Made by a program: the position numbers and the translations under genes. Positions 1 to 53,838 of a stretch of DNA of 53,838 nucleotides are shown here, piece after piece. The stretch spans positions 1 to 53,838 of the IMG/VR virus record IMGVR_UViG_3300030012_003138. One strand, written 5' to 3'. The notes beneath the pieces were generated by a model. It had not been told where the DNA came from and made no database searches. It was given only the letters and a program-made list of their open reading frames with translations. Source of the stretch: a virus. Its lineage: Duplodnaviria > Caudoviricetes. How positions within the stretch are numbered: the stretch's first letter is position 1; each line of letters begins with the position of its first letter.

Positions 1-1
1 A

Positions 2-619
2 CAATCAAGTTTACAATTAAGTTCTAATAACAGCACTGCTGCTAATCGCTCTATCTACCTAAACTCAAGTGGTAACGTAGGTATATCAACCACAAGCCCA
101 GCACATAAGCTGGATGTTGTCGGAACCTACAGGATCTCAGATAATACTACCAACGCTAACAACAAACTGCATAGGATGTTGGGTAGGCACTACACAAATG
201 CGGAGCAGGATGTTAATATCTTCTCCTCAATAAGCACAAGCTCAACTAATTTTATTAGCTTTGGAGGAGGGTCATCAAGCTATAATACAGCGACACATAT
301 CGTATTCTACACAGCTTCTAATAACACATCAACGTATGCAGTTGGTCAGGAGAGATTAAGGATTCATAATAATGGAAATATAGGAATTGCTGTAGGAAGC
401 CCACAACAGAAGTTGGATGTCGATGGGCTTATCAAACAAAAGGTATATACAGCTACTTCATTACCTTCACCAAGCTCTGCTACAAGAGGAGCCAGAGCAT
501 TCGTAAGTGATTCAGCAACAGCATATAACAGTTCTAGTGTTGGATCTGCAATAGGTAGTGGTGGTGGTAGTAATTTCGTACCTGTTTACAGCGATGGTTC
601 AAGTTGGAGAATCGGATAA
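2..619 (+). CDS. Tail fibre protein, C-terminal part (ORF open from window start)
   Basis: Frame is open from base 2 (QSSLQLSSNN...). Contains GNVGISTTSPAHKLDVVG and ERLRIHNNGNIGIAVGSPQQKLDVDG fibre repeats and a terminal VPVYSDGSSWRIG motif. Confidence 0.85.
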   Translation, partial: QSSLQLSSNNSTAANRSIYLNSSGNVGISTTSPAHKLDVVGTYRISDNTTNANNKLHRMLGRHYTNAEQDVNIFSSISTSSTNFISFGGGSSSYNTATHIVFYTASNNTSTYAVGQERLRIHNNGNIGIAVGSPQQKLDVDGLIKQKVYTATSLPSPSSATRGARAFVSDSATAYNSSSVGSAIGSGGGSNFVPVYSDGSSWRIG

Positions 620-627
620 TAAAGTTG

Positions 628-656
628 TTGCAATGACATAAATATGTAATTAATGT
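628..656 (+). promoter_or_regulatory. sigma70-like promoter, near-leaderless
   Basis: TTGCAA-17bp-TAATGT, then 7 nt to the ATG at 664. Confidence 0.45.
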
Positions 657-663
657 TCGTATT

Positions 664-936
664 ATGGACAAAAACGAAGAATCTCAGGAATTAGAAGCTA
701 AGAGTTTTGAATTTAACATTAACGACTTCGATCTGATTAGAAGAGCAGTCAACGCTTTGACCAATTTTGATAGTTGTGGAGGAAATAGACAACTGCTAGC
801 AAGATTTAACATCATAGGATCAAGCCTTGAAAGGCAGGGTCTTGATTGTGGTTTCTTACAAAAGCCTGATGAGGCACAAGAAGAGGAGCCTAAACAGGAA
901 TCCAGTGAGCCAGTCGAAGCAGAGGTAGTGCAATAA
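664..936 (+). CDS. Hypothetical protein downstream of tail fibre
   Basis: 90-aa ORF with an acidic tail, coupled to the next gene by a TAATG overlap. Confidence 0.6.
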   Translation: MDKNEESQELEAKSFEFNINDFDLIRRAVNALTNFDSCGGNRQLLARFNIIGSSLERQGLDCGFLQKPDEAQEEEPKQESSEPVEAEVVQ

Positions 937-1547
937 TGAAGTTTTATGTAGAGGTTGACAATGATGACCATATAGCTGGGATCACTAAGGCTAGGGAAGC
1001 ATATAATGCAGCCTTACCTCAGATTGATAACCCTGATTATGTGGAACCTGATCTAAGGGAAAAAATTGAAAACCCTGATTACGTGCCACCACAGGGTGAT
1101 CCACTAATTGAAAATCCTGACCATGTGCCAGCAAGAGAAGCTATAGGTGAGCCTCTCATAATGAATCCTAATTATGTACAGGCAATCGAAGCTGTAGGAC
1201 ACCCACAGATACCTAATCCTGATTATGATGAGGAAGATGAGGATTCTGAAGAGTTCATAGACAACCCTGATTACGTTCCTGCATCAGACGCTGTAGGGGA
1301 AGAGATGATGGCTAACCCTGATTATGTAGCAGCTACTGAGGCTGAAGGGGAGACAATGATTGAGAATCCCGATTATGTAGAAGCAGTTGGCGAACCTTTA
1401 ATTGATAACCCTGATTATACTGAAGGTACTCCAGACCTTCCAAAGATGATTGATGATGAAGGCTTTACAGAAGATAAAGACTACATAAAGTGGGTTATTG
1501 AGAAGGCTGCTGAGAGTTATGCCAAGGAATTTGGTATTATTGAATAA
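936..1547 (+). CDS. Acidic NPDY-repeat protein
   Basis: Nine I-x-N-P-[DN]-[YH] repeats between two helical segments. Confidence 0.8.
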   Translation: MKFYVEVDNDDHIAGITKAREAYNAALPQIDNPDYVEPDLREKIENPDYVPPQGDPLIENPDHVPAREAIGEPLIMNPNYVQAIEAVGHPQIPNPDYDEEDEDSEEFIDNPDYVPASDAVGEEMMANPDYVAATEAEGETMIENPDYVEAVGEPLIDNPDYTEGTPDLPKMIDDEGFTEDKDYIKWVIEKAAESYAKEFGIIE

Positions 1548-1568
1548 GTATGATATATTGCTCGCTTT

Positions 1569-1742
1569 ATGAGCAATAGCGAAATAGTAGCTAAAGGTGT
1601 TACAGGAGTGACTGGCTCTCTGATAGCAGTCACGATTCCTTATGCAGAAGTCATTCAATGGGGCATTCAAGTCGTTGGAGGACTCTTAGGTATCACTGTA
1701 GCTATAATAACTTTATATAATTTAATTAAGAAAAAGAAATGA
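1569..1742 (+). CDS. Small two-TM membrane protein, holin/antiholin candidate (not in ORF track)
   Basis: Translates to MSNSEIVAKGVTGVTGSLIAVTIPYAEVIQWGIQVVGGLLGITVAIITLYNLIKKKK. Preceded by TTGGTA-17-TATATT. Confidence 0.7.
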   Translation: MSNSEIVAKGVTGVTGSLIAVTIPYAEVIQWGIQVVGGLLGITVAIITLYNLIKKKK

Positions 1743-1903
1743 ATAAACAAGCAATATTAGGCATTATTCGTCATATGTTAACTTTCGGTGGTGGTTTTAT
1801 GACACAAAATGGCATGGCTTCTGGCGAAGAAGTTACTACTGGTGTATCGGCAGCAGTCACTCTTGTGGGTGTTATATGGTCAATTTTATCTAAAAAGAAG
1901 TAA
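1739..1903 (+). CDS. Putative holin, Pam3-gp28-like (not in ORF track)
   Basis: Translates to MNKQAILGIIRHMLTFGGGFMTQNG...AAVTLVGVIWSILSKKK, with an RHxLTxxGG motif, two hydrophobic segments and a basic C-tail. ATGA overlap with the previous gene. Confidence 0.75.
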   Translation: MNKQAILGIIRHMLTFGGGFMTQNGMASGEEVTTGVSAAVTLVGVIWSILSKKK

Positions 1904-1904
1904 A

Positions 1905-2027
1905 ATGCCTTTTAGTAAATATTCAAAAAAACAAAAAAAGTTAGCTTCTATAGCGGAACCAAGAGATAAAATAACTAAAGCTGATTTTATAAAAATTAAT
2001 CTAAAAAAGAAAAATAATAAAAAGTGA
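1905..2027 (+). CDS. Small basic protein
   Basis: MPFSKYSKKQKKLASIAEPRDKITKADF..., starting 1 nt after the holin stop. Confidence 0.55.
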   Translation: MPFSKYSKKQKKLASIAEPRDKITKADFIKINLKKKNNKK

Positions 2028-2218
2028 GGAACTTTTTCCGCATAATTGTATTAGCGTTAGAAGCTTATGTGAATTATACTAGGTCTAAACAACGGAAATA
2101 CGTATATGACCTTGAAGATGAAGTTGATCGCCTTGCTGCTGATGGTAGCCCTGCTGCCAAGTTGCAACTTGAGCGACTTAGCGGGCGACTCCAGATTGAA
2201 CGAAAGCGCAATATATGA
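2024..2218 (+). CDS. Possible i-spanin-like helical protein
   Basis: Short hydrophobic N-terminus and a helical charged body. Overlaps a lipoprotein ORF in another frame inside the lysis cassette. Confidence 0.4.
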   Translation: MRNFFRIIVLALEAYVNYTRSKQRKYVYDLEDEVDRLAADGSPAAKLQLERLSGRLQIERKRNI

Positions 2219-2375
2219 TCCACCTACGATTAGCCTTATAAAAGGCTACGATTATCCGTTTGTAGAGGGTAATCTCATGGGTCGTGGTCAGAAGTTCCAT
2301 AGTGATTTTTCGTACAGACGTGCTATAATTATAGGTAATGATAGCAATCTGCGTAGGACACTCTCGACCAAATGA
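2106..2375 (+). CDS. Lipoprotein, o-spanin (Rz1-like) candidate
   Basis: Signal peptide MKLIALLLMVALLPS|C with a lipobox-like Cys, located immediately before the endolysin. Confidence 0.5.
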   Translation: MTLKMKLIALLLMVALLPSCNLSDLAGDSRLNESAIYDPPTISLIKGYDYPFVEGNLMGRGQKFHSDFSYRRAIIIGNDSNLRRTLSTK

Positions 2376-2892
2376 TTCAGGTGCAGCCTCAGTAACTGGA
2401 GTCACTGAATGGGATTACAATTCGGAGCTTGCCGAGATGATTGGCAAGGAACTAAAACAACCATATAAGGTTTACCACACCTATAAAGGTGGGAGTTATG
2501 TCACTGCTATGCGGTGGTTAGCTCGTAAACTCGATGAAGATCGTGTAGACACAGCCGTTGAATTGCATTTCAACGCAGCAACACCCAAAGCAACAGGCCA
2601 TGAATGGTTACACTGGCACACCTCTGAGAAAGGAAGATTACTTGCACGTACACTAAGGGATTCTTTTGAAGACTCTTTCCCTCTATTTAGGAGTAGGGGA
2701 ATTAAGCCACGTAAAAAAGGAAGTAGAGGAGCTTACTTTCTACGTGCGACCTCAATGCCCGCCTGTATCGCAGAACCATTTTTTGGGACTAATAAAGAAG
2801 ATTGGGATTTAGCTGTAAATAGTAAACAAGGAATGGCCTCTGCTATAGCAGGGGGGATCAAATTATATTCGGAGCTTGTGGAAAGGTGGTAA
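2338..2892 (+). CDS. Endolysin, N-acetylmuramoyl-L-alanine amidase (Amidase_3)
   Basis: Zn and catalytic motifs: VGH, E (EWDYN), ELHFNA, LR...PACIAEPFF. Confidence 0.9.
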   Translation: MIAICVGHSRPNDSGAASVTGVTEWDYNSELAEMIGKELKQPYKVYHTYKGGSYVTAMRWLARKLDEDRVDTAVELHFNAATPKATGHEWLHWHTSEKGRLLARTLRDSFEDSFPLFRSRGIKPRKKGSRGAYFLRATSMPACIAEPFFGTNKEDWDLAVNSKQGMASAIAGGIKLYSELVERW

Positions 2893-3196
2893 TGTGGAAC
2901 TCCCAAAGACAGTTTCTATTGCTGGCAGACGAGTAAAGCTTGCCTTAGTTCCCTTTAATGGGGACAGCCCTGACTACGGATTATATCTACACGACAAGAA
3001 AACTATTGAGATAAATAATACTCTCAAAGGTAAAGCCCTTATACACACCATAAGGCATGAAATGATGGAGGCTAGTTTATTACTGAGCGGTGTAGGGTGG
3101 TTAGAGAACTATGATCAAGAGGCTATTGTCCGTTGCATGGAGGAGATATTCTTCCCTGCATGGGAGGCGTTCCTCAAACGAATAAACCAAGATTGA
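2892..3196 (+). CDS. Hypothetical protein, degenerate zincin-like
   Basis: YG.Y..DKKTIEI...TIRHEMMEA resembles small phage metallopeptidase-like folds with HExxH altered to HExxE. The ATG at 2892 is not in this frame, so the start (GTG at 2876 or 2894) is uncertain. Confidence 0.45.
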
Positions 3197-3197
3197 T

Positions 3198-3728
3198 TTG
3201 GCTAAAAATAAAAAACGATTCAAGGTCGAGGACAACTTTGTTGTTTACCGACCCACGAGCGAAGACTTAGTTATCGCTCACAAACGCTCTTGTAAATTAG
3301 GAGTGTTACCTAACTCATTTACTCAGGGTTTAGGGCGCATGGCAGGATACTTAGGAGAGATAGCAGTACAAAAATATTTGAAGAGGAGTAAGTATGTAGG
3401 TGACTCCGTGTATACACATGATATTGAGTACAAGAAAAGAAAGATAGAAGTTAAATCAAAGTCTTGTGCTACTCCTCCAAAATCTCATTACTCTGCTTCT
3501 GTTAATTGTAAGAAGCAGTTCATGCCCGACAACGACGTTTATTTTTTCACTAGAGTTCGTAAGGATTTCATGGTTGTTTGGATTGTAGGTTGGTTACCTA
3601 CTACAAAACTATTGAAGGAAGCTGAGTATAAACAAAGAGGAGATAAAGATACTGATGGCTTTGTGTACAAAACCTCTGGTCTACATATTGATATAGGTGA
3701 TCTAAACTCACCTACGTTATTTCAATAA
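3198..3728 (+). CDS. PD-(D/E)XK-like nuclease-fold protein
   Basis: GYLGE...HDIEY...IEVKSK motif. Confidence 0.55.
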   Translation: MAKNKKRFKVEDNFVVYRPTSEDLVIAHKRSCKLGVLPNSFTQGLGRMAGYLGEIAVQKYLKRSKYVGDSVYTHDIEYKKRKIEVKSKSCATPPKSHYSASVNCKKQFMPDNDVYFFTRVRKDFMVVWIVGWLPTTKLLKEAEYKQRGDKDTDGFVYKTSGLHIDIGDLNSPTLFQ

Positions 3729-3988
3729 GTTTCTTCAGGTGTAGATATAAAGATAGGATACCCTTCACCTCTTGACCCTGCTACATTAACCCAAAAATAT
3801 TCTTCGGCTTCATCAGGTTTCATTTCTTTAGCTAATATTTCTATACATTTTTCTATAGAGTATACAGCCCTTGTGGGGTCTTCATCGAGTGCGACTCCAA
3901 TAAAAGCGTCATCAAAGCCATCAGGAACTATAACAGATTCACTCGGCACTACCGTCTCACAGAACTCGTTTATTTCATCTCTAGTCAT
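3722..3988 (-). CDS. Conserved small phage protein (DGFDDAFIG type)
   Basis: DGFDDAFIGV...AVYS...C..IL...EEAEEYF..NV.G....G.PIF. Confidence 0.7.
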   Translation of the reverse strand: MTRDEINEFCETVVPSESVIVPDGFDDAFIGVALDEDPTRAVYSIEKCIEILAKEMKPDEAEEYFWVNVAGSRGEGYPIFISTPEETY

Positions 3989-6200
3989 CAGAGCTACTAA
4001 TACCCCATTTAGAATCTAAATCAATAGTATAAATTTTAAGGTTATTTTTGTATACGGATGTTATAGGACGTATATCTTTTTCTGCTTTACTCGCTTCTTC
4101 AAGTGATTGCATGCTACGAAGCATCCATTCAGTATTACTTGTTAATGTGTTCAAAGGCTTTCCTCCATTTAGGTCTTGTATCTTAGCCATTAATTTAAAG
4201 ACTGTACCGCTCCATGTAGGTTTAGCGTAACCATATTCTTTTAAGTTTTCTACAAAAAATTCTATAGCTTCAATTATGACAGATCTATTTGAGTTAGCAA
4301 AAGCAGCCGTATCTATTTCAGGGTCTATGTAGGATTTTATACCAAACCTTGAATTACCTTTTATGTGCTTTGGCACTTTATATTCTAATAACCATTGTGC
4401 AAAGTAAGGCATTTCTTCGTCTAATGTGCTTTCTATAATAGTGTTACTAACTTCTTCTACGTCAAGTAGTTTAGCAAAATCACTAGTAGCCTTGTCCGAT
4501 ATCCGTAAAGCAATTATCTTATCCCGATTACTTGAGTCAAGGGCAGGGATAACTGATAGACTGGTTGCGTCCATGTTCAAAGACATAATCACCCTACCAC
4601 TCCAACTTATCGTAATAGTATCTTGGAATTTAGCTTGGTATTCTATTCTTGGGTTAGCTGTTGCTTTTTTAATTAGCTCAGTAGCTCTTCGCCTTTCTGC
4701 AAAAGAAGCAGCCGAAGTTGTATCATCGATAACCCAAGCAGCTACTCTACCTAATTCTTTGTTAAATTTACTATCTCCACTAAGGTAATCAGAAGCGTCA
4801 GCAAAACCACCAAGTAAACCCCCAATCAATTTGTTAGAAAGTAAAGATTTACCTTTATTTGTTGGGCCAACTAATATTAATGCGTGTCCTTGTTTAGCTT
4901 CTTTATAAAGAACTGCTGAGTATATCCGCTGTAGCCAAGCATAAAAATAGTCTAAAGAATCATCATCTTTAAAAAATTGAGTTAACCATTTATCTATAAA
5001 AGGCCATTTAGACTTATCACTTTCTCCCGCAGGGGGTGTAGCTTTTAAAGTACTTGTGTTAAGTATTCTATTTGGCCCTGAATCTACTATTGTACGTGAG
5101 TCAAATATTATAGGGGCAATCTCATCAATTCTACTATCTCTTTGAATAGTAAGTATAGCACTTTCTAATTCACTAAGTTTTTGATTTCTGCGTTGTCTTT
5201 TTTCAAAACCCGCCTGTCTTAATTCTAATTTTAATTGGTCTTTATCTATCAAACAAGCCCTCTCATCAATTAAAGTGTAGAATGCTTTACCCGTATACCA
5301 ATACTTCTCAATCAAAAACTCTAATTTTTTGTCCTCATATTCTTCCACAAATTTTGGGCCAAATATTTCTTTCCAAGTTAAAAAGTCTTTAGCTGCTCGT
5401 GTAGACCAACATTGAATTCCTTCGGGGAGTACCTGACACCCTTCTCTTTCTATACCATCGTCGATCCAAAAAAGTGGGCCTCTAGAACCTACGTTAAAAG
5501 GGCCAGTCCACCTGTTTTTATATTTGGGGTTTGTCCTAACTTCTTCTTCAACAACTTCTAATGGTATTGTTAAAGCGTTTGGTGCTTGTGGTGGGTTATC
5601 TAACCCCGCTTTTATAAGTAGTTTTTTGCATACACTATGGGGGATTTTTTTTCCTGTATCTTTAATTATTTCACCTAAATAAAAATACTGAGATGATTTC
5701 AAAGAAGATTTATCGAAACCTTGGTACAGAGCATCTACTTTGAATTTATCAGCAATTTTACGTATAAAAGAAGGATGTATTTGAGAACCAACAGGAAGCC
5801 TTTCTTCAAATTCAAAAGCAAGTCTCAAGTATCCTGAAGGAGTCTTAGTAATAAGCGTAGGTGGGAAGTCACCGCATTTAGCTAGTATTTCATCTACGAT
5901 AGTACCCCAATCAACATCCACATTGTCGTATTCAACAACAAACCCCCACATCGCACATATAGGGTTATCTTCTGTGATGCGTAAAGAAGCAATGTAACCC
6001 TCTGCTAAACTATAATAAGCATAGTCAGTATCAGGGTGAGCATTCCAAGAGCTTCTTTGTTTCTTATTTGTAAATTTTTTAGGTGTTAATTTTAATTCTG
6101 TGATCGAGTTGCAACTATATACACTGGAGCTTGATAGGTTTTTTAAATATCTGTATCGCATTTTATTTTTCGTATTTATCCAAAACTTTGCCTTCAGCAT
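3981..6200 (-). CDS. Primase-helicase (SF3/D5-like, DUF5906-type C-terminal NTPase)
   Basis: Walker A GPTNKGKS, Walker B WVIDD, motif C MSLN. N-terminal primase-like region (VEYDN, TPSGYLR). Likely start at MRYRY (6161). Confidence 0.8.
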   Translation of the reverse strand: MLKAKFWINTKNKMRYRYLKNLSSSSVYSCNSITELKLTPKKFTNKKQRSSWNAHPDTDYAYYSLAEGYIASLRITEDNPICAMWGFVVEYDNVDVDWGTIVDEILAKCGDFPPTLITKTPSGYLRLAFEFEERLPVGSQIHPSFIRKIADKFKVDALYQGFDKSSLKSSQYFYLGEIIKDTGKKIPHSVCKKLLIKAGLDNPPQAPNALTIPLEVVEEEVRTNPKYKNRWTGPFNVGSRGPLFWIDDGIEREGCQVLPEGIQCWSTRAAKDFLTWKEIFGPKFVEEYEDKKLEFLIEKYWYTGKAFYTLIDERACLIDKDQLKLELRQAGFEKRQRRNQKLSELESAILTIQRDSRIDEIAPIIFDSRTIVDSGPNRILNTSTLKATPPAGESDKSKWPFIDKWLTQFFKDDDSLDYFYAWLQRIYSAVLYKEAKQGHALILVGPTNKGKSLLSNKLIGGLLGGFADASDYLSGDSKFNKELGRVAAWVIDDTTSAASFAERRRATELIKKATANPRIEYQAKFQDTITISWSGRVIMSLNMDATSLSVIPALDSSNRDKIIALRISDKATSDFAKLLDVEEVSNTIIESTLDEEMPYFAQWLLEYKVPKHIKGNSRFGIKSYIDPEIDTAAFANSNRSVIIEAIEFFVENLKEYGYAKPTWSGTVFKLMAKIQDLNGGKPLNTLTSNTEWMLRSMQSLEEASKAEKDIRPITSVYKNNLKIYTIDLDSKWGISSSDD

Positions 6201-7926
6201 CTAGGGGGATTTCAGGCAACCACTTTGGTGGGGTTCTCATTTCATTTATAACACGACTCAAAGTTTCCTCTGCGTCTTTTTCGTCCACTTCTATGACAAC
6301 TTCGTCATGCACGTGGAAAATGATATCCATCCCTTTGTTTTCGAGGCGGGTGAGTATATCAGAAAATATGTCTCGTGCAAGTGCTTGAGAAGCGTTTTCT
6401 GTTAAAAGACCTCCGTACAATTTTACAGGCATCTTTTTCGCTCCTTTAGCTACTAAACCAATATAATTTCTACGCCCGTATTGGAGCATGGTTTGGATAG
6501 CTCCGTAGTTAAGTGTACGCCCTGATGGTAATTCTATTGTAAAATCGTGTCCTAATGAATAAGCTACGTGTAAATTCCTTTGTAGTTTGTTCCAAAGGGC
6601 CACAACTCGTTTCATTTTTGTTCTGTATAATTTTACTGCCTTGACAGCTTCCGCTTCATCCATTCCAGAAATCAAAGCAAATTTTTTAGCTGATACAGAG
6701 TAGCCACAACCAAGAACCATTGTTTTTACTAGGTGACGTAGCGATGGGTCTTGATCTTTTAGAATGCCTTTCGATTTATCCCATTTGTCGAAACGTATTG
6801 CAAACGCTTCATAAATATCATCACTGTTTTTTATCTCTTCTAAAGAATCTTGGTCTTCTGCTAACCAACATAACGTCCTGACTTCTATTTGAGAAAGATC
6901 TACAACAACTAATTTATTGCCTTTTTTTGGTGATATTAAGCTTCTTAAATCAATACCGAACATTTCACCTCTCGGCAAGTTTTGTAGGTTTAAGTTACCT
7001 CCACTACCACTAAATCTACCTGTATGCGCTCCGTGATATAAAATACCCCCATAGTATCTATGATCGGACATTGTAGCATATTCAAAAGCTTCAAGCTTTC
7101 TTTTAAGTGAGTTCATCCTACGGTAGTCACGGACAGCGGAAATCCACTTGTACTTATCTTGATTTTCTTCGATCCATTTATTAGCTTCTTCGTCGGTAAG
7201 AGCTAAACTAGCAGGAGGTTCTAAGCCTTCTTTTTTGCATTCTTCATTGAAGGCTTTTCTAGATAGAATTGGTTTTTCATTTACCCAAGGGATATTGTTT
7301 TTAGCATCAAATAAAGTCTTATTAATTTTTATTAAATAGGTTTTCAATAGTTTAGTATCTATAGGGATGCCTCTTTGAACACATCTCCTGTTAGCAAGAC
7401 TTATGTTTTGCTCTTGTTTGGGCCAATCTTTTTCTAAGTCTTGCCATAATTTTAGGCATAGCTCCGAGTCTTTTAATGCGTATTCATCAACTTGTTTTTG
7501 GAAATCTTTAGACATACTAGACCATTTTTTGCCTGACATATTGTCCCTTGTAGATTTATCTACTTCTAAATTATACAAAGTCGTTGTAGCCCCTTTTAAC
7601 GACCTTGGCAAACCACAATAAGCAGCTAGGTCTGCGGTGCATACCCAATCCTCATACTCAAATTTAGGCCACCAGTTTTGGTCAACTCCATACAGGTAAA
7701 GTGTTTCATCGAACTGAGCGTTATGTGAGAGTACTCGATTGCCTGTTATCACACTCCAATCAAATTCTTTTTTAGGACAACCTACAAAACTTGTGCCTTC
7801 GTCCCCAACAGCACTGACTCGATAAGCATCAAAATCGCTGTGACTAAAGTAACCCAATAAACCTAAAGTTTTTACTGAGCAATCTTTATCGTAGTAAGTC
7901 TCAAAATCTATAGCAATAGTTTTCAT
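6163..7926 (-). CDS. polA: Family A DNA polymerase with 3'-5' exonuclease
   Basis: Exo I DFETY, HNAQFD, HTGRFSG..NLQNLP, motif A DLSQIEVR, motif B RHLVKTMVLGCGY, motif C HVHDE. Start taken at MKTIAIDFE. Confidence 0.95.
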   Translation of the reverse strand: MKTIAIDFETYYDKDCSVKTLGLLGYFSHSDFDAYRVSAVGDEGTSFVGCPKKEFDWSVITGNRVLSHNAQFDETLYLYGVDQNWWPKFEYEDWVCTADLAAYCGLPRSLKGATTTLYNLEVDKSTRDNMSGKKWSSMSKDFQKQVDEYALKDSELCLKLWQDLEKDWPKQEQNISLANRRCVQRGIPIDTKLLKTYLIKINKTLFDAKNNIPWVNEKPILSRKAFNEECKKEGLEPPASLALTDEEANKWIEENQDKYKWISAVRDYRRMNSLKRKLEAFEYATMSDHRYYGGILYHGAHTGRFSGSGGNLNLQNLPRGEMFGIDLRSLISPKKGNKLVVVDLSQIEVRTLCWLAEDQDSLEEIKNSDDIYEAFAIRFDKWDKSKGILKDQDPSLRHLVKTMVLGCGYSVSAKKFALISGMDEAEAVKAVKLYRTKMKRVVALWNKLQRNLHVAYSLGHDFTIELPSGRTLNYGAIQTMLQYGRRNYIGLVAKGAKKMPVKLYGGLLTENASQALARDIFSDILTRLENKGMDIIFHVHDEVVIEVDEKDAEETLSRVINEMRTPPKWLPEIPLDAEGKVLDKYEK

Positions 7927-7941
7927 AATTTTTGATGAGTT

Positions 7942-8015
7942 GTCCACCTACGTGAAACCTATGACACGTAGGTGGACTCCCCCATTTCGTATTGCGGAAC
8001 TCCTACCGCTTACGA
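7942..8015 (-). promoter_or_regulatory. Two hairpins in the polA leader
   Basis: Perfect 13-bp inverted repeat GTCCACCTACGTG/CACGTAGGTGGAC (7942-7977), plus a TCGTA..GCGG/CCGC..TACGA stem. Confidence 0.55.
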
Positions 8016-8017
8016 GA

Positions 8018-8218
8018 TTATATTAGTTCAGGCTGAGATGCCTTTAACACCTTTAAGTTTTTGATCTGAGCTTCAAAAGCTTCAGTTGTTGCTATCATCT
8101 TAGTATCAGAGGATTCTAACTCTTCTATTTTAGAAGTGATTTCTTCTCTAATTTTGCGTACTTGCTCAAGTTCACTTTCAAGATGTGCTATCTTTATATC
8201 TAGATCAATATTACTCAT
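8018..8218 (-). CDS. Coiled-coil hypothetical protein
   Basis: 66-aa ORF with a heptad pattern, within the operon. Confidence 0.6.
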   Translation of the reverse strand: MSNIDLDIKIAHLESELEQVRKIREEITSKIEELESSDTKMIATTEAFEAQIKNLKVLKASQPELI

Positions 8219-8220
8219 AA

Positions 8221-8877
8221 TTAAGAAGGGATAATTCTAGATACAAAATCAATAACTTGTGGATCGGTATCAACCTTAGTTACAGTCATTTGTGGTATGT
8301 ACCAACTGACTCTGTTAGCCGTAGCTTGATCTGCCTGAAAATTCCAGTGTTTTGCACACAGTGGAGCATCTGGATTCATTGCTTGAAATAGCCCAAGTCT
8401 CTTGAACGTATTTCTGTATGCTGCCTTACGTACATGAAGCTTACCCATTGCATAAGAGGTATCTCCTATTGGGAAAGGAAATGCATCAACAGCTTCTTCC
8501 GATATTTTTGCAGGTTCAGGGATAAGTAGGGTTACATCAGCAAACTCAATCGTACCGAAGTCCGAATCCTCTTCTATTGCTTGTTTCTCATCTGCCGTAT
8601 AAGCAACTCTCGCTACTTCGTTAGAACCGAATGGTACGTTTTCTGCCCACCCTTTTGCTGCCGTAATTGGAATAACAGATATTGTTTCACCTGTAGGCAT
8701 AATAGTGTGGGTTCTATTGATAACGAGCGCACCCTCGTCACCGTCGATTTCCGAAGATCCTTGTATAACATTAAGTCTTGGAATCTCGATATCTTCTGCT
8801 GATATCGCAAGCCTTGGAGCAGCTACTGGAGCTGCGAGTTCTTCTTTTTTAGCTTCTACTAATTTAGTCTTGGACAT
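8221..8877 (-). CDS. Putative single-stranded DNA-binding protein
   Basis: Lies between the DUF2800 nuclease and polA. DIEIPRLNVIQ..S N-terminal motif and a beta-rich body. Function inferred from context. Confidence 0.5.
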   Translation of the reverse strand: MSKTKLVEAKKEELAAPVAAPRLAISAEDIEIPRLNVIQGSSEIDGDEGALVINRTHTIMPTGETISVIPITAAKGWAENVPFGSNEVARVAYTADEKQAIEEDSDFGTIEFADVTLLIPEPAKISEEAVDAFPFPIGDTSYAMGKLHVRKAAYRNTFKRLGLFQAMNPDAPLCAKHWNFQADQATANRVSWYIPQMTVTKVDTDPQVIDFVSRIIPS

Positions 8878-8916
8878 GGCCTTAATTTTGGTTTTGGTCT
8901 TAGTTTTATTTTAGTT

Positions 8917-10035
8917 TTAAGAAAGGGTAAACCTTTCCTCTGACGTTTCTATGATGCCATTGTTTTTAACAGCGTCAAGAAAAGATCTTGATTTTTCTCC
9001 TTTTTCTCCTTTAGGAGCATTATCCCCCACAGCATTAGCTACTTTTTTGAGGGGTATATTAATCAAATTAAGTAAATCTTCTTGTTCTAAATCGTACTCT
9101 TTTGCTATCTCTAAGAGCTTTATGTTATCTGTACACTTACGAGTTGCTCCCATAGATTTAAGTTTTAAGTTCTGAAACTCCATTCCATCTTTAGCTAGAG
9201 CAACAGCTTTTTCTTTTACCCTCTTTGCCCAATTCTCTACAACTTTGGCTACAATATAAAGATGCTCTACTGTCTCAGGGTCATTAGGATCTTCTATGTT
9301 TTCTTTAGGTAAATTATCTCCTGATATACGTTGTACTATTTCAACTGCTAAACCACCAAGTGAAGGGCAATAATCTTCGTGTTTACAGAATCGGCAGTTA
9401 ACCGAAGGAGAAAGTGCGTCTGCTTCTGGGAAACCACCATCCCATTGAGGGCGCACTTTCTCCCCATTTCGTATTACGTCGGCTAGTTGCTTAACCAATA
9501 AGGGCAATTCCTCTCGTGTGAATGTTCCTTCCAGTACTTCATTGCGTACAGGTATATAGAACACAAAAGTGATTTCATCAAGCTCTGGATATTTTTGAAA
9601 AGCTCCAACCGTGTAAGCCCTTGCTTGCCAGTTACTTCTAGGTGGGTCTATTTCACTGACTCCTGTTTTATAATCTGCTAGTATGGCTCTATTACCAAAT
9701 GTAAGTAGTCTATCGCAAGTTCCCCACGTATTTGTAGAGTCAAGATCAACATCTAGTAAGATCTCATTCTCTTCCTTGTACTCCTGCCCTTTAGCATAAT
9801 TCTTGGTATACTCATCCTCTTGCTTGACGATTGCTTCATAGATCATGACTTCGTCTTCATCGTGCAGGGCAGAGGGATCACGAACTTCTAGGGCTTCGTG
9901 AATACGAGTACCTTTTTCAGCAGCAGCGTTTGTACCTGATCGTCCTTCGTAACCAGAACAACCTGCTACGTACTTGAGACTTGAGGGCGAGAAAGGAGCG
10001 TGTCCTCTGCTACTATGGTCTGGTTGGTTGTCCAT
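8917..10035 (-). CDS. DUF2800 / Cas4-like PD-(D/E)XK exonuclease
   Basis: HAPFSPSS..C, GTRIHEALE, WGTCD, DYKTG, QARAY, C.FC....CP. Confidence 0.85.
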   Translation of the reverse strand: MDNQPDHSSRGHAPFSPSSLKYVAGCSGYEGRSGTNAAAEKGTRIHEALEVRDPSALHDEDEVMIYEAIVKQEDEYTKNYAKGQEYKEENEILLDVDLDSTNTWGTCDRLLTFGNRAILADYKTGVSEIDPPRSNWQARAYTVGAFQKYPELDEITFVFYIPVRNEVLEGTFTREELPLLVKQLADVIRNGEKVRPQWDGGFPEADALSPSVNCRFCKHEDYCPSLGGLAVEIVQRISGDNLPKENIEDPNDPETVEHLYIVAKVVENWAKRVKEKAVALAKDGMEFQNLKLKSMGATRKCTDNIKLLEIAKEYDLEQEDLLNLINIPLKKVANAVGDNAPKGEKGEKSRSFLDAVKNNGIIETSEERFTLS

Positions 10036-10588
10036 GATGGGTAAATTCTTTGTGTAGTGAGGCTCTTAACTCTCTGAGTGCCTGTATAGCTTTTGCTTTT
10101 CCTTCTTCTGTATAAGGATATTTAGACGTACAGTATCGCCTACCGTTATAGTCTACTACTCCAACGTACACTACATGGTAGGAGCCGTCTTTTCTTTTAA
10201 ACCTTTGCACTCGTAGTCCTTTTACTCCTGTTTTGCTTTTTGCTTCCCAACGGTTTGCTTGGTTTTGGGCGTTGGTACATTCCCTTAAATTTTCTATTCT
10301 ATCATCTAAAGTATTATTATTTATATGATCGATCATTTTTTCTGTGTCTCCGTTAAATAAAGCCCACACAACTCTTGCTCTATAGTACACCTTACCTTTA
10401 AATTTTAATCTCCATCTTGTTCTCCTACCCCTTTTACTACTACCTTGAGATGGGCTATATAAAGAACCTGCAACGTCTCCTGCTTTCTTTTTCACGCCAC
10501 TTACTTTGTAATACAAAACTCCATCTCTATACTCAATTATATCTAAAAGATCTTGTGGTATAGCCCTTGCTATTTCTTTACGCTCCAT
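10013..10588 (-). CDS. HNH homing endonuclease (HNH_3 with AP2-like C-terminus)
   Basis: IDHINNNTLDDRIENLRECTNAQNQAN followed by SKTGVKG. Confidence 0.85.
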   Translation of the reverse strand: MERKEIARAIPQDLLDIIEYRDGVLYYKVSGVKKKAGDVAGSLYSPSQGSSKRGRRTRWRLKFKGKVYYRARVVWALFNGDTEKMIDHINNNTLDDRIENLRECTNAQNQANRWEAKSKTGVKGLRVQRFKRKDGSYHVVYVGVVDYNGRRYCTSKYPYTEEGKAKAIQALRELRASLHKEFTHHGQPTRP

Positions 10589-11873
10589 GTAACTCCGTCA
10601 GGTTATTTATTTTTCTTTCAATAGAGTCTATAACATTTTCTTCTATAGATCCTGATGTAACTAAAACTTTTTGTATAGCGTCCGACTTCGCACCGTTACG
10701 ATGAATACGACCTAAAGTTTGGAGGTAGTCTTTAGCATTGAATGAAGGGCATATCAAACTAACTCTTGGTCTATCCCCATTACAATCGTGTAATGATAGT
10801 CCCGTACCCCCTGCTGCAATGTTAGCAACCACAATAGTTGATTCATCATTTTGAAATTCGTCTACGATTGCTTGTCGTTCTTCTACTGTCTGACCCCCTT
10901 GAATTGCTTTACAATTAAGTTGTTTACATAAAGATTCTACAGTATCTCTAAAGTTAACAAACAATACTACAGAGTTTCCTTGTTCCTCTAAGTCTTTAGC
11001 GTAATTAACTAAATCAGGAACTTTCATGGCTTCTGTTAGTTGTCTTGCACGTAGTATATTTACAATGATATGGTCACTGTCATCAACAGTGCCATTCTCA
11101 ATAAGATCACTTATGATTTGGGGTGTTAGCCCTAAATCTTCATATGTTTTAATTATCTTATTAGAGTCAGCAAATTCCATAGGCTCTATAAAAACCCTGT
11201 TGTTTCTGAATGAATCAGGAAAGTCTGCCACAGTTAACTTCGCCCCTACAGAACCATATATTTTATCGTGTATCTTAGTAAGAGTTCTCTTTGATCCTAA
11301 ATGCCACCCGTTCCAATCGTCTTGATAACAACCGTTGACTTTCATCCAACTAAACCAATTATATAAACCATTTTCTGTTTTAGCTAGGCTATGTAGTTTT
11401 AACATGTAACCAATAGCCCTCATTTCTGTAGGGTCTTCACAAGCCGTTGCAGACATACCATGAACTAAAAACCCTTGTTTAACTAGGCTTATGATAAGTT
11501 GTGCATTCTGTGTATATGGCCCTTTGCATTTATGAATTTCATCTACTAAAAACAAAGTGGTTTTTGGGACTTTCCAATTCATTATCTTCTTACCTCTTTT
11601 AGACATATGAGGAGTGTTCCCTGTCCTAATTTTTTCGTAATTAAGTACGAATATTGGGGTTATGCCTACTTCTTTTAATTCCCTTTCCCATGCAGGAATC
11701 ACTGCTTTAGGACATATAACCGCTATAGGTCGTTTTAAACGAAGGGCTAAATGAGATGCAACGACTGTTTTTCCAGTACCTACGGAACTAGAATCTAAAG
11801 TGTTCTTACCTTGTTTTAATATGTCTTCAAAAAAATCAGCTACTTTTGATTGAGCGGGGAATAGGTTTTTCAT
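10578..11873 (-). CDS. SF2 (SNF2-like) helicase
   Basis: GTGKT, DEIH, SAT, GGTGLSL, QTLGRIHR motifs. Confidence 0.9.
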   Translation of the reverse strand: MKNLFPAQSKVADFFEDILKQGKNTLDSSSVGTGKTVVASHLALRLKRPIAVICPKAVIPAWERELKEVGITPIFVLNYEKIRTGNTPHMSKRGKKIMNWKVPKTTLFLVDEIHKCKGPYTQNAQLIISLVKQGFLVHGMSATACEDPTEMRAIGYMLKLHSLAKTENGLYNWFSWMKVNGCYQDDWNGWHLGSKRTLTKIHDKIYGSVGAKLTVADFPDSFRNNRVFIEPMEFADSNKIIKTYEDLGLTPQIISDLIENGTVDDSDHIIVNILRARQLTEAMKVPDLVNYAKDLEEQGNSVVLFVNFRDTVESLCKQLNCKAIQGGQTVEERQAIVDEFQNDESTIVVANIAAGGTGLSLHDCNGDRPRVSLICPSFNAKDYLQTLGRIHRNGAKSDAIQKVLVTSGSIEENVIDSIERKINNLTELHGA

Positions 11874-11880
11874 TCAGCAA

Positions 11881-11908
11881 ATAGTAAAAGAACTTGAACT
11901 GAAGGCAA
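11881..11908 (-). promoter_or_regulatory. sigma70-like promoter for the replication operon, leaderless
   Basis: Minus strand TTGCCT-16-TACTAT, then 7 nt to the ATG at 11873. Confidence 0.65.
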
Positions 11909-11918
11909 GAAAAACTTT

Positions 11919-12425
11919 CTACAATTTATCATACCCTACTAAAGCATGACTTTTCCGTATGTATCTAGCTATCAGAAAAGCGTCTACCATACCATCGTGA
12001 GCTTTAGAACAGCGTTTACTTTTTAACCAACATTCTTCAGGAGCTAACGTATTAGCCACTCCTAATGCAGCTTTCTTTGTATCATATGGTGGGGCTAAGT
12101 GTCCTAACATAGCTTTTTGCCAGTTATGTACTTTGACACATTGTACATCCCACTGCCTACTCTCAGCTAGTCCTAACAATTTTCCAAATGATATTGCCAT
12201 AGATCGAACAGCTTGTGAACTCTTTGCATGGTGTAATGGCTCTTCGATAGCAAAGATAAAATCTGATTCAAGTGCCATCACCCACTCATATACTTTACGA
12301 GTATCGGTTTCTCGTTTCTTACAACGATGAAGTGTAGGCATCACTGTCTTATCAATGACAGCTCCTGTTTGTTTTGATATGGCGACTAACCCACCGTTGA
12401 GTCCGTTATCAACTCCTATAATCAC
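11919..12425 (-). CDS. RuvC-like Holliday junction resolvase
   Basis: IIGVDNG..GG, IEE, SFG, W.K, DGMVDAFLIA. Confidence 0.8.
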   Translation of the reverse strand: MIIGVDNGLNGGLVAISKQTGAVIDKTVMPTLHRCKKRETDTRKVYEWVMALESDFIFAIEEPLHHAKSSQAVRSMAISFGKLLGLAESRQWDVQCVKVHNWQKAMLGHLAPPYDTKKAALGVANTLAPEECWLKSKRCSKAHDGMVDAFLIARYIRKSHALVGYDKL

Positions 12426-12693
12426 AATGTTCTATAGCTTTAGCAGAGAGTATTACACCATCCCCTTCTTCTGGTATTAAAGCATCTACATTTGGTACAA
12501 GCATCTGTATGTAAAATACTTCTCTTGCTGAGTTAGGTATCACTCTGTAATAAGTACCTGACCTACGTTCTACAATGTATGTAAAATCTTTACCCATTTC
12601 TTTACGTACCATGACACAGGGGTTTTCTTCAACCTTCCTGTCTTCAAACATTACTCCGATAGATCGTCTAAGAAACATGGCGTACCCTCCCAA
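12409..12693 (-). CDS. Hypothetical protein
   Basis: ORF overlapping its neighbours within the operon. Start uncertain. Confidence 0.5.
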   Translation of the reverse strand: MGGYAMFLRRSIGVMFEDRKVEENPCVMVRKEMGKDFTYIVERRSGTYYRVIPNSAREVFYIQMLVPNVDALIPEEGDGVILSAKAIEHCDYRS

Positions 12694-12923
12694 AAGTTTG
12701 TTTGTAGGTATTCATATTCATACCTTTCATAAGCTTGTTGCTTTGTAAGGTTATAATTTTTTTGTAGTAAATCTATTGTCATTTGCTTTGAGTAACAAGC
12801 AACAGGTGGTCTTCCATACTGTTCTACCGTGCCTATGTAAGCATCTTCTAAACCACTAAATAGAAGTACAGGTTTATCTAAGTCTTCTTTTGTTTCAGGA
12901 TTTATCATCGTCTGGCTCAACAT
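12651..12923 (-). CDS. Conserved small phage protein, paralogue of 3722..3988
   Basis: GLEDAYIG...VACYS.....L.......A.E.Y.Y.......GTPCF. Confidence 0.65.
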   Translation of the reverse strand: MLSQTMINPETKEDLDKPVLLFSGLEDAYIGTVEQYGRPPVACYSKQMTIDLLQKNYNLTKQQAYERYEYEYLQTNFWEGTPCFLDDLSE

Positions 12924-13515
12924 CTATTATTTTATCTTTGTTTATTTTAACAGCACCAGCACCACGGTCTGCCTTTGCGTTATTTAAAATGCTAATGTCT
13001 ATCTGCAATTTGCCTGAACCTCCTGCTGTCTTTGCATTTAGTCCTAGGTTTCTACGAATCAACTGATCTAATTCAGATAATTCTTTCACTGTGCGTGGTC
13101 CTCTCAGGTTTTTAATACTATCTCGTAATAATTTTATAGCAGAGGCTGCTATATAAGATTGATATTTATCTGCTGGCGAAGACTGCGATTGGGCTATGTC
13201 CATGAGGTTTTTGTCCTCTTCTATTCTAGCCTCTAGTTTAGCTTCTCTAATAGCCTCATCAGTTTTACCTTCTAGATTATCATCTAGTGTTGCTTGTAGT
13301 GGATCTTTATTTTCTGTTTCTTCTTCCTCTTCTTTTAAAGATGGGTTGTTTGCGTGTGGGTCTTTCTTGGGTTTTGCCCCCGCCTCCCTTAACCATCTAC
13401 GGAGTGTAGAGATATTGATTCCTAACTCCTTCGCAATATTAACAAGTTTATATTGCTGCTCATACATTTCGAGAGCATGTTTAAGCAACTTAGATTTTTT
13501 AGATTTATAAGCCAA
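12895..13515 (-). CDS. HTH DNA-binding protein, terminase small subunit candidate
   Basis: N-terminal HTH (LVNIAKELGINISTLRRWL), helical middle, C-terminal IIDVEP tail. Head-to-head with the large terminase gene. Confidence 0.55.
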   Translation of the reverse strand: MAYKSKKSKLLKHALEMYEQQYKLVNIAKELGINISTLRRWLREAGAKPKKDPHANNPSLKEEEEETENKDPLQATLDDNLEGKTDEAIREAKLEARIEEDKNLMDIAQSQSSPADKYQSYIAASAIKLLRDSIKNLRGPRTVKELSELDQLIRRNLGLNAKTAGGSGKLQIDISILNNAKADRGAGAVKINKDKIIDVEPDDDKS

Positions 13516-13558
13516 AGCACTTAATATATACTATATATCCACACACCTTTCAAATTAA

Positions 13559-15328
13559 ATGACGCAGACCTTACGGATATATGAACCAAGGATAAATGAA
13601 AAAACATCTAAGATGGATGTTGGTGGTTTAATAATTAATCCTACTAATACTATAACAGCTTTGTTATATGGTTTCGCAAACCACAAGAGCGGTAAAGCTA
13701 GAGAATACTACTTTTGGCGACTATGTGATGAGTTATGGAATAATGACGAACTCCCTGAACCTCTGATGGTTAAGCATCCTTGGGCAGAGAGTATGATACA
13801 AGCTGTTATACAAAATAAGTATGTCTCTATCGGTGGCGCTGCATCATCTGGAAAATCCCACACTATGGCTGCATGGGGAATCCTGAACTGGTTAGCTGCG
13901 CCAAGAGATACTCTAGTTCTACTAACATCGACTACACTACGTGAGGCGAGAAAAAGGATATGGGGTTCTGTCATTAGTTTACTAACAGTGTTAGAAGGCG
14001 CACCATTTAAGATAAGAGATTCTATTGGTAACGTCGCTTACGTAAATGAGAATGGAACACTGATAGAAAAAGCGGGTTTGAGTTTAATTGCAGCAGAGCG
14101 AAGTAAGACTAGGGAAGCTGTCGGTAAGTTTATCGGTATCAAACAAAAGAATGTTATCTTGATTGCAGACGAGCTTTCAGAACTATCTACAGCAATCCTA
14201 CAAGCAGGTCTGTCTAACTTATCAAAGAACCCATCATTTAGTTTAGTTGGGTTATCAAACCCTGCTTCTCGTTGGGATGCTTTTGGTGAGTGGAGTGAAC
14301 CAGCACATGGCTGGGATTCTATTGATCCAAACACAGAGGATAGTTGGAAGACCAAATGGGGCGGTTTATATAAAAGATATGATGGAGAGCGGTCACCTAA
14401 TATACTAGCAGGTGAAACTGTTTACCCTTGGCTCCCAACAAAAGATAAAATAGAAGAGGATAAATCATTACTTGGTCAAGAAAGTAGGGGGTACTATCGT
14501 ATGGTACGTGCGGTATTTTTTGATTCAGATGAATCAGATGGTGTTTATTCAGATGCTGAGTTAGTTAAATCTGGGGCAATGAGTAAAATAGAATGGCAAG
14601 ACACACCTACCCCTATCGCTGGGTGTGACCCTGCTTTTACTAATGGGGGTGACCGAACCATCTTGTATACAGGACACGTTGGTTATGATAAGTCTGGTCA
14701 GTTTGTTTGCCAACTTGAGGAAGCGATATCACTTAGTGACGATGCCACCAACAAAGCCGTCCCCCGATCTTACCAGATCGTTCAGCAGATAAAGGACGAG
14801 TGCAAGAAGAGGAAGATACTCCCAGCCAATTTAGGAATCGACTCCACAGGTGCTGGTAGTCCTTTGGCTGATATCCTTGCTGCTGAGTTTGGTGATGATA
14901 TTCTTCGTGTTTCATTTGGTGGAAAAGCCTCTGACAAGCGAGTCAGTACTAATAGTAAACTGGTAGGTAATGAACTATATGTCAATCGTGTTACTGAACT
15001 TTGGTTTGTGGGTAAAGAATTTTGTAGAACTAAGCAGTTGTTTGGTATTACAAATGAATTAGCTCAAGAAGTTGTAGGTCGTAAGTACGATATGGTTAAA
15101 GGATCTACCCTTAGAATGAAGCTTGAATCCAAGCCAGAATACAAAAATAGGCTAGGAAAATCTCCTGACTTAGCTGATGCTGCTTTTATCTGTATTGATG
15201 TCGCAAGGCAACGTCATGGATTGGTAGCTGTAGAGCCTCTTGATTTAGGGAACAAGATTCAGGGATCAAGGCGCAGGAGGTCTATGAAACAGCTTACAAA
15301 TGTACTAACAAATCAGCCATTAGGCTAG
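13559..15328 (+). CDS. terL: Terminase large subunit
   Basis: Walker A GAASSGKS, Walker B LIADE, coupling motif SNP, nuclease motifs GCDPA...D and SPDLADA. Confidence 0.9.
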   Translation: MTQTLRIYEPRINEKTSKMDVGGLIINPTNTITALLYGFANHKSGKAREYYFWRLCDELWNNDELPEPLMVKHPWAESMIQAVIQNKYVSIGGAASSGKSHTMAAWGILNWLAAPRDTLVLLTSTTLREARKRIWGSVISLLTVLEGAPFKIRDSIGNVAYVNENGTLIEKAGLSLIAAERSKTREAVGKFIGIKQKNVILIADELSELSTAILQAGLSNLSKNPSFSLVGLSNPASRWDAFGEWSEPAHGWDSIDPNTEDSWKTKWGGLYKRYDGERSPNILAGETVYPWLPTKDKIEEDKSLLGQESRGYYRMVRAVFFDSDESDGVYSDAELVKSGAMSKIEWQDTPTPIAGCDPAFTNGGDRTILYTGHVGYDKSGQFVCQLEEAISLSDDATNKAVPRSYQIVQQIKDECKKRKILPANLGIDSTGAGSPLADILAAEFGDDILRVSFGGKASDKRVSTNSKLVGNELYVNRVTELWFVGKEFCRTKQLFGITNELAQEVVGRKYDMVKGSTLRMKLESKPEYKNRLGKSPDLADAAFICIDVARQRHGLVAVEPLDLGNKIQGSRRRRSMKQLTNVLTNQPLG

Positions 15329-15338
15329 ATTTGAGCGG

Positions 15339-15366
15339 TTGCCTTTGTCTGAAAAAGCAGTAAATT
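15339..15366 (+). promoter_or_regulatory. sigma70-like promoter
   Basis: TTGCCT-16-TAAATT upstream of 15385. Confidence 0.5.
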
Positions 15367-15384
15367 TAAGGAACTTTTATATTT

Positions 15385-17100
15385 ATGAATTACAACGAGC
15401 TACCCGAAGAAGAAAAACAAAAATATGCTGATAGATTAGCTAAATTAATTGCAGGTACTATTGAAGGGGGAGGGACAGATGAAGAAGGATTAGCTAGTAT
15501 TATAGATGATATAAGAAAAATAGGATCTTCTGAGTTAGTAAACAGGATATCAGAAGCTAAAGATCCTGATAGGCTTAATACAAGATTTTTCCCAAAGGGG
15601 CTTAGGAAAAGTCTTAGACAAGAGTTTACAGGAGCCGATGAAGATAGATTCCTAAGATCTTTAGGTTACGCTTCAGATGATAAAGTTGGCGATAGTGTAG
15701 ACGTTATAGCATTTAAGAAAAAAGGAGTAGACCCAACTAAATCTGATTTTTCCATATTGGGAGCTGAAGGAAATTTTTTAGGCGAATATACTAGAAGTGG
15801 TGAAACATCAGGTTTAGGTGGTGGAGATATACCTAGAAGTATTGCTTTGCCTAAAGTTATAAAAAAAGCAATCCAAGATAAAAGCGCACCAGCTCCTGAA
15901 AGCGCACCAGCTCCTGAAAGCGCACCAGCTCCTGAAAGCGCACCAGCTTCTAAAGGATTTATGGACGTTGATCCGAGAGAAGCTCCTATGGGTGTAGATG
16001 CAAAAGGAGATCCCATTGTACCTACCTCACAAGGTGCAGTAGGGCCAGATGGGAAAAGGTCAGGCCCAATCGAAGTTCCTTTGCAAACAATGGAAGTAAG
16101 GAATGAAACACCTCAAAGGGGGAGTAGAGCTTTTAGAAAACAATCAGCAGAAGAAAGAAAGGCTCAGATTGAAGCAGATGACGAAAAGGCTAAAGAAATG
16201 TCATCAGCTATTCCCAATATAATAAGATCTCAATTAAAGCTATCACGGACTAGAGGGACTAAAGAAGACTCAACTGCTACACCAAGCGGAGGTGGTACTT
16301 CTGGTGGTTCAGGATCTGGGTTAGGTTATCTACGTTCAAGAGAGGACATGATGGCAAGGGATAAAGCAGCGAAAGAAGCTATGGGTAAGGAAGCTCTAGA
16401 ACGTAGGCGAACAGGAGAACAAAGATTTGCTACACTTAGACCTGAGATATTAGCCCAACAAGCTGAAAGAGCTAGACTAGCTGAAGAAAAAAGACAGGCG
16501 AATGAAATCAAATCAGGTTCAGGAGAGCTTTTAGGTAGGGTTATCAGAGATAAATCAGGTAAGATAATTGGCACATCAACAACAAAAGCAGGTAGGAGAG
16601 CGTTAGGTAGTGGTTATAAAGGAGCTACAGGTACTTTTGATTTTAGTAAACCAGCAGATTCCTTTGCTGAGTTAGATGCGAGAGATGCTGTAAAAGGACG
16701 TATGGCAAGTAGACAACAACAAGTTCTAGACTTAATGAGTGGTGGCCCAACTGAAGCTCAAGAAAAACAGATCCGACCTTTTGATACAGGATTAACAGTA
16801 AATCCTGATAAGATAGGAACCCCAACACCATCAAAGACTAGTCCATTAAGTCCAATACCTACTAATACGGGGGTATCTGGTACACCTAGTATGAAAGCAC
16901 CATCACCTCCACCATCACCACAATCAACTTTCCCTTCGAATATATCAGGGACTACTACTGATCGTATGATGCAGCGAGATGCGGAACAAAAACAACGTCA
17001 AGAGATGCTCAAGAAAGAAGAAGATAGGAAGAAAAGGAAAGAGCTACTTGAGAAAACAAAACAGCAAGTTAAATCATCAAATTATTCTAGTACCGCTTAA
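15385..17100 (+). CDS. Putative internal virion protein, low complexity
   Basis: Largely disordered, G/P/S-rich with charged helices. First of three large co-oriented genes typical of podovirus ejection proteins. Confidence 0.55.
   Translation: MNYNELPEEEKQKYADRLAKLIAGTIEGGGTDEEGLASIIDDIRKIGSSELVNRISEAKDPDRLNTRFFPKGLRKSLRQEFTGADEDRFLRSLGYASDDKVGDSVDVIAFKKKGVDPTKSDFSILGAEGNFLGEYTRSGETSGLGGGDIPRSIALPKVIKKAIQDKSAPAPESAPAPESAPAPESAPASKGFMDVDPREAPMGVDAKGDPIVPTSQGAVGPDGKRSGPIEVPLQTMEVRNETPQRGSRAFRKQSAEERKAQIEADDEKAKEMSSAIPNIIRSQLKLSRTRGTKEDSTATPSGGGTSGGSGSGLGYLRSREDMMARDKAAKEAMGKEALERRRTGEQRFATLRPEILAQQAERARLAEEKRQANEIKSGSGELLGRVIRDKSGKIIGTSTTKAGRRALGSGYKGATGTFDFSKPADSFAELDARDAVKGRMASRQQQVLDLMSGGPTEAQEKQIRPFDTGLTVNPDKIGTPTPSKTSPLSPIPTNTGVSGTPSMKAPSPPPSPQSTFPSNISGTTTDRMMQRDAEQKQRQEMLKKEEDRKKRKELLEKTKQQVKSSNYSSTA
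15881..15948 (+). repeat. Perfect 18-bp tandem repeat, about 3.8 copies (SAPAPE)
   Basis: AAAGCGCACCAGCTCCTG x3 plus a 14-nt partial copy. Confidence 0.95.
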
Positions 17101-17105
17101 ATAAT

Positions 17106-18368
17106 ATGGCTTTCACTTCACGATCATTAGAGGGAGTACGACGAGTTACCCCTGAATCTAGTAAGTATCTTAGGATAGCTGAAGACTTAAAAGATAAAGG
17201 ATTTACTTCAGCAGCTAATAAGATGGCCTCTACAGCAGCTAATATAAAAGCATCTGAATCTCCTGTTGATACCCCGATGCAAAGAGAAGCTCGTGAATCA
17301 GCTCAAAGAGCTATAGCGATGGGGCAACAACTCGCCATACAAGGAGATTTTGATCCTGCTGATGTGGTAGCCCCACTAAAAAGTAGGTTTTTTAATGCAG
17401 CTCAAAGTTTACCTTCACATCAACAAACAGCTCTTTTAAATAGGTTCGCTCCTGAATTTAGAAAACAATCTATTTTAAATCAACAAGAGCAAAAAAGTTT
17501 TCTTGAGTTAAAAGAAGCACAGCGGAAGTCTAGATTAAATCAAGCAGCGGATGCTTTACAAGTACCTGTTTCAAACAGGTTAGAACAAATTTTAAATTCA
17601 AGTGCTACTGACCAGAAAAAGTTTTCTGACATACAGTCAACAATGTTACAAAACCCACAAGCTTTGGGCAGTCCTATTGTAGCTAAATTATTCCAGACTT
17701 CATTAAGTAGTGTTAGCGATAAACTTGATGCTAAGAGATCTAAAGAAGCTATGGATACACAAGTTCGTGGTAATATGCTGTACCAGTTAGCAAGATCTGG
17801 AGATGTTGAAGGAATAAAAGCTTTACAAAAAGGACAAGAAAAAGGTAGTAGTGAACTCCCATTATCTTTAGCAAAGAGCATCAAAGGACAAGCGGATGCT
17901 AAAAACAGGAAAGCCCTTTCTGAAAGTATTTTAAGCGATCTAAAATCAATAGATGATCCAACTACTTATGCTGCTGTGCGTTCTCAGCTAGGGGCTATCA
18001 CCGATCCTAGTATGAAAGTACGAGTAGCTTTACAAGATATCCAACAGACCTTGAAGCAAAGAGGGATAATGCAAGATAGAGAAATAGCTAGCTTATCTGA
18101 GTTTGCCACTCTAGTAAGTAAGGTACGTGAACAAGCCGAGGACTTCGGTGATGGGGAAGACAAAGCTAAACTAGATGCCTTGCTAGATCTGGCGAAAGCT
18201 ATAGGTATAGAATCTGAAGACCTCGCTAACTTGATGGGACAAGAACTAGAAGATATTGATTCTTTAGAAGATCTAGAGAACTTATTGATAACAGCTACCG
18301 TAAAATTAAAAAACAAAAAAGCTGCTGTATCTGAGGAGGTTGCTATGGACTCCAATTACGGAGGCTAA
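17106..18368 (+). CDS. Putative internal virion (ejection) protein
   Basis: All-helical, A/Q/K-rich 420-aa ORF with no Trp or Cys, in the ejection-protein position. Confidence 0.55.
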   Translation: MAFTSRSLEGVRRVTPESSKYLRIAEDLKDKGFTSAANKMASTAANIKASESPVDTPMQREARESAQRAIAMGQQLAIQGDFDPADVVAPLKSRFFNAAQSLPSHQQTALLNRFAPEFRKQSILNQQEQKSFLELKEAQRKSRLNQAADALQVPVSNRLEQILNSSATDQKKFSDIQSTMLQNPQALGSPIVAKLFQTSLSSVSDKLDAKRSKEAMDTQVRGNMLYQLARSGDVEGIKALQKGQEKGSSELPLSLAKSIKGQADAKNRKALSESILSDLKSIDDPTTYAAVRSQLGAITDPSMKVRVALQDIQQTLKQRGIMQDREIASLSEFATLVSKVREQAEDFGDGEDKAKLDALLDLAKAIGIESEDLANLMGQELEDIDSLEDLENLLITATVKLKNKKAAVSEEVAMDSNYGG

Positions 18369-18399
18369 TACATTTAAATTAACATAACCAAAATCTGCT

Positions 18400-21300
18400 G
18401 TGACAGGAAAACTTACATCTAATTCGTTAGAATTTAATATATTTGATTCAACTCCTACGGAGACACCTATAAAATTTTCTCAATGGTCAAACGAATTTGG
18501 CACTGGTATAACAGGGGAAGAGGATAAAATAATTGGTTACAGTAATTACTTAAGAGAGTTTGAATTAGATCAAGGAAGTTTAGATAACAAAAAAGAAGCT
18601 TTAATACATAAGGGAGCTTTAAAAGCTATCGCAAAGATAAACCCAGAGTACGAATTAAGATCAGATGTAGGTACTATTGATACGGATGCAGCTCTTTTGT
18701 ATGATGCGTTTGGTCAAGAAGCACGAGATAACTTTTTAGACTCTATAAATAATGGGGCAGATAGAAATGATTTTACGGATGAAGTTAACGATGCTAAACG
18801 TCACTTAGTTGAACACGACATTTTACCTTTAGCTTCTCTTAAAACAACAAACAGTGAAGGGAATTCAACATATGAAGTTATAGGTAGTTCAGGTATATTG
18901 GACTCTAAAAAGGCAATCAATAACGCTATATCAAAAGGAGCGTTGCGTCACAGAGATATGTGGCAAGTAGGGATTGCTATGAAGCCTATACACAAAGGCG
19001 TAAATGGTTTTCAAGCGATACGAGATAATCAAATACGATCTGAGTTAGCGGAACTTTCTGATAGTGAGGAAGATAAAAACCTTTATGATGATATAGTTTC
19101 TGATAGTAAAAAGTATTTTAATAACCCTTCTAAAGATAAAGACTCCTCTGCCCTGATTACTAAAGCTCGGACTTTATTAGCTAGAGGATTTTCTCGTGAC
19201 AAAGACATCAAGGAGGATGTCTCAAGGAACAGGTTTCAGGATGCAGATATTATAAATAGTTTAGAGCAAATAGCTTCTTTTGAATCGTATCAAAGAGGGG
19301 AAATCCCTTTCATTGAAAACAAAGATAAGCTTGCTGATAATATTAAAGTAACTAAAAACGGAGCTGTTATACCTCACATTGGTCTTGTATTAGATAAATC
19401 AAAATTTGATTCTGCTATTGAATTAAAAAAAGATTTGAGTAAAGCCCAAGTCCGTTCATTAAAGAATTACAGGAAAACTTTTTTTACACAACAGTTCCCC
19501 GCATACGATGATTTATTTAAAGACTCTACAGTAGAGAACAAATGGGCGAAAGCTTTGATGGAGGGTAAGCAAAATAATAAATCTAATGGAGAAATATTAG
19601 ATGAGTTTCTACAGAACCCTAAAAACTACAGCAGTTTTAAAAACAAACTAGGTGCTATAAAGGACTCAATAGCTGATTCATTCACAGGGTTAGCTTTAGT
19701 TATACCCGCCCTTTTTGAAAATCAAGGCGCTATTGATTATCTGGTAGCTCAAGAAGAGGATAGGATGAATAGACGGGAAGTTGCAAAAGTATTTGGTAAA
19801 GACTTTGGTTTTGTAATGGATGTATCTACAGCTATCGCTCCTATGGTTACTGATATTTCAGCAACTATTTTATTAAGCTCTGGTACTTTAGGGTTTGGTG
19901 GGGCTGGTTACTTAGCCGTAAAACAAGGTACAAAACTCACTACAAAGGGACTTATTAAAAGCCTTGTAGCGAGTCCTTTACGTAGGAACGCAAGAGAGTC
20001 AACACTAACGCAAGCAGAAAGACTGATCAAGCAAGGTATTATAAAGGGGTCTCCTGATGTAGAAACTGTTACCGAAGCTATCAGCGCATATAATAAATTA
20101 CTTACAAAAGAAGTAACAAAGACCGTAACAAAGAAAGTAACTACTAAAGAAGGAGCTGAAGAGCTTGTTAAAAAAGAAGTTAAAGATGTAACTAGATCTA
20201 ATTTAGTTGCGGGAGTACAGACATCTGCTTTGTTTTTAACGGCTGCAAATAGGTCGGCAGGAGCTACTTATACGACAGTATATTCTAACCTCGAAGGTAC
20301 TCATGCAGAAAAACATGATGCTGCTATGGGAGCTGCTTTAATGGCGGGTATGGCTACAGGTTTGATTACAGCAGGGTTTAGTGCTGTTGGCGCAGGTGGT
20401 TTCGATGATGCTTTCTTGAGGGGTATGACTTTTAGACAGAAGAAAACTATCTTAGAGAATATGCGGAGATCTAAGATAGCGAATGAAAAAACATATGGAG
20501 AACAGTTAAAGAAAATTATATCCCAAAGGATTAAAGAAATCACTCCAAAAACTTTTAGTCAAACATACCAAAGATTTTTAAGAAGTGGAACTGAAGAATT
20601 TTTTGAAGAGGCTGTTGATGATTTTGTAAATGGTTTTATAACTGATGCTGCTTTAGATCAAGATACTCCGATGATTGAAAAGATATCATCTGCTATATAT
20701 TCAGGAGCTATAGGAGGTGTTATAGGTCAAGGTGCTGCGGGAGTTCGTGCGCTTGCCGATAAGAAGAATCTTTTTGCTAGTGGTGGTATTGAAAATTTTC
20801 GTAGAGCAGAAGAAAATGAAATAATTAAAAGGTTAGAAGACACAGGATCTCCTGAAACAGCTAGATTAGTTGCGGATCGTGAGCGGAGAACAGCACTCCG
20901 ATTAGAGTTACGTAAACCAGCGGGTGACACATCAATGGATTTCACTTCTGTGTTTTCTCCTTTAGACCAAGAGGGTGATACAAAAAAGACTCCAGATACT
21001 ACTGAAACTACTGATACCCCCACACAACAGACAGATCCTAGAAACTTCCAAACAGAACAGTCCGAGGGAAGTGTTGCTCCTGAATCACTAGATGTCATTG
21101 ATGATTATTTAGAAAAGAAAATTTCAAGAGAAGATGCCAATAAACAATTTGAAGAAATTAGAAAAAAGAAAGAAGGCACTCCAACAAAGGTTGAAACTAA
21201 AGATGATTCTCTTGATGCTGATGAAACTATATTAGATGAGACTTCTCAATCACAGTTACAAGTACTTAAAAGTATAGAAGATCTAGATTCTTTAACGGAG

Positions 21301-24300
21301 ATAGAAGCTGAACAATTTGATACTTTAAAAGAACAGTTAAAAGATGCTGCAATAGTAGCTCAAACATTTGGAGTTCCTATGCGTATTGTGCCAGAGGAAC
21401 TAGTTAATGAGAACACAAGGGCATTTGAATTTAAGTACTCCAAAGTTGGTAATGATGTAGAGGCAACTATACAAATAGACCCCAAACAACTTTATTCTAT
21501 TGTAAAAGGTTTAAATAAAAATAGTGCGAAAGGACTCATACGTGCTGTAATCTCAGAGGAAATAATACACGCTGCTACCTACGCAGAATTTACACCACAA
21601 GAAATATCAGAGCTGTTTAATGATTTATCTCCAGAAGATGTAGCAAGTATTCAAAGAGATTATTATATAAACGAGGTCGGTGATGTTGAGCAATCTAGTA
21701 TAAGGTTGAATGATCCTGAACAAGCTGAAAGTGAACAACGTGTTATTGTTCGAGAGTTTCTTAGAATGGAAGTTCAAAAAAGTCTTAGGGGGACTACCAC
21801 TGAATCTGAAATAAGATTCTATAAAACTAATCCAAGTTTGTTTGCGAGTTTGTTAAGGTATATGAGAAACTTCATACGCAAGTTAACAAACCTTTTAAAA
21901 AGAGATAAGGATAATGCAAGACTTCATATAGCCACCAACAGGATTGTTAATACTTATAACACCATGAGGTATGGTTATCGTTTATTTGATATACCCGCCT
22001 TTGATCCAGACAATCCATTAGAATCAGTCAATGTATTAAGAGCGCATCTAGAAGCCACTGAAACAGATCAAGAACTACCTCCTGATATGGCTACTTCTGT
22101 GGAAGTGTCACAGTCCCAAGTTTCTGGTGAAGCTGAAACAGATACCCTTTTACTAAAGCATGGTAATCTGGCAGGTATGTTAACACTTCCTCTTATGACT
22201 ACGGGAGAGTACAGGGGGAAATACCGAAAACTAAAAAAGTGGTTGAATGGTTTAAAAGGCTCACAAGATCCACGGCTACAAAGACTACATCAGCAATCAA
22301 TAGCAATTAGAAACGCTGCATTTAAAGAAATGCAACGCTATAAAAAACTATTAGACTATTATGTAGCAAAAGAATACCCAGATGGAGAAGTTCCAGTTCA
22401 TTTGTTTAGGGCTATTACTGGAGATGGTACAGGTTTACAACTGCCTACCAGCGTTAAAAAGAAAATCAAAAGAGAGCTAGGTAAAAAAGAAAAACAGATA
22501 TATGCAGAATTAAATGAACTAAAGGTAGGCACACAAGAACACGCAGATAAAAGAAAAGAACTAGACGAATTAGATAATCTACGAGATCAGGCATATGAAT
22601 TAGCTTTCCAAGCCCAGAAAATGGAGCTTGGTAGGTTACGTAATGAAGCTATAGAACAGCTTGGTGGGTTTGAAGCTGACGGAGTAACCCCTAAAAAGGA
22701 GATAGCAAAACACTTATTAGCTCTACGTAAAAAGACAGATGAGTTTTCAAAAGCAATAAGAGACTCTTACCCAAATAGTGAAGGTGTTGCCGATTCTTTA
22801 GCAGCTACTATTGACGCTAACTTAGAAGTTTATATTACAAGATCATATAAACTTTTTTCAGAAGCGGGATTTGCTGAACGTATGATGGAATCAGATGCCG
22901 ATTATTATGTAGAAAGGCGTAGCGCAGCAGCAGAATATTTTGAAAAACAGTATGTAAATGAAAGAGCTAGACAGATTTACTTACAGAGGAGATATAAGTT
23001 TTTAAGGACAGATGAATCAGAAAACCTATCTGAAGGAATCATAGCCAAGGAAGCAGGGATCAAAGGAGATACGATAAATGGTGAGACAGTTTATGAAGTA
23101 TTCTCTATGGAGGATGCTAGAAAGTTAGCAAAAGCTGAACTTAATCTAGATAAAGAAAAAGGAGCTGACTTATCTAATCCAATCGAAGCTGAGATGAAAG
23201 CATTCTTGGAACAATATGTACCCAAAGATGTTGACGCTTCCTTACTGGTAAAGGACAAAGAGAATGCTAAACCAATTAAAACAGTTCTAACAAATAATTT
23301 AAAGAAACGTAGAAAGATACCTTTAGTCCTACGTAACTTCATGGGAGAAGAACAAGATGCTACAGGGTATGATGCTATAATGAAAACTTATATGCACGTA
23401 GCTATCATGGCATCAAAACAATCTTTCCTACGGAACTTGGTTGAGTTTGGTTCTAAGCAAGAAAATAAATGGTTCGTAACTGCCGACGAAGCAAAGACTT
23501 TAAATGACAAATTAAAAGATCAAAAAGACTCAGAGGGTAAAAGGTACACTAAAATAACAAACAACGCTGATCCAAGATTTGATCCGTTTGTTATAAGTGG
23601 TACAAGAAACAGCAGATACTACGTCCCAGAAGATTTAAAAACAGCACTACAGTCTATATTAAAAGGGTTGAGTTTAGATAAAGCAACTGATGACGCTACA
23701 ATAATAGCAGAGAACATAGCTAAAACAGCAGGTTGGCTTACAGGTTTATCGATGGGAGCTAAAACATTAGGTTCTGTAGGTTTCTACATAAGAAACGCCC
23801 TCAGTAATATGTTATACTTTGCCCCCTCCCAAGGGATAATAGCTCCTGTTGGGTTAACGAGTGGGTTAATAAAAGAAGTATGGCGTAAAAGAGGTATATA
23901 TCTTGATGGCGTATTTCAACCAGAAGCTATAAACGCATACTATTTGAAACTAGATGTTTTAAATATAATTGAAGACGAGATAAGACCAAAACTTTTAGAG
24001 GAGCTTTTCAGAGGTGAGATAACTCCAAACAAAATGATGGATGATATGCGTAAAACTGTTGACGATATCGTAGCACATCCAGAAGGAGGAGCAGACTTTT
24101 TAGATAAAGTAAATGGAAAAGTAAGTGAGTTACCTAAACCCATAAAGAAGTTGTATGATAAGTTACGTACACTATCAGCAGCAATGGATAGTTTTTATAA
24201 GATATACTATTTTGAATATGAACTTAAATCACTTAAAAAAGCTAAAGAAGATTCAATAAAAGCAGGTCGAAATGATAAATATGCTCAAATGGACGAAATG

Positions 24301-25533
24301 CAACTTGAGCAGGAAGCAGCAGATAAAGTTCTGAGGACTTCACAATCTTATAGTAGATCAGCTCCTTTGATTGGGGGATTGTCTAAACCCCCTTATGGAA
24401 CCATGTTCGCACCATTCGTTCGATTCAAAGGCGAGTTAGTACGTATATTTGTTAACACTCCATTGCTTGCGATTGAAGAAATGAGTGATAGTAATCCTGT
24501 AATCAAAAGAAGAGGCATGGCTAGAATGGGCGGTCTTACCTTTACCACAGTAGGGTTATCTGCGTTACTCCCAATTATGCTCAGACAAGTGCTTGATGTG
24601 GAAGATGACGAGGATCAAGCTTTGAGAAGAACGCTCCCATCTTACCTCAAAAACCATACTTTCTTTTATTTCAAAGGGAAGGATGGGGACTTGTATTCAG
24701 TTGATATGACATATATCAACCCTTACTCATTGCTGGTAGATCCCTTTTTACGTACCATTGAACAAGGTTTATCAGGAGAAAGTCCAGCTAAGATGGGCGC
24801 TACTCTTGTAAAGAGTATGATATTTGATGAGTATTTAGATGAACAGATATTCGCAGGTGCTTTGAGTAGCTTCTTAAAAAACAGGAACCCACAGAATAAT
24901 AAAAAGATATGGGAAGAAAGAGACTCAACGGAACTCGCTTTTATGAAGGGAGCTATGTTCTTATTTGATGAAGCTGTTAACCCACCTATGCTGAAAGCAG
25001 CTATTGAGGCAGCCAAGATAAGTAAAGTTAACTCCATTGAAGAGGCTTTAAAACGGATAGGTAGAGAATTCTTACCCGCAAAACCACACAAGATTGATTT
25101 GTTTAGGAGTATGCGGAGATATTTATTCGATGCACGTAGGGAATCACAAAACATATCTCTTAGAAAGAATGAAGTGTTAAAAGATAGTCCTATGACTGAT
25201 CTTGAGATCAAAAAACTTATATTAAATGAAGTGGATCACAGAGTTCGTATAGATAAAGAAGTAGCGCACACACTTAAAAACATACAATCTCTTGGCGGTA
25301 TGACAGATAAAGAAGTGCGAGATATTGTTTTTGGAGCGCAGTTTGGTAAGCGGAGATATAAGTATCTAATGCAGGGACTTACAGAAACCCCAAAAGAAAC
25401 TCACGTAGCCTTACGGAAAAAGATAAAGGATAAATATAATTCTACGCAAGACCAAGAGTTTTTACGTAGATTAAATATAATAGACCAAGTTTATAAAAGC
25501 GTCCCAAGATTCTATAGTCACGAAGATATTTAA
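18400..25533 (+). CDS. Giant internal virion / DNA-ejection protein (2377 aa)
   Basis: Helical, with G/A-rich hydrophobic membrane-type segments (AAMGAALMAGMATGLITAGFSAVGAGG) and a zincin-like EEIIHA motif. Confidence 0.7.
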   Translation: MTGKLTSNSLEFNIFDSTPTETPIKFSQWSNEFGTGITGEEDKIIGYSNYLREFELDQGSLDNKKEALIHKGALKAIAKINPEYELRSDVGTIDTDAALLYDAFGQEARDNFLDSINNGADRNDFTDEVNDAKRHLVEHDILPLASLKTTNSEGNSTYEVIGSSGILDSKKAINNAISKGALRHRDMWQVGIAMKPIHKGVNGFQAIRDNQIRSELAELSDSEEDKNLYDDIVSDSKKYFNNPSKDKDSSALITKARTLLARGFSRDKDIKEDVSRNRFQDADIINSLEQIASFESYQRGEIPFIENKDKLADNIKVTKNGAVIPHIGLVLDKSKFDSAIELKKDLSKAQVRSLKNYRKTFFTQQFPAYDDLFKDSTVENKWAKALMEGKQNNKSNGEILDEFLQNPKNYSSFKNKLGAIKDSIADSFTGLALVIPALFENQGAIDYLVAQEEDRMNRREVAKVFGKDFGFVMDVSTAIAPMVTDISATILLSSGTLGFGGAGYLAVKQGTKLTTKGLIKSLVASPLRRNARESTLTQAERLIKQGIIKGSPDVETVTEAISAYNKLLTKEVTKTVTKKVTTKEGAEELVKKEVKDVTRSNLVAGVQTSALFLTAANRSAGATYTTVYSNLEGTHAEKHDAAMGAALMAGMATGLITAGFSAVGAGGFDDAFLRGMTFRQKKTILENMRRSKIANEKTYGEQLKKIISQRIKEITPKTFSQTYQRFLRSGTEEFFEEAVDDFVNGFITDAALDQDTPMIEKISSAIYSGAIGGVIGQGAAGVRALADKKNLFASGGIENFRRAEENEIIKRLEDTGSPETARLVADRERRTALRLELRKPAGDTSMDFTSVFSPLDQEGDTKKTPDTTETTDTPTQQTDPRNFQTEQSEGSVAPESLDVIDDYLEKKISREDANKQFEEIRKKKEGTPTKVETKDDSLDADETILDETSQSQLQVLKSIEDLDSLTEIEAEQFDTLKEQLKDAAIVAQTFGVPMRIVPEELVNENTRAFEFKYSKVGNDVEATIQIDPKQLYSIVKGLNKNSAKGLIRAVISEEIIHAATYAEFTPQEISELFNDLSPEDVASIQRDYYINEVGDVEQSSIRLNDPEQAESEQRVIVREFLRMEVQKSLRGTTTESEIRFYKTNPSLFASLLRYMRNFIRKLTNLLKRDKDNARLHIATNRIVNTYNTMRYGYRLFDIPAFDPDNPLESVNVLRAHLEATETDQELPPDMATSVEVSQSQVSGEAETDTLLLKHGNLAGMLTLPLMTTGEYRGKYRKLKKWLNGLKGSQDPRLQRLHQQSIAIRNAAFKEMQRYKKLLDYYVAKEYPDGEVPVHLFRAITGDGTGLQLPTSVKKKIKRELGKKEKQIYAELNELKVGTQEHADKRKELDELDNLRDQAYELAFQAQKMELGRLRNEAIEQLGGFEADGVTPKKEIAKHLLALRKKTDEFSKAIRDSYPNSEGVADSLAATIDANLEVYITRSYKLFSEAGFAERMMESDADYYVERRSAAAEYFEKQYVNERARQIYLQRRYKFLRTDESENLSEGIIAKEAGIKGDTINGETVYEVFSMEDARKLAKAELNLDKEKGADLSNPIEAEMKAFLEQYVPKDVDASLLVKDKENAKPIKTVLTNNLKKRRKIPLVLRNFMGEEQDATGYDAIMKTYMHVAIMASKQSFLRNLVEFGSKQENKWFVTADEAKTLNDKLKDQKDSEGKRYTKITNNADPRFDPFVISGTRNSRYYVPEDLKTALQSILKGLSLDKATDDATIIAENIAKTAGWLTGLSMGAKTLGSVGFYIRNALSNMLYFAPSQGIIAPVGLTSGLIKEVWRKRGIYLDGVFQPEAINAYYLKLDVLNIIEDEIRPKLLEELFRGEITPNKMMDDMRKTVDDIVAHPEGGADFLDKVNGKVSELPKPIKKLYDKLRTLSAAMDSFYKIYYFEYELKSLKKAKEDSIKAGRNDKYAQMDEMQLEQEAADKVLRTSQSYSRSAPLIGGLSKPPYGTMFAPFVRFKGELVRIFVNTPLLAIEEMSDSNPVIKRRGMARMGGLTFTTVGLSALLPIMLRQVLDVEDDEDQALRRTLPSYLKNHTFFYFKGKDGDLYSVDMTYINPYSLLVDPFLRTIEQGLSGESPAKMGATLVKSMIFDEYLDEQIFAGALSSFLKNRNPQNNKKIWEERDSTELAFMKGAMFLFDEAVNPPMLKAAIEAAKISKVNSIEEALKRIGREFLPAKPHKIDLFRSMRRYLFDARRESQNISLRKNEVLKDSPMTDLEIKKLILNEVDHRVRIDKEVAHTLKNIQSLGGMTDKEVRDIVFGAQFGKRRYKYLMQGLTETPKETHVALRKKIKDKYNSTQDQEFLRRLNIIDQVYKSVPRFYSHEDI

Positions 25534-25757
25534 ACCATCACAAAACTACTGAAGGGTATCGTCGCTGATCTAGATCCGTGTTTTTGTGCAAGATATTTAA
25601 AAGTATCTACGCTTTTTTGTTTTTCTTTATTCCTATACAGGAGTACTCTTGAATTTTTAACACCCCCAAGAATCTCATAGAAACCTTGTTGGTTTAGCAT
25701 GGCAATCCAATCATATTCACTATCGGAATCTGTTTTTATATAGCTTTTAACACTCAT
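25530..25757 (-). CDS. Hypothetical protein
   Basis: 75-aa ORF converging on the giant gene. Confidence 0.45.
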   Translation of the reverse strand: MSVKSYIKTDSDSEYDWIAMLNQQGFYEILGGVKNSRVLLYRNKEKQKSVDTFKYLAQKHGSRSATIPFSSFVMV

Positions 25758-25953
25758 GGAAATATTGGCTAGGTAAAATTAACTTGGCTTCTGCTAGAGA
25801 CATTTCTATTTCAGCCCCTACTCTGGGGTTCTTACCATGCTCATTCCTAAAGATAGGATAAACTTTAAATGTCTCTGGCATTACTCGTCTGTTTTTAGTT
25901 TGCATGGTCATTAAGAGTTGATACTCCTCAAAGTATATTCTCAAAATATTCAT
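25747..25953 (-). CDS. Hypothetical protein
   Basis: ATG at 25953 lies 8 nt after a TTGCTT-17-TATTGT promoter (25962-25990). Confidence 0.5.
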   Translation of the reverse strand: MNILRIYFEEYQLLMTMQTKNRRVMPETFKVYPIFRNEHGKNPRVGAEIEMSLAEAKLILPSQYFHEC

Positions 25954-26002
25954 GTTATTTAACAATATTTCTAAAATGCTTTAAAAGCAAGCATGAAAAT
26001 AT

Positions 26003-26212
26003 CCTGACTCATGTAGTCTGAACTAGGTGTTCATCAAAGATGCCATGAACAACTATGCAAAAAAGGCACCTCATCTAGAGTTCTCCTCTAGCTTTATTCC
26101 TAGTCCAGAATACAGGAGTCAGGGTTCATATGGTTAAAATTAGTGTCAGGTTTTATGCGCTTACCTGACGGGTCTATGAAACTAACCAGAGTATTGATCT
26201 CCGACGCAATAC
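26003..26212 (-). ncRNA. Candidate structured non-coding element
   Basis: 25-bp stem with 3 mismatches (26003-26027/26099-26123) enclosing two hairpins and a possible pseudoknot, followed by two further hairpins. Confidence 0.4.
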
Positions 26213-26221
26213 CCAATTCTA

Positions 26222-26314
26222 TTAATCTTTATTTATCTCAGAGGAGACAGCGAAGAACTTTAGTACAAGATAGATCAACGCAAACCAGATAACTATTCCT
26301 GCTAGTATTGTCAT
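26222..26314 (-). CDS. 30-aa single-TM micropeptide (not in ORF track)
   Basis: MTILAGIVIWFALIYLVLKFFAVSSEINKD. ATGA overlap with the upstream gene stop. Confidence 0.6.
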   Translation of the reverse strand: MTILAGIVIWFALIYLVLKFFAVSSEINKD

Positions 26315-26646
26315 GATGTGAATTTATTTAAAAGGTTTACTACAGATTCTTGTGTACTTAAATAGTGATGGGCTTCAAACGTAGCTTCACTTTCAGGCAC
26401 ACACCCATATTCCTCAAGGAACTTTTGGCGTAAAGCTTTAAGAAGTTCTGGAGCCTCTACCCCAAAACTTTCTGCGGTGGAATGAAACTTACGCTCTCGT
26501 TTCTTTAGTTTATTATAATTCATATTAAACTTTTTTGCGTGACGAGTTGCGTCTGCTTTGTTTTTAAACCATTTGGTTTGTGTACCTGCTGTTGGGTAGT
26601 CGCACCCATCCATTTCGTTAGTTGTTACTTTATATATTGTGTTCAT
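26311..26646 (-). CDS. Hypothetical early protein
   Basis: ORF in the leftward small-gene cluster. Confidence 0.6.
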   Translation of the reverse strand: MNTIYKVTTNEMDGCDYPTAGTQTKWFKNKADATRHAKKFNMNYNKLKKRERKFHSTAESFGVEAPELLKALRQKFLEEYGCVPESEATFEAHHYLSTQESVVNLLNKFTS

Positions 26647-26682
26647 AAACTTATATCTACTTCGGGTTCTATTAGGTTCACT

Positions 26683-27222
26683 TTATAAAGAATAGTTAAG
26701 TTGCATTGGATTGTTTGAAGGCATCTTCTCGCAAGCAGCTCCAAATTGAGTTAAGTGGTTTTCGTAAACTTCTTCATCATCAGGTCTTACAGTTGGGAAA
26801 CTTTTAAAGTCAGGTTGCCTTAACGCAAACCGACGCATCAATTTCTTTTTACGCTCAGGAGACATCAGTACTTTTAATCTCTCAGTTCTTTCTGCCTCTG
26901 CTTCTGCTTCCCTCTCTTTTTCTTTTTCTAAAGCATCCCAATATTCTTGCCTCTCCTCTAACCATTTCTTTTTAAGTTTTATTCGGTCTTGCTCGGCTTC
27001 TTTTTCTTCCCTCTCTAGTTGTGCCTCCATATCCTCCCTGTCCTTTTCTAGTTTTATCTTGTACCATTTTAATTTTAGTTCTTTACGTAAAGCTCTTATG
27101 TATTGAGAATCAGATCCGTTCCCAATGGCTAGAGCCGTATAGTAATTAACATCTTTTATGTAGTCTCCGTAGAACCCTGATAAAAGTTTAGCCTCCTCTG
27201 TAATATAATTTGAATCTAACAT
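26683..27222 (-). CDS. Hypothetical charged coiled-coil protein
   Basis: E/K/R-rich central helix. Confidence 0.6.
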   Translation of the reverse strand: MLDSNYITEEAKLLSGFYGDYIKDVNYYTALAIGNGSDSQYIRALRKELKLKWYKIKLEKDREDMEAQLEREEKEAEQDRIKLKKKWLEERQEYWDALEKEKEREAEAEAERTERLKVLMSPERKKKLMRRFALRQPDFKSFPTVRPDDEEVYENHLTQFGAACEKMPSNNPMQLNYSL

Positions 27223-27247
27223 TTCACTCTAATTCCTACTAGTATTA

Positions 27248-27508
27248 TCATAAGTCTAAATCTGTCTCAGGTTCCATTGTCTCTGTGTGTTTCAATGCTT
27301 CTTTAAAACACCCTGACTCTCTAGCTTCTTTGATCCTCTTGAATAGGTAAGCTACTAATACTTCATCGCTAATCATCCAAGGATCAAGGTGAAGGGAATC
27401 AACGGAGAATGAGATGTTGAAGTCATGCGTAAACAGTTTTGGTTTGCTACTAATAACATCCCTCAACCATTCATGGTAGGGTTCATTTGATATGTGATTG
27501 CTCGGCAT
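27248..27508 (-). CDS. Hypothetical early protein
   Basis: ORF in the cluster. Confidence 0.55.
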   Translation of the reverse strand: MPSNHISNEPYHEWLRDVISSKPKLFTHDFNISFSVDSLHLDPWMISDEVLVAYLFKRIKEARESGCFKEALKHTETMEPETDLDL

Positions 27509-27680
27509 CGTTTAGTTCCTCCATTCTTTCTGATAGTGAATTGATTCTTTTTTTGTATTCTAAGATACGCTCGTTGTGTATACGTATCTCATCTGCCTGT
27601 TCGTGCAACTTTTTTAGCAGTCGCAGACAGATGAGAACGATACCAACATACACTCCTATGATTAAAATTGCGTATATCAT
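27483..27680 (-). CDS. Single-TM protein with coiled coil
   Basis: N-terminal hydrophobic helix MIYAILIIGVYVGIVLICL. Confidence 0.6.
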   Translation of the reverse strand: MIYAILIIGVYVGIVLICLRLLKKLHEQADEIRIHNERILEYKKRINSLSERMEELNDAEQSHIK

Positions 27681-28066
27681 TCTGGTCTAATTGCTATTTC
27701 TATCGAGCCGTCTGTATGCCACAGGATATCGGCTAGTTGTTTCTTTCTCACAACGGACTGGTACTCATTCCATGCGTCGTTAAACTTTGAATAGCTGTAC
27801 TTCGCCCACATCTTTAAATCACTCGGATGAATGTAATCTATATCAGATGGTTTATAATTGCCGATTGAATCCCAATCTCTTTGAGTCATCTGAGTTTCTC
27901 TTTCATCTGCCTCCAGTAAATCTGCAAGGGCGGTTTCACTGGTTAAGTTCTTATGGCGTTTCTTTCGGAGCGTCACCCTTGGTGGGTTCGGCTCCAATGA
28001 AACAATATAAGATTCACCATTTAATTCTACAGCTCTGTGTATTGCTTTGTTTAATTCTGTAGCCAT
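27677..28066 (-). CDS. Hypothetical early protein
   Basis: Start MATELNK is coupled by TAATG to the upstream 52-aa ORF. Confidence 0.6.
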   Translation of the reverse strand: MATELNKAIHRAVELNGESYIVSLEPNPPRVTLRKKRHKNLTSETALADLLEADERETQMTQRDWDSIGNYKPSDIDYIHPSDLKMWAKYSYSKFNDAWNEYQSVVRKKQLADILWHTDGSIEIAIRPE

Positions 28067-28224
28067 TATTCTTCGTTTATAAACCAAGATGTAAAATCTT
28101 TATTGTTAACTGAATCTTTTAAACATTCTAGTAGTTGCTCACAAGCTTCCCCGTAACTACTCGCTGTAAAACTTAAATTACAAGAGGCACTAAAATACTT
28201 TGTTTCTTTATTTTCTTCATTCAT
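28066..28224 (-). CDS. 52-aa hypothetical protein (not in ORF track)
   Basis: MNEENKETKYFSASCNLSFTASSYGEACEQLLECLKDSVNNKDFTSWFINEE. Overlapping stop/start at both ends. Confidence 0.6.
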   Translation of the reverse strand: MNEENKETKYFSASCNLSFTASSYGEACEQLLECLKDSVNNKDFTSWFINEE

Positions 28225-28616
28225 TCTGATACCTCCATTTCATTTACGATTACTTCACAGGCATCTTGTATTTCTTCCACAATAGATCCTATATCAACTT
28301 TACCTCTGTTGAATCGACCGACACACTCTAGCCATTGGGCATCTGTTAATTCATTGTCAGGATCTATATCTTCTTTACGTAAGACAATGCCTATCTCGTT
28401 CTTAGGTTCGTAGGTGTAATCATAATGATCATCCCTCCATTCTAACTTGTCTGGTTCGGGGAGATCAATGATAGATGAATCATCATGCGGATGATCATAT
28501 ATCATAATTCTGCCGTAGGCATCTTTCTTATATTCCCCATATGGGTTTTTTAAAGCATAGGATAAATCCCATATATGAGAATAACAAAAGTTCTCTCTGC
28601 TCATGTGTTTTTTCAT
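28221..28616 (-). CDS. Hypothetical early protein
   Basis: ORF coupled to both neighbours. Confidence 0.6.
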   Translation of the reverse strand: MKKHMSRENFCYSHIWDLSYALKNPYGEYKKDAYGRIMIYDHPHDDSSIIDLPEPDKLEWRDDHYDYTYEPKNEIGIVLRKEDIDPDNELTDAQWLECVGRFNRGKVDIGSIVEEIQDACEVIVNEMEVSE

Positions 28617-28822
28617 GCTGATACCTCCTTATCTGCTTTAGTTCTGAACCACCAGTTGTCTATACTGAAGTCATCATCAGAACTCCTATCATTTAGAAAA
28701 TCAAGGAACTGTTCAATAGCCTCTGACTTATTTCCACTAGCAATGGTTTCCCATTTATGATCCTGACTAGGACTGCTACAATATCTATCTGTTTGGGATA
28801 CTCTCCCCATTTGAATTTGCAT
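28613..28822 (-). CDS. Hypothetical early protein
   Basis: First gene after the leftward promoter, with an A-rich leader. Confidence 0.6.
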   Translation of the reverse strand: MQIQMGRVSQTDRYCSSPSQDHKWETIASGNKSEAIEQFLDFLNDRSSDDDFSIDNWWFRTKADKEVSA

Positions 28823-28850
28823 ATAGTTTATTTTATTTAGAGTTAATGCC

Positions 28851-28887
28851 CCCTCAGATAGAAGCCGTATAAGAAACTATCTGAGGG
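28851..28887. promoter_or_regulatory. 11-bp stem-loop in the leftward early leader
   Basis: CCCTCAGATAG/CTATCTGAGGG. Confidence 0.6.
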
Positions 28888-28923
28888 AGCTGTGTTTCAT
28901 TACTGTTTGAGTAACGGAAACCC

Positions 28924-28951
28924 ATTATATACAGCTCGAAAACATAGTCAA
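28924..28951 (-). promoter_or_regulatory. Strong leftward sigma70-like early promoter
   Basis: Minus strand TTGACT-16-TATAAT. Confidence 0.75.
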
Positions 28952-29022
28952 GATATTTTCTTTATTTTTTTTCAATCACTATTCATGTCGCAGGACTCAG
29001 GAATCAAGGTGCAGGGGTGGGT

Positions 29023-29077
29023 TAAATCTCGGATGCCTATTTCTAAATCTCGGATGTCATTTTAAATCTCAGATGCC
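29023..29077. repeat. Three direct repeats of TAAATCTC(G/A)GATG spaced about 20 bp apart
   Basis: Read directly from the sequence. Confidence 0.85.
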
Positions 29078-29225
29078 TTTATGGAATCTAGGCTAAAATT
29101 TGAAAAATCTGAAAAAAATTAAATTTATGAAAATTATTGAAAATAGGAAAAAAATAATATTTTACCTAATATAAGTTAAATACCAATAAAACCAGATTAA
29201 ACTAAATGAAAAAAGTAATTTAAAC

Positions 29226-29340
29226 CATACGGATTAAAAAGAAGCCTTTTAGATAATACAGATTAAAAAGAAACTTTTTAGATCATACAGATTAAAAAGA
29301 AGCCTTTTAGATCATACAGATTAAAAGAATGCCTTTAGAC
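29226..29340. repeat. Four tandem 29-bp repeats (CATACAGATTAAAAAGAAGCCTTTTAGAT)
   Basis: Units at 29226, 29255, 29284 and 29313, with no spacers. Confidence 0.9.
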
Positions 29341-29376
29341 TAATTTTATTTATTTACTTAATATACAGAAAAGAAC

Positions 29377-29404
29377 TTGAAAAGAGACGGAAAAAGCTTA
29401 AAAT
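29377..29404 (+). promoter_or_regulatory. Rightward sigma70-like early promoter
   Basis: TTGAAA-16-TAAAAT. Confidence 0.6.
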
Positions 29405-29429
29405 TTAGGCTAAATCTAAATTAAAAAAT

Positions 29430-29816
29430 ATGCAAAATATCATTATTAAATCATTAACGGCTTTCCTTTTTATCTCAATCATTTGGACGGCTTCGGCTCA
29501 CTTCCTTTTTAATCATCTAATTGATTTTAAAACGCTTGGATCTAATCCGCTAAAATTAGCGCTTTTAGTTTTAGCTATTGGAACCTTGTTAGTAATTTAT
29601 TTTCTTTTCTGTTTTCAAATTATCGAAAACACAAAAAGCGAAATAAAAGAACTAAGAAAAGCGGAACAAGAAGAAGCCAGAAAAGCGCATAAAAAATGGA
29701 TAAAATTTATTAAGCAATGCGAAGAAGACCGCTTAATTGATGCTTTTGAAAAACAAGCAGAAGAACAAGCGCTCTATGAGAAATGGAAAAAAGGAAAAAA
29801 ATTATTAAATCACTGA
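29430..29816 (+). CDS. Two-TM membrane protein with coiled-coil tail
   Basis: Two hydrophobic helices followed by an E/K-rich helix. Confidence 0.65.
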   Translation: MQNIIIKSLTAFLFISIIWTASAHFLFNHLIDFKTLGSNPLKLALLVLAIGTLLVIYFLFCFQIIENTKSEIKELRKAEQEEARKAHKKWIKFIKQCEEDRLIDAFEKQAEEQALYEKWKKGKKLLNH

Positions 29817-29828
29817 AATTAAAATAAT

Positions 29829-29874
29829 TTGAATCCGTGGCGCTCTTTTCGGAGTGCCACGGCTTCAAGTTTTT
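29829..29874 (+). terminator. Long GC-rich hairpin (terminator or processing site)
   Basis: TTGAA-CCGTGGCGCTC/GAGTGCCACGG-TTCAA followed by a T-run. Confidence 0.6.
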
Positions 29875-29928
29875 ATGACTAAAACTTGAGTCTAAACTAA
29901 ATAAAAATAACTAAATAAATATAATATT

Positions 29929-31194
29929 ATGAGCCACGGAATTACAATTGAAGATACCGTATTAACTAGAGAAATAGATGAAAGGGCATGGCATTTGCTA
30001 GATAATCAAGTTAGGGAAATTTTCCCAACTTTAGAAAAAGCCAAGGAAGATCCAGAAAGCTATATACTCCATTCAAGAATATTACATGATATTCTTGAGG
30101 GTGATGCTTTTGCACTGGTAAACCCAGACAGATATAAAGAGCTGATCAATAAAGCCGAACTTGAAAACGGTCTGAATATTGAGGATCTAAGAGAATTGAA
30201 TTCGCTTTTTGTTGAGTGTGAGGATAACAAAATCTTAACCACTCAACTAGAAAGCGGAATTCATGCCCCAATCGGAACCCCATCAAAAAGTTATTGCCCG
30301 ATAACGAATGAAGAACTTTTGGAATCAATCGACTCCAATTTACAGGGTTTATATGATTACGATATTATCACAATGGGAACCACCCAAGGACGGAAAAGGT
30401 TTTTCGCTACTCTTAAAATTAACGGAGCGGATGAAAGCACTATAAACGGTGATAGATACAAAAATTATATCAATGTCATGCAATCCTCAAATGGCTCTAT
30501 ATCTGGGCAAGCTCATGACTCCGCCATCCGTGTTGTTTGTGATAACACCATAAAAGCAAGCTTGGCGAATAAAGGCGATCTTTATTTAAAACTCCGTAAA
30601 ACTAAAGGCGCAAAAGGTAGACTTGACCAATTTGGGAAAACTGTTGCTACCTTGATTAGTGGGCGGGATTTATTTCAATCTATGCTAAAACAATTTGCTA
30701 GTGTTGAATGTGATAAATTAAAAGCTGCAAAACTTTTCGCATCTTGGAAAGGTTTGGAAGTAGGGGACGAATTAAGTTCAAGATCATTTAATCAAATTCT
30801 AGCCGTTCAAGAACTAGCCGAAAATGGAAAAGGTCAAAACTCATGTAATACGCTTTATGACTTGTTTAACGGAGTAACAGAATTCTATACAAGTGGAGAC
30901 GGAAGCGGAAGGACTAGAGCGCTTAAACAAAACGCAACGGAAGAAGAGCGCCTCGACAACGAGCGCAAAAAATGGAATAAATTCCATTCTTCAGAATTCG
31001 GAACTGGCGCAGATCAAAAAGTTAAGTTTACTTCTTGGCTTCATAAAGTTCTAAATGATAATGAACTCGAAGCGGAAGCGGAAAAAGGGCGCTTGTTATT
31101 ATCTAATAAAATGGAATTCGACAAGCAAAAAGCTAACAACAAGATCAACAAGGCGCAAGCAGTCGATAACCTAGAAGAAGCTTTAAAAGCCTAA
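29929..31194 (+). CDS. DUF932-family protein (TIGR03299-like phage/plasmid protein)
   Basis: Y.PI.N.E, G...GRKRFF, S.NGS, IRVVCDNT, TLYDLFNGVTEF motifs. Confidence 0.8.
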   Translation: MSHGITIEDTVLTREIDERAWHLLDNQVREIFPTLEKAKEDPESYILHSRILHDILEGDAFALVNPDRYKELINKAELENGLNIEDLRELNSLFVECEDNKILTTQLESGIHAPIGTPSKSYCPITNEELLESIDSNLQGLYDYDIITMGTTQGRKRFFATLKINGADESTINGDRYKNYINVMQSSNGSISGQAHDSAIRVVCDNTIKASLANKGDLYLKLRKTKGAKGRLDQFGKTVATLISGRDLFQSMLKQFASVECDKLKAAKLFASWKGLEVGDELSSRSFNQILAVQELAENGKGQNSCNTLYDLFNGVTEFYTSGDGSGRTRALKQNATEEERLDNERKKWNKFHSSEFGTGADQKVKFTSWLHKVLNDNELEAEAEKGRLLLSNKMEFDKQKANNKINKAQAVDNLEEALKA

Positions 31195-31197
31195 TCT

Positions 31198-31269
31198 ATG
31201 GAAGCTTGCATTATTTGGGCGCTACTTTGGGCGCTTGCTATGTTTGCCTTGTACATAATAAAAAAATAA
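31198..31269 (+). CDS. 23-aa hydrophobic micropeptide (not in ORF track)
   Basis: MEACIIWALLWALAMFALYIIKK, 3 nt after the DUF932 stop. Confidence 0.45.
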   Translation: MEACIIWALLWALAMFALYIIKK

Positions 31270-31275
31270 ACCAAT

Positions 31276-31304
31276 AGAGTGGGTGCAAAATTTGCGCCCA
31301 CTCT
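31276..31304 (+). terminator. Intergenic hairpin
   Basis: AGAGTGGGTGCAAA/TTTGCGCCCACTCT. Confidence 0.55.
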
Positions 31305-31321
31305 TCATTTAAAAAATAACT

Positions 31322-31519
31322 ATGAAAAAAAAATACATTATAAGCCGTTATTATTATCCAGAGGATTTAGAACCGGTTTTCGAATTCGCAACAGAAGACA
31401 AAAAGGAAGCTAAAGAATATTGTTACCCAATTGGGTTTAAACTATGCCCAATTAAAAACGCTTTTTACAGATTCGACTACGAAACTAAATTTATAAAAGA
31501 TGATTCAAATGATTACTAA
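31322..31519 (+). CDS. Hypothetical early protein
   Basis: ORF with an A-rich leader. Confidence 0.55.
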   Translation: MKKKYIISRYYYPEDLEPVFEFATEDKKEAKEYCYPIGFKLCPIKNAFYRFDYETKFIKDDSNDY

Positions 31520-31919
31520 AATTGAAAAAACTAAAATTTCGGAATCTAGTTTTTTACAGACTACCTTTTTAGCTCCTTTTTATTCTCGGATTAATTCAAA
31601 TGGTAAGTTTTTAAACTATCCAGATTTAAAAACTATTGATAAGCAACTCGAACCGCTTGGATTAGAGTTATTACAAATTCCACAAATTAAAACGCTTCAT
31701 AATTCGCCTACAATTGGCGGATGGGTTCAGTTTAGCAAAACTATATTCAACACTAAAAAAGGCATCATATTTGCTGATCATTTGACCGATTGGGCGCAAT
31801 CGGTAGAGCCTTATTTAAGCAAGGATTCAATCGTTCTTGAGACGTGGCAAGCACTAGCCACGGACGGAACCAGAAACACAAACAGAATCCAATTTAATGT
31901 TATATCTAGCGAATTATGA
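31500..31919 (+). CDS. Hypothetical early protein
   Basis: ORF overlapping the previous gene. Confidence 0.55.
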   Translation: MIQMITKIEKTKISESSFLQTTFLAPFYSRINSNGKFLNYPDLKTIDKQLEPLGLELLQIPQIKTLHNSPTIGGWVQFSKTIFNTKKGIIFADHLTDWAQSVEPYLSKDSIVLETWQALATDGTRNTNRIQFNVISSEL

Positions 31920-31992
31920 AAATAGATAAGTTAAATCCTCATGATGATGAACCAGTGGACATTTACGGAGCTTGTGACGAAGATTAAACAAA

Positions 31993-32181
31993 ATGAAATA
32001 TTTAAATTCTAAACAGTTTAAAAAACTCAGCTTTGAAAAAGCTGTTTCTTATTCTCAGGAAATGACCAGAGCATTAGTGGAAGATTTCCACCGAAACAAA
32101 AACCACCCGAAAAAAAGAAAGGAGATATTAAAAAAATTATCTGAAATTAAAAAGTTCAATCAAGAAAACCTAGATTCATAG
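31993..32181 (+). CDS. Hypothetical basic protein
   Basis: 62-aa ORF before the terminator. Confidence 0.5.
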   Translation: MKYLNSKQFKKLSFEKAVSYSQEMTRALVEDFHRNKNHPKKRKEILKKLSEIKKFNQENLDS

Positions 32182-32204
32182 AAAAGGCTTCATATTATAG
32201 GGAT

Positions 32205-32243
32205 AAGGGCGCAAGGTTCATTAATTTGAGCTTGCGCCCTTTT
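32205..32243 (+). terminator. Rho-independent terminator ending the rightward early operon
   Basis: AAGGGCGCAAG.../CTTGCGCCCTT plus a T-run. Confidence 0.65.
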
Positions 32244-32501
32244 AATTGAGTTCTAGCGCCCTGCGCCCTGAGTCTCGAATTCTGGTGGCATATCCGCTTA
32301 AATTGGCAGCATCTCCGATGCGCCAGAATTTCCCAATTATTTGAGCGAAGCGAACACTACTTAATAAATGGATCATGGCACATGATTCATTTTCTATACC
32401 ACCCCACCCGTAGGGTGCTAACTTTTCTCTCAGATTGACCTATATATACGAGGGCTTTAAGAAAAAATTTGACTTATTTTTACCCGCTCATATTAATAAG
32501 A

Positions 32502-32759
32502 ATGGCGAACCTTAAAAAACAAGAATACTACAAAAACAACAAGAAAAAACGGTTAGAATACCAAAAAAAGTACTACGAAAAAAATAAAGAAGAAATAGCA
32601 CGTAAGAGAGAACGAGAGCGAAACGAAGACCCAAGATGGCAAGAAAAACAAAAAGCATACAACAGAGCTTATTATCTACAAAACAAAGAGCGAATAATGG
32701 CTCAAAGAAAGCGTAAGAAAAAAGATGTAGAGAACACAAAGGATACGCTCACAAAATAA
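32502..32759 (+). CDS. K/R/Y-rich helical protein
   Basis: YYxxNKxx repeats. Start taken at the ATG at 32502, behind a TTGACT-16-TATTAA(T) promoter. Confidence 0.6.
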   Translation: MANLKKQEYYKNNKKKRLEYQKKYYEKNKEEIARKRERERNEDPRWQEKQKAYNRAYYLQNKERIMAQRKRKKKDVENTKDTLTK

Positions 32760-32821
32760 AGCGGGTTATACAGGTTTAAGCGGGGGTAAAGAATTGAAAA
32801 GCAACAAAACTAATTCCAAAC

Positions 32822-32883
32822 AATATATAATTCTCTTAATATAATTTATCATATGATAAACTATATTAAAGGAAATATATATT
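32822..32883. repeat. 62-bp imperfect AT-rich palindrome
   Basis: Perfect 16-bp core TTTATCATATGATAAA with two further symmetric 8-bp arms. Confidence 0.85.
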
Positions 32884-32899
32884 AATTGAAATGAAAATA

Positions 32900-32927
32900 T
32901 TGATTCAAACTCTTTTCTATGTATCAT
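32900..32927 (+). promoter_or_regulatory. sigma70-like promoter, leaderless
   Basis: TTGATT-16-TATCAT, then 6 nt to the ATG at 32934. Confidence 0.6.
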
Positions 32928-32933
32928 GGTAAC

Positions 32934-33398
32934 ATGACCGAATTAATAGAAGATATCGAAAAAAGACCTATCCCTGATACGAAATATGAGATAGATCAGC
33001 ATGGTTTTGTATACAATAAAGGCAGAAGACTCCGTTCGCAGTATAAGAGCGGGCGGTGGTATTGTCGTATATACACAAAAGCAGGTAGGCAACTATCTAT
33101 CGACGTAAAAAAACTAGCTGACTTATTATTTAGTGAAAGCGCCCCTCCTAAATTGACTAGAGAGATTATCGAAGGCCGTATTAATGCTCGCCCCCTTCCA
33201 GAACACCCTAGATATTCCGTTACTGAGTATGGAGCTGTTTATTGCATGGAACCTCCCCGAAGAGGACCGAATGCAGGTAAACTTTATATGGTATCTACTA
33301 AAACTAATGTGTCAGGAAAAAAATATGTTGCTTTATATGATTACGAAGGGTGCAATCGATATGTTCAAGTGCAAGCGTTGGTAGACTCTGTATGGTGA
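32934..33398 (+). CDS. Tandem NUMOD4-like DNA-binding protein without an HNH domain
   Basis: Two repeats, RPIPDTKYEIDQHGFVYN and RPLPEHPRYSVTEYGAVY, each ending in a V..L...F/W helix. Confidence 0.6.
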   Translation: MTELIEDIEKRPIPDTKYEIDQHGFVYNKGRRLRSQYKSGRWYCRIYTKAGRQLSIDVKKLADLLFSESAPPKLTREIIEGRINARPLPEHPRYSVTEYGAVYCMEPPRRGPNAGKLYMVSTKTNVSGKKYVALYDYEGCNRYVQVQALVDSVW

Positions 33399-33446
33399 TC
33401 CCTGATTCATGATTCCTGACTCAAGGTACATGGATCAGATTCACCC

Positions 33447-33474
33447 TTGTAGAAAGCTAAATTGGCCTTAAATT
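33447..33474 (+). promoter_or_regulatory. sigma70-like promoter of the head operon
   Basis: TTGTAG-16-TAAATT, then 9 nt to the ATG at 33484. Confidence 0.5.
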
Positions 33475-33483
33475 TATTGACTA

Positions 33484-35709
33484 ATGTATACTGATCCAGA
33501 TGCCATGCATGAGCTTGACGGTTTAGCTGCTTTTGACAAAGAAGGCAAGCCGATGAAAAGCCGTATTAAAGATGTAAAAAGTGCCTTAAAAATATTTCAA
33601 GGGCTTCGCAAAGCTGATGAGCAATCGTCTGTAAACAGAGCCAGAGTAGACGCAATGTTTGATGGGGCTAATCCCTACAATCAAGCGCAACTGAATGCGA
33701 GTGGTCAGGGTCTTAAAACTAATTTGAATTTCGGAGAGGCTCAACGTCTTTTGGATATATCGCTATCTGCCTACGTAGACCTTTACTCTTCACTAGAAAA
33801 ACTAGTGGAGGTAAAGGGTACGCAGGGAGAGCCTAGCGAGATTACTCAACAGGAGGATATTGTTTCTGAGGAGATAACTCATTTGTTGCGTAGTTGGCCT
33901 GATTTTCATTCTCACTACCTTCGTCTTTGTACGACGTTCATCAAACATGGTACAGGGATCACTTACTTTGATACCCCTGATGATTGGAAGTTTAGAGTAG
34001 GTAGTTTTGCAGATTTTTTGATTCCGAGGCAAACGCCCGCATCTGAGTCGGCTATTGATGTAGCGATTGGTCGTAGGCAGTATCACATACATGAGTTATT
34101 TAATTTCATAAAAAATCCAGAAGCAGCTAGTAAAGTGGGTTGGAATGTTGAAGAGGTAAGGAAAGTTCTTTTGAAACATGTTACTACAAGCGGGCGTAGG
34201 AATCACAAAAACATTTATGATGATTGGGAGTCTTTACAATCTGAGTTAAAAAACAACGACATACATGAGGGGTATCAAAACCCTACGGTATCTGTGTTAC
34301 ATTTTTGGGTACGTGAATTAGATGGTAGTATTTCTCATTACATATCTACTGAAAAAGATTGTGAATATTTTTTATATAAAAAACTTTCCCGCTACGAAAA
34401 GCCAGAGCATGCGTATGTTATGTTTACGTATGGTGTAGGCTCGAATGGAACATATCATTCGGTGCGGGGGTTGGGGCATCGTATCTTTAACCACATTCAG
34501 ACAAGCAACCGATTGCGTTGCCAGATGATTGACGGTGCGATGTTAGGATCGGCAGTTATGATTCAACCCGAAAACCAGAGGGCGTTAGATGAATTAGGGT
34601 TTACGTATTATGGAGCATATGCCGTCCTATCCCCCAACGTTAATATTATTGAGAAGGCAGCACCTAACTTGAGTACTGGTGTGCAGCCAGCACTGAACGA
34701 CATATCAAATCAGTTAGCTTTGAATACTGATACTATAAGTACATATGGGCCTAATCAGAGTTCACCGTACAAGAATCAGATGCAGGTGGTTGCTGACATG
34801 GATGTGCAGACTAGGTTGTCTGGTGCATCCTTAAACTTGTTTTATGCTTCATGGAACAGGTTACTTAAAGAGATTGTTAGGAGGATAGTAAACGGCAAGA
34901 AAGACAAGGAACTTAACGAGTTTTATAGTAGGTGTGCAGACCGAGGGGTACAGGAATCATTTATCAAGACATTGGATTTGGCTAGAACAAAAGCCGTCCG
35001 ATCTATTGGCAATGGCTCGTATGCGAATAGATTGGTTGCCCTTCGGGAGTTACAAGCTATATCAGGTTCGTTTGATGAGGTTGGTCGTAAGAACCTTACT
35101 CGTGATATAGTTTCTACTCGTGTCGGGCATGATTTAGCTGACAGGTATGCTCCTGTGATGGAAGGTGCTCGTCAGACAGTGGATAGTAAAATTGCATATC
35201 TTGAAAACCAACAGTTATCAGGAGGCATTTCTGTTCCTGTGGTTTCGACTGAATTACACGCAGCTCATTTGGCAGAGCATATTCCAGCTTTGACAGGTTT
35301 AATTGAGCAATTAAATACAGGTCAGGCAGATCCTGTACAGGTTTTACCTGCATTACAGGCATTTTATGAGCACATTGCAATGACTGCGGAGCAGTTAGCA
35401 GGTGATCCTATGCAAGAAGGTTTGGTTGGTCAGGCAAAACAAGCCCTTCAATTTGCAGAAGAGATGATAAATAACACCTCAAAACAGGTTCAAAAGATGC
35501 AACGTGAAGCAGCACAAGCAGCGCAAGCGGGCCAAACCCCTCAAGACGGTGGAGATCCTGTGATGAGTACTAAAATGCAAGAGCATCAGATTAAGTTACA
35601 AATGGCCCAACAAAAAGCTGAACTTGACATGCAGTTAAAACAAGCCAAGTTTGAGCAAGAGCAAGCATTGCGTGACGCAAAGATGGCAATGGACTTGCAG
35701 AAACAATAA
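33484..35709 (+). CDS. Portal protein (podovirus-type, Q-rich C-terminal barrel)
   Basis: 741 aa, first gene of the head module, FIKHGTG motif, Q/A/K coiled-coil C-terminus. Confidence 0.75.
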   Translation: MYTDPDAMHELDGLAAFDKEGKPMKSRIKDVKSALKIFQGLRKADEQSSVNRARVDAMFDGANPYNQAQLNASGQGLKTNLNFGEAQRLLDISLSAYVDLYSSLEKLVEVKGTQGEPSEITQQEDIVSEEITHLLRSWPDFHSHYLRLCTTFIKHGTGITYFDTPDDWKFRVGSFADFLIPRQTPASESAIDVAIGRRQYHIHELFNFIKNPEAASKVGWNVEEVRKVLLKHVTTSGRRNHKNIYDDWESLQSELKNNDIHEGYQNPTVSVLHFWVRELDGSISHYISTEKDCEYFLYKKLSRYEKPEHAYVMFTYGVGSNGTYHSVRGLGHRIFNHIQTSNRLRCQMIDGAMLGSAVMIQPENQRALDELGFTYYGAYAVLSPNVNIIEKAAPNLSTGVQPALNDISNQLALNTDTISTYGPNQSSPYKNQMQVVADMDVQTRLSGASLNLFYASWNRLLKEIVRRIVNGKKDKELNEFYSRCADRGVQESFIKTLDLARTKAVRSIGNGSYANRLVALRELQAISGSFDEVGRKNLTRDIVSTRVGHDLADRYAPVMEGARQTVDSKIAYLENQQLSGGISVPVVSTELHAAHLAEHIPALTGLIEQLNTGQADPVQVLPALQAFYEHIAMTAEQLAGDPMQEGLVGQAKQALQFAEEMINNTSKQVQKMQREAAQAAQAGQTPQDGGDPVMSTKMQEHQIKLQMAQQKAELDMQLKQAKFEQEQALRDAKMAMDLQKQ

Positions 35710-35716
35710 ACTATAG

Positions 35717-36025
35717 ATGCCAAAAAAAGTTGCCTTGCCTATCCCAATAGATAGGTGGTTCAAAGATGTTAAACGAATTGAAGAATTACGAGCGATCTTG
35801 GATTCTGAGGCTTTTCAAACGGCAGTCGCAATTCTCAAAGACACAGCAGGGCCAACTTTTGGATCAGTTGCTGGAGACGAGAAGATTAACAGCAACCGTC
35901 ACGCATGGTACGCAGGATATCGTGATGCTTTCAGTGATTTACATAAACTAACTAAATTACAAGCCGATAAACAACCAAACGTAACACCTGAAGAATGGAA
36001 TCACATACAGACACCGCAACAGTAG
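35717..36025 (+). CDS. Small protein between portal and scaffold
   Basis: Conserved syntenic position and a WYAGYRDAF helix. Confidence 0.6.
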   Translation: MPKKVALPIPIDRWFKDVKRIEELRAILDSEAFQTAVAILKDTAGPTFGSVAGDEKINSNRHAWYAGYRDAFSDLHKLTKLQADKQPNVTPEEWNHIQTPQQ

Positions 36026-37227
36026 AAGCACCTGAAGTAGAAGTAACTGAAGTAGATTCAACAGCTTCTGTTGAAAGTTTACCTCAAGAAACTACACAGG
36101 ATAGTTTTCTTGATGCTTTAGATGCTGCTTTGACTAATATGACAGATTCTCCTTTAGAGGAGGTTGCAACAGAAGAAACAAAAGAAGAGCCTAAAGAAGA
36201 AGAATTAAAACCAGAAATCGAGGATACAGAAGACCCTCCTTTGGCAGACAAAGAAGAAGTTGAAGAAGAGGCTAAAGAAAAACCAAATACAGATGATCCG
36301 ATAGAAGAACTATCAGAAGATCTTGGTGATGACTGGACACCTAAAGCAGCTAACAGGTTTAAACAGTTAAAAGACGAACTTAAAAGTAATAAATCAGAAC
36401 TCGACACTCTTAGACAAACTGTTAAAGAACAGTCTTATAAAATGAAAGAGTTGTCAGCTATTGCTGAAAACAAAGATGTAGATTCTTTAAAAGAAACTCT
36501 TAGGCAGTATGAGATTGAAAAATCTTTTAGTGATTTGGAAAACACAGCTCAGTATCAAGAAGCGGTAAGTGAACCTTTAAATAGGTTAATGGATAAAGCG
36601 TCTGTTATTGCTGAGAAGTACGACGCTGATTACGACAGGCTTGTTGACATTATCGCTTTAGATGATGCTGAACAGCAAGATGAAAAACTAGTTGAATTAT
36701 TACCTGAAGCTACTGACAGAGATAAATCAACTATCTATAGGATAATTGAAGACATTGATCCTATCATTGAAAGACGTAATGAGTTATTTGACAACGCTGA
36801 TGAAGCTTTAAAAGAAGCCCGTTACTTAGAGGAACAAAAACAACAAGCAGAGGTAGCTGAAAAAGCTGAGATACGTAAAAGTATAACTAGAAACGTAGTA
36901 AAAAGAGTTGGTGAAAAACTCCCTTTTCTTTCTGGAGTAGAAGGTTTAGATATGTCTTCTATAGAAGCAAAAGCTTCAGACCTCGATCCATCAGTGGTAC
37001 ATCCTGTAGATTTTGCTTATAATTCCGTAGCTGCTCAAATTTTACCTACTATTGTTCGTGAGTATTTATCATCTCGTGCTGAAGCTGATTTACTTATGAG
37101 CAAATTAGCTGAGTATGAAGACGCTGAACCTACTGTTTCTGGATCACCAAAATCAGATACTGCTTCTCAAAGGCCATCAGATTTATCATTTGAAGAGGCT
37201 ATTAGTGCAGCCTTGAGTGGGACGTAA
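35995..37227 (+). CDS. Capsid scaffolding protein
   Basis: Very acidic disordered N-terminus, A..RFKQL motif and coiled coils, between portal and capsid. Confidence 0.7.
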   Translation: MESHTDTATVEAPEVEVTEVDSTASVESLPQETTQDSFLDALDAALTNMTDSPLEEVATEETKEEPKEEELKPEIEDTEDPPLADKEEVEEEAKEKPNTDDPIEELSEDLGDDWTPKAANRFKQLKDELKSNKSELDTLRQTVKEQSYKMKELSAIAENKDVDSLKETLRQYEIEKSFSDLENTAQYQEAVSEPLNRLMDKASVIAEKYDADYDRLVDIIALDDAEQQDEKLVELLPEATDRDKSTIYRIIEDIDPIIERRNELFDNADEALKEARYLEEQKQQAEVAEKAEIRKSITRNVVKRVGEKLPFLSGVEGLDMSSIEAKASDLDPSVVHPVDFAYNSVAAQILPTIVREYLSSRAEADLLMSKLAEYEDAEPTVSGSPKSDTASQRPSDLSFEEAISAALSGT

Positions 37228-37241
37228 AAGTAGTTTATACT
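37213..37241 (+). promoter_or_regulatory. sigma70-like promoter, leaderless
   Basis: TTGAGT-17-TATACT, then 5 nt to the ATG at 37247. Confidence 0.7.
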
Positions 37242-37246
37242 AGCAT

Positions 37247-37540
37247 ATGGCTAGGGCAAAATTCAAACGATTACCTTCAGGAAAGATCCTATGGAGAGGT
37301 GAGCAGTTTGCTGGTTTTAATAAACCGAAGAAAGCTCCTGCGGGAAGTAAAAAGAAGTTTATTGTTCTTGGCAAGCAAGGGAATAAGATTAAAAAAGTAG
37401 GTTTTGGTCATAGAGATTATCAAGACTTTAGGCAACATAAAGATCCTAAAAGGCGTAAAAACTTTAGGGCTAGGCATAATTGTCAGACCGCAAAAGACAA
37501 AACAACCGCCCGTTATTGGGCATGTAGAAAACTTTGGTGA
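37247..37540 (+). CDS. Small basic protein (DUF5754-like)
   Basis: VGFG..DY.DF.QHKD.KRR.NFRARH.C.....TARYWAC..LW. Confidence 0.7.
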   Translation: MARAKFKRLPSGKILWRGEQFAGFNKPKKAPAGSKKKFIVLGKQGNKIKKVGFGHRDYQDFRQHKDPKRRKNFRARHNCQTAKDKTTARYWACRKLW

Positions 37541-37719
37541 TGGCTAAGAAAAAATCAACAGTTAATAAAGCAGGTAATTATACAAAGCCTACGATGCGTA
37601 AGCGATTGTTCCGTCAGATTCTGGCAGGTACTAAGGGGGGCAGAGCAGGTCAGTGGTCTGCACGTAAAGCTCAGTTACTTGCTATGATGTACAAAAAAAG
37701 AGGTGGGGGTTATAAGTAA
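37540..37719 (+). CDS. Small basic protein
   Basis: NYTKP.MRK......AG.KGG..GQWSARKAQ.LA..YK..GGGYK. Confidence 0.7.
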   Translation: MAKKKSTVNKAGNYTKPTMRKRLFRQILAGTKGGRAGQWSARKAQLLAMMYKKRGGGYK

Positions 37720-37997
37720 TGGCTTTGAAAAAATCACAGAAGTCCTTAAAAGATTGGACTAAACAAAAGTGGCGTACTAAGTCTGGTAAGAAGTCTTCTG
37801 AAACAGGGGAGCGTTACTTACCTGAAAGAGCTATTAAGATGTTATCTTCTGCAAAATACGCAGCAGGAACACGTAGAAAAAGAAAAGCTACAGCAGAGGG
37901 GAAACAAAACGCTAAGTATACAGAAGCGGAGAGAAAAGCATTTATCAGAGCAACTGGTAGAAAATACAAACCCAAAAAGAAAAAAAGTAAAAAATGA
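37719..37997 (+). CDS. Small basic protein (DUF5872-like)
   Basis: QKSLKDWTKQKWRTKSGK.S..TGERYLP. Confidence 0.7.
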   Translation: MALKKSQKSLKDWTKQKWRTKSGKKSSETGERYLPERAIKMLSSAKYAAGTRRKRKATAEGKQNAKYTEAERKAFIRATGRKYKPKKKKSKK

Positions 37998-38239
37998 AAG
38001 GTGTACCACACTATTTAAAAGACGGAACTCTTTATAAAGGAGAGTCACATAAAATGCCTAATGGTGAAGTCCACACGGGCAAAGAGCATAATGAAGACAG
38101 TGAGAAACTATTTCATTTTGATGACCTTAGTGACGAAGCAAAAGAGAAAGCAAAGAAGTCTAAAAAAGAAGATAAAAAAGGAACCGCAGTTGTTATCTCT
38201 TTTATGGACGCTGTAGAAAAAGGTATAAAGGAAAAATAG
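37994..38239 (+). CDS. His-rich small phage protein
   Basis: HY..DGT...G..HKMPNG..HTG..H...S..L.H..DLS. Confidence 0.65.
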   Translation: MKGVPHYLKDGTLYKGESHKMPNGEVHTGKEHNEDSEKLFHFDDLSDEAKEKAKKSKKEDKKGTAVVISFMDAVEKGIKEK

Positions 38240-38252
38240 GAGTAGTAGAGGA

Positions 38253-38441
38253 TTAATCCTCTACTACATCAAGACCAACACAGATTTTAGGTGGTAGTGG
38301 TGTAACCTGTGTTTCAAGATTAACCCTTACTGCTGGGTCTGTGAATGGAATTGGTAGACCTACTTTAGCGTTGGTTGTGTCGCAAGCGACGTTGGCGAGT
38401 GCTACAAAAGCTAGACCGAGTAGTACAATTATTTTCTTCAT
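38253..38441 (-). CDS. Small lipoprotein on the opposite strand
   Basis: Signal MKKIIVLLGLAFVALANVA|C. Own promoter TGGAAA-17-TAGATT, 5 nt from the ATG. Confidence 0.7.
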   Translation of the reverse strand: MKKIIVLLGLAFVALANVACDTTNAKVGLPIPFTDPAVRVNLETQVTPLPPKICVGLDVVED

Positions 38442-38509
38442 ATGTTAATCTAAGCATGGAGTCTAAAAATTTCCACTGTAAAAAATTCAAATAAGCTATA
38501 TATTAAAAG

Positions 38510-38638
38510 ATGCCTAATTACATGAATAAGTCAGACGGAAAAAAGACTAAGAAACAGATATTAAAGTCTTACCAAGGGAACGGTATGGGTGGTAGTACCA
38601 CACCTAGAAAGAAAGCTAAAAAACGTTATTATTCTTAA
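38510..38638 (+). CDS. 42-aa basic peptide (not in ORF track)
   Basis: MPNYMNKSDGKKTKKQILKSYQGNGMGGSTTPRKKAKKRYYS, with TATATT 5 nt upstream. Confidence 0.5.
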   Translation: MPNYMNKSDGKKTKKQILKSYQGNGMGGSTTPRKKAKKRYYS

Positions 38639-38720
38639 GGCTGATCTTAATTTCAGTACTAAGGTAGTACTATAAAATACCCTGTTGCATATATAAAAAA
38701 TAAGATTATTTTATATATGT

Positions 38721-38893
38721 TAACAACTCATACGGTTGCTCTAGCCATAAATAGTTCTAGTGGGAAGTTATCAATGGGCTGTGTTCCGTTCCATACTCAA
38801 TCTACTTGGTTGCTCTAGCCATAAATAGTTCTAGTTCAGTAGATTACATAAATATTTAATTAGATCGTCTCCAGAACGAAACAGGAGAGGTCT
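38721..38893 (+). ncRNA. Structured capsid-gene leader with a duplicated 28-nt motif
   Basis: GGTTGCTCTAGCCATAAATAGTTCTAGT at 38734 and 38808, each enclosed by a different closing stem. Extra hairpin at 38862-38893. Confidence 0.55.
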
Positions 38894-38929
38894 GTACTAC
38901 TATAACTTAACAATTAGAAAACAAATAAA

Positions 38930-40303
38930 ATGGCCTTTGGACCTCCAAACACTCTGTCAGCCCCCGCATCAGGATCGGCTGCGGATCAAACTATTAACAC
39001 AATATTGACCCAAGAAGCGGGTAGAATTGGTGCTGATATACATAAAGCAACTCTTCACACCAGCCCTTGGATTGATCTTATTAAACAATCTACATTCCCA
39101 GAAGGAATGGGTTATACACTCAACACTTTGATTTATGACCGTGCTCTCCCCGTGTCTCCTCTCGACGCAGATCTTGATGAATCTGCTGCTCTTGTAGGTA
39201 CTAACTGGAGTGCTCTAGGTACTACACAAGGATCAGCTTCTGCTGGTTTTATTGCTAACACAACTGAGTCTACTACAGCAGCACCAACAGGTGGAGATAA
39301 TGTTAACCACATTGACTTCTCTAAAGTGCTTAAAACTTACAGCCTTAGTAGAGCTGTCATTGAATCTCCACATATCAATGTAGAAGAGCTTCGTTATGCA
39401 GCCCACCGCACAGAGCAACTCCGTGCGATTATGGATTTGCTTAAAGAGTCCACTCGTTCTTCTTGGGAGAATCGTTATCGTCAACAGTACGATAAGGTAT
39501 GTAACAATGTTGTTTACGCTAAAACTGCTTCTTCTATCTTTGCTACTGGAGCTGAAGGTAAAGCAACACACTCTACTGACTCATCTGAGCTTTTAGATGT
39601 AGATGCTGCTGCTACTGCTGGTGGTGATGGTGGAACAGGTGATAATGTTGTAGATGCGACTGCAAACATCTCTAACGCTCTTTTGGATAAGATTTACTTC
39701 CAACTTGTGCGTAAAGGTGCTGGAAACAATGCACATGGAGTTGAGAATGGTAGACCAGTATTTACATTGGTTTGCTCATCAGAAGCATCTTATCAGTTGA
39801 TGACTGAGTCTGGATTCCGTGATGATGTACGTTACAACAATTCTAGAGTGAGTGAGCTTATTGCTCCTTTAGGTGTTGAGAAGTCTTTCAGAGGTTTCTA
39901 TCACTTGATTGATGACATGCTTCCACGTTTCAACGCAGCTCTAACTGGTGGAAACGACAACCTTGTTGAAGTACCTGTCTACGACGTAGACCACTCAAAC
40001 AAGAAAGTTGTAATGAACTCAGCTTATGATAGTGCTGCTATCGAAGTAGCTTACATCTTACACCAAGATGTAATGGAGTCCTTGATTCCTGCGCCTGTCA
40101 CTAATGTAAATGGTCTTTCATTTGATCCAGTCAGCTATAAAGGTGACTTCAAGTGGACTAACATTCCTGATATTGTGCGTAACCCAGATGGAAACATTGG
40201 TTTCTTCAGGGGTATCATGGCTTCAGCTTCCAAGCCTATTAAGACAGACTTTGGTTATGTGATTCTCTTCAAGAGAGATTCCGCTACACCTGCTGCTGTT
40301 TAA
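38930..40303 (+). CDS. Major capsid protein
   Basis: 457 aa, after the scaffold, with biased high-expression codons (AAC, TTC, CGT, GCT) and a strong terminator downstream. Confidence 0.8.
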   Translation: MAFGPPNTLSAPASGSAADQTINTILTQEAGRIGADIHKATLHTSPWIDLIKQSTFPEGMGYTLNTLIYDRALPVSPLDADLDESAALVGTNWSALGTTQGSASAGFIANTTESTTAAPTGGDNVNHIDFSKVLKTYSLSRAVIESPHINVEELRYAAHRTEQLRAIMDLLKESTRSSWENRYRQQYDKVCNNVVYAKTASSIFATGAEGKATHSTDSSELLDVDAAATAGGDGGTGDNVVDATANISNALLDKIYFQLVRKGAGNNAHGVENGRPVFTLVCSSEASYQLMTESGFRDDVRYNNSRVSELIAPLGVEKSFRGFYHLIDDMLPRFNAALTGGNDNLVEVPVYDVDHSNKKVVMNSAYDSAAIEVAYILHQDVMESLIPAPVTNVNGLSFDPVSYKGDFKWTNIPDIVRNPDGNIGFFRGIMASASKPIKTDFGYVILFKRDSATPAAV

Positions 40304-40307
40304 TTTA

Positions 40308-40393
40308 ATGTGGGGTTCTTAAAAGGAACCTTACATAAATACTTCACAATAACCTCGATCCTCTTGCAAAAATGGGGATCGGGGTTATTTTTT
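40308..40393 (+). terminator. Double hairpin / rho-independent terminator after the capsid gene
   Basis: ATGTGGGGTTC/GAACCTTACAT, then AATAACCTCGATCCTC/GGGGATCGGGGTTATT plus a T-run. Confidence 0.8.
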
Positions 40394-40409
40394 ATAAACA
40401 ATTAATATT

Positions 40410-40784
40410 ATGGCAGAAGTAGCAGAACAAACAATGGAATCAACTGGAGAGCCTAGCGCAGATGATATGCTTGAAGAACTTGTGAATGTATTACCTGAAG
40501 AGGGTGATGATCTTTCTGTAGCGGATATGGCAGAAGCCGAAGAAAATTCTAATCTTGAAGCGGAGGTTCAAGAAGTCATATCACCTAGTGAAGAAATTTT
40601 AGTAGATTTATATCAAACTATTTATGGGCAGCCTTTAGATGAATCCGAACAGTCTCAAGAACAGATGCAAGACATACAAGAATTAGTTATGGCGATGCCT
40701 GAGTTAGCTGCTGCATTATCTTCAGGAGATATGAGTCCCTCTGAAGCTGCTTTGATGATATTTAGAGAAGCTTCTAGTGTTTAA
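40410..40784 (+). CDS. Highly acidic hypothetical protein
   Basis: E/D-rich 124 aa with almost no basic residues. Confidence 0.6.
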   Translation: MAEVAEQTMESTGEPSADDMLEELVNVLPEEGDDLSVADMAEAEENSNLEAEVQEVISPSEEILVDLYQTIYGQPLDESEQSQEQMQDIQELVMAMPELAAALSSGDMSPSEAALMIFREASSV

Positions 40785-41500
40785 TTAGGCGGGTTTTCTT
40801 TCTCTACCAAAGTTTCAATTAAAGCTCCACTGAATAATCTTGAACCACAATGAGTAAGCTTTGCGTAGGCATCACAATATATTTTACCACCTATTTTTGT
40901 CCATAGGTTACAGAAGGCTAAGTCTTCACCTACACCTGAGTGTCCATTTTCTGAAGTACTACAATCAAAGTATGTGTAGTAGTTTGGTTCTTCTGTTACT
41001 ACCCCTTCAATAAGGTGGCGTATAAAAACTTTTTTCTCAGGATAGGATTCGTGTAGTTTTTCAAAAACTTTTCTATCTATCATCATAAAACCTGCTGGAC
41101 CTGCTTCTATCTCTATAAAACCTTGTTCATCGACAGCTATGTTGCTTGGATCTTTATAGTGAACAATAAAATTATTGTTTTCTTCCCCTGAATAAGTTTT
41201 AACTACATAAGGAGCTAAGACTACATCTTCATTTTTTCTTAAAAGCCTCCAAATGTTTTCGGGTTCAAATCCTATATCGGAGTCTATAAATAGAAGTTTT
41301 GTACAATCAGTCTTTAAAAATTCAAGAACACAGTTATTTCTAGCGTGTGTAACTAGGGAAGATCCAGAATGTAAGTGTAAAGATGTTTCATATTCTAGAT
41401 CTTCTGGGGATGAACTAGCAACAAAGTTAATCAAACCGTGCATATAATCTATAAATGCTTGATATCCGTATGTTGGGGTGGCAATAAATATTTTTTCCAT
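40781..41500 (-). CDS. GT-A fold (GT2-like) glycosyltransferase
   Basis: IFIATPTY, ARN, LLFIDSDI (DxD), GFMMI.R.VFE, GED..FC, L.H.G. Start taken at MEKIF. Confidence 0.8.
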   Translation of the reverse strand: MEKIFIATPTYGYQAFIDYMHGLINFVASSSPEDLEYETSLHLHSGSSLVTHARNNCVLEFLKTDCTKLLFIDSDIGFEPENIWRLLRKNEDVVLAPYVVKTYSGEENNNFIVHYKDPSNIAVDEQGFIEIEAGPAGFMMIDRKVFEKLHESYPEKKVFIRHLIEGVVTEEPNYYTYFDCSTSENGHSGVGEDLAFCNLWTKIGGKIYCDAYAKLTHCGSRLFSGALIETLVEKENPPN

Positions 41501-41566
41501 ATTTGATATTCGGTTTATATAGTGATAAGTCAATTAATTTTCACAAGTACTATAGGGGTGAAGAGC

Positions 41567-41595
41567 TTGCTATTTACTTGCTTTAGACCTATAAT
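41567..41595 (+). promoter_or_regulatory. sigma70-like promoter, leaderless
   Basis: TTGCTA-17-TATAAT, then 5 nt to the ATG at 41601. Confidence 0.75.
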
Positions 41596-41600
41596 TAAGG

Positions 41601-42221
41601 ATGCCAACTTCAATCTCAGGAAATGTTAGGCTGGTGTATGGTAATCATGTACATAGTGAGACATATAGCACATCAGCCTCCGCATATAGTAATACAAACC
41701 CATTTAATGAGTATGCATCAGGAGGAGCTAGGGCTTTGGTTGCAGGTGGTGCTATAGATGTAGGAACCCTTGATCTTTCAACTCAACATGAGGGGTTATT
41801 AATTATAAAAAACACTAATGCTGTTGGTAGCCTTTCAGTTAGTGTTGATGGGGGAACTGCTTATGATATTATTATACCAGCAGGTTTAGTGAATTTAATC
41901 TCTGTTGGTCCTGATCATCCAGTCCATGTTAAATGCCCGACGGCTACTGAAAGTGGAGCAGGAGTTGCTAGTGTAACTAGTGCAGGAGTTATTACTTTTG
42001 ATGGAAGTTCTGGTGCTACTGGAACTGCTATAATGGAAGGCAAAACTAATGTAAACAGCAACACCAATAAATATATAGTTCAAATTTCTACACAAGGAAC
42101 TGGAACAGTATACGAACTAGATGGAGTTACTAAAAAAGATTTAACAAGTGATTATGGGGCTTCGTCCACAGTAGATTTAGTGTATTTCACTGGATATCGT
42201 TATACACTAACTGAAGCTTAA
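41601..42221 (+). CDS. Virion structural protein (beta-rich)
   Basis: G/S/T-rich with a LIIKNT...L.V motif, in the tail module. Confidence 0.6.
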   Translation: MPTSISGNVRLVYGNHVHSETYSTSASAYSNTNPFNEYASGGARALVAGGAIDVGTLDLSTQHEGLLIIKNTNAVGSLSVSVDGGTAYDIIIPAGLVNLISVGPDHPVHVKCPTATESGAGVASVTSAGVITFDGSSGATGTAIMEGKTNVNSNTNKYIVQISTQGTGTVYELDGVTKKDLTSDYGASSTVDLVYFTGYRYTLTEA

Positions 42222-42229
42222 TAAGAAAA

Positions 42230-43543
42230 GTGCCTGTACAGAGAAATCAACCAAGCCCTCAAAGGCAGTCAGTATTAACATTTGTATCTCCAAATGTTCA
42301 AGATTTATTATTTTATGAGACTGTAGATAAACAACGGGTTGGTAAAACACCCCCTGTTTATGGGTCAGCACACCCAAACACTACTAAGTTCCCTAACCAC
42401 AAACTAGTTTATGTTAAACAGTTTGATGCCGAGGGGCAGTTATACCAATACTACTATGCTGCTTCTAGGTCTAGCCAAGATGAATATAACTTTGAATATT
42501 CTCAAGCTAGTTTAGGAAACTCTAAATTTAATACTGTAGTCAGGACTTATGTTATTCCTAGGTCTGATTTTAAAGAAGATGATGCATCTTTAGAGGCTGG
42601 TGATGCTATGCCCACTGAACCTTCTTCAGCTAACTTTACTGATAAAGGGTATATTCTAATGTCCCGCCAACAAAAAAGATTAAGAGATCCAGAATTAGAC
42701 GGGCATTTTATTGTTGAGCAAAGAGTTTATTTTATTAGGGAAGACATTGAAACCCTGAAGTGGGATGAGTTATCGGGTTCTAATTTAAAAACAACAGTTA
42801 GTTATTTTGCGTTGGGAGAGACTCCTACTGGAGCTTCTTCAAATATACAGACTTTAATTTCTGATGCTGATAATTCTTATTGGGGTACTGCTATAGAGTA
42901 TAGAGAAGATTCACCCTCTCAGGGAAACTTAAACAAAGCAGTCGCTTTTTATAAAGAAGGAAGACAGGTATCTTTAGATTGGTTTGAAGTTGTAAAGATA
43001 GAAACAATGGCTGGTACAACTACTGATGGAACAATAAACTCAGCTACTACTTTACTTATTGAAGAACTAAATACCTCAATTAATTTTACATTCCCACCAG
43101 TTTTACAAAGCATTTCATCTGTTGCTTGGGAAAAGCATGATGGTCAAGTTCAACATAATCCAGAGTATCATATGAATCCAGAAGGGTATAGTGGACCTTG
43201 TAGAGCTGTAATTAAAAAAGAATATAGGACAACAGAGTTTGATCTCGACGTTCCTAAAGCTATGCAGCCCCAGTCTTTTGCATTTTCTACTCCTTATATA
43301 AATATAAGAATACCCTCTTGTTTAATTGATGGTCCAGCGTTAGGTAGTGAAATTGGATTCACTACAGGAACTACTGACCCTGTATATAAATATACCGCAT
43401 ATATTAAAACATTACCTAAAACAGATCCACCAAATCTTAAAAAGATAGCTGAAACTGGGCTTAGAGCTAGAGTCATCCAACAAAAATCTAGGGGTGGTTA
43501 TATAAAAGAAACTACTACTGTATTCCCTCCGTCTTTTAATTAA
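42230..43543 (+). CDS. Putative tail structural protein
   Basis: Beta-rich 437 aa, coupled to the giant fibre gene. Confidence 0.55.
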   Translation: MPVQRNQPSPQRQSVLTFVSPNVQDLLFYETVDKQRVGKTPPVYGSAHPNTTKFPNHKLVYVKQFDAEGQLYQYYYAASRSSQDEYNFEYSQASLGNSKFNTVVRTYVIPRSDFKEDDASLEAGDAMPTEPSSANFTDKGYILMSRQQKRLRDPELDGHFIVEQRVYFIREDIETLKWDELSGSNLKTTVSYFALGETPTGASSNIQTLISDADNSYWGTAIEYREDSPSQGNLNKAVAFYKEGRQVSLDWFEVVKIETMAGTTTDGTINSATTLLIEELNTSINFTFPPVLQSISSVAWEKHDGQVQHNPEYHMNPEGYSGPCRAVIKKEYRTTEFDLDVPKAMQPQSFAFSTPYINIRIPSCLIDGPALGSEIGFTTGTTDPVYKYTAYIKTLPKTDPPNLKKIAETGLRARVIQQKSRGGYIKETTTVFPPSFN

Positions 43544-46500
43544 TGCCTGAACAATTTACAGATGGTAATATTGGAGCTTTCGGAGCTCCCATATCTCCTG
43601 CTGACAGGGAAGTAACTGAGTCTTCACTAAACAAAATCCCTGATGTGGGATTACAAGGGTATACCGACAGTGGGGCTTATAGTAGTAATTATCCTTCGGG
43701 AATGGTTGGGTCTACTCCACAAGACGAGATTCGTTATCGTCAGGAGCATGAGCCTTATAATTATCAGCCAGACGATGATCAATTTGTTTATATAACAAAA
43801 GCTTATTTATATGAGATACATCCCTTACTAAATGAAGAGGAATCAAAGCTAATAAAAAAGCACGAGCTAAGTCCTTTAAAAATAAAGTTAGATACAAAGA
43901 AAGGTTGTGTATATACACAATTTATGGTGGATCAACAAGGGAAGGTTATAGGTGAATATAATCTTTTAAAGACAGAAGAGGATGAACCTCCCGATTCAAC
44001 ACCATTTCAGTTATTGAATGCAGATGGTGACGATGAGCCTGATAAGTACGGTATATATAATGTTCTTATATTTAAATTCGCAGATGGAGTTATTTTAAGA
44101 AATAATTATGATTCTGATAAAGATGATCCAAGATCTGTAAGAGGGCATGGTGGTATAGAAGGGCATAGGGGACCACTTATATGGTCCCGTGGTTATAATA
44201 CTATAAACAATTTAGGTATTGGGGGTGGGATGATATATGAAGGATATAATCTTACTGAGGATAAAATAAATTTACGAACCCTAATGGGGCAAGGTCAGAT
44301 CAGTGTATCAACGGCTGGTGATCAAATAAATATCCGAGGAAACAGTAATAATAAAACTTGGCAAGCAGTTCCTGATGATAACGTAAGTTATAGCAATACT
44401 ACATTAGCTACATTTGCAGATGGATTATTGACTGGAACCCCAAACGAGTTAAAAGTTGTAGAAGTTGCTAAATCAACAGGTTCGGGAACTACAGTTAACA
44501 CTTTTGTTGATACAGACGATGTAACATTGAATGTTGATACTCTAACATCTACTTCTGTAAATTTACCAACAGGTAGTGGTATAGAGTTATCTACTGAGAA
44601 GTATACTCCTACAGCAGTAAGTACTGAAGGACCAATAACACAGAAGGCTAACGCTTTAGTTGAAGGGACGGATATTGACCTTGACGCTGTCGAAGTAACT
44701 TCTGTAGAGATGCTTCCTCCAAGTGGGTCAAGTTTAGAGCTAGAAACGTATGATTATAAGCCTACATCAGTTTCTACTGAAGGGCCAATAACGAAAGAGA
44801 CTGGCAGTCTTAAAGAAGGATCAAACATTGACCTGCAAGCTGTTAAACTACAAACGCAAGCAATAACTCCTCCAAGTGGGTCAAGTTTAGATTTAGAAAC
44901 TAATCAATATGCTACCGTAGATTTAGGGTTTAAAACGACGGGTATAGATTCTACTGTTTTAAAAGGAGGTGATAATTTAACTACAACAGCTACTGAACTA
45001 CGTTCAAAAAGTGTGCCTGTTCAAGATACGGGAGTTAAGGAATATACATCTAAAGCATTTCCTCCCCATACTCTAACGGCTACAGCAGGAACTTTAAAAG
45101 AAGAAGTGGGGGCGGGGAATGACGTTACTTTATCATCAGTTGAATTAAGTCCAACTTCTTTGTCTGGGATAACTTTAAGTCGTAAGACATACACCCCAAC
45201 ACAAGTTGGCACTAAGACAACAACTGAAACTTCTTTTTACACAGGAGGTAATCAATTAACAACAACACCTACACCCTTATCTGTAACACGATCACCTGTA
45301 TTAGAATTTGATACTAAAAAATATACTTCTAGGCAGTTAGAGCAACTATCATTACAAAAGAAGACTAATATTTTATCTAAATCAGCATCTACGGCAGAAA
45401 CTACTTTAGAAGCAACTGCGTTAAAAACTACTTCAATAACTCCTCCAAGTAGTACTCCACTATCTTTAGGGACTAAGACATATACTCCTAGAGCGTTATC
45501 TAAACAGACATTAACTAAAGAAACTACTGCTTTAAAAGGTGGTAGTGAGTTAGACACAACTGTTGCTACTTTAAGCACAAAAAAAGCAGACATTGTTTCT
45601 TCTACACCGAACACTTATAAAGCTAGGTCGTTAGATAAAACAACTTTATCCCCTCAGTCGAAAGCTTTACACGGAGGTAACCCCCTTACCTGTCATCCGA
45701 CAGATTTAAACACGGAGACTCTTGAAGCTCCCGAACTATCCGTCAAAACTTTTACTACTACTGAGTTAGGAACTGCTTCTTTATCAAAGCAAGATATGAC
45801 GACTAAAGCGTTTAGTCGTGTTGAAGAAACTTTTAATGAAAATTTAAAGCAACAATTAAAGGCTTTAAAAGGTGGTACTGATTATATCTGTACTCCTACA
45901 GATATGACGACTAAAGCGTTTAGTCGTGTTGAAGAATCTCTTGATGAAAATTTAAAGCAACAATCAGGTGCTTTAAAAGGCGGTACTAATTACACATGCA
46001 CCCCTACGGCTATGACGACTAGAGCGTTTAGTCCTGTTGAAGAATCTCTTAATGAACATTTACAACAACAATCGGGTACTTTAAAAGGTGGTGTTGATTA
46101 CACATGTAATCATACAGATTTTAAAGTTAAGACGTTTAGTCGTGTTGAAGAATCTTTTAATGAAAATTTAAAGCAACAATCAGGTGCTTTAAAAGGTGGT
46201 GCTGATTACACATGCACTCCTACGTCTATGACGACTAAGTCGTTCACGACTCAAGCTAATGCCTTACAAGGTGGTAGTAATTTAGATTTAGTATATAGAG
46301 AGGTCTACCTTACAGATAATCAAACGCCTGTTTGGGTCTTAGGACCAAAGAATGTTCCATCAAATACTTCTGCTACGGTAACTGCTGTTGTTGGAGTAGA
46401 GAGATATACAGGAATAAAGAGGTCGGATGGCAACACTGCTACTAATTTCCATTTATACCAATCTGGGACTGATCCAGTTACTGGTAATAATAAAGTATTA

Positions 46501-49500
46501 ACTACAGATAGTGTTAGTACGGATACAGTAACACTTAGAAAAGACATCGGCACATATGTAGGAGTCAGAAATCTTTCCGATGCTTCTGTTTATTTATATA
46601 GTACAACAGGGGCTTCGGACACTAGAGTATACATAAAACCACCCGACAGTAGTCCTGTTGAGAACAGTCATCATTTATATTATGCTGCTAGTGAGGTTTC
46701 TGATACTAAAGTACTAACTACAGATTCTAGTGATACTACAGTAACACTTAAAAAAGACATTTCGGATTATGTAGGAGTCAAAAATCTTTCCGCTCCTGAT
46801 GTTTATTTTTATAGTACAACAGGAGCTACAGACACTAGAGTATACCTAAGTCCACCCGACAGCAATACCACTCAAAATTTATACTTTGCTGCTAGTCCAG
46901 TTACTGGTAATAATAAAGTATTAACTGTAGATAGTGTTGATACAGATGATGTAACACTTAGACAAGACATTGGTACATACACAGGTGTTACAAATCTTTC
47001 CGCTGCTTCTGTTTATTTATATAGTACAACAGGGGCTTCGGACACTAGATTATATCTAAGCCCACCTGCTAGTGAGACTGATAGTCCTTACAATTTATAT
47101 TTTTCTACGGATGCAGTAACTAGTTCTAAAGTATTAACTACAACTGACTCTAGCACAGATGATGTAACACTTAGACAAGACATTGATGAATACACAGGTG
47201 TTACAAATCTTTCCGCTACTGATGTTTATTTAAATACTACAACAACCCCTACAGACACTAGAGTATACCTAAGTCCACCCGACAGTAATACTACTCAAAA
47301 TTTATATTTTTCTGCGGATGAAGTAACTAGTTCTAAAGTATTAACTACAACTGACTCTAGCACAGATGATGTACTATTTTATACTGCTGAAAGCACAGGA
47401 AAACGATTTTTAGAGGCTGATGCTGATGACAGCAACGATGATACAACTAATGTATACTGTACTAATAATGCTACACAAAGCAGAAATTTTTTAAGTAACA
47501 CTACTAATTCTAGTAAAACCACGTATCACGTATACACAAATGCGGATTCAGTATCAGGACAGAAATTCTTAAAAACCGACTCAGATAATACAGACGAAGT
47601 TTTAAGAACTGGTATGCAAGAATTTATTGCCATTAAGGGAATATCTTCTGATGTTTCATTGTACCAAGCTCCTCCACCACAAGCAAATTCATCAGATACT
47701 TTCTTAGAAACTGCATCTGCCTCTGCTGCGGATACTTTTTTATATTCAACCTCAGATGATACTCCAAGAAGATTATTGGCTAAATCAGGTACAGATTCAG
47801 ATACTACAATTCAGTTATATAATGCGGGTACGGGCGATACAGTTGTTGAAACAAAGGTTTTAGAATTAGATTCAAGTGCTACGGGTGATAAAAAATTAAC
47901 GGTTGGTGCTACATCATTCGATGCAGTGACTGGAATCCCACAAACTGATGATTCCGTTGAGCTTTACAAAGCTCCTGTTCCATCAGCAGATTCAACAGAC
48001 ACGTTCTTAGAAACTTCAGAGTCAACTGACCAACATCTTTATTTTTCATCGGGAGCATCGACACATAGTGTTATAACTAGTTCAGGTACTGCTATAAACG
48101 TTGTACACACTGTTGATAGTAGTTCAGGAGCTGCTGTAACTTTTTCAGACACAAAATTTGTAAAGATAAAAGCAGGGGATGATTGGGCAGGGGACGAAAA
48201 ATCTTTCATGCACACAATCGACGACTTTGACGGGGTAACTGCCACAGTAGGAGATGGAGTTAATGTTTATAAAGCTGTTGATGAAGATGATAATCCATCC
48301 CACAGATTTTTAGAAACAAACGACAGTACGGGAACTGAGTCACATATTTACGCTACTACGTTAGCAGCTACTGATACTAGATTTTTAACTACAGGAGATT
48401 CTGCTAGTGACCTCTTTTTATATTCCACGGCTAATAATGATAATACCACAAAGTTCTTAACAGTACCTGATAGTGTACAAGGACAGAAAATTTTAAGATC
48501 TGGTATGGCTTCTTCGAATGCTGTTACAGGTATTCCAAACGGGACTAGGTTATATTTTACAGATACTGATGAACCTTCTGATGCAAGATTCTTAAAAACA
48601 ACTCATACAGATAATACAGACAATACACATATCCTATATGTTTCAGATAGTACTGATGCTAGGACATTCTTAACTAGTTCAGGAAGTGACATAGGTATTT
48701 TAACTTCTGATTCTGTATCAGGAGTATCAGCAGCCAATTATGTAAAAGCTAATAACGACTCATTATCTTCTGGTAAAGTATTCAAACACACTATTGGTAC
48801 CTACACAGGGCTTTCTTCTAATGATAATGGAAATGTTATTGTATATGAAGCACCTGATTCAACTACACGAAACTTTTTACAAACAGGAGAAACCGCAGGG
48901 AATAGTCATCGTGTTTATTCTACAGACACCTCAACAACTAGCACTAGATTTTTAAGCACTTCAGAAGATGATTCTTCACTTACCTCACTTAATTTATATT
49001 CTACAGCTTCTCCTGATACTACTACAAAGTTTTTGAAAGTATCTGATAGTGAATCAGGAAACAAAATTTTAAAGCATGGCATAGACAATTTTAATGCTGT
49101 TACAGGTATTCCAAACGGAACTAATTTATACCACGCAGGAAGTGCTTCTACCCACCATTTCTTAAAATCTCCTACAGCTTTATCAGACCATCATGTTTAT
49201 TTTTCTGATACTGCTAGTGACTCTAGCAACAAAATGCCATTTGTAACAAGTTCAGGTAGTAGTATAAATATTGTAAAATCTTCTGATGATTCTAATACTG
49301 GTGCTTTCTCACTAACAAGGTTCTTAAAAACAACAGGAGATAACGTGGCTGCCCTTGATAGTGTTTCTAAAACTTTTAAGCATTCGTTTGGGACTTATAC
49401 TGGAATTAACGGGGACCAACTTTCAAATGCCAGTAACATTTACGTATATACCACAAGTGCAGCTAGTTCTAATAGTTCGGAAAAGTTCGTAAAGACTACG

Positions 49501-50019
49501 GATACAGGTGATAAGCACGTATTTATTTCTGCCAATAGCACCACCAGAAACTTTATAACTAGTACAGGTAGTGCAGTAAATGTTTTAACTGCGGGTAGTA
49601 TGAGCAATACTTCTACCGCTAAATTAGTAAAAACAGCAAACACTAACGTCGATGCCCTTGATAGTTCTAAAACATTCCAACATACATTTGATACTTATAC
49701 TGGTATGACAGGACTTTCGGGTACTAGTGATATCCGTTTGTATTCTACAGTTGGTGCTGATACTACAAAGTTTGTAAAGACTGACGCTAATCACAACACC
49801 ACAAAATTCTTGTATGTTTCTGACGCTAATAACCCTAGAACCTTCATAACTAGTACAGGATCTTCTAATACTAATGTTCTTACAAGTTCTAGTGACGTAA
49901 ATGTGTTAACAACAAATAATGTTGATCCTTCTTCAATCACACTAGTTAAGTCTGTAAATACCACACCTTCAACATTACAGACGGTTTCTGACTCCGTAAA
50001 AGTATTGAAAGCCCCTTAA
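43543..50019 (+). CDS. Giant T/S-rich fibre/spike protein with mirrored repeat architecture (2158 aa)
   Basis: Two sets of internal repeats in reverse order around a centre at about 46290-46350. Confidence 0.8.
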   Translation: MPEQFTDGNIGAFGAPISPADREVTESSLNKIPDVGLQGYTDSGAYSSNYPSGMVGSTPQDEIRYRQEHEPYNYQPDDDQFVYITKAYLYEIHPLLNEEESKLIKKHELSPLKIKLDTKKGCVYTQFMVDQQGKVIGEYNLLKTEEDEPPDSTPFQLLNADGDDEPDKYGIYNVLIFKFADGVILRNNYDSDKDDPRSVRGHGGIEGHRGPLIWSRGYNTINNLGIGGGMIYEGYNLTEDKINLRTLMGQGQISVSTAGDQINIRGNSNNKTWQAVPDDNVSYSNTTLATFADGLLTGTPNELKVVEVAKSTGSGTTVNTFVDTDDVTLNVDTLTSTSVNLPTGSGIELSTEKYTPTAVSTEGPITQKANALVEGTDIDLDAVEVTSVEMLPPSGSSLELETYDYKPTSVSTEGPITKETGSLKEGSNIDLQAVKLQTQAITPPSGSSLDLETNQYATVDLGFKTTGIDSTVLKGGDNLTTTATELRSKSVPVQDTGVKEYTSKAFPPHTLTATAGTLKEEVGAGNDVTLSSVELSPTSLSGITLSRKTYTPTQVGTKTTTETSFYTGGNQLTTTPTPLSVTRSPVLEFDTKKYTSRQLEQLSLQKKTNILSKSASTAETTLEATALKTTSITPPSSTPLSLGTKTYTPRALSKQTLTKETTALKGGSELDTTVATLSTKKADIVSSTPNTYKARSLDKTTLSPQSKALHGGNPLTCHPTDLNTETLEAPELSVKTFTTTELGTASLSKQDMTTKAFSRVEETFNENLKQQLKALKGGTDYICTPTDMTTKAFSRVEESLDENLKQQSGALKGGTNYTCTPTAMTTRAFSPVEESLNEHLQQQSGTLKGGVDYTCNHTDFKVKTFSRVEESFNENLKQQSGALKGGADYTCTPTSMTTKSFTTQANALQGGSNLDLVYREVYLTDNQTPVWVLGPKNVPSNTSATVTAVVGVERYTGIKRSDGNTATNFHLYQSGTDPVTGNNKVLTTDSVSTDTVTLRKDIGTYVGVRNLSDASVYLYSTTGASDTRVYIKPPDSSPVENSHHLYYAASEVSDTKVLTTDSSDTTVTLKKDISDYVGVKNLSAPDVYFYSTTGATDTRVYLSPPDSNTTQNLYFAASPVTGNNKVLTVDSVDTDDVTLRQDIGTYTGVTNLSAASVYLYSTTGASDTRLYLSPPASETDSPYNLYFSTDAVTSSKVLTTTDSSTDDVTLRQDIDEYTGVTNLSATDVYLNTTTTPTDTRVYLSPPDSNTTQNLYFSADEVTSSKVLTTTDSSTDDVLFYTAESTGKRFLEADADDSNDDTTNVYCTNNATQSRNFLSNTTNSSKTTYHVYTNADSVSGQKFLKTDSDNTDEVLRTGMQEFIAIKGISSDVSLYQAPPPQANSSDTFLETASASAADTFLYSTSDDTPRRLLAKSGTDSDTTIQLYNAGTGDTVVETKVLELDSSATGDKKLTVGATSFDAVTGIPQTDDSVELYKAPVPSADSTDTFLETSESTDQHLYFSSGASTHSVITSSGTAINVVHTVDSSSGAAVTFSDTKFVKIKAGDDWAGDEKSFMHTIDDFDGVTATVGDGVNVYKAVDEDDNPSHRFLETNDSTGTESHIYATTLAATDTRFLTTGDSASDLFLYSTANNDNTTKFLTVPDSVQGQKILRSGMASSNAVTGIPNGTRLYFTDTDEPSDARFLKTTHTDNTDNTHILYVSDSTDARTFLTSSGSDIGILTSDSVSGVSAANYVKANNDSLSSGKVFKHTIGTYTGLSSNDNGNVIVYEAPDSTTRNFLQTGETAGNSHRVYSTDTSTTSTRFLSTSEDDSSLTSLNLYSTASPDTTTKFLKVSDSESGNKILKHGIDNFNAVTGIPNGTNLYHAGSASTHHFLKSPTALSDHHVYFSDTASDSSNKMPFVTSSGSSINIVKSSDDSNTGAFSLTRFLKTTGDNVAALDSVSKTFKHSFGTYTGINGDQLSNASNIYVYTTSAASSNSSEKFVKTTDTGDKHVFISANSTTRNFITSTGSAVNVLTAGSMSNTSTAKLVKTANTNVDALDSSKTFQHTFDTYTGMTGLSGTSDIRLYSTVGADTTKFVKTDANHNTTKFLYVSDANNPRTFITSTGSSNTNVLTSSSDVNVLTTNNVDPSSITLVKSVNTTPSTLQTVSDSVKVLKAP
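45792..46240 (+). repeat. 108-bp (36-aa) coding tandem repeat x4
   Basis: TTTAGTC(G/C)TGTTGAAGAA at 45811, 45919, 46027, 46135. Confidence 0.9.
46473..47373 (+). repeat. 210-213-bp (70-71-aa) coding tandem repeat x4
   Basis: GACACTAGA at 46618, 46831, 47041, 47254. Confidence 0.9.
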
Positions 50020-50066
50020 CAGTTCATGGGTTGAATTGCGATGTAAACGCCTTATATTTAGGTATC

Positions 50067-51116
50067 GTGCCAGCTAAAACTACAGAACAATTATTTGCTA
50101 CTCATTCTCAATATTTAGACGTTTCAAAAGCAACACCTAATGATTTTAGGAATGCTTTGAATGAAATAATGCCAAGAATCTATAAATTAGGTTTTTGGCG
50201 TGAAATGTTATTAGAGCATTCTCAAGATGCTTCTGATGGTTATGTATCATTACCTCAGAACACGGACGCTATAATTTACGGGATATTAGATAATAATCCA
50301 GTGAGTACCCGCTCACTTTGGCATGACTACAAAATGGTGGGAACTAACGATCAGGATAAAACTACCCTTACTGCTTTTATAGATGATGGATACGCCCCTG
50401 TATATAGAGATCTTGAAGCAGATAGTAATTATAAGATTTTTGTGGCAACTCTAAAAGAACCTTTCAATACACTTCCTGACAGGGGGAAGGTGACTGTTAA
50501 GTACAGACAATATGCGGATGCAGCAGATGCTCCTAATGCGTTGATTCCTCCAGATACTGTTTTAAAAGGAGCTTCTTTTAATGAAGCAACCTTTGATTTT
50601 TCGACCCTAACTGGAGGCCCATATCCTGAGTCTTCAATAGATGCAGATTCTGATGTAACTGAAATTATATCTATCACATGGGATAATGTGGAAACAGACC
50701 ATCCTTTTATTGTTAAAGCAAAATACAAAGGAATATCAGGAGGAGCACAGGGAGATGACTCTACTAAAGATTTACTTTTAGCTGAAATCAATTCTAAGAG
50801 AGGCTCTTCTAGATATAGGAGATTTAGAATTGGGGGTACAAACGCATCGTCTTCAGCCCATATGCTATTAAAAAGAAAGTGGGTGGAAGTTGATAGTTCT
50901 AGCGATCTGGTACATATGCCATCTAACGCTATCCTTAAACACGCTTTATTGGGAAAGTTGGGAGAAGACAACGCTGATTTAGAAAGATCTCAATATCACT
51001 GGGCAAACGTTGCAAGTTTATTGGAGTCAGATACAGACTCTTATAGAGGAGCTGCAAAGCCTACTCTTAGGATAGCTCCAGATGGTGTTGGAGCTGGAAT
51101 GCATGGAATGTATTAA
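50067..51116 (+). CDS. Putative head-tail adaptor / tail tubular protein
   Basis: ALNEIM.RI....W...G.V.LP pattern and helical termini. GTG start (MPAKTT) behind TTGAAT-16-TATATT. Confidence 0.55.
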   Translation: MPAKTTEQLFATHSQYLDVSKATPNDFRNALNEIMPRIYKLGFWREMLLEHSQDASDGYVSLPQNTDAIIYGILDNNPVSTRSLWHDYKMVGTNDQDKTTLTAFIDDGYAPVYRDLEADSNYKIFVATLKEPFNTLPDRGKVTVKYRQYADAADAPNALIPPDTVLKGASFNEATFDFSTLTGGPYPESSIDADSDVTEIISITWDNVETDHPFIVKAKYKGISGGAQGDDSTKDLLLAEINSKRGSSRYRRFRIGGTNASSSAHMLLKRKWVEVDSSSDLVHMPSNAILKHALLGKLGEDNADLERSQYHWANVASLLESDTDSYRGAAKPTLRIAPDGVGAGMHGMY

Positions 51117-51125
51117 TTAATTATT

Positions 51126-51551
51126 ATGGCTAACATAGATTTAAAAAGAGGGCAACAAACTCAACTTAAGTTAAATTATAAACCTGACGGGATATCCGCT
51201 ACACGTAACTTTTACACTGATGATGCTCAATACACTGCGTCTTTAGTGTTGCGTAAAAAAGCAGGAGGATCTGTTTCGGGAGAAAAAATTGATACTTTAT
51301 CTAGTATAACTAGTGGGTCAGGCCAAAACACTACAGGGAGGATCAGGTTTCCTCAGCTAGGGGCTGATGACAGAACCGATGGGACACAAGAAGACCCTAA
51401 TATTATATTAAGGTGGGAAACAACAGATGCTAACGCTTTACCTAACGAAGCAATAACTATATTTGGTGATTTGAAAATTACAGACACTGATGTCAGTGAA
51501 GTTATTGAGTCGATTAGAATTACAATTGATATAGTACCAGAAATTATCTAA
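51126..51551 (+). CDS. Tail-fibre-associated small beta protein (BppU-N-like)
   Basis: I.LKRG..., YTA.L.LRK, DL.I.D, I.I.PEI pattern. TAATG-coupled to the fibre gene. Confidence 0.55.
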   Translation: MANIDLKRGQQTQLKLNYKPDGISATRNFYTDDAQYTASLVLRKKAGGSVSGEKIDTLSSITSGSGQNTTGRIRFPQLGADDRTDGTQEDPNIILRWETTDANALPNEAITIFGDLKITDTDVSEVIESIRITIDIVPEII

Positions 51552-53838
51552 TGGCCAATGATACAGTTACCGTTACACAGACAGTTAATACGATTTCTGT
51601 TGATGATTCATCCCCAAGTACATTAACAGTTAGTTCTGATTCGGGAGGGACAGTTACTCTTTCTGATAACACTCCTAGACTCGTTACAGTTTCTATATCG
51701 CCTGTCTCTTCTACTTTAACTTTGGAAAGCAATTTTGCTCCCAAGGAAAGCCCTATATTTACAGGGACTCCGCTTGCACCTACTGCATCAGCAGCTACTA
51801 ATAACACACAGTTAGCTACAACGCAGTACGTCACCACAGCAATAAATAATCTCACAGACTCCAGCCCCGACACACTCAACACACTCAATGAGCTTGCTGC
51901 TGCATTGAATGACGATGAGAACTTTGCTGGCACTATAACTTCATCGATAGCGACCAAGCTTCCTTTAGCGGGTGGCACGATGACTGGTAACATTACCATG
52001 TCAGGTAGTCAGACTGTCGATGGTCGTGATCTTTCTGTTGATGGAGCAAAGCTAGATGGTATAGAAGCTTCAGCTACAGCAGATCAAACTGCTGCGGAAA
52101 TTAGAACATTAGTAGAGTCTGCTTCTGACTCGAACGTATTTACTGATGCTGATCATAGTAAGTTGAATGCTATTGAGGCCTCAGCTACAGCAGATCAAAC
52201 TGCTGCGGAAATTAGAACATTAGTAGAGTCTGCTTCTGACTCGAACGTATTTACTGATGCTGATCATAGTAAGTTGAATGCTATTGAGGCTTCAGCTACA
52301 GCAGATCAAACTGCGTCTGAGATACTTACACTAATCAAGACTGTTGATGGAGCGAGTTCTGGGTTAGATGCCGATTTACTTGATGGCAGTCATGCTTCAA
52401 CATTTGCACCTTTAGCAAGCCCTGCTCTTACAGGAACACCTACAGCACCTACAGCTAATGCTGGTACAGACACTACACAGATAGCAACGACAGCTTTTGT
52501 AAATGCTGCGGTAGCGTTAGAGAACACTTTAGCTGAGATGGATGATGTTAATCTTACATCTCTAGCAGATAATGAAATTTTACAATATGATAGTTCTTCT
52601 TCTAAGTGGTTAAACCAAACTTTAACCGAAGCAGGAATCCTCCCCCTCGCAGGAGGGACGATGACTGGTCATTTAAAATTAAATGACAATCAAAGGTTAA
52701 GGTTAGGCACATCAGCAGATGCAGATTTATATTCTACAAATACTAATATATTTTACGATCATAATAATTATGATGCGTTGTTTAGGCATTTAACAGCCGA
52801 TAAAGATTTTGTATTCTCCACAACTCCAAGTGGAGGAAGTTTAACGGAGCTGCTGAGACTTGACGCATCAACATTAAAAAATGTCTTTGGCAAAGGATTA
52901 AGAATCCCTGACGGGACTGGAGGAGATCCTGCTATATCATTTACTGGTGGAAGTGACACAGGCTTTTATAGATCTGATTACGTCTCTTCACCTCAGAAAG
53001 ACCAAGTCAACCTATCCATTGATGGGAATACAAAGTTCAAAGCAAATGAAGCAGGTATATGGTCAGTAGGTGGTAATATATATCTTGCTAATGGTCATCA
53101 GTTCAGAACTTTCCAAGAATGGTTAGCTACAACAGGTGGGTCAGGATACGGATTTAAGTTTAGAAACACAGCAGATTCTGTTGATTCTATGACAATATCT
53201 TCAGCAGGTAATGTGGTTGCTGCTGGTTCAGTCACAGCAACGTCAGCAGCCTTTGGTACACTTGAACTACATACAGCAGGAAATATTAATTACATATCCT
53301 CTCAGGACGCTTCTAAAGATCTAGTTATTAGAAATACTGCGTCTGGAAAAGACATGGTTCTGCAAGTTGCTTCTAGTAATGGGATTGCGGAGTTACTAAG
53401 ACTAAGAGGGATAACTTCTAAAGAGATAGTTTCTTCAGGCAATCTGGAAATACGCAACGGTACGAACAGTAGGCATATAAATTTATATGAAACTTTCTCA
53501 GACACCTCAAACTATGAGAGATCTTTCTTTAAGCATGCTTCTAGTTTCTTGGAGATAGGAACTGAGGCATTAGGCACGGGTACAGCGAGTGGTTTAAAAC
53601 TCAAGACAGCAGGTGCAGATAGAGTAACCGTTTTGTCTGGTGGTAATGTAGGTATAGGCACTACAAGCCCATCATCGTTATTAAATTTAAGTGATTCTTC
53701 AAACAACCTTTCTCATCAGATAGGATTTTCCTATGTAAGCGGGGGAACTGAGACGGACGCATTTACCATTGGAAGAAATAATTCTACAGGAAATTTAGAG
53801 TTTCATTCTGATATAAACAATCATGGTTTCGAGTTCAA
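51551..53838 (+). CDS. Tail fibre protein, N-terminal part (runs off the window, absent from ORF track)
   Basis: Open from the ATG at 51551 (MANDTVTVTQ...). Contains FTGTP.APT..ATT, TLNELAAALND, LPLAGGTMTG x2, GLDADLLDG and GNVGIGTTSP. Confidence 0.9.
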   Translation, partial: MANDTVTVTQTVNTISVDDSSPSTLTVSSDSGGTVTLSDNTPRLVTVSISPVSSTLTLESNFAPKESPIFTGTPLAPTASAATNNTQLATTQYVTTAINNLTDSSPDTLNTLNELAAALNDDENFAGTITSSIATKLPLAGGTMTGNITMSGSQTVDGRDLSVDGAKLDGIEASATADQTAAEIRTLVESASDSNVFTDADHSKLNAIEASATADQTAAEIRTLVESASDSNVFTDADHSKLNAIEASATADQTASEILTLIKTVDGASSGLDADLLDGSHASTFAPLASPALTGTPTAPTANAGTDTTQIATTAFVNAAVALENTLAEMDDVNLTSLADNEILQYDSSSSKWLNQTLTEAGILPLAGGTMTGHLKLNDNQRLRLGTSADADLYSTNTNIFYDHNNYDALFRHLTADKDFVFSTTPSGGSLTELLRLDASTLKNVFGKGLRIPDGTGGDPAISFTGGSDTGFYRSDYVSSPQKDQVNLSIDGNTKFKANEAGIWSVGGNIYLANGHQFRTFQEWLATTGGSGYGFKFRNTADSVDSMTISSAGNVVAAGSVTATSAAFGTLELHTAGNINYISSQDASKDLVIRNTASGKDMVLQVASSNGIAELLRLRGITSKEIVSSGNLEIRNGTNSRHINLYETFSDTSNYERSFFKHASSFLEIGTEALGTGTASGLKLKTAGADRVTVLSGGNVGIGTTSPSSLLNLSDSSNNLSHQIGFSYVSGGTETDAFTIGRNNSTGNLEFHSDINNHGFEF
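52070..52314 (+). repeat. Near-perfect 111-bp (37-aa) tandem duplication in the tail fibre
   Basis: CAGCTACAGCAGATCAAACTGC at 52071, 52182, 52293. Confidence 0.95.

Follow-up and report, generated by a model that had tools for sequence, protein, structure and literature searches.

A phage protein encoded beside a tail-fibre gene, with a predicted hairpin arm resembling the calreticulin/calnexin P-domain

What kind of structure is formed by a phage protein in which nine copies of one short motif are spaced as a palindrome, and what might such a protein do beside a tail-fibre gene? The question is raised by ORF-B, encoded near the start of the IMG/VR virus record IMGVR_UViG_3300030012_003138 (Duplodnaviria; Caudoviricetes), which is 87% complete and was analysed over its whole length of 53,838 nucleotides, referred to here as the window. 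A first-pass annotation, made from the letters of the window, had described a very acidic, antiparallel stalk inserted in a loop of a small helical domain and encoded beside the tail fibre. The reading that we favour, and regard as reasonably probable, is that ORF-B consists of a base domain and a register-locked, P-domain-like hairpin arm, and serves very long tail fibres as an accessory or assembly factor. The coordinates of the features discussed are collected in Table 1.

Table 1. Features of the ORF-B locus and of the tail-fibre gene in the window
Feature	Positions	Strand	Description
Tail-fibre gene, C-terminal end, cut by record start	2..619	+	PHROG matches phrog_9942 (1.8e-8) and phrog_18345 (3e-8)
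ORF-A	664..936	+	90 aa; stop overlaps ORF-B start; acidic C-terminal tail ending EVVQ
ORF-B	936..1547	+	203 aa, acidic; base domain with inserted NPDY arm (predicted hairpin)
Base domain, N-terminal part, residues 1-28	936..1019	+	Short strand region and helix A (AGITKAREAYNAAL)
Ascending limb, residues 29-93	1020..1214	+	Motifs 1-4 and the strand preceding motif 5; linkers 10, 10, 13, 13
Turn, residues 94-106	1215..1253	+	Motif 5 (NPDY) and acidic tip DEEDEDSEE
Descending limb, residues 107-173	1254..1454	+	Motifs 6-9; linkers 13, 13, 10; 12-aa tail
Base domain, C-terminal part, residues 174-203	1455..1544	+	Helix B (DYIKWVIEKAAESYAKEF)
ORFs overlapping the region	991..1134 and 1398..1670	-	From the ORF list
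Tail-fibre gene, N-terminal part, off record end	51551..53836	+	phrog_21412 tail fiber, 4.4e-49

A mirrored array inserted in a small domain

The palindrome reported in the first-pass annotation proved exact. By scripted count ORF-B has nine NP[DN][YH] motifs and no more (seven NPDY, one NPDH and one NPNY), with linkers of 10, 10, 13, 13, 12, 13, 13 and 10 residues in order; the middle linker is DEEDEDSEEFID, and the last motif is followed by the 12 residues TEGTPDLPKMID directly before DEG. When the residues of the protein were shuffled 100,000 times, 98,335 shuffles contained no motif, 1,656 contained one and 9 contained two, and never were there more than two. In the first-pass annotation the array was also taken to follow the design principle of a giant gene at a smaller scale; neither giant ORF carries an NP[DN][YH] motif or belongs to any Pfam or PHROG family. 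The protein is also as acidic as was claimed, with 54 D and E residues against 11 K and R over its whole length and 42 against 4 in the arm (residues 29-176). Tandem Repeats Finder returned no rows for positions 600..1900, so the repeats are not recent duplications of DNA; the mean identity of the nine 27-nt motif cores is 68% as DNA and 63% as protein, which indicates repeats that are old and held by selection at the protein level. The plus-strand reading frame of ORF-B, whose ATG shares one base with the stop of the upstream ORF, is the frame conserved in all relatives, and orthologues with the full length of 203 aa and 69-91% identity occur at 11 more loci.

That the array interrupts a separate domain is borne out by homologues of 58-62 aa that lack the arm altogether, in which AGIT.AREAYN of the N-terminal part runs straight on into the helix YVQFVM..AAESYAKQY of the C-terminal part without any repeat. 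The N-terminal base part of ORF-B aligns with the N-terminal half of these homologues, and in the helix B part four residues (Y183, V187, S194 and Y195) are invariant in a 34-sequence alignment. Many phages, and some proteobacterial genomes as well, encode the arm-less base domain as a stand-alone protein; arm-less forms comprise P0032, P0041 and 18 of 37 viral loci (L017-L031, L034 and L037 among them), and a single degenerate motif is present in P0033, P0038, P0040, P0042, L032 and L033. PHROGs, NCBIfam and Pfam hold no family for the base domain of ORF-B or for the arm-less form, and an ESM Atlas look-up with the latter returned only unnamed clusters, viral for the most part.

The insert had further been expected to be absent from some homologues or to change by two motifs at a time, and this is the pattern found. 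The architectures seen among relatives have 0, 2+2, 3+2, 4+3 (in two kinds) or 5+4 motifs. Every one of the 18 unique complete sequences with an arm, which together span four architectures, has an odd number of motifs (5, 7 or 9) and is symmetric about a middle linker that lies at the turn; L015 has gained units of 14 residues, instead of 17, and has done so on both limbs. A 2+2 form with spacing 10|6|10 occurs in P0030, L052 and L053, and a 2+2 insert with spacing 13|12|13 is found in an unrelated protein of 640 aa (P0043), where the turn carries a similar tip, DPTDEDSEAF. Judged from these sequences, related phages alter the length of the arm two repeats at once, one unit per limb. Purifying selection acts on ORF-B, with dN/dS values in seven pairs of 0.08-0.17 for the whole gene, 0.07-0.16 for the arm and 0.06-0.21 for the flanks; the motif cores gave 0.02-0.13 where computable and the linkers 0.16-0.33.

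Predicted fold of the arm

Two AlphaFold2 runs bear on the proposed antiparallel stalk. The first, on an alignment of 15 sequences (A1), was uninformative, with a pLDDT of 57 overall and 44-58 over the arm, a model without secondary structure over the arm, and no match in a Foldseek search of that model. The second used the 34-sequence alignment (A4), and the pairing was read from the DSSP pattern; here the mean pLDDT was 91.1 (five models, 88.8-91.1) and the blocks of the arm reached 91-96. The confident model thus depends on the alignment, given the low values of the 15-sequence run over the arm, and the nested gaps of A4 may themselves steer the prediction.

The second model agrees with a stalk of the kind proposed: each limb contributes 23 bridge residues, mirrored at i+j = 200-202, so that each outgoing repeat is predicted to pair with a returning one. 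On the ascending limb the model places strands of three residues each at 29-31, 43-45, 57-59, 74-76 and 91-93, with single bridges at 50, 53, 64, 67, 70, 81, 84 and 87; on the descending limb the strands are at 107-109, 124-126, 141-143, 155-157 and 171-173, and the bridges at 114, 117, 120, 131, 134, 137, 148 and 151. No bridge residue lies between 94 and 106 in this model, the 12-aa tail of the descending limb is paired with the segment preceding motif 1, and the base is formed by helices at 10-25 (pLDDT 88-94) and 180-198.

We propose from this model that the two base segments would together form a small strand-helix-helix domain, with an arm of ~145 residues inserted in the loop between the helices. 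The nine I-x-N-P-D-Y motifs would run outward, reverse at the acidic tip and return, motif i packing against motif 10-i; the 'x-I-x' triplets ahead of the motifs would form short cross-strand bridges, and the linkers would supply rungs at every third residue. Such an arm would be an antiparallel hairpin locked in register, its length alterable only by one unit on each limb together. The apparent rule of growth would then be one unit per limb, with the register kept by the I-x-N-P bridges. By proportion to calnexin the arm may be displayed as a stiff, strongly negative rod of about 13-14 nm, with the tip as a putative binding site; a stiff rod of this kind, adjustable in length by pairs of repeats, could serve protein design.

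Likeness to the calreticulin/calnexin P-domain

The arms of calnexin and calreticulin are regarded as an invention of the eukaryotic endoplasmic reticulum (ER), and their P-domain is built from two repeats, motif 1 (I-DP[DE]A-KPEDWD[DE]) and motif 2 (G-W--P-I-NP-Y). ORF-B matches the corresponding Pfam family, PF00262, with 37.6 bits (cut-off 25; E 1.7e-9) in three stretches, the best of which covers profile positions 299-339 of 369, the motif-2 part alone. Above the same cut-off are L015 (38.5 bits), P0001 (33.8), P0004 (28.9) and P0013 (27.2); P0006 (18.5 bits), P0009 and P0026 fall below it, and P0030 and P0037 have no PF00262 match. Literature searches, with most subscription journals outside their reach, returned no report of a P-domain-like arm from a phage or a prokaryote. 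The resemblance had not been recognised in the first reading of the sequence.

A second family with an NPDY arm came from the same work (alignment A2: P0009, P0011-13, P0015, P0026 and P0037), consisting of unnamed metagenome proteins of 159-184 aa. Like ORF-B these have NPDY units with 10- to 13-residue linkers flanking a turn (phmmer E 1e-6 to 1e-8 against ORF-B), but their flanking domains are unrelated to the base of ORF-B. They stand nearer to calreticulin than ORF-B does because their turn has a motif-1-like unit, I-x-D-P-x-W..P-E-x-F-D, which is found in the A2 family only. Profile searches of the PDB returned calreticulin or calnexin in nine of ten matches with A2 (best 3rg0, E 3.7e-4) and in five of six with A1 (best E 0.027), and hhalign against four true calreticulins gave a probability of 96.5% over 74 columns for A2 and of 88.6% over 37 columns for A1. 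The single ORF-B sequence found no calreticulin when searched against the PDB with phmmer; the GH114 TIM-barrel 9ep5 (E 2.2e-4, through NPD-rich stretches) and rubrerythrins (E > 0.6) that it did match were judged to be chance.

Comparison of the A4 model with known structures leads to the same proteins at low scores. Foldseek placed calnexin 1jhn first (E 0.028, prob 0.75, TM 0.19/0.12) and calreticulin chains second and third, with 1hhn only at rank 11 and no match at E <= 0.001; VIA-align superposed the model on 1jhn with a Z of 2.4 and an rmsd of 8.9 A over 59 residues. Long curved arms superpose poorly as rigid bodies.

Two papers describe the P-domain as a hairpin in which each motif 1 is paired with a motif 2 and isoleucines are conserved, with an arm of 140 A whose tip binds ERp57 and a repeat number that changes pairwise, from 111222 in calreticulin to 11112222 in calnexin (PMC9913998, PMC11764459). 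ORF-B has in common with it proline-rich repeats containing I-x-N-P-x-Y, a 14-residue period for units of motif-2 type and a long hairpin (predicted, in ORF-B) set inside a loop of another domain; outgoing-limb repeats paired (in ORF-B, by prediction) to those of the returning limb, conserved isoleucines, an acidic tip and a repeat number that shifts in pairs complete the likeness. All nine ORF-B units read I/M-x-N-P-[DN]-[YH]; the I(-2), N, P and Y of motif 2 are present in eight of the nine, one unit having M, while most units have P(-4) and G(-6) and three have the 14-residue period, the 17-residue units being motif-2-like units with three more linker residues. The differences are equally clear. 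The lectin (N) domain is absent, the ~58 residues outside the arm aligning instead to the small phage domain; there is no motif 1, motif-2-like units occurring on both limbs; the arm has no W and hence no tryptophan clusters; and ORF-B would be a cytoplasmic or virion-borne phage protein, unlike the ER-resident calreticulin and calnexin. Lacking lectin domain, motif 1 and tryptophan, ORF-B is a variant and not a member of that family, and we take its arm to be related to the P-domain arm of calreticulin and calnexin, or at the very least to be its close structural counterpart.

Such a counterpart could also have arisen without common descent, the hairpin being real and the likeness due to convergence on the short proline-turn motif I-x-N-P-x-Y. 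The Pfam match spans just ~40 profile columns, profile scores are inflated by repeats, the rigid structural matches are weak, and tryptophan, motif 1 and lectin domain are missing; moreover, LPXTG-type proteins with NPDY repeats gave a PF00262 match in none of five cases. The A2 family speaks against this, as it is phage-like and bridges ORF-B and calreticulin: its alignment to calreticulin runs through 74 columns with a single gap region and takes in the tip, three motif-2 units of 14 residues and I-x-D-P-x-W-x-x-P-E-x-F-D, which is like motif 1. Shared, too, are the 14-residue period and the positions P(-4), I(-2), N, P, D/E and Y. We consider convergence unlikely.

A phage arm of this kind raises the question of where the P-domain originated. 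In a bolder form of descent, which we hold to be rather improbable, the I-x-N-P-D-Y zip hairpin would be an old, mobile module of prokaryotes and phages, ancestral to the P-domain, acting here as a chaperone arm with its length matched to the fibre. Were this true, the module would have entered loops of scaffolds as different as the phage base domain, the A2 family and P0043, perhaps those of actinobacterial surface proteins too, and paired gain of units would tune its length; the arm would be anchored beside the folding giant fibre in an ER-like manner, its acidic tip recruiting a foldase or holding the fibre. Quite apart from ancestry, a homotypic phage version that is under selection, with prokaryotic relatives, would offer a simpler picture of the way in which such arms fold and lengthen.

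Neighbouring genes and possible function

The tail fibre was rightly named as the neighbour of ORF-B. Both ends of the window match PHROG tail-fibre families (Table 1), the product of 2..619 shares 51% identity with the C-terminal end of the fibre in relative L001, and the two segments are probably parts of the same fibre gene; in the complete relative G001 a single fibre ORF of 4,588 aa stands at the corresponding place. The gene order of tail fibre, small ORF and ORF-B is conserved. In 19 of the 21 loci L017-L037 the upstream stretch of about 1.1 kb contains a fibre motif, in G001-G005 long fibre ORFs precede the gene, and the proteins of 277-452 aa found upstream in arm-less loci have repeats in common with the long fibres. 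Of 37 related loci, 32 have an ORF of 49-81 aa that runs up to the start of ORF-B (homologues of ORF-A aligned as A5); some loci lack it, namely L032, L061 and L062. ORF-A has no family in PHROGs, NCBIfam or Pfam; its homologue in L017 gave a sub-threshold match to Pfam M_domain (17.3 bits, cut-off 25.6). For phage biology, the locus brings to light a pair of small genes, unnamed and widespread, that goes with tail-fibre genes.

Arm and fibre vary together. Fibre ORFs measure 1,224-4,588 aa where the neighbouring gene has an arm and 277-452 aa where it has none; the length-tunable acidic stalk appears only beside very large fibres, and arm length correlates with fibre length (Spearman rho 0.88, n=15, the points being phylogenetically non-independent and representing about five independent lineages). 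Fibre assembly and accessory proteins are encoded just downstream of fibre genes in several phages, examples being lambda Tfa, Mu U, P2 G and T4 gp38/gp57A. Like Tfa-type accessory proteins, ORF-B is encoded immediately behind the fibre gene and on its strand, an arrangement kept across diverse phages, but neither it, nor the arm-less form, nor ORF-A belongs by PHROG, Pfam or NCBIfam to the Tfa, gp38 or gp57A families. The base domain is encoded right after a tail-fibre gene, usually also after the ~50-aa partner ORF, and in our model ORF-B is probably a tail-fibre accessory or assembly factor.

The base could instead be a ribbon-helix-helix (RHH) protein that binds DNA and regulates late or lysis genes, or the arm could be a mimic of DNA directed against host nucleases, with adjacency to the fibre incidental. 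When the model was compared by VIA-align with 48,161 chains, RHH proteins made up most of the 50 matches listed (Z 5.6-3.7 over 41-55 residues), including TraM, NikR, ParB of pCXC100, TacA, PutA, Arc and MazE; like 3omy TraM, 1q5v NikR and 2rbf PutA, and the Arc/MetJ/CopG type in general, the base is predicted to have a short N-terminal strand followed by two helices in ~45-55 residues (rmsd 2.2-4 A). In addition, two holins and an amidase are encoded just downstream of ORF-B, and the elongated acidic proteins Ocr and ArdA are known to mimic DNA. However, these Z values stay under the tool's own noise mark of 8, and searches of Pfam and NCBIfam gave no sequence match between ORF-B and an RHH family. 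By inspection, both the arm-less form and ORF-A are net acidic like ORF-B itself. In RHH proteins the loop between helices A and B contacts the DNA backbone, and it is here, in place of the helix-helix turn, that ORF-B has its arm and its relatives a loop. The conserved neighbour, moreover, is the fibre gene and not the lysis genes: among downstream ORFs scanned from six of the loci L017-L037, no holin or amidase was recognised. We regard this alternative as very unlikely. A role in lysis itself, considered on account of the downstream holins, was rejected as the main reading because of the conserved fibre neighbour and the lack of a membrane segment in ORF-B.

The weakest alternative, to which we give hardly any credence, is that the repeats are an acidic, proline-rich spacer, intrinsically disordered and without fixed pairing. 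This would suit an arm rich in D, E and P and the structureless arm of the 15-sequence model, but such a spacer should tolerate one-sided indels, against which stand the odd, symmetric arrays of 18 of 18 sequences in four architectures, the equal dN/dS of the arm and the folded flanks, and the mirrored bridges of the high-scoring second model.

The short motif itself extends beyond the arm-bearing family that we place with the tail fibre. With the A2 family as query, a scan of viral contigs found no A2-type gene; it recovered the ORF-B loci again together with five more (L051-L055), which comprise one ORF-B fragment, two 2+2 forms and two LPXTG-type proteins. Among cultured phages, tblastn matched 39 Microbacterium phage records alone, at 31-35% identity, and these were set aside as a different protein with the same short motif, being LPXTG-type membrane proteins with GEPTI.NPDYVPA repeats.

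The NPDY array and the domain that carries it

ORF-B, whose ATG and the stop codon of the upstream ORF-A have one base in common (Table), contains nine NP[DN][YH] motifs separated by linkers of 10, 10, 13, 13, 12, 13, 13 and 10 residues, with 12 residues preceding DEG, and a script recovered exactly the series that the first-pass annotation had listed. The motif count did not exceed two in 100,000 residue shuffles of ORF-B, and no DNA-level repeat was found in the array. The whole protein carries 54 D+E and 11 K+R; its arm (residues 29–176) accounts for 42 and 4 of these, and contains neither cysteine nor tryptophan.

Table. Features of the record discussed in the text
Feature	Position	Strand	Remarks
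Tail-fibre gene, cut by both record ends	51551..53836 and 2..619	+	PHROG tail-fibre matches
ORF-A	664..936	+	Directly upstream of ORF-B
ORF-B	936..1547	+	203 aa
Membrane protein	1569..1742		57 aa; directly after ORF-B
Holin, Pam3 gp28 family	1739..1903		54 aa; PF23987, 3.3e-15
Amidase_3 endolysin	2338..2892		4.6e-23
HNH endonuclease	10013..10588	-	phrog_99, 2.1e-35
Giant ORF	18400..25533	+	2,377 aa; rich in charged residues
Giant ORF	43543..50019	+	2,158 aa; rich in T and S

HMMER searches returned 16 matches when word-indexed and 32 when exhaustive, and 37 loci came from scanning viral contigs (proteins are given P-numbers and loci L-numbers). Repeat-free proteins of 58–62 aa (P0032, P0041 and 18 of the 37 loci) align to the first 28 and the last ~30 residues of ORF-B. 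These arm-less homologues join both flanks without the repeat, which bears out the proposal that the array interrupts a small domain; by alignment, it is an insert within a small and widespread phage domain. Bacterial genome records contain arm-less forms too (Chitinasiproducens palmae and two MAGs, one of Reyranella and one betaproteobacterial), a single NPDY is present in the base-domain homologue P0020, and a single degenerate P-N-P-x-L is carried by P0033, P0038, P0040, P0042, L032 and L033.

When the base domain was compared with 48,161 PDB representatives, the best 50 matches were mostly ribbon-helix-helix proteins (TraM, NikR, ParB of pCXC100, TacA, PutA, Arc, MazE and omega), with 41–55 residues aligned at 2.2–5 Å and Z of 5.6–3.7, in a range (below 8) that the tool itself warns is common; no sequence families backing this match were found. 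The modelled topology is at most suggestive of a ribbon-helix-helix and, if this holds, the arm would be located in the turn between the two base helices, A and B. Permuted base-domain forms have the two helices in reverse order (L035 3305..3835, L036 5127..5657, L063 3830..4087), with a strand followed by the helix-B-like YLTFV.N.AAESY..QY and then the helix-A-like AGITAAREAYNAALP.

Among unique complete arm-bearing sequences, 18 of 18 have an odd number of motifs and linkers symmetric about the middle one, a symmetry that is trivial where all linkers are of 10 residues, so that the weight falls on the mixed 10/13 architectures and on the fixed position of the odd-length turn at the centre. 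The architectures comprise five motifs (10,10,[12],10; P0005–8), seven motifs (10,10,13,[12],13,10; P0001 and P0004, the latter identical to L013 and L014), nine motifs (10,10,13,13,[12],13,13,10; the window's ORF-B and L001–L011) and a different set of seven in L015 (10,10,10,[22],10,10). In this last, a second lineage has grown by 14-residue units on both limbs, the window's lineage having done so by 17-residue units. A 2+2 arm spaced 10|6|10 is found in P0030, L052 and L053, and the fragments P0002, P0003, P0017, L012 and L051 are consistent with symmetric architectures over their reach. The expectation that the insert changes by two motifs at a time thus stood, with no arbitrary counts or asymmetric linkers among complete homologues. 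The NPDY arm also seems to behave as a transferable module, as P0043, an otherwise unrelated 640-aa metagenome protein with a signal peptide, has a 2+2 NPDY hairpin (13|12|13) near its C-terminus (residues ~535–600), the tip of which, DPTDEDSEAF, is near-identical to that of the ORF-B arm.

Predicted hairpin and likeness to calreticulin P-domains

With 15 sequences, only one of which covered the inner units, AlphaFold2 gave a mean pLDDT of 57 (44–58 over the arm), and Foldseek found no match with this model. With the 34-sequence alignment A4, the additions to which include ten full-length nine-motif orthologues, the mean pLDDT of five models was 88.8–91.1 and that of the arm 91–96, although the nested gaps of A4 may have aided the hairpin prediction. 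DSSP assigns a three-residue strand to the x-I-x triplet before each motif, both on the ascending limb (29–31, 43–45, 57–59, 74–76 and 91–93) and on the descending limb (107–109, 124–126, 141–143, 155–157 and 171–173), and single bridges at each third linker residue, two per 10-residue and three per 13-residue linker. If strand partners are read from this pattern, the 23 bridge residues of each limb give mirrored sums (i+j) of 200–202 throughout, as expected from one in-register antiparallel hairpin, in which a 13-residue linker must face another because three residues add one rung. The antiparallel stalk that had been envisaged is therefore confidently predicted from the larger alignment, and a zipped hairpin is probably the form of the arm.

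The arm is also under selection. In seven pairwise comparisons among 203-aa orthologues, dN/dS was 0.07–0.16 for the arm and 0.06–0.21 for the flanks, with motif cores at 0.02–0.13 where computable and linkers at 0.16–0.33; the constraint on the arm equals that on the folded base.

Pfam PF00262 matches ORF-B at 37.6 bits (cut-off 25, E 1.7e-9), only over profile positions 299–339, the motif-2 repeats. L015, P0001, P0004 and P0013 lie above the cut-off and P0006, P0009 and P0026 below it; no match was found in P0030, P0037 or the five LPXTG-type NPDY proteins tested. Passages of PMC11764459 and PMC9913998 describe the P-domain as a hairpin rich in proline, with repeats in the order 111222 or 11112222, every motif-1 unit paired with a motif-2 unit and conserved isoleucines that stabilise it; they give 140 Å as the reach of the calnexin arm, and ERp57, ERp29 and cyclophilin B as binding partners of the tip. 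A second NPDY-arm family (alignment A2; 159–184 aa, with other flanks and I-x-D-P-x-W..P-E-x-F-D at the turn) matches the ORF-B protein at E 1e-6 to 1e-8. Its profile retrieved calreticulin or calnexin in nine of ten PDB matches (3rg0, E 3.7e-4; 1hhn, 9.1e-4; 1jhn, 0.043), in an alignment that spans a motif-1 unit, the tip and three motif-2 units, and the profile of ORF-B's own family did so for calreticulin in five of six (best E 0.027). Against four true calreticulins (A3), hhalign gave a probability of 96.5% for A2 (74 columns) and of 88.6% for the ORF-B family alignment, A1 (37 columns). By profile comparison, then, the arm is P-domain-like. In a Foldseek search with the 34-sequence model, calnexin 1jhn ranked first (E 0.028), ahead of calreticulin in ranks two and three, with TM-scores below 0.2 and no match reaching E 0.001; VIA-align of the model with 1jhn gave Z 2.4.

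The phage arm and the P-domain have in common the hairpin logic, the I-x-N-P-x-Y unit, a 14-residue period and an acidic tip, and we regard true kinship as reasonably probable; convergence seems rather unlikely. Unlike calreticulin and calnexin, the phage protein has no lectin domain, no motif 1 and no tryptophans, and is therefore best described as carrying a new, homotypic type of P-domain-like arm and not as a member of the calreticulin family. No report of such arms in phages or prokaryotes was found in the literature searched, the coverage of which is incomplete. Many GEPTI.(V).NPDYVPA units occur in cell-wall-anchor-type (LAxTG/LPxTG-like) proteins of Actinobacteria and Microbacterium phages (P0010, P0014, P0016, P0021, P0023, P0028, P0031, P0034, P0035, P0044–P0047, L054, L055 and 39 Microbacterium phage records).

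Tail-fibre neighbourhood and proposed function

The gene is tied to fibre genes. As had been noted, ORF-B lies beside the tail fibre, with PHROG tail-fibre matches upstream and ORF-A between. The IMG/VR record, of 53,838 bases, has an estimated completeness of 87%; both of its ends fall in fibre coding sequence and G001, a complete relative of 62,947 bases, has one fibre ORF of 4,588 aa at the corresponding place. The ~13% that is missing therefore probably corresponds to the central part of a giant, repeat-rich fibre gene in which the assembly was interrupted. In arm-less loci, an upstream 277–452-aa protein shares repeats with the long fibres, and 19 of the 21 loci L017–L037 have a fibre motif no further than about 1.1 kb upstream, the other two having too little upstream sequence. 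Across G001–G005 (longer virus-record stretches) and L017–L037, no motifs occur beside fibre ORFs of 277–452 aa and seven to nine beside those of 1,224–4,588 aa: nine in G001 and in G002 (2,354 + 1,873 aa), and seven in G003 (3,026 aa) and, as 14-residue units, in G004 (1,224 aa); G005 has a 2+2 arm and a fibre ORF of 1,403 aa. Motif number rises with fibre ORF length (Spearman rho 0.88, n=15), on points that are not independent and are uncorrected for relatedness.

A 49–81-aa ORF ends at the start of ORF-B in 32 of 37 loci; the five exceptions comprise two loci truncated by the end of their contig, two permuted forms and one locus in which the fibre gene immediately precedes ORF-B. In arm-bearing lineages, ORF-A (window; L001 5798..6001; L013 5756..6001) has a long acidic tail ending in E-V-V-[EQ]. 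This tail is missing from the ~50-aa ORF-A of arm-less loci, which reads like strand-helix-G-L-N-helix, an order reminiscent of a ribbon-helix-helix. No named families were found for the base domain or ORF-A.

The position of ORF-B behind the fibre gene is also that of known genes for fibre assembly or accessory proteins (lambda tfa, Mu U, P2 G and T4 gp38), and we tentatively propose a fibre-accessory function, possible but somewhat doubtful. The base, possibly as a dimer or jointly with ORF-A, would anchor ORF-B at the tail fibre or close by, either at the assembly stage or in the finished virion, and the arm would project as a stiff, strongly negative rod whose conserved acidic tip may bind a partner. 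By proportion, the rod would be roughly 13–14 nm long, since each limb has ~65 residues, compared with ~70 in the 140 Å arm of calnexin.

The lysis cassette 3' of ORF-B (membrane protein, holin and endolysin) has an identical order in L013. No NP[DN][YH] motifs and no Pfam or PHROG families were found in the two giant ORFs, and no close cultured relative was found for the window's terminase. The second giant ORF has internal repeats of ~100 aa, with recurring LKGG, LYST and KVLTT words, and the HNH endonuclease gene lies within the replication module, with an exonuclease gene on one side and a helicase gene on the other.

What the first reader, a model, noticed from the sequence alone, without database searches (positions are those of the whole stretch)
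38721..38893. Tandem stem-enclosed 28-nt motif in the major capsid leader: candidate new cis-regulatory RNA
Seen: two identical 28-mers, GGTTGCTCTAGCCATAAATAGTTCTAGT (38734, 38808). Copy 2 is closed by AATCTACT/AGTAGATT (38799-38806/38838-38845). Copy 1 is closed by an unrelated stem (TAAC..CTCAT/GTGGG..GTTA). Inside, GGTT/AGCC can pair, and CTAG/CTAG offers an alternative pairing. A third hairpin follows, and TTGCAT-16-TATTTT lies just upstream. Inference: an invariant core with interchangeable closing stems is typical of an aptamer or protein-binding RNA, possibly feedback control of capsid translation. It has only partial resemblance to pistol (UAAAUAG after P1) and preQ1-I motifs.
Basis: partly seen in the sequence, partly recalled or inferred. 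Interest (0 to 1): 0.75.

Follow-up and report, generated by a model that had tools for sequence, protein, structure and literature searches.

The report
Tandem pseudoknot RNA before capsid gene
Two copies of a small, very strongly conserved folded RNA module sit at the start of the major capsid gene's messenger RNA in a large family of uncultured aquatic phages; it matches no described RNA family, and what it does is still unknown.

Summary
The two identical 28-mers (38734-38761, 38808-38835) are the cores of two RNA modules in the leader of an HK97-fold major capsid gene (ATG 38930).

Of 118 unique leaders fetched through the capsid protein alone, 88 carry two modules, 27 one and 2 none. In motif-first searches, all 83 loci with enough sequence downstream have the capsid gene 60-300 nt downstream.

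Each module has three helices:
- A closing helix of free sequence, with strong covariation.
- S1, GGY/RCC.
- S2, CUA pairing with the UAG before UUC. All three S2 pairs show compensatory changes.

S1 and S2 form an H-type pseudoknot. GG, GCU, CC and UUC never change. A sigma-70-like promoter ends 4-14 nt before module 1.

Nothing in Rfam 15 matches, and no searched paper holds the core.

The function is inferred, not shown. My best guess is a cis-acting 5'-terminal leader whose invariant pseudoknots are recognised by a conserved partner that sets capsid mRNA stability or output. Riboswitch, ribozyme, put-like antitermination and nuclease-blocking readings remain open.

Its pistol and preQ1-I resemblances are likeness of shape, not membership.

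The parts
38685..38712 (+). Promoter-like site: -35 TTGCAT (38685-38690), 16-nt spacer, -10 TATTTT (38707-38712). The inferred transcript start is about 38718-38721.
   Evidence: Sequence. Below the threshold of the scan. At the same place, 72 of 107 unique upstream sequences of relatives match the sigma-70 consensus in 9 or more of 12 positions (TTGACA exact in 50), against 22 of 535 control windows.
38721..38770 (+). Module 1. Closing helix P0 38721-38731 / 38760-38770 with an internal loop. Pseudoknot core 38734-38746 (S1a GGU 38734-36, L1 UGCU 38737-40, S2a CUA 38741-43, S1b GCC 38744-46). Loop L3 AUAAA 38747-51. S2b UAG 38752-54. Invariant UUC 38755-57.
   Evidence: Covariance model hit at 38728-38765, E 2.6e-08. 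P0 and S2 covariation in relatives. P0 of this copy is drawn by eye and not predicted by the minimum-energy fold.
38773..38790 (+). Small hairpin between the modules (stem 38773-77 / 38786-90, loop GCUGUGUU).
   Evidence: Fold (z -0.77, not significant alone). A like element (GGGCUnnGUUCC type) lies between the modules in 40 of 74 unique two-module leaders. Stems differ between relatives (by eye).
38799..38845 (+). Module 2. P0 38799-38806 / 38838-38845. Core 38808-38820 (S1a 38808-10, L1 38811-14, S2a 38815-17, S1b 38818-20). L3 38821-25. S2b UAG 38826-28. UUC 38829-31.
   Evidence: I14, D1. Covariance model hit at 38802-38842, E 8.7e-09. Covariation as for module 1.
38862..38893 (+). Third hairpin (stem 38862-72 / 38884-93 with one bulge, 11-nt loop), not followed by a U run.
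   Evidence: -11.9 kcal/mol, z -2.59. Its 3' arm motif (GGRD..GGYYY) is found between module 2 and the ATG in 60 of 74 unique leaders.
38894..38929 (+). A/U-rich stretch before the start codon, with no hairpin predicted within it and no Shine-Dalgarno-like motif.
   Evidence: no hairpin inside it in the folds. 0 of 74 unique leaders have an SD-like motif at -20 to -5. SD-like motifs are rare in the whole genome and in two relatives.
38930..40303 (+). Major capsid protein gene (457 aa, HK97 fold).
   Evidence: No Pfam or PHROG hit. AlphaFold2 on a 56-sequence alignment gives mean pLDDT 81.6. The best Foldseek PDB matches are capsid proteins of phages DEV and N4 (E 1.8e-11 and 3.3e-11), with HK97 Head II at rank 40. 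RNA-library contigs cover parts of the gene.
40308..40393 (+). Two strong hairpins after the capsid stop codon. The second (40348-40389) runs into a U run, so it is terminator-like.
   Evidence: -39.3 kcal/mol, z -8.34, 0 of 200 shuffles. Not listed by the simple scan. A strict scan finds a hairpin plus T run within 150 nt of the stop in 12 of 37 relatives, against 6 of 111 control segments.

Best explanation
Shown by comparison: each 28-mer is the core of an RNA module of about 45-55 nt, read on the + strand. A closing helix P0 of arbitrary sequence encloses an H-type pseudoknot.
- Helix S1 is G1 G2 Y3 paired with R11 C12 C13.
- Helix S2 is nucleotides 8-10 (CUA) paired with the three nucleotides just before an invariant UUC (UAG).
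- Loop L1 holds an invariant GCU.
- Loop L3 is A/U-rich and free in length (5-10 nt here, up to 25 nt with its own hairpin in one clade).

Two modules stand in tandem, then a further hairpin and an A/U-rich stretch with no hairpin of its own, then the start codon of the HK97-fold major capsid gene.

Inferred: a sigma-70-type promoter ends 4-14 nt before module 1, so the modules would be the first thing transcribed and would sit at the extreme 5' end of a capsid mRNA that ends at a terminator-like hairpin after the gene.

My committed reading (inference): the modules act in cis and after transcription. Their invariant pseudoknot nucleotides are a docking site for a highly conserved partner, either a host component or a very conserved phage protein. 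Binding at the 5' terminus sets the lifetime, and through it the output, of the capsid mRNA, rather than blocking the ribosome directly. The modules lie 72-190 nt from the ATG, too far to occlude it directly. In the window no + strand terminator-like site lies between them and the ATG; relatives were not scanned for one.

I am about 0.9 sure of the structural part and about 0.35 sure of the mechanism.
For: Recurrence and context:
- Of 118 unique leaders fetched through the capsid protein only, 88 have two modules, 27 one, 2 none and 1 a spurious third (loci).
- Of 91 loci fetched by the motif, 83 have the capsid gene 60-300 nt downstream on the same strand. The other 8 are cut off less than 400 nt after the motif.
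- The core occurs nowhere else in the window or in 5 relatives' records.

Invariance: 136 of 139 cores in 80 motif-blind metagenome loci are the exact 13-mer, although capsid identity to the window falls to 57%.

Closing helix P0:
- For 105 unique flank pairs, duplex energy averages -9.34 kcal/mol, against -3.99 for 10,018 mismatched partners. 68% against 6.5% reach -8 kcal/mol.
- On the model-fitted alignment of 138 hits (76 distinct), 85.6% of cells pair and all 6 pairs change on both sides. There are 192 such cells against 60.5 +/- 9.3 in shuffles (0 of 500), and slid controls pair at 15-38%.

Helix S2:
- 18 of 23 distinct module types pair 3 of 3, against a mean of 6.5 and a maximum of 12 for shuffled partners (0 of 2000).
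- On alignment A3, 95.2% of cells pair against 74% shuffled, with 19 double-sided cells against 5.0 and slid controls at 6-33%.
- The helices seen are CUA/UAG, CCG/CGG, CCA/UGG, CUG/CAG, UCG/CGA, UUA/UGA, UUG/CAA, CUC/GAG and CUU/AAG.
- In L258 the two modules carry CUC/GAG and CUU/AAG, so pairing is within a module.

Helix S1: pair 3-11 occurs as U-G, C-G and U-A, never C-A.

Strand: G-U pairs make up 101 of 918 P0 pairs, the canonical S1 holds a U-G, and the + strand pairs better than its complement (-9.34 against -8.14).

Promoter.

No + strand terminator-like site lies in 38200-39100. The distance from UUC to the ATG is 72 minimum, 102 median, 190 maximum. Terminator-like hairpins follow the gene.
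Against: - No transcript end is known, and no RNA read or contig was seen over the modules.
- Single-sequence folding energies are no better than shuffles.
- S1 rests on one varying pair, and GCU and UUC never vary, so their roles cannot be tested by covariation.
- The alignment was fitted to the structure.
- In the L025-type clade the closing helix is short and the energy test is weak: -7.45 against -5.46, n = 19.
- That clade has one module plus a different pseudoknot, and two relatives (L023, L241) have none. Two copies are therefore not obligatory, and capsid expression is possible without the module.
- No partner has been identified.
- Strict invariance of about 10 unpaired or untestable nucleotides is at least as typical of ligand pockets and ribozyme cores as of protein sites.
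Confidence: 0.45

Rival explanations
1. Riboswitch: each pseudoknot is a small aptamer for a metabolite or ion, two in tandem for a sharper response, tuning capsid synthesis to the state of the infected cell.
For: A small H-type pseudoknot with an A/U-rich L3 and about 10 invariant nucleotides is typical of the smallest aptamers (recalled knowledge of preQ1-I, SAM-II, fluoride and guanidine-III classes). Tandem copies are usual. L3 tolerates a hairpin insertion while the core stays fixed.
Against: No expression platform was found. There is no + strand terminator-like site in 38200-39100. The modules lie 72-190 nt from the ATG, and no conserved alternative pairing with the start region was seen by eye in the two leaders compared. 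No Rfam riboswitch model matches. The gene context gives no hint of a ligand.
Confidence: 0.15
2. Self-cleaving ribozyme or processing signal: the modules cut themselves, or direct a host RNase to cut. This removes the 5' leader and leaves an mRNA that begins near the third hairpin.
For: Size, a closing helix plus pseudoknot, and a handful of invariant nucleotides resemble small self-cleaving ribozymes, which are common in phage metagenomes (recalled). A hairpin (38862-38893) would then sit at the new 5' end.
Against: No known ribozyme model matches. No cleavage site can be named and no processed end was observed. Nothing in the data requires cleavage.
Confidence: 0.12
3. Processive antitermination RNA of the HK022 put type: the nascent modules bind the RNA polymerase that made them and let it read through the terminator-like hairpin after the capsid gene into the downstream structural genes.
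For: The position is right behind the promoter. There are two structured elements. Extreme conservation would fit a target as conserved as RNA polymerase. A terminator-like hairpin follows the capsid gene and + strand genes continue after it.
Against: There is one site per genome. The put elements, as I recall them, are two plain stem-loops without a pseudoknot. The terminator after the capsid gene is equally explained by a need for excess capsid protein.
Confidence: 0.1
4. Passive nuclease block with no partner: compact 5'-terminal pseudoknots shield the capsid mRNA from 5'-end-dependent RNase E or 5'-3' RNase J, in the manner of 5' stabiliser hairpins or the tandem exonuclease-resistant RNAs of RNA viruses.
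For: Module 1 is predicted to start within a few nucleotides of the transcript start. The copies are tandem. The L025-type clade replaces module 2 by another pseudoknot, which suggests that a fold matters more than a second identical site.
Against: A mere roadblock would not need GCU and UUC to be invariant across phages whose capsid proteins are about half identical.
Confidence: 0.1
5. DNA-level element (operator, hairpin promoter for a phage polymerase, recombination or packaging site), mini-CRISPR array, or a chance duplication.
For: The repeats are direct repeats of 28 nt, a CRISPR-like length. The genome has two giant ORFs of unknown function, and its capsid is closest in fold to N4-like phages, whose virion polymerase uses DNA hairpin promoters (recalled).
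Against: The pairing needs G-U, so it is strand-specific. A pseudoknot with compensatory changes makes no sense for duplex DNA. In relatives the two copies differ in L3 and in their flanks, unlike the repeats of an array. The orientation relative to the capsid gene is fixed in 83 of 83 testable loci. Chance is excluded.
Confidence: 0.03

Closest known systems
preQ1-I riboswitch aptamer
   Same: A very small H-type pseudoknot with a 3-pair second helix, an A-rich third loop and a few invariant nucleotides. It can occur in tandem (recalled knowledge).
   Different: No match to any Rfam model, even at E up to 10. Here a separate closing helix P0 encloses the knot. Nothing, or 1-2 nt, lies between S2 and S1. 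The conserved loop letters are GCU and UUC. The gene is a phage capsid gene, not queuosine metabolism. No expression platform was found.
Pistol self-cleaving ribozyme
   Same: A hairpin whose loop pairs with a downstream strand across an A-rich linker, about 50 nt long, with about 10 invariant nucleotides, known from phage-rich metagenomes (recalled). The window's AUAAAUAG linker looks alike.
   Different: No covariance-model match. The linker is variable in relatives: ATTAAT, TTTGAA, ACAAG, GTTCAATTT and others. I see no counterpart of pistol's further helices, and an outer closing helix is present instead. Cleavage is untested.
Phage T4 gene 32 mRNA leader pseudoknot (autogenous translational operator)
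   Same: A 5'-proximal H-type pseudoknot, followed by an unstructured A/U-rich stretch, in the leader of a highly expressed phage gene (T4 features recalled; the review PMC3014915 was seen only in the search listing, and PMC10690425, read in passages, says Rfam has no model of it).
   Different: One knot in T4, two here. The regulated gene is a capsid protein, not a single-strand-binding protein. There is no sequence likeness that I can test, and the binding partner here is unknown.
HK022 put antitermination RNA
   Same: Two structured RNA elements directly behind a promoter, acting on the transcript's own polymerase (recalled). Here too the modules follow the promoter and a terminator-like hairpin lies downstream.
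   Different: As I recall it, put has no pseudoknot and occurs behind two promoters. Here there is one site per genome. Function is untested.
Tandem exonuclease-resistant RNAs (xrRNA) of flaviviruses and plant RNA viruses
   Same: Tandem, pseudoknotted modules of strongly conserved sequence with variable helices (recalled).
   Different: Those lie in 3' regions of eukaryotic RNA viruses and stop Xrn1. Here the modules are at the 5' end of a bacterial phage mRNA. Nuclease resistance is untested.
Candidate structured RNAs predicted from IMG/VR (PMC10690425)
   Same: The same data source and the same kind of object. That paper reports 8,495 candidates from IMG/VR, five of them typically upstream of one major capsid family (passages read).
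   Different: Their 'upstream' class is within 25 nt of the start codon, whereas these modules lie 72 nt or more away.

Membership tests
Any Rfam 15 family (including preQ1, pistol, twister, hammerhead, known phage motifs) | Covariance-model score at or above the family's gathering score | tested here: not met
   0 matches in the whole window at gathering. In 38450-39000 at E up to 10 there are only two weak minus-strand hits, snoZ266 at 18.1 bits against 43 and mir-276 at 13.2 against 62.
preQ1-I riboswitch | H-type pseudoknot with an A-rich 3' loop | tested here: met
   S1 and S2 cross, and L3 is A/U-rich. This is likeness of shape only.
preQ1-I riboswitch | Association with queuosine or preQ1 genes, and an expression platform overlapping the aptamer | tested here: not met
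   The downstream gene is an HK97-fold capsid protein. No terminator-like site lies in 38200-39100 on the + strand, and the modules are 72 nt or more from the ATG.
Pistol ribozyme | Further helices after the pseudoknot, and a conserved cleavage junction (recalled definition) | tested here: not met
   After S2b come UUC, 2-10 nt and the 3' strand of P0. There is no extra conserved hairpin inside the module. Cleavage itself is not testable here.
tRNA / tmRNA / tRNA-like | Cloverleaf recognised by ARAGORN | tested here: not met
   0 genes in the window.
CRISPR (mini-)array | Repeats identical along their whole length within an array, spacers of about 30-40 nt, any structure inside the repeat | tested here: not met
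   In relatives the two copies of one phage differ in L3 (for example ACAAG against GTATAAG in L047). The pairing flanks lie outside the repeat and differ between copies. The gap in the window is 46 nt.
Duplex-DNA protein site (operator, promoter element) | Conservation explained by sequence alone, no need for strand-specific pairing | tested here: not met
   Compensatory changes occur in P0 and S2. G-U pairs make up 101 of 918 P0 pairs, and the canonical S1 holds a U-G.
Cis-regulatory 5' leader RNA | Lies between the transcript start and the start codon of a fixed gene, on the coding strand | tested here: inconclusive
   The gene association and strand are fixed in 83 of 83 testable loci, and a promoter-like site lies upstream. 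No transcript 5' end was observed.
HK022 put-type antiterminator | Nascent RNA makes its own polymerase resistant to downstream terminators | not testable with these tools
   Only the layout is compatible: promoter, modules, gene, terminator-like hairpin.
Exonuclease-resistant RNA | Halts a 5'-3' exonuclease at a defined point | not testable with these tools

The most novel reading that the evidence does not exclude
The module is a new class of catalytic or ligand-sensing RNA: a self-cleaving ribozyme or a minimal pseudoknot aptamer. Alternatively it is cut off the mRNA and works in trans as a stable small RNA in head morphogenesis, as the phi29 packaging RNA does. Either way an abundant family of aquatic phages would control its most abundant protein with it. 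The evidence fits all of these: about 10 invariant nucleotides around a covarying pseudoknot, tandem copies, no expression platform, and no known family.
Probability: 0.25. Interest if true: 0.9.

Novelty: new variant of a known kind. Interest (0 to 1): 0.7.

Why it matters
Structured 5' leaders are a known kind of element. This one is a new, sequence-unrelated family with unusually clean evidence: a pseudoknot proven by compensatory changes at every pair of one helix, closing helices that vary freely, and near-total invariance of the unpaired core across phages whose capsid proteins have diverged to about half identity.

It is tied to a single gene, the major capsid protein, in a widespread uncultured phage family.

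How tailed phages set the very high output and the timing of capsid protein when they rely on a host-type promoter is poorly known outside a few models. A compact module of about 50 nt that can be made in vitro gives a direct handle on that question. It can be probed for ligand binding, self-cleavage, nuclease resistance or protein partners.

If it proves to be a stabiliser or an insulator, it could also be useful as a part for expression constructs.

Tried and rejected
RNA evidence. Contigs of three RNA-library runs of one study cover the capsid gene from 38868, 38950 and 38980 onward. None covers 38721-38845, while a DNA run of the same sample as one of them does. Depth is about 3-7 and these are contigs, so this shows neither a downstream start nor processing. 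I draw nothing from it.

Contig ends. Of the 20 upstream-truncated metagenome contigs listed, 6 start inside a module and 5 more start 11-15 nt before a core. This looks like assembly breaking at a shared repeat, not like RNA ends.

Thermodynamics. Single-sequence folds are not better than shuffles.

Phage collection searches:
- blastn of the leader found no match.
- tblastn of the capsid protein found no match.
- tblastn of the 741-aa protein found no match.

First AlphaFold run with 14 sequences: pLDDT 38.5, unusable. A profile of A1 against PDB sequences found nothing meaningful. Pfam on A1 and A6 members gave no capsid family.

Bacterial genome scan. There were 16 hits. Five are two-copy hits on short MAG contigs (3-29 kb); the 4 of these that were scanned carry the capsid gene downstream, so they look like phage contigs. 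Eleven are single hits, 5 of them in Methylophaga. I estimate about 39 chance hits for this pattern in 596 Gb. No Rfam family overlaps the motif in the 7 single-hit loci I checked. I treat the single hits as chance.

MAFFT alignments A2 and A3 misplace the variable linkers. For that reason S1 and P0 were not counted on them, and only the S2 columns of A3 were used.

Script errors:
- crashed.
- let truncated loci through. One of its 23 types (L194_273) lies inside the gene and one (L246_607) lies in the other pseudoknot motif.

Ideas rejected:
- A NusB/NusE boxA-like reading of the GCUCU stretch, because nucleotides 8-10 are base-paired and covary.
- A CUAG kissing dimer between modules, because L258 shows pairing within a module.
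- A T-loop reading of UUCUA, because a UUCAG variant occurs in 35 units.
- A special SD-independent start for the capsid gene, because the whole genomes lack SD motifs.
- An alternative pairing of module 2's 3' strand with 38893-38902, because it is not conserved in L047 (by eye).

Giant ORFs: no Pfam, PHROG or PDB sequence match.

Supplements of PMC10690425 could not be read.
Full report
WHAT IS THERE

The window is one IMG/VR virus record of 53,838 bases, estimated 87% complete.

The two 28-mers are exact, at 38734-38761 and 38808-38835. No other copy exists in the window with up to 3 mismatches, and none of 100 shuffles gave two.

Copy 2 is enclosed by an 8-pair perfect inverted repeat (I14). 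Copy 1's enclosing stem can be drawn by eye but is not the minimum-energy fold. A third hairpin at 38862-38893 is real (z -2.59).

Single-sequence energies of the whole leader and of each copy are not better than shuffles. The case therefore rests on comparison with relatives.

THE GENE

ORF 38930-40303 has no Pfam or PHROG hit.
- A profile search found 541 relatives.
- A 56-sequence alignment gave an AlphaFold2 model with mean pLDDT 81.6.
- Foldseek places the model among HK97-fold capsid proteins. The best matches are the N4-like phages DEV and N4 (E 1.8e-11 and 3.3e-11), with HK97 Head II itself at rank 40.
- An Atlas look-up had already pointed to capsid families as a lead.
- The gene upstream at 35995-37227 ends like the gene that directly precedes the promoter in relatives. 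I take it to be scaffold-like (inference).

'Major capsid leader' is therefore right.

RECURRENCE

Retrieval through the capsid protein alone, blind to the motif, gave:
- 38 IMG/VR loci.
- 58 IMG/VR loci around a distant member.

Among the 118 unique 330-nt leaders, 88 have two modules, 27 one, 2 none (L023, L241) and 1 a spurious third regex hit.

In the 80 metagenome loci, 67 have two modules. The 13 with fewer are all cut within 200 nt upstream of the match. 136 of 139 cores there are the exact 13-mer GGTTGCTCTAGCC.

Retrieval by the motif gave 86 IMG/VR stretches, and 5 two-copy MAG contigs among the 16 genome hits. Of the 91 motif-first loci scanned (4 of those 5 MAG contigs among them), 83 have the capsid gene 60-300 nt downstream on the same strand, and the other 8 end less than 400 nt after the motif.

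The core occurs only there:
- In the window (model hits with E 8.7e-09 and 2.6e-08, the next best 2.3).
- In five relatives' records.

It is therefore not a general promoter or a dispersed repeat.

STRUCTURE

Closing helix P0. An alignment-free test on 105 unique flank pairs gives -9.34 kcal/mol for true partners against -3.99 for 10,018 mismatched ones.

A covariance model built from six equal-length modules found 138 hits in the 80 motif-blind loci, all on the capsid strand. On that alignment all six P0 pairs change on both sides. 85.6% of cells pair, with 192 double-sided cells against 60.5 +/- 9.3 in shuffles and 15-38% pairing when the partner is slid. That alignment is fitted to the model, but the alignment-free test agrees with it.

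Pseudoknot. The core is nearly invariant in the window's clade, but more distant relatives vary, and they vary in step. Nucleotides 8-10 pair with the three nucleotides before the invariant UUC. The helices seen are CUA/UAG, CCG/CGG, CCA/UGG, CUG/CAG, UCG/CGA, UUA/UGA, UUG/CAA, CUC/GAG and CUU/AAG.
- 18 of 23 distinct types pair fully, against a mean of 6.5 and a maximum of 12 for shuffled partners (0 of 2000). Two of the 23 are false regex hits.
- The true exceptions are a one-base deletion (L255 type), one mismatch (second module of L029) and the most distant L251.
- On alignment A3, 95.2% of cells pair against 74% shuffled, with 19 double-sided cells and slid controls at 6-33%.
- L258 carries CUC/GAG in module 1 and CUU/AAG in module 2, so the helix forms within a module.

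S1 (G1 G2 Y3 with R11 C12 C13) crosses S2. Its only variable pair is seen as U-G, C-G and U-A, once U-U, never C-A. This support is weaker.

Together they make an H-type pseudoknot. L1 ends in an invariant GCU, 0-2 nt lie between S2 and S1, and L3 is A/U-rich, 5-10 nt long in the window's clade. In the L025-type clade L3 grows to 15-25 nt and holds its own hairpin.

I also note, as pure inference, that GCU and UUC face each other if S2 is continued (a G-C pair beyond two pyrimidine mismatches). That would give the usual geometry of a one- or two-nucleotide L1 over a six-step helix.

Strand. G-U pairs are frequent in P0 (101 of 918). The canonical S1 has a U-G, and the complement pairs less well.

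SETTING

A sigma-70-like site precedes module 1. 72 of 107 unique upstream sequences score 9 or more of 12 (TTGACA exact in 50), against 22 of 535 control windows. The -10 ends mostly 4-14 nt before the first paired base of P0. The window's own site (TTGCAT, 16 nt, TATTTT) is weaker.

If used, transcripts begin at the foot of module 1 (inference).

Downstream of module 2 come the third hairpin (its arm motif is in 60 of 74 unique leaders) and an A/U-rich stretch. The UUC of module 2 is 72-190 nt from the ATG (median 102), and no leader has an SD-like motif (0 of 74). The whole genomes barely use SD motifs either, so that is a trait of the phage family, not of this gene.

No + strand terminator-like site lies in 38200-39100. 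After the capsid stop come two strong hairpins, the second running into a U run (z -8.34). A strict scan finds the like in 12 of 37 relatives against 6 of 111 controls.

The unit thus looks like a self-contained, highly expressed cassette: promoter, structured leader, capsid gene, terminator.

WHAT IT IS NOT

- No Rfam 15 family and no tRNA.
- Not a CRISPR-like array, because in relatives the copies differ in L3 and flanks.
- Not a duplex-DNA site, because of strand-specific compensatory pairing.
- The 13-mer appears in no searched paper.

A catalogue of 8,495 candidate structured RNAs from IMG/VR exists (PMC10690425, passages read) and may contain it unnamed. Its 'upstream' class is within 25 nt of the start codon, which this motif is not.

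HOW IT MOST LIKELY WORKS

Shown: a conserved, strand-specific, pseudoknotted module, usually in two copies, tied to the capsid gene.

Inferred: it is RNA at the 5' end of the capsid mRNA.

The modules lie far from the ATG. In the window no + strand terminator-like site lies between them and the ATG; relatives were not scanned for one. I therefore favour action at the 5' terminus over a classical switch. The invariant nucleotides would be a docking site for a very conserved partner that sets mRNA lifetime and output.

I hold this at about 0.35. The fold and the cis-RNA nature I hold at about 0.9.

Rivals are a riboswitch (0.15), a ribozyme or processing signal (0.12), put-like antitermination (0.10), a passive nuclease block (0.10) and a DNA-level element or artefact (0.03).

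The L025-type clade has one module plus a different pseudoknot, and two relatives have none. This shows that two identical copies are not obligatory.

VERDICT

The interpretation as a new cis-acting RNA is supported in substance, and its internal pairing model is corrected to a pseudoknot. The function is open.

It is a new family within the known kind 'structured 5' leader RNA'. It has evidence good enough for an Rfam entry and for bench work.

Noticed in passing
window 38688-38698 / 38709-38719; L223-L250 leaders: An 11-nt perfect inverted repeat spans the promoter-like site of the window (I6). In the L025-type clade, long inverted repeats of different sequence in different phages flank the TTGACA (for example in L226, L240, L246). 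This could be an RNA hairpin in read-through transcripts or a DNA feature at the promoter.
   Followed up: no
L223-L250 (for example L226, about 120-60 nt before the ATG): The L025-type clade has, in place of module 2, another conserved element: a hairpin GAAGC...GCUUC whose loop holds GGCCUAUGCGCC, plus a loop-to-downstream pairing that covaries (GUCGC/GCGAC, GUCGUU/AACGAC, GCCGCU/AGCGGC, GUUGC/GCAAC). That would be a second candidate pseudoknot motif (by eye).
   Followed up: partly
window 38773-38790 and 38862-38893: Two further conserved hairpins lie in the leader. A mini-hairpin with a CUGnGU-type loop lies between the modules in 40 of 74 unique leaders. A long hairpin with a conserved 3' arm lies before the A/U-rich start region in 60 of 74.
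   Followed up: partly
window 38894-38929 and whole genome; G004, G005: There are no Shine-Dalgarno-like motifs before the capsid gene in any of 74 unique leaders. They are rare before all long ORFs of three genomes of 38, 46 and 56% G+C. AACTT/ACTTAA-type words recur in the last 60 nt before the ATG in 51 of 74 leaders. The host probably starts translation without SD pairing.
   Followed up: partly
window 37240-38640: About 1.7 kb of small ORFs lies between the scaffold-like gene and the capsid promoter. It includes a DUF5754 protein at 37247-37540, a phrog_14910 protein at 37719-37997 and a 42-aa basic ORF at 38510-38638. In most relatives the scaffold-like gene ends just before the promoter instead.
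   Followed up: no
window 18400-25533 and 43543-50019: Two giant ORFs (2377 and 2158 aa) have no Pfam or PDB sequence match; PHROGs gave only one weak hit to a family of unknown function for the 2158-aa ORF. With a capsid closest in fold to N4-like phages, a virion RNA polymerase is one thing to look for. This was not tested.
   Followed up: partly
L152, L160, L165, L168-L171, L176, L177, L203, L204: Many short metagenome contigs begin inside or within 15 nt of a module. The shared invariant core probably breaks assemblies of mixed related phages.
   Followed up: partly
L130, L132, L133, L134, L140: Two-copy hits lie on short contigs binned into MAGs labelled Acidimicrobiaceae, Opitutae (two), Blastopirellula and Verrucomicrobiales. 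This is either mis-binned phage DNA or a faint host hint towards Planctomycetes and Verrucomicrobia.
   Followed up: no
window 936-1547: A 203-aa ORF has a Pfam Calreticulin-family match above the curated cut-off (37.6 bits against 25, E 1.7e-09, residues 139-181), which is odd for a phage.
   Followed up: no
window 40308-40393: Two very stable hairpins lie right after the capsid stop codon (z -8.34). The second has a U run, and similar CCCGAUCC...GGAUCGGG hairpins occur in relatives.
   Followed up: partly

What the first reader, a model, noticed from the sequence alone, without database searches (positions are those of the whole stretch)
44494..50019. Giant virion protein with mirror-image (nested) repeat order: candidate out-and-back hairpin fibre of about 1800 aa
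Seen: the N-arm motif order is S1(PTGSG ~44560), S2(PPSGSS ~44716), S3(PPSGSS ~44868), G1(KGGDN ~44962), S4(SLSG ~45157), G2(TGGNQ ~45241), S5(PPSST ~45442), G3(KGGSE ~45535), G4(HGGNP ~45670), then four 36-aa repeats, then a unique centre (VYREVYLTDNQTPVWVLGPK ~46290-46350). The C-arm uses different sequences in exactly the reverse pattern: four 70-71-aa repeats, then g(LRTGMQ ~47602), g(LTVGAT ~47896), s(VITSSGT ~48070), g(LRSGMA ~48493), s(FLTSSGS ~48667), g(LKHGID ~49069), s(FVTSSGS ~49240), s(FITSTGS ~49552), s(FITSTGS ~49843). So SSSGSGSGG+4 mirrors 4+ggsgsgsss. The arms are about 600 and 1220 aa, the same 1:2 ratio as 36:71. Inference: each structural unit is built from one outgoing and one returning segment, so the chain runs out to a tip and folds back. 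The T4 gp37 needle has this topology but is far shorter. I know of no described phage fibre like this.
Basis: partly seen in the sequence, partly recalled or inferred. Interest (0 to 1): 0.92.

Follow-up and report, generated by a model that had tools for sequence, protein, structure and literature searches.

The report
Giant fold-back phage fibre protein
A 2158-residue protein of an uncultured marine phage seems to run out to a tip and fold back on itself, built from 14 outgoing and 14 returning repeat units whose numbers change together in relatives, which would make it by far the longest fibre of this design.

Summary
The gene is window 43543-50019 (+), 2158 aa; the finding starts about 317 aa inside it. 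All 19 motifs lie within 6 nt of the stated coordinates. Parsed with HMMs, the protein is: a 300-aa N-terminal domain, 14 N-arm units (9 long, 4 of 36 aa, 1 short), a conserved tip, and 14 C-arm units in mirrored order (1 short, 4 of 70 aa, 9 long).

- In 16 complete giant homologues the inner N and C arrays take 6 length states on a line of slope 1.99, r 0.9994.
- Two pairs of sub-elements match in number in all 6 states.
- Unit similarity matrices match best in mirrored order: 33 of 362,880 permutations do as well.
- In 41 distinct short relatives (452-973 aa) the arm lengths correlate, r 0.96, slope 1.06. This survives phylogenetically independent pairs, r 0.93.

Exceptions are recent one-arm duplications (P0033, L028, P0020) and one unequal expansion (P0022). 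No structure was obtained: both AF2 runs were low-confidence in the arms and the complex job gave no answer. The closest analogue is the T4 gp37 tip, which doubles back, but there are no HxH motifs and no sequence similarity. Verdict: a probable extensible hairpin fibre, a new variant of a known kind.

The parts
43543..50019 (+). Whole gene, 2158 aa plus stop (P0001)
   Evidence: Single open frame. Full-length homologues of 1723-2049 aa come from other marine metagenome and virus contigs.
43543..44442 (+). N-terminal non-repeat domain (aa 1-300); probable virion-anchoring domain
   Evidence: It is the most conserved part of the family, with motifs RYRQEHEPY, GHRGP.W.GYN and DGL. Two AF2 models of relatives give pLDDT 70-89 in its core. 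Both give the same weak fold matches: cyanophage A-1(L) tail fibre at Z 5.3 and 5.5, then TssK, SPP1 gp22, lactococcal p2 and 1358 proteins, and HFTV1 fibre. Unrelated rows follow at Z 3.3 or less.
44557..45795 (+). N arm, long units n1-n9 (aa 339-751, about 45-51 aa each; n9 shortened in this protein)
   Evidence: Hits of an N-unit HMM trained on P0005. PPSGS-type motif in n1, n2, n3, n5, n7.
45796..46227 (+). N arm, four 36-aa units n10-n13 (aa 752-895)
   Evidence: HMM hits of 85-87 bits each. The number varies from 0 to 4 among homologues, together with the 70-aa units.
46228..46281 (+). N arm, short last unit n14 (aa 896-913)
   Evidence: A unit that lacks the SRVEE insert and ends in the last GG motif at aa 910.
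46282..46350 (+). Conserved centre, the proposed distal tip (aa 914-936; two strands around a variable loop, ending WVLGP)
   Evidence: The W[VI][LM]G motif and the preceding L.L.Y.EV strand are kept from the 452-aa to the 2158-aa members. In the AF2 model of P0016 they are two adjacent strands, E406-411 and E421-426, at pLDDT about 52.
46351..46452 (+). C arm, first part of short unit c0 (aa 937-970)
   Evidence: Holds the first g-like core (YTGIK). It is fused to the next unit in the P0008-type deletion forms.
46453..47301 (+). C arm, four units of 68-72 aa, c1-c4 in the HMM's frame (aa 971-1253)
   Evidence: HMM hits of 120-127 bits each. Copy number is 4, 3, 1 or 0 in homologues, matched to the 36-aa units.
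47302..50016 (+). C arm, long units c5-c13 (aa 1254-2158, about 96-114 aa each) with the C-terminal tail KVLKAP
   Evidence: Borders come from g-motif hits and from my reading of the translation. At domE 0.01 the HMM misses three divergent g motifs here, and c5 has lost its g part. ITSSGS-type motif in c7, c9, c11, c12, c13.
42230..43543 (+). Upstream neighbour, 437 aa, function unknown; conserved partner of the fibre gene
   Evidence: 58-74% identical proteins sit directly upstream of the short homologues in L002 and L004. No Pfam, PHROG or PDB sequence match.
50031..51116 (+). Downstream neighbour, 361 aa, head-to-tail adaptor-like
   Evidence: ESM Atlas: a structure row to a cluster carrying PF24175 SU10_adaptor, TM 0.52/0.60, 'meets the bar for a name'. 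Feature score 0.95 to a cluster where 32% of members carry that family. Homologues of 33-35% identity follow the short fibres in L002 and L004, and a similar ORF follows in L005 and L006. Pfam itself gave no hit.
51551..53836 (+). Separate tail-fibre gene, cut by the end of the record
   Evidence: 27 PHROG families, the best annotated as tail fibre protein, best E 4.4e-49.

Best explanation
**What it is.** The gene encodes a virion fibre, most likely attached to the tail, of an uncultured marine phage that is probably short-tailed.

**How it is built.**
- The first ~300 residues form the anchoring domain.
- The chain then runs outward through 14 N-arm units to a small conserved two-strand tip (L.L.Y.EV - loop - WVLG).
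- It turns and runs back through 14 C-arm units, so the C-terminus ends beside the start of the N arm.
- Each N unit pairs with the C unit at the mirrored position: n14 with c0, the four 36-aa units with the four 70-aa units, n9..n1 with c5..c13.
- In this clade a returning unit has about twice as many residues as its outgoing partner. In the distant short relatives the ratio is 1:1.

**How it evolves.** The shaft is lengthened or shortened by duplication or deletion of a unit in one arm, followed by the matching change in the other.

**Shown:** the unit architecture, the mirrored order, the joint variation of the two arms, and a conserved base and tip with a variable shaft.

**Inferred:** physical pairing of the arms, pairing within one chain, trimeric state, attachment to the tail, and a receptor-binding role for the tip loop, whose sequence differs among the six giant core sequences printed.
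For: 1. **Inner arrays.** In 16 complete giants, N-core against C-core lengths take 6 states: (69,91), (80,108), (104,159), (104,165), (176,299), (197,347). Slope 1.99, r 0.9994.
2. **Sub-elements.** Counts match in all 6 states. GG motifs against g-cores: 2/2, 2/2, 3/3, 3/3, 5/5, 5/5. SRVEE against DTRxY: 0/0, 1/1, 1/1, 1/1, 3/3, 4/4. The two shortest states have different deletion borders in both arms, so they arose separately.
3. **Whole-arm counts.** HMMs trained on one protein give N-unit hits against g-motif hits as follows.
   - 9/9: 2 rows.
   - 10/10: 7 rows.
   - 12/12: 4 rows.
   - 1/1: 13 rows.
   - 2/2: 2 rows.
   - Unequal: 9/10 in 3 rows (c0 fused to c1), 13/9 in P0001 (divergent motifs missed), 3/2 in P0033.
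4. **Mirrored unit similarity.** r 0.755 against 0.262 forward; 33 of 362,880 permutations reach it.
5. **Unit types.** Mirrored pattern SSS-S-S-- against sss-s-s--.
6. **Small relatives.** P0009 is the anchor domain plus 1 N unit, the tip, 1 C unit and the same C-terminus. P0013 has 2 and 2.
7. **Family skeleton.** A conserved base (DGLV.CL.DL.C and TV.VY..KFL..KVV.CP....C) and a conserved tip, with a variable insert on each side.
8. **Insert lengths.** In 41 distinct short forms Pearson r is 0.958, Spearman 0.976, slope 1.06. 5 sequences were dropped for a missing landmark.
9. **Independent pairs.** 21 pairs, 14 with a change. The contrasts correlate at r 0.93, and 8 of 10 changes of 10 aa or more go the same way in both arms.
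10. **DNA mechanism excluded.** No DNA inverted repeat links the two arrays. The 25 pairs found are 14-30 nt long and scattered.
11. **Genomic slot.** The same in giant and short forms.
12. **Anchor domain.** Weak fold matches, all to phage fibre, receptor-binding-protein and TssK N-terminal domains.
Against: - **No structural evidence for the arms.** AF2 of P0013 gave mean pLDDT 46.6, with the arms below 50 apart from a short stretch at the tip. AF2 of P0016 gave mean pLDDT 56.0, with 10-residue blocks of the arms at 31-57. I could not inspect model contacts.
- **Coupling is not strict.**
  - P0033 has 3 N units and 2 C units.
  - L028 differs from L027 by +21 aa in the N arm only.
  - P0020 has a C-only 74-aa duplication and P0022 has 3.2 x 21 aa against 5.4 x 18 aa.
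- **Per-unit divergence test is not robust.** Mean r over 28 homologue pairs is 0.404 mirrored (5,846 of 362,880 permutations). It falls to 0.098 (9,976 of 40,320) once n9 and c5 are removed.
- **Few independent histories.** The giants are close relatives and recombine, so the 6 states are not many independent histories.
- **Paired cysteines are weak support.** The pattern at base and C-end (11 members 2+2, 17 members 0+0) follows clades, and the script misplaced the N-side landmark in P0020 and P0026.
- **Fold matches are weak.** Z is 5.3-5.5, below the level the tool itself calls safe.
- **Location unproven.** The upstream neighbour is unidentified.
Confidence: 0.68

Rival explanations
1. 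It is an ordinary linear fibre: two unrelated tandem-repeat shafts in series, N arm then C arm, with the 'centre' as a mere junction. Matched numbers would reflect chance or a shared pressure on total length, not contact between the arms.
For: Tandem Ser/Thr/Gly-rich repeats are usual in linear fibres. T4 gp34 is described as a parallel homotrimer (passage in PMC5537660). One-arm changes occur: P0033, L028 against L027, and P0020. No structural model shows contact between the arms.
Against: A pressure on total length does not predict any of the following.
- Equal counts of two different sub-element pairs in all 6 states.
- A slope of 1.99 with r 0.9994.
- Mirrored unit similarity, 33 of 362,880 permutations.
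- A slope near 1 over a ten-fold length range in 41 short forms, upheld in independent pairs.
- Conserved elements at both ends and in the middle, with the variable inserts placed symmetrically.
Confidence: 0.1
2. The arms do pair, but between chains. The N arm of one subunit packs against the C arm of another, running antiparallel (a domain-swapped or head-to-head assembly), rather than each chain folding back on itself.
For: All the covariation evidence fits this equally well. Fibres are oligomers and swapping is common in them (general knowledge, not tested here).
Against: The tip is a short, conserved two-strand element with a tight loop, modelled as adjacent strands. That fits a simple turn. 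The minimal members have arms of only about 70-90 aa directly after an anchoring domain. An antiparallel assembly would place anchoring domains at both ends.
Confidence: 0.14
3. The hairpin reading is right but the location is not. It is a head or neck fibre or a capsid decoration, not a receptor-binding tail fibre.
For: The conserved upstream neighbour (437 aa) is unidentified and could be a head protein. A separate gene with strong tail-fibre PHROG matches lies two genes downstream. From memory, not checked here: in phi29 the head-fibre gene follows the capsid gene.
Against: The first ten fold matches of the N-domain in two separate models are all tail fibre, receptor-binding-protein, baseplate or TssK N-terminal domains. 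The next gene is adaptor-like. Both points are weak.
Confidence: 0.2

Closest known systems
Receptor-binding tip of T4 gp37 and the Bas63 long and short tail fibres (collar, needle, head)
   Same: The chain runs out to a distal head and doubles back, giving a six-strand needle in the trimer (passage in PMC12609058). The short relatives here have two arms of nearly equal length, about 70-250 aa. That is the scale of the gp37 tip, which I recall as about 216 aa.
   Different: - No sequence or Pfam similarity.
- No HxH motif in the arms of the 8 members checked; the only two lie in the N-terminal domain of P0013 and P0027.
- The fold-back part starts directly after the anchoring domain instead of ending a long parallel shaft.
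- It is modular and extensible, from 1 to 14 unit pairs.
- In the giant clade the returning arm has twice the residues of the outgoing one.
- The fold-back part is 1,866 aa here (arms of 639 and 1227 aa).
Its own family: short proteins of 452-973 aa from marine virus contigs (22 clusters at 50% identity among 1.84 billion proteins)
   Same: The same N-terminal domain, tip motif and base elements. In the loci examined (L002, L004, L005, L006) the same genomic slot before an adaptor-like gene, and in L002 and L004 the same upstream gene.
   Different: The short members have 0-2 recognisable unit pairs and arm ratios near 1. The giant clade has 11-14 pairs and a ratio of 1.8-1.9.
Fibres and receptor-binding proteins with a 'shoulder' or TssK-like N-terminal domain (cyanophage A-1(L) tail fibre 8kec, TssK 5y0e/6n38/5m30, SPP1 gp22 2xc8, lactococcal p2 2wzp and 1358 4l92, HFTV1 9h5b)
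   Same: The core of the N-domain (model residues about 71-230) aligns to these. They are the top ten rows in two separate models.
   Different: Z is only 4.0-5.5 with rmsd 3.2-5.1 A over 77-109 residues, which is within the range of chance arrangements. No sequence similarity.
Linear repeat fibres (T4 gp34 shaft; adenovirus triple beta-spiral)
   Same: Long tandem arrays of short beta-rich repeats.
   Different: These are parallel N-to-C trimers (gp34: passage in PMC5537660; adenovirus: recalled). They have no second array in mirrored order that varies with the first.

Membership tests
T4 gp37-type receptor-binding tip (collar-needle-head) | The chain doubles back at a distal head, so an outgoing and a returning arm of matched length form the shaft | tested here: inconclusive
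   Matched, jointly varying arms and a mirrored unit order support it indirectly. No structure was obtained.
T4 gp37-type receptor-binding tip (collar-needle-head) | Repeated HxH motifs along the needle that bind iron | tested here: not met
   No HxH in P0001, P0005, P0009, P0016, P0018 or P0025. One each in P0013 and P0027, both in the N-terminal domain. The motif itself is taken from PMC12609058.
T4 gp37-type receptor-binding tip (collar-needle-head) | Detectable sequence or profile similarity to the gp37 tip or collar domain | tested here: not met
   No Pfam family for P0001 at E up to 0.01. The profile of alignment A2 against all PDB sequences gave only a ribosomal protein at E 0.27.
Family defined here (RYRQEHEPY domain plus WVLG tip) | N-terminal domain with RYRQEHEPY, GHRGP.W.GYN and DGL motifs | tested here: met
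   Invariant or nearly invariant columns in A1, A2 and A3. phmmer from P0009 finds the giant cluster at E 1.5e-233.
Family defined here (RYRQEHEPY domain plus WVLG tip) | Central W.GG - strand - loop - WVLG - I.GA..TGV element between two variable arms | tested here: met
   Present at aa 910-960 of P0001 and in the 26 other rows of A3 except P0024. P0024 and its copies L047 and L048 also lack the tip landmark.
Family defined here (RYRQEHEPY domain plus WVLG tip) | Gene lies between a conserved ~420-437-aa gene and an adaptor-like gene | tested here: met
   Upstream 58-74% and downstream 33-35% identity in L002 and L004. A similar downstream ORF in L005 and L006.
Fibres with an RBP-shoulder or TssK-like N-terminal domain | Fold of the N-terminal attachment domain | tested here: inconclusive
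   Best Z 5.3 and 5.5 (8kec_A) in two models. The top ten rows are all of this class, and the next rows score 3.3 or less. The tool warns that Z under 8 can be chance.
Fibres with an RBP-shoulder or TssK-like N-terminal domain | Homotrimer attached to the baseplate or tail | not testable with these tools
   Needs biochemistry or EM.
Linear tandem-repeat fibre (parallel trimer) | Repeat arrays vary in number independently of one another | tested here: not met
   Six matched states. 8 of 10 large changes in independent pairs affect both arms alike. The exceptions are recent variants.

The most novel reading that the evidence does not exclude
This is a new architecture of virion fibre: a zip-up shaft of discontinuous modules. 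Each module is assembled from one outgoing segment (~48 aa) and one returning segment (~96 aa) that lie up to about 1,800 residues apart in the chain. The shaft is closed by a conserved tip and a conserved base, and its length is set in evolution by paired duplications, from 1 to 14 modules. It would have no sequence or fold relative among solved fibres and would have arisen independently of the T4 gp37 needle.
Probability: 0.45. Interest if true: 0.88.

Novelty: new variant of a known kind. Interest (0 to 1): 0.78.

Why it matters
Phage fibres are normally read as parallel trimers that run from base to tip. The only well-known fold-back element is the short gp37-type needle.

- **For structural biology.** A fibre whose whole shaft is a hairpin of up to 14 module pairs would be a new way of building a long, stiff, length-adjustable rod. 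It would put the receptor-contacting part in the middle of the sequence, not at the C-terminus. That changes how host-range determinants should be sought in such genes.
- **For protein evolution.** It gives a rare natural case in which two distant repeat arrays of one protein must change in step. Intermediates caught with one arm ahead make it useful for studying how repeat proteins evolve and fold.
- **For experiment.** The 452-676-aa relatives are tractable targets for a structure.
- **For ecology.** The family belongs to uncultured marine phages with no deposited relative.

Tried and rejected
- **Structure of the arms.** AF2 of P0013 (676 aa, 31-row alignment) gave mean pLDDT 46.6. AF2 of P0016 (513 aa, 27 rows) gave 56.0. 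In both the arms were low-confidence, so nothing can be said about contacts.
- **Complex prediction.** Three copies of n1-n2 (aa 339-440) with three copies of c12-c13 (aa 1943-2158). Verdict 'no answer', score 0.00, controls not run. This counts neither for nor against.
- **Fold search against viral models (BFVD).** No match at E 0.001 or better.
- **DNA-level cause of symmetric expansion.** Rejected. The 25 inverted repeats found are 14-30 nt long and scattered. None links the 36-aa and 70-aa arrays.
- **Per-unit divergence between homologues as a co-evolution test.** The signal depends on n9 and c5, which abut the variable core, so I do not lean on it.
- **Paired cysteines** at the start of the N arm and at the C-end as a base clasp. 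Suggestive (11 members have 2+2) but confounded by clade. The script also took a wrong N-side landmark in P0020 and P0026.
- **Sequence and family searches.**
  - Pfam: no hit for the giant or 5 neighbours, and two sub-threshold hits for the tail-fibre ORF.
  - PHROGs: one stray weak hit for the giant.
  - PDB sequences: nothing relevant.
  - 50,697 phage records: no match for the protein, for 23.8 kb of DNA, for the N-domain or for the upstream protein.
  - Other structural genes of the window stayed unnamed.
- **First self-BLAST attempts** returned only the identity hit, so I switched to 80-aa windows. A first regex for g-motifs found nothing.
- **Literature.** Five searches. I saw listings and abstract starts. 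I read passages in PMC5537660, PMC5221442, PMC12609058, PMC12143355 and PMC9608196.
  - None of what I saw describes a long modular fold-back fibre.
  - In PMC12143355 the words 'hairpin' and 'antiparallel' do not occur in the main text.
  - Subscription journals and supplements were not seen and could hold such a report. Bartual et al. 2010 on gp37 was seen only as cited by others.

Full report
**What is there**

The finding lies inside one open frame, window 43543-50019 on the + strand, 2158 aa (P0001). The window is a whole virus record of 53,838 bases, rated 87% complete.

The record carries a family-A DNA polymerase, a primase, a helicase, an exonuclease and a large terminase. Its polymerase is at most 27.8% identical to any of 50,697 deposited phage records. 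Neither the giant protein, its N-domain, its upstream neighbour nor 23.8 kb of its DNA matches any of those records. Relatives come from marine metagenomes and virus contigs.

**Check of the observation**

- All 19 motifs are present. 18 lie within 1 nt of the stated coordinate and S1 is 6 nt off.
- The four 36-aa repeats are aa 752-895. The four repeats of about 70 aa are aa 971-1253.
- Self-comparison in 80-aa windows shows two repeat zones, aa ~290-915 and aa ~936-2158. They are unrelated to each other: 1 weak cross hit among 125.
  - 'G' items are not separate units. Every N unit of about 48 aa has an S-half and a G-half, and three G-like motifs were overlooked.

With HMMs trained on a homologue (P0005), the parse of the (1,1)-type giants is 9 long N units, one 36-aa unit and a short unit. 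Then comes the tip, then a short C unit, one 70-aa unit and 9 long C units. In P0001 this becomes 9+4+1 and 1+4+9.

The units with the PPSGS-type motif are n1, n2, n3, n5, n7. Those with the ITSSGS-type motif are c13, c12, c11, c9, c7. A strict regex gives an exact mirror in 6 of 13 distinct giants. In the other 7 it fails at one position each, and the sequences show a motif variant there.

**Is the mirror more than chance?**

I compared the 9x9 similarity matrix of the long N units with that of the long C units in P0005.

| Test | Mirrored r | Permutations reaching it |
|---|---|---|
| P0005, all 9 pairs (forward order r 0.262) | 0.755 | 33 of 362,880 |
| P0005 without n1/c13 | 0.633 | 77 of 40,320 |
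| P0005 without n1,n2/c13,c12 | 0.568 | 29 of 5,040 |
| P0002, rougher unit borders | 0.344 | 8,406 of 362,880 |

The two arms therefore share a duplication history read in opposite directions.

Seven other full-length proteins (1723-2037 aa) and further loci give 16 complete giants. I measured two lengths without any alignment. One runs from a fixed anchor in n9 to the tip. The other runs from the tip to a fixed anchor in c5. The lengths take 6 states on a line of slope 1.99, r 0.9994. Two kinds of sub-element also keep equal numbers in every state.

| Example | N-core, C-core (aa) | GG motifs / g-cores | SRVEE / DTRxY |
|---|---|---|---|
| P0007 | 69, 91 | 2 / 2 | 0 / 0 |
| P0008 | 80, 108 | 2 / 2 | 1 / 1 |
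| P0005 | 104, 159 | 3 / 3 | 1 / 1 |
| P0002 | 104, 165 | 3 / 3 | 1 / 1 |
| P0004 | 176, 299 | 5 / 5 | 3 / 3 |
| P0001 | 197, 347 | 5 / 5 | 4 / 4 |

The two shortest states have different deletion borders in both arms, so they arose separately.

Whole-arm HMM counts, N-unit hits against g-motif hits, are equal in most rows.
- 9/9 (2 rows), 10/10 (7), 12/12 (4), 1/1 (13), 2/2 (2).
- Unequal: 9/10 in 3 rows (c0 fused to c1), 13/9 in P0001 (three divergent g motifs missed, and c5 has lost its g part), 3/2 in P0033.

No DNA inverted repeat connects the two arrays, so a palindrome-driven mechanism is out.

**The wider family**

A scan of 1.84 billion representative proteins with the 529-aa relative P0009 found only 22 clusters, most of 450-900 aa.
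- P0009 is the same protein in miniature: N-domain, one N unit, tip, one C unit and the same C-terminus.
- P0013 (676 aa) has two N units (50 aa, 89% alike) and two C units (89 aa, 86% alike).
- P0027 has 2.15 x 40 aa and 2.13 x 39 aa.

The family alignment shows a fixed skeleton. There is a conserved base: DGLV.CL.DL.C after the N-domain, and TV.VY..KFL..KVV.CP....C at the C-end. There is a conserved tip: W.GG, strand, loop, WVLG, I.GA..TGV. One variable insert lies on each side between base and tip.

I located these landmarks with HMMs in the short forms, including those from 37 further loci. The two insert lengths in 41 distinct proteins run from 27/7 to 252/253 aa. Pearson r is 0.958, Spearman 0.976, slope 1.06. 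Five sequences without a landmark were dropped: L031, L047, L048, L049 and P0024. An earlier, cruder measure gave r 0.949 and slope 1.03 in 29 short forms. Alignment columns gave r 0.85 in 27 rows.

On a FastTree of the N-domain I took 21 pairs that share no branch.
- 14 pairs differ in length, and the contrasts correlate at r 0.93.
- Of 10 pairs with a change of 10 aa or more, 8 changed both arms the same way by similar amounts: (70,74), (42,37), (10,19), (-101,-119), (17,17), (-78,-90), (-103,-93), (-126,-223).

**Results against the reading**

- The two exceptions among those 10 pairs are the two closest pairs. L027/L028 is N only, 21 aa. P0013/P0033 is N only, 50 aa, giving 3 N and 2 C units.
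- P0020 carries a C-only duplication of 74 aa. P0022 has 3.2 x 21 aa against 5.4 x 18 aa.
- So a mismatch of about one unit is tolerated, at least for a while. These variants could also be assembly errors in near-identical repeats, which I could not check.
- The test of per-unit divergence between homologues favours the mirror: 0.404 against -0.289, 5,846 of 362,880 permutations, or 647 of 362,880 after detrending. It collapses to 0.098 (9,976 of 40,320) without n9 and c5, so I give it little weight.
- Both AF2 runs left the arms at low confidence.
- In the P0016 model the start of the N arm (blocks 321-350: pLDDT 73, 70, 75) and the last 13 residues (79, 74) are the confident parts outside the N-domain. 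The tip is two adjacent strands at about 52. This would fit a closed base, but I could not see contacts.

**What it is and how it probably works**

The simplest account of matched, nested and jointly varying arms is a hairpin.
- The chain leaves the anchoring domain, runs out through the N arm, turns at the conserved tip and returns through the C arm.
- Each returning unit packs on its outgoing partner.
- Distant short members use one residue back for each residue out. The P0009 and giant clade uses about two: 50 against 89, 48 against 96, 36 against 70.
- The C units are built of a g motif plus two or three short hairpin-like elements (hY..S....(K/R)FL.T). That would halve their rise per residue. 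This last step is inference.
- The loop sequence of the tip differs among the six giant core sequences printed, as one expects of a contact site. Again this is inference.

The N-domain core gives the same top ten fold matches in two separate models: cyanophage A-1(L) tail fibre, TssK, SPP1 gp22, lactococcal p2 and 1358 proteins, phi812 baseplate and HFTV1 fibre. Z runs from 4.0 to 5.5, and unrelated rows follow at 3.3 or less. That is a lead towards a trimeric tail-attachment domain, not proof.

The next gene resembles the SU10 head-to-tail adaptor, and a separate tail-fibre gene follows. The giant sits in the same slot as its short relatives. I put tail attachment at about two in three. A head or neck fibre is the alternative.

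**Comparison with what is known**

The receptor-binding tip of T4 gp37 and of the Bas63 fibres has this topology. [quoted passage not shown]

The present family works like that but is not a member.
- It has no HxH motif in the arms.
- It has no Pfam or PDB sequence similarity.
- Its fold-back part starts right after the anchor.
- It is modular, and here it is 1,866 aa long.

The fibre atlas paper (PMC12143355) lists a class with a T4-like needle tip. In the passages I read it lists no long fold-back class.

**Verdict**

The physical fold-back remains unproven. I rate it a new variant of a known kind, with interest 0.78 and confidence 0.68 in the hairpin reading.

Noticed in passing
window 18400-25533 (+): A second giant ORF of 2377 aa with no PHROG family at E 0.001 or better. 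It lies after the terminase gene and two unnamed genes. It is not similar to the fibre studied here at BLASTP E 1e-5.
   Followed up: partly
window 51551-53836 (+, runs off the end) and window 2-619 (+, runs in from the start): Both open-ended ORFs match tail-fibre PHROGs. The record is probably cut, or circularly permuted, inside one large tail-fibre gene. In the related locus L003 a 2381-aa ORF stands at the corresponding place (L003 17858-25000).
   Followed up: partly
window 50031-51116 (+): The 361-aa protein next to the fibre resembles the SU10 adaptor family (PF24175) by ESM Atlas features and structure, though Pfam's own model gave no hit. This suggests a short-tailed phage.
   Followed up: partly
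relatives P0011, P0012, P0015, P0016, P0018, P0021, P0022, P0023, P0025, P0042, P0044: Eleven short members have a C.....C pair right after the N-domain and a CP....C pair at the very C-terminus. The giant and P0009 clades have neither. It could be a four-cysteine clasp (metal site or disulfides) that closes the base of the hairpin.
   Followed up: partly
P0033 (726 aa), and L028 against L027: Near-identical variants differ by one extra N-arm unit only (50 aa and 21 aa). They are either evolutionary intermediates with one arm ahead or assembly errors in near-identical repeats.
   Followed up: no
window 29929-31194 (+) and 32919-33398 (+): A DUF932 protein (Pfam E 1.8e-20) and a weak HNH endonuclease match (PHROG E 9e-7) lie between the two structural gene blocks.
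   Followed up: no
window 45252-45614 (-): A 120-aa ORF on the opposite strand inside the fibre gene. It is most likely a chance frame in repeat-rich sequence.
   Followed up: no
window 6163-7947 (-): The family-A DNA polymerase is at most 27.8% identical to any of 50,697 deposited phage records, so the phage lineage has no deposited close relative.
   Followed up: partly
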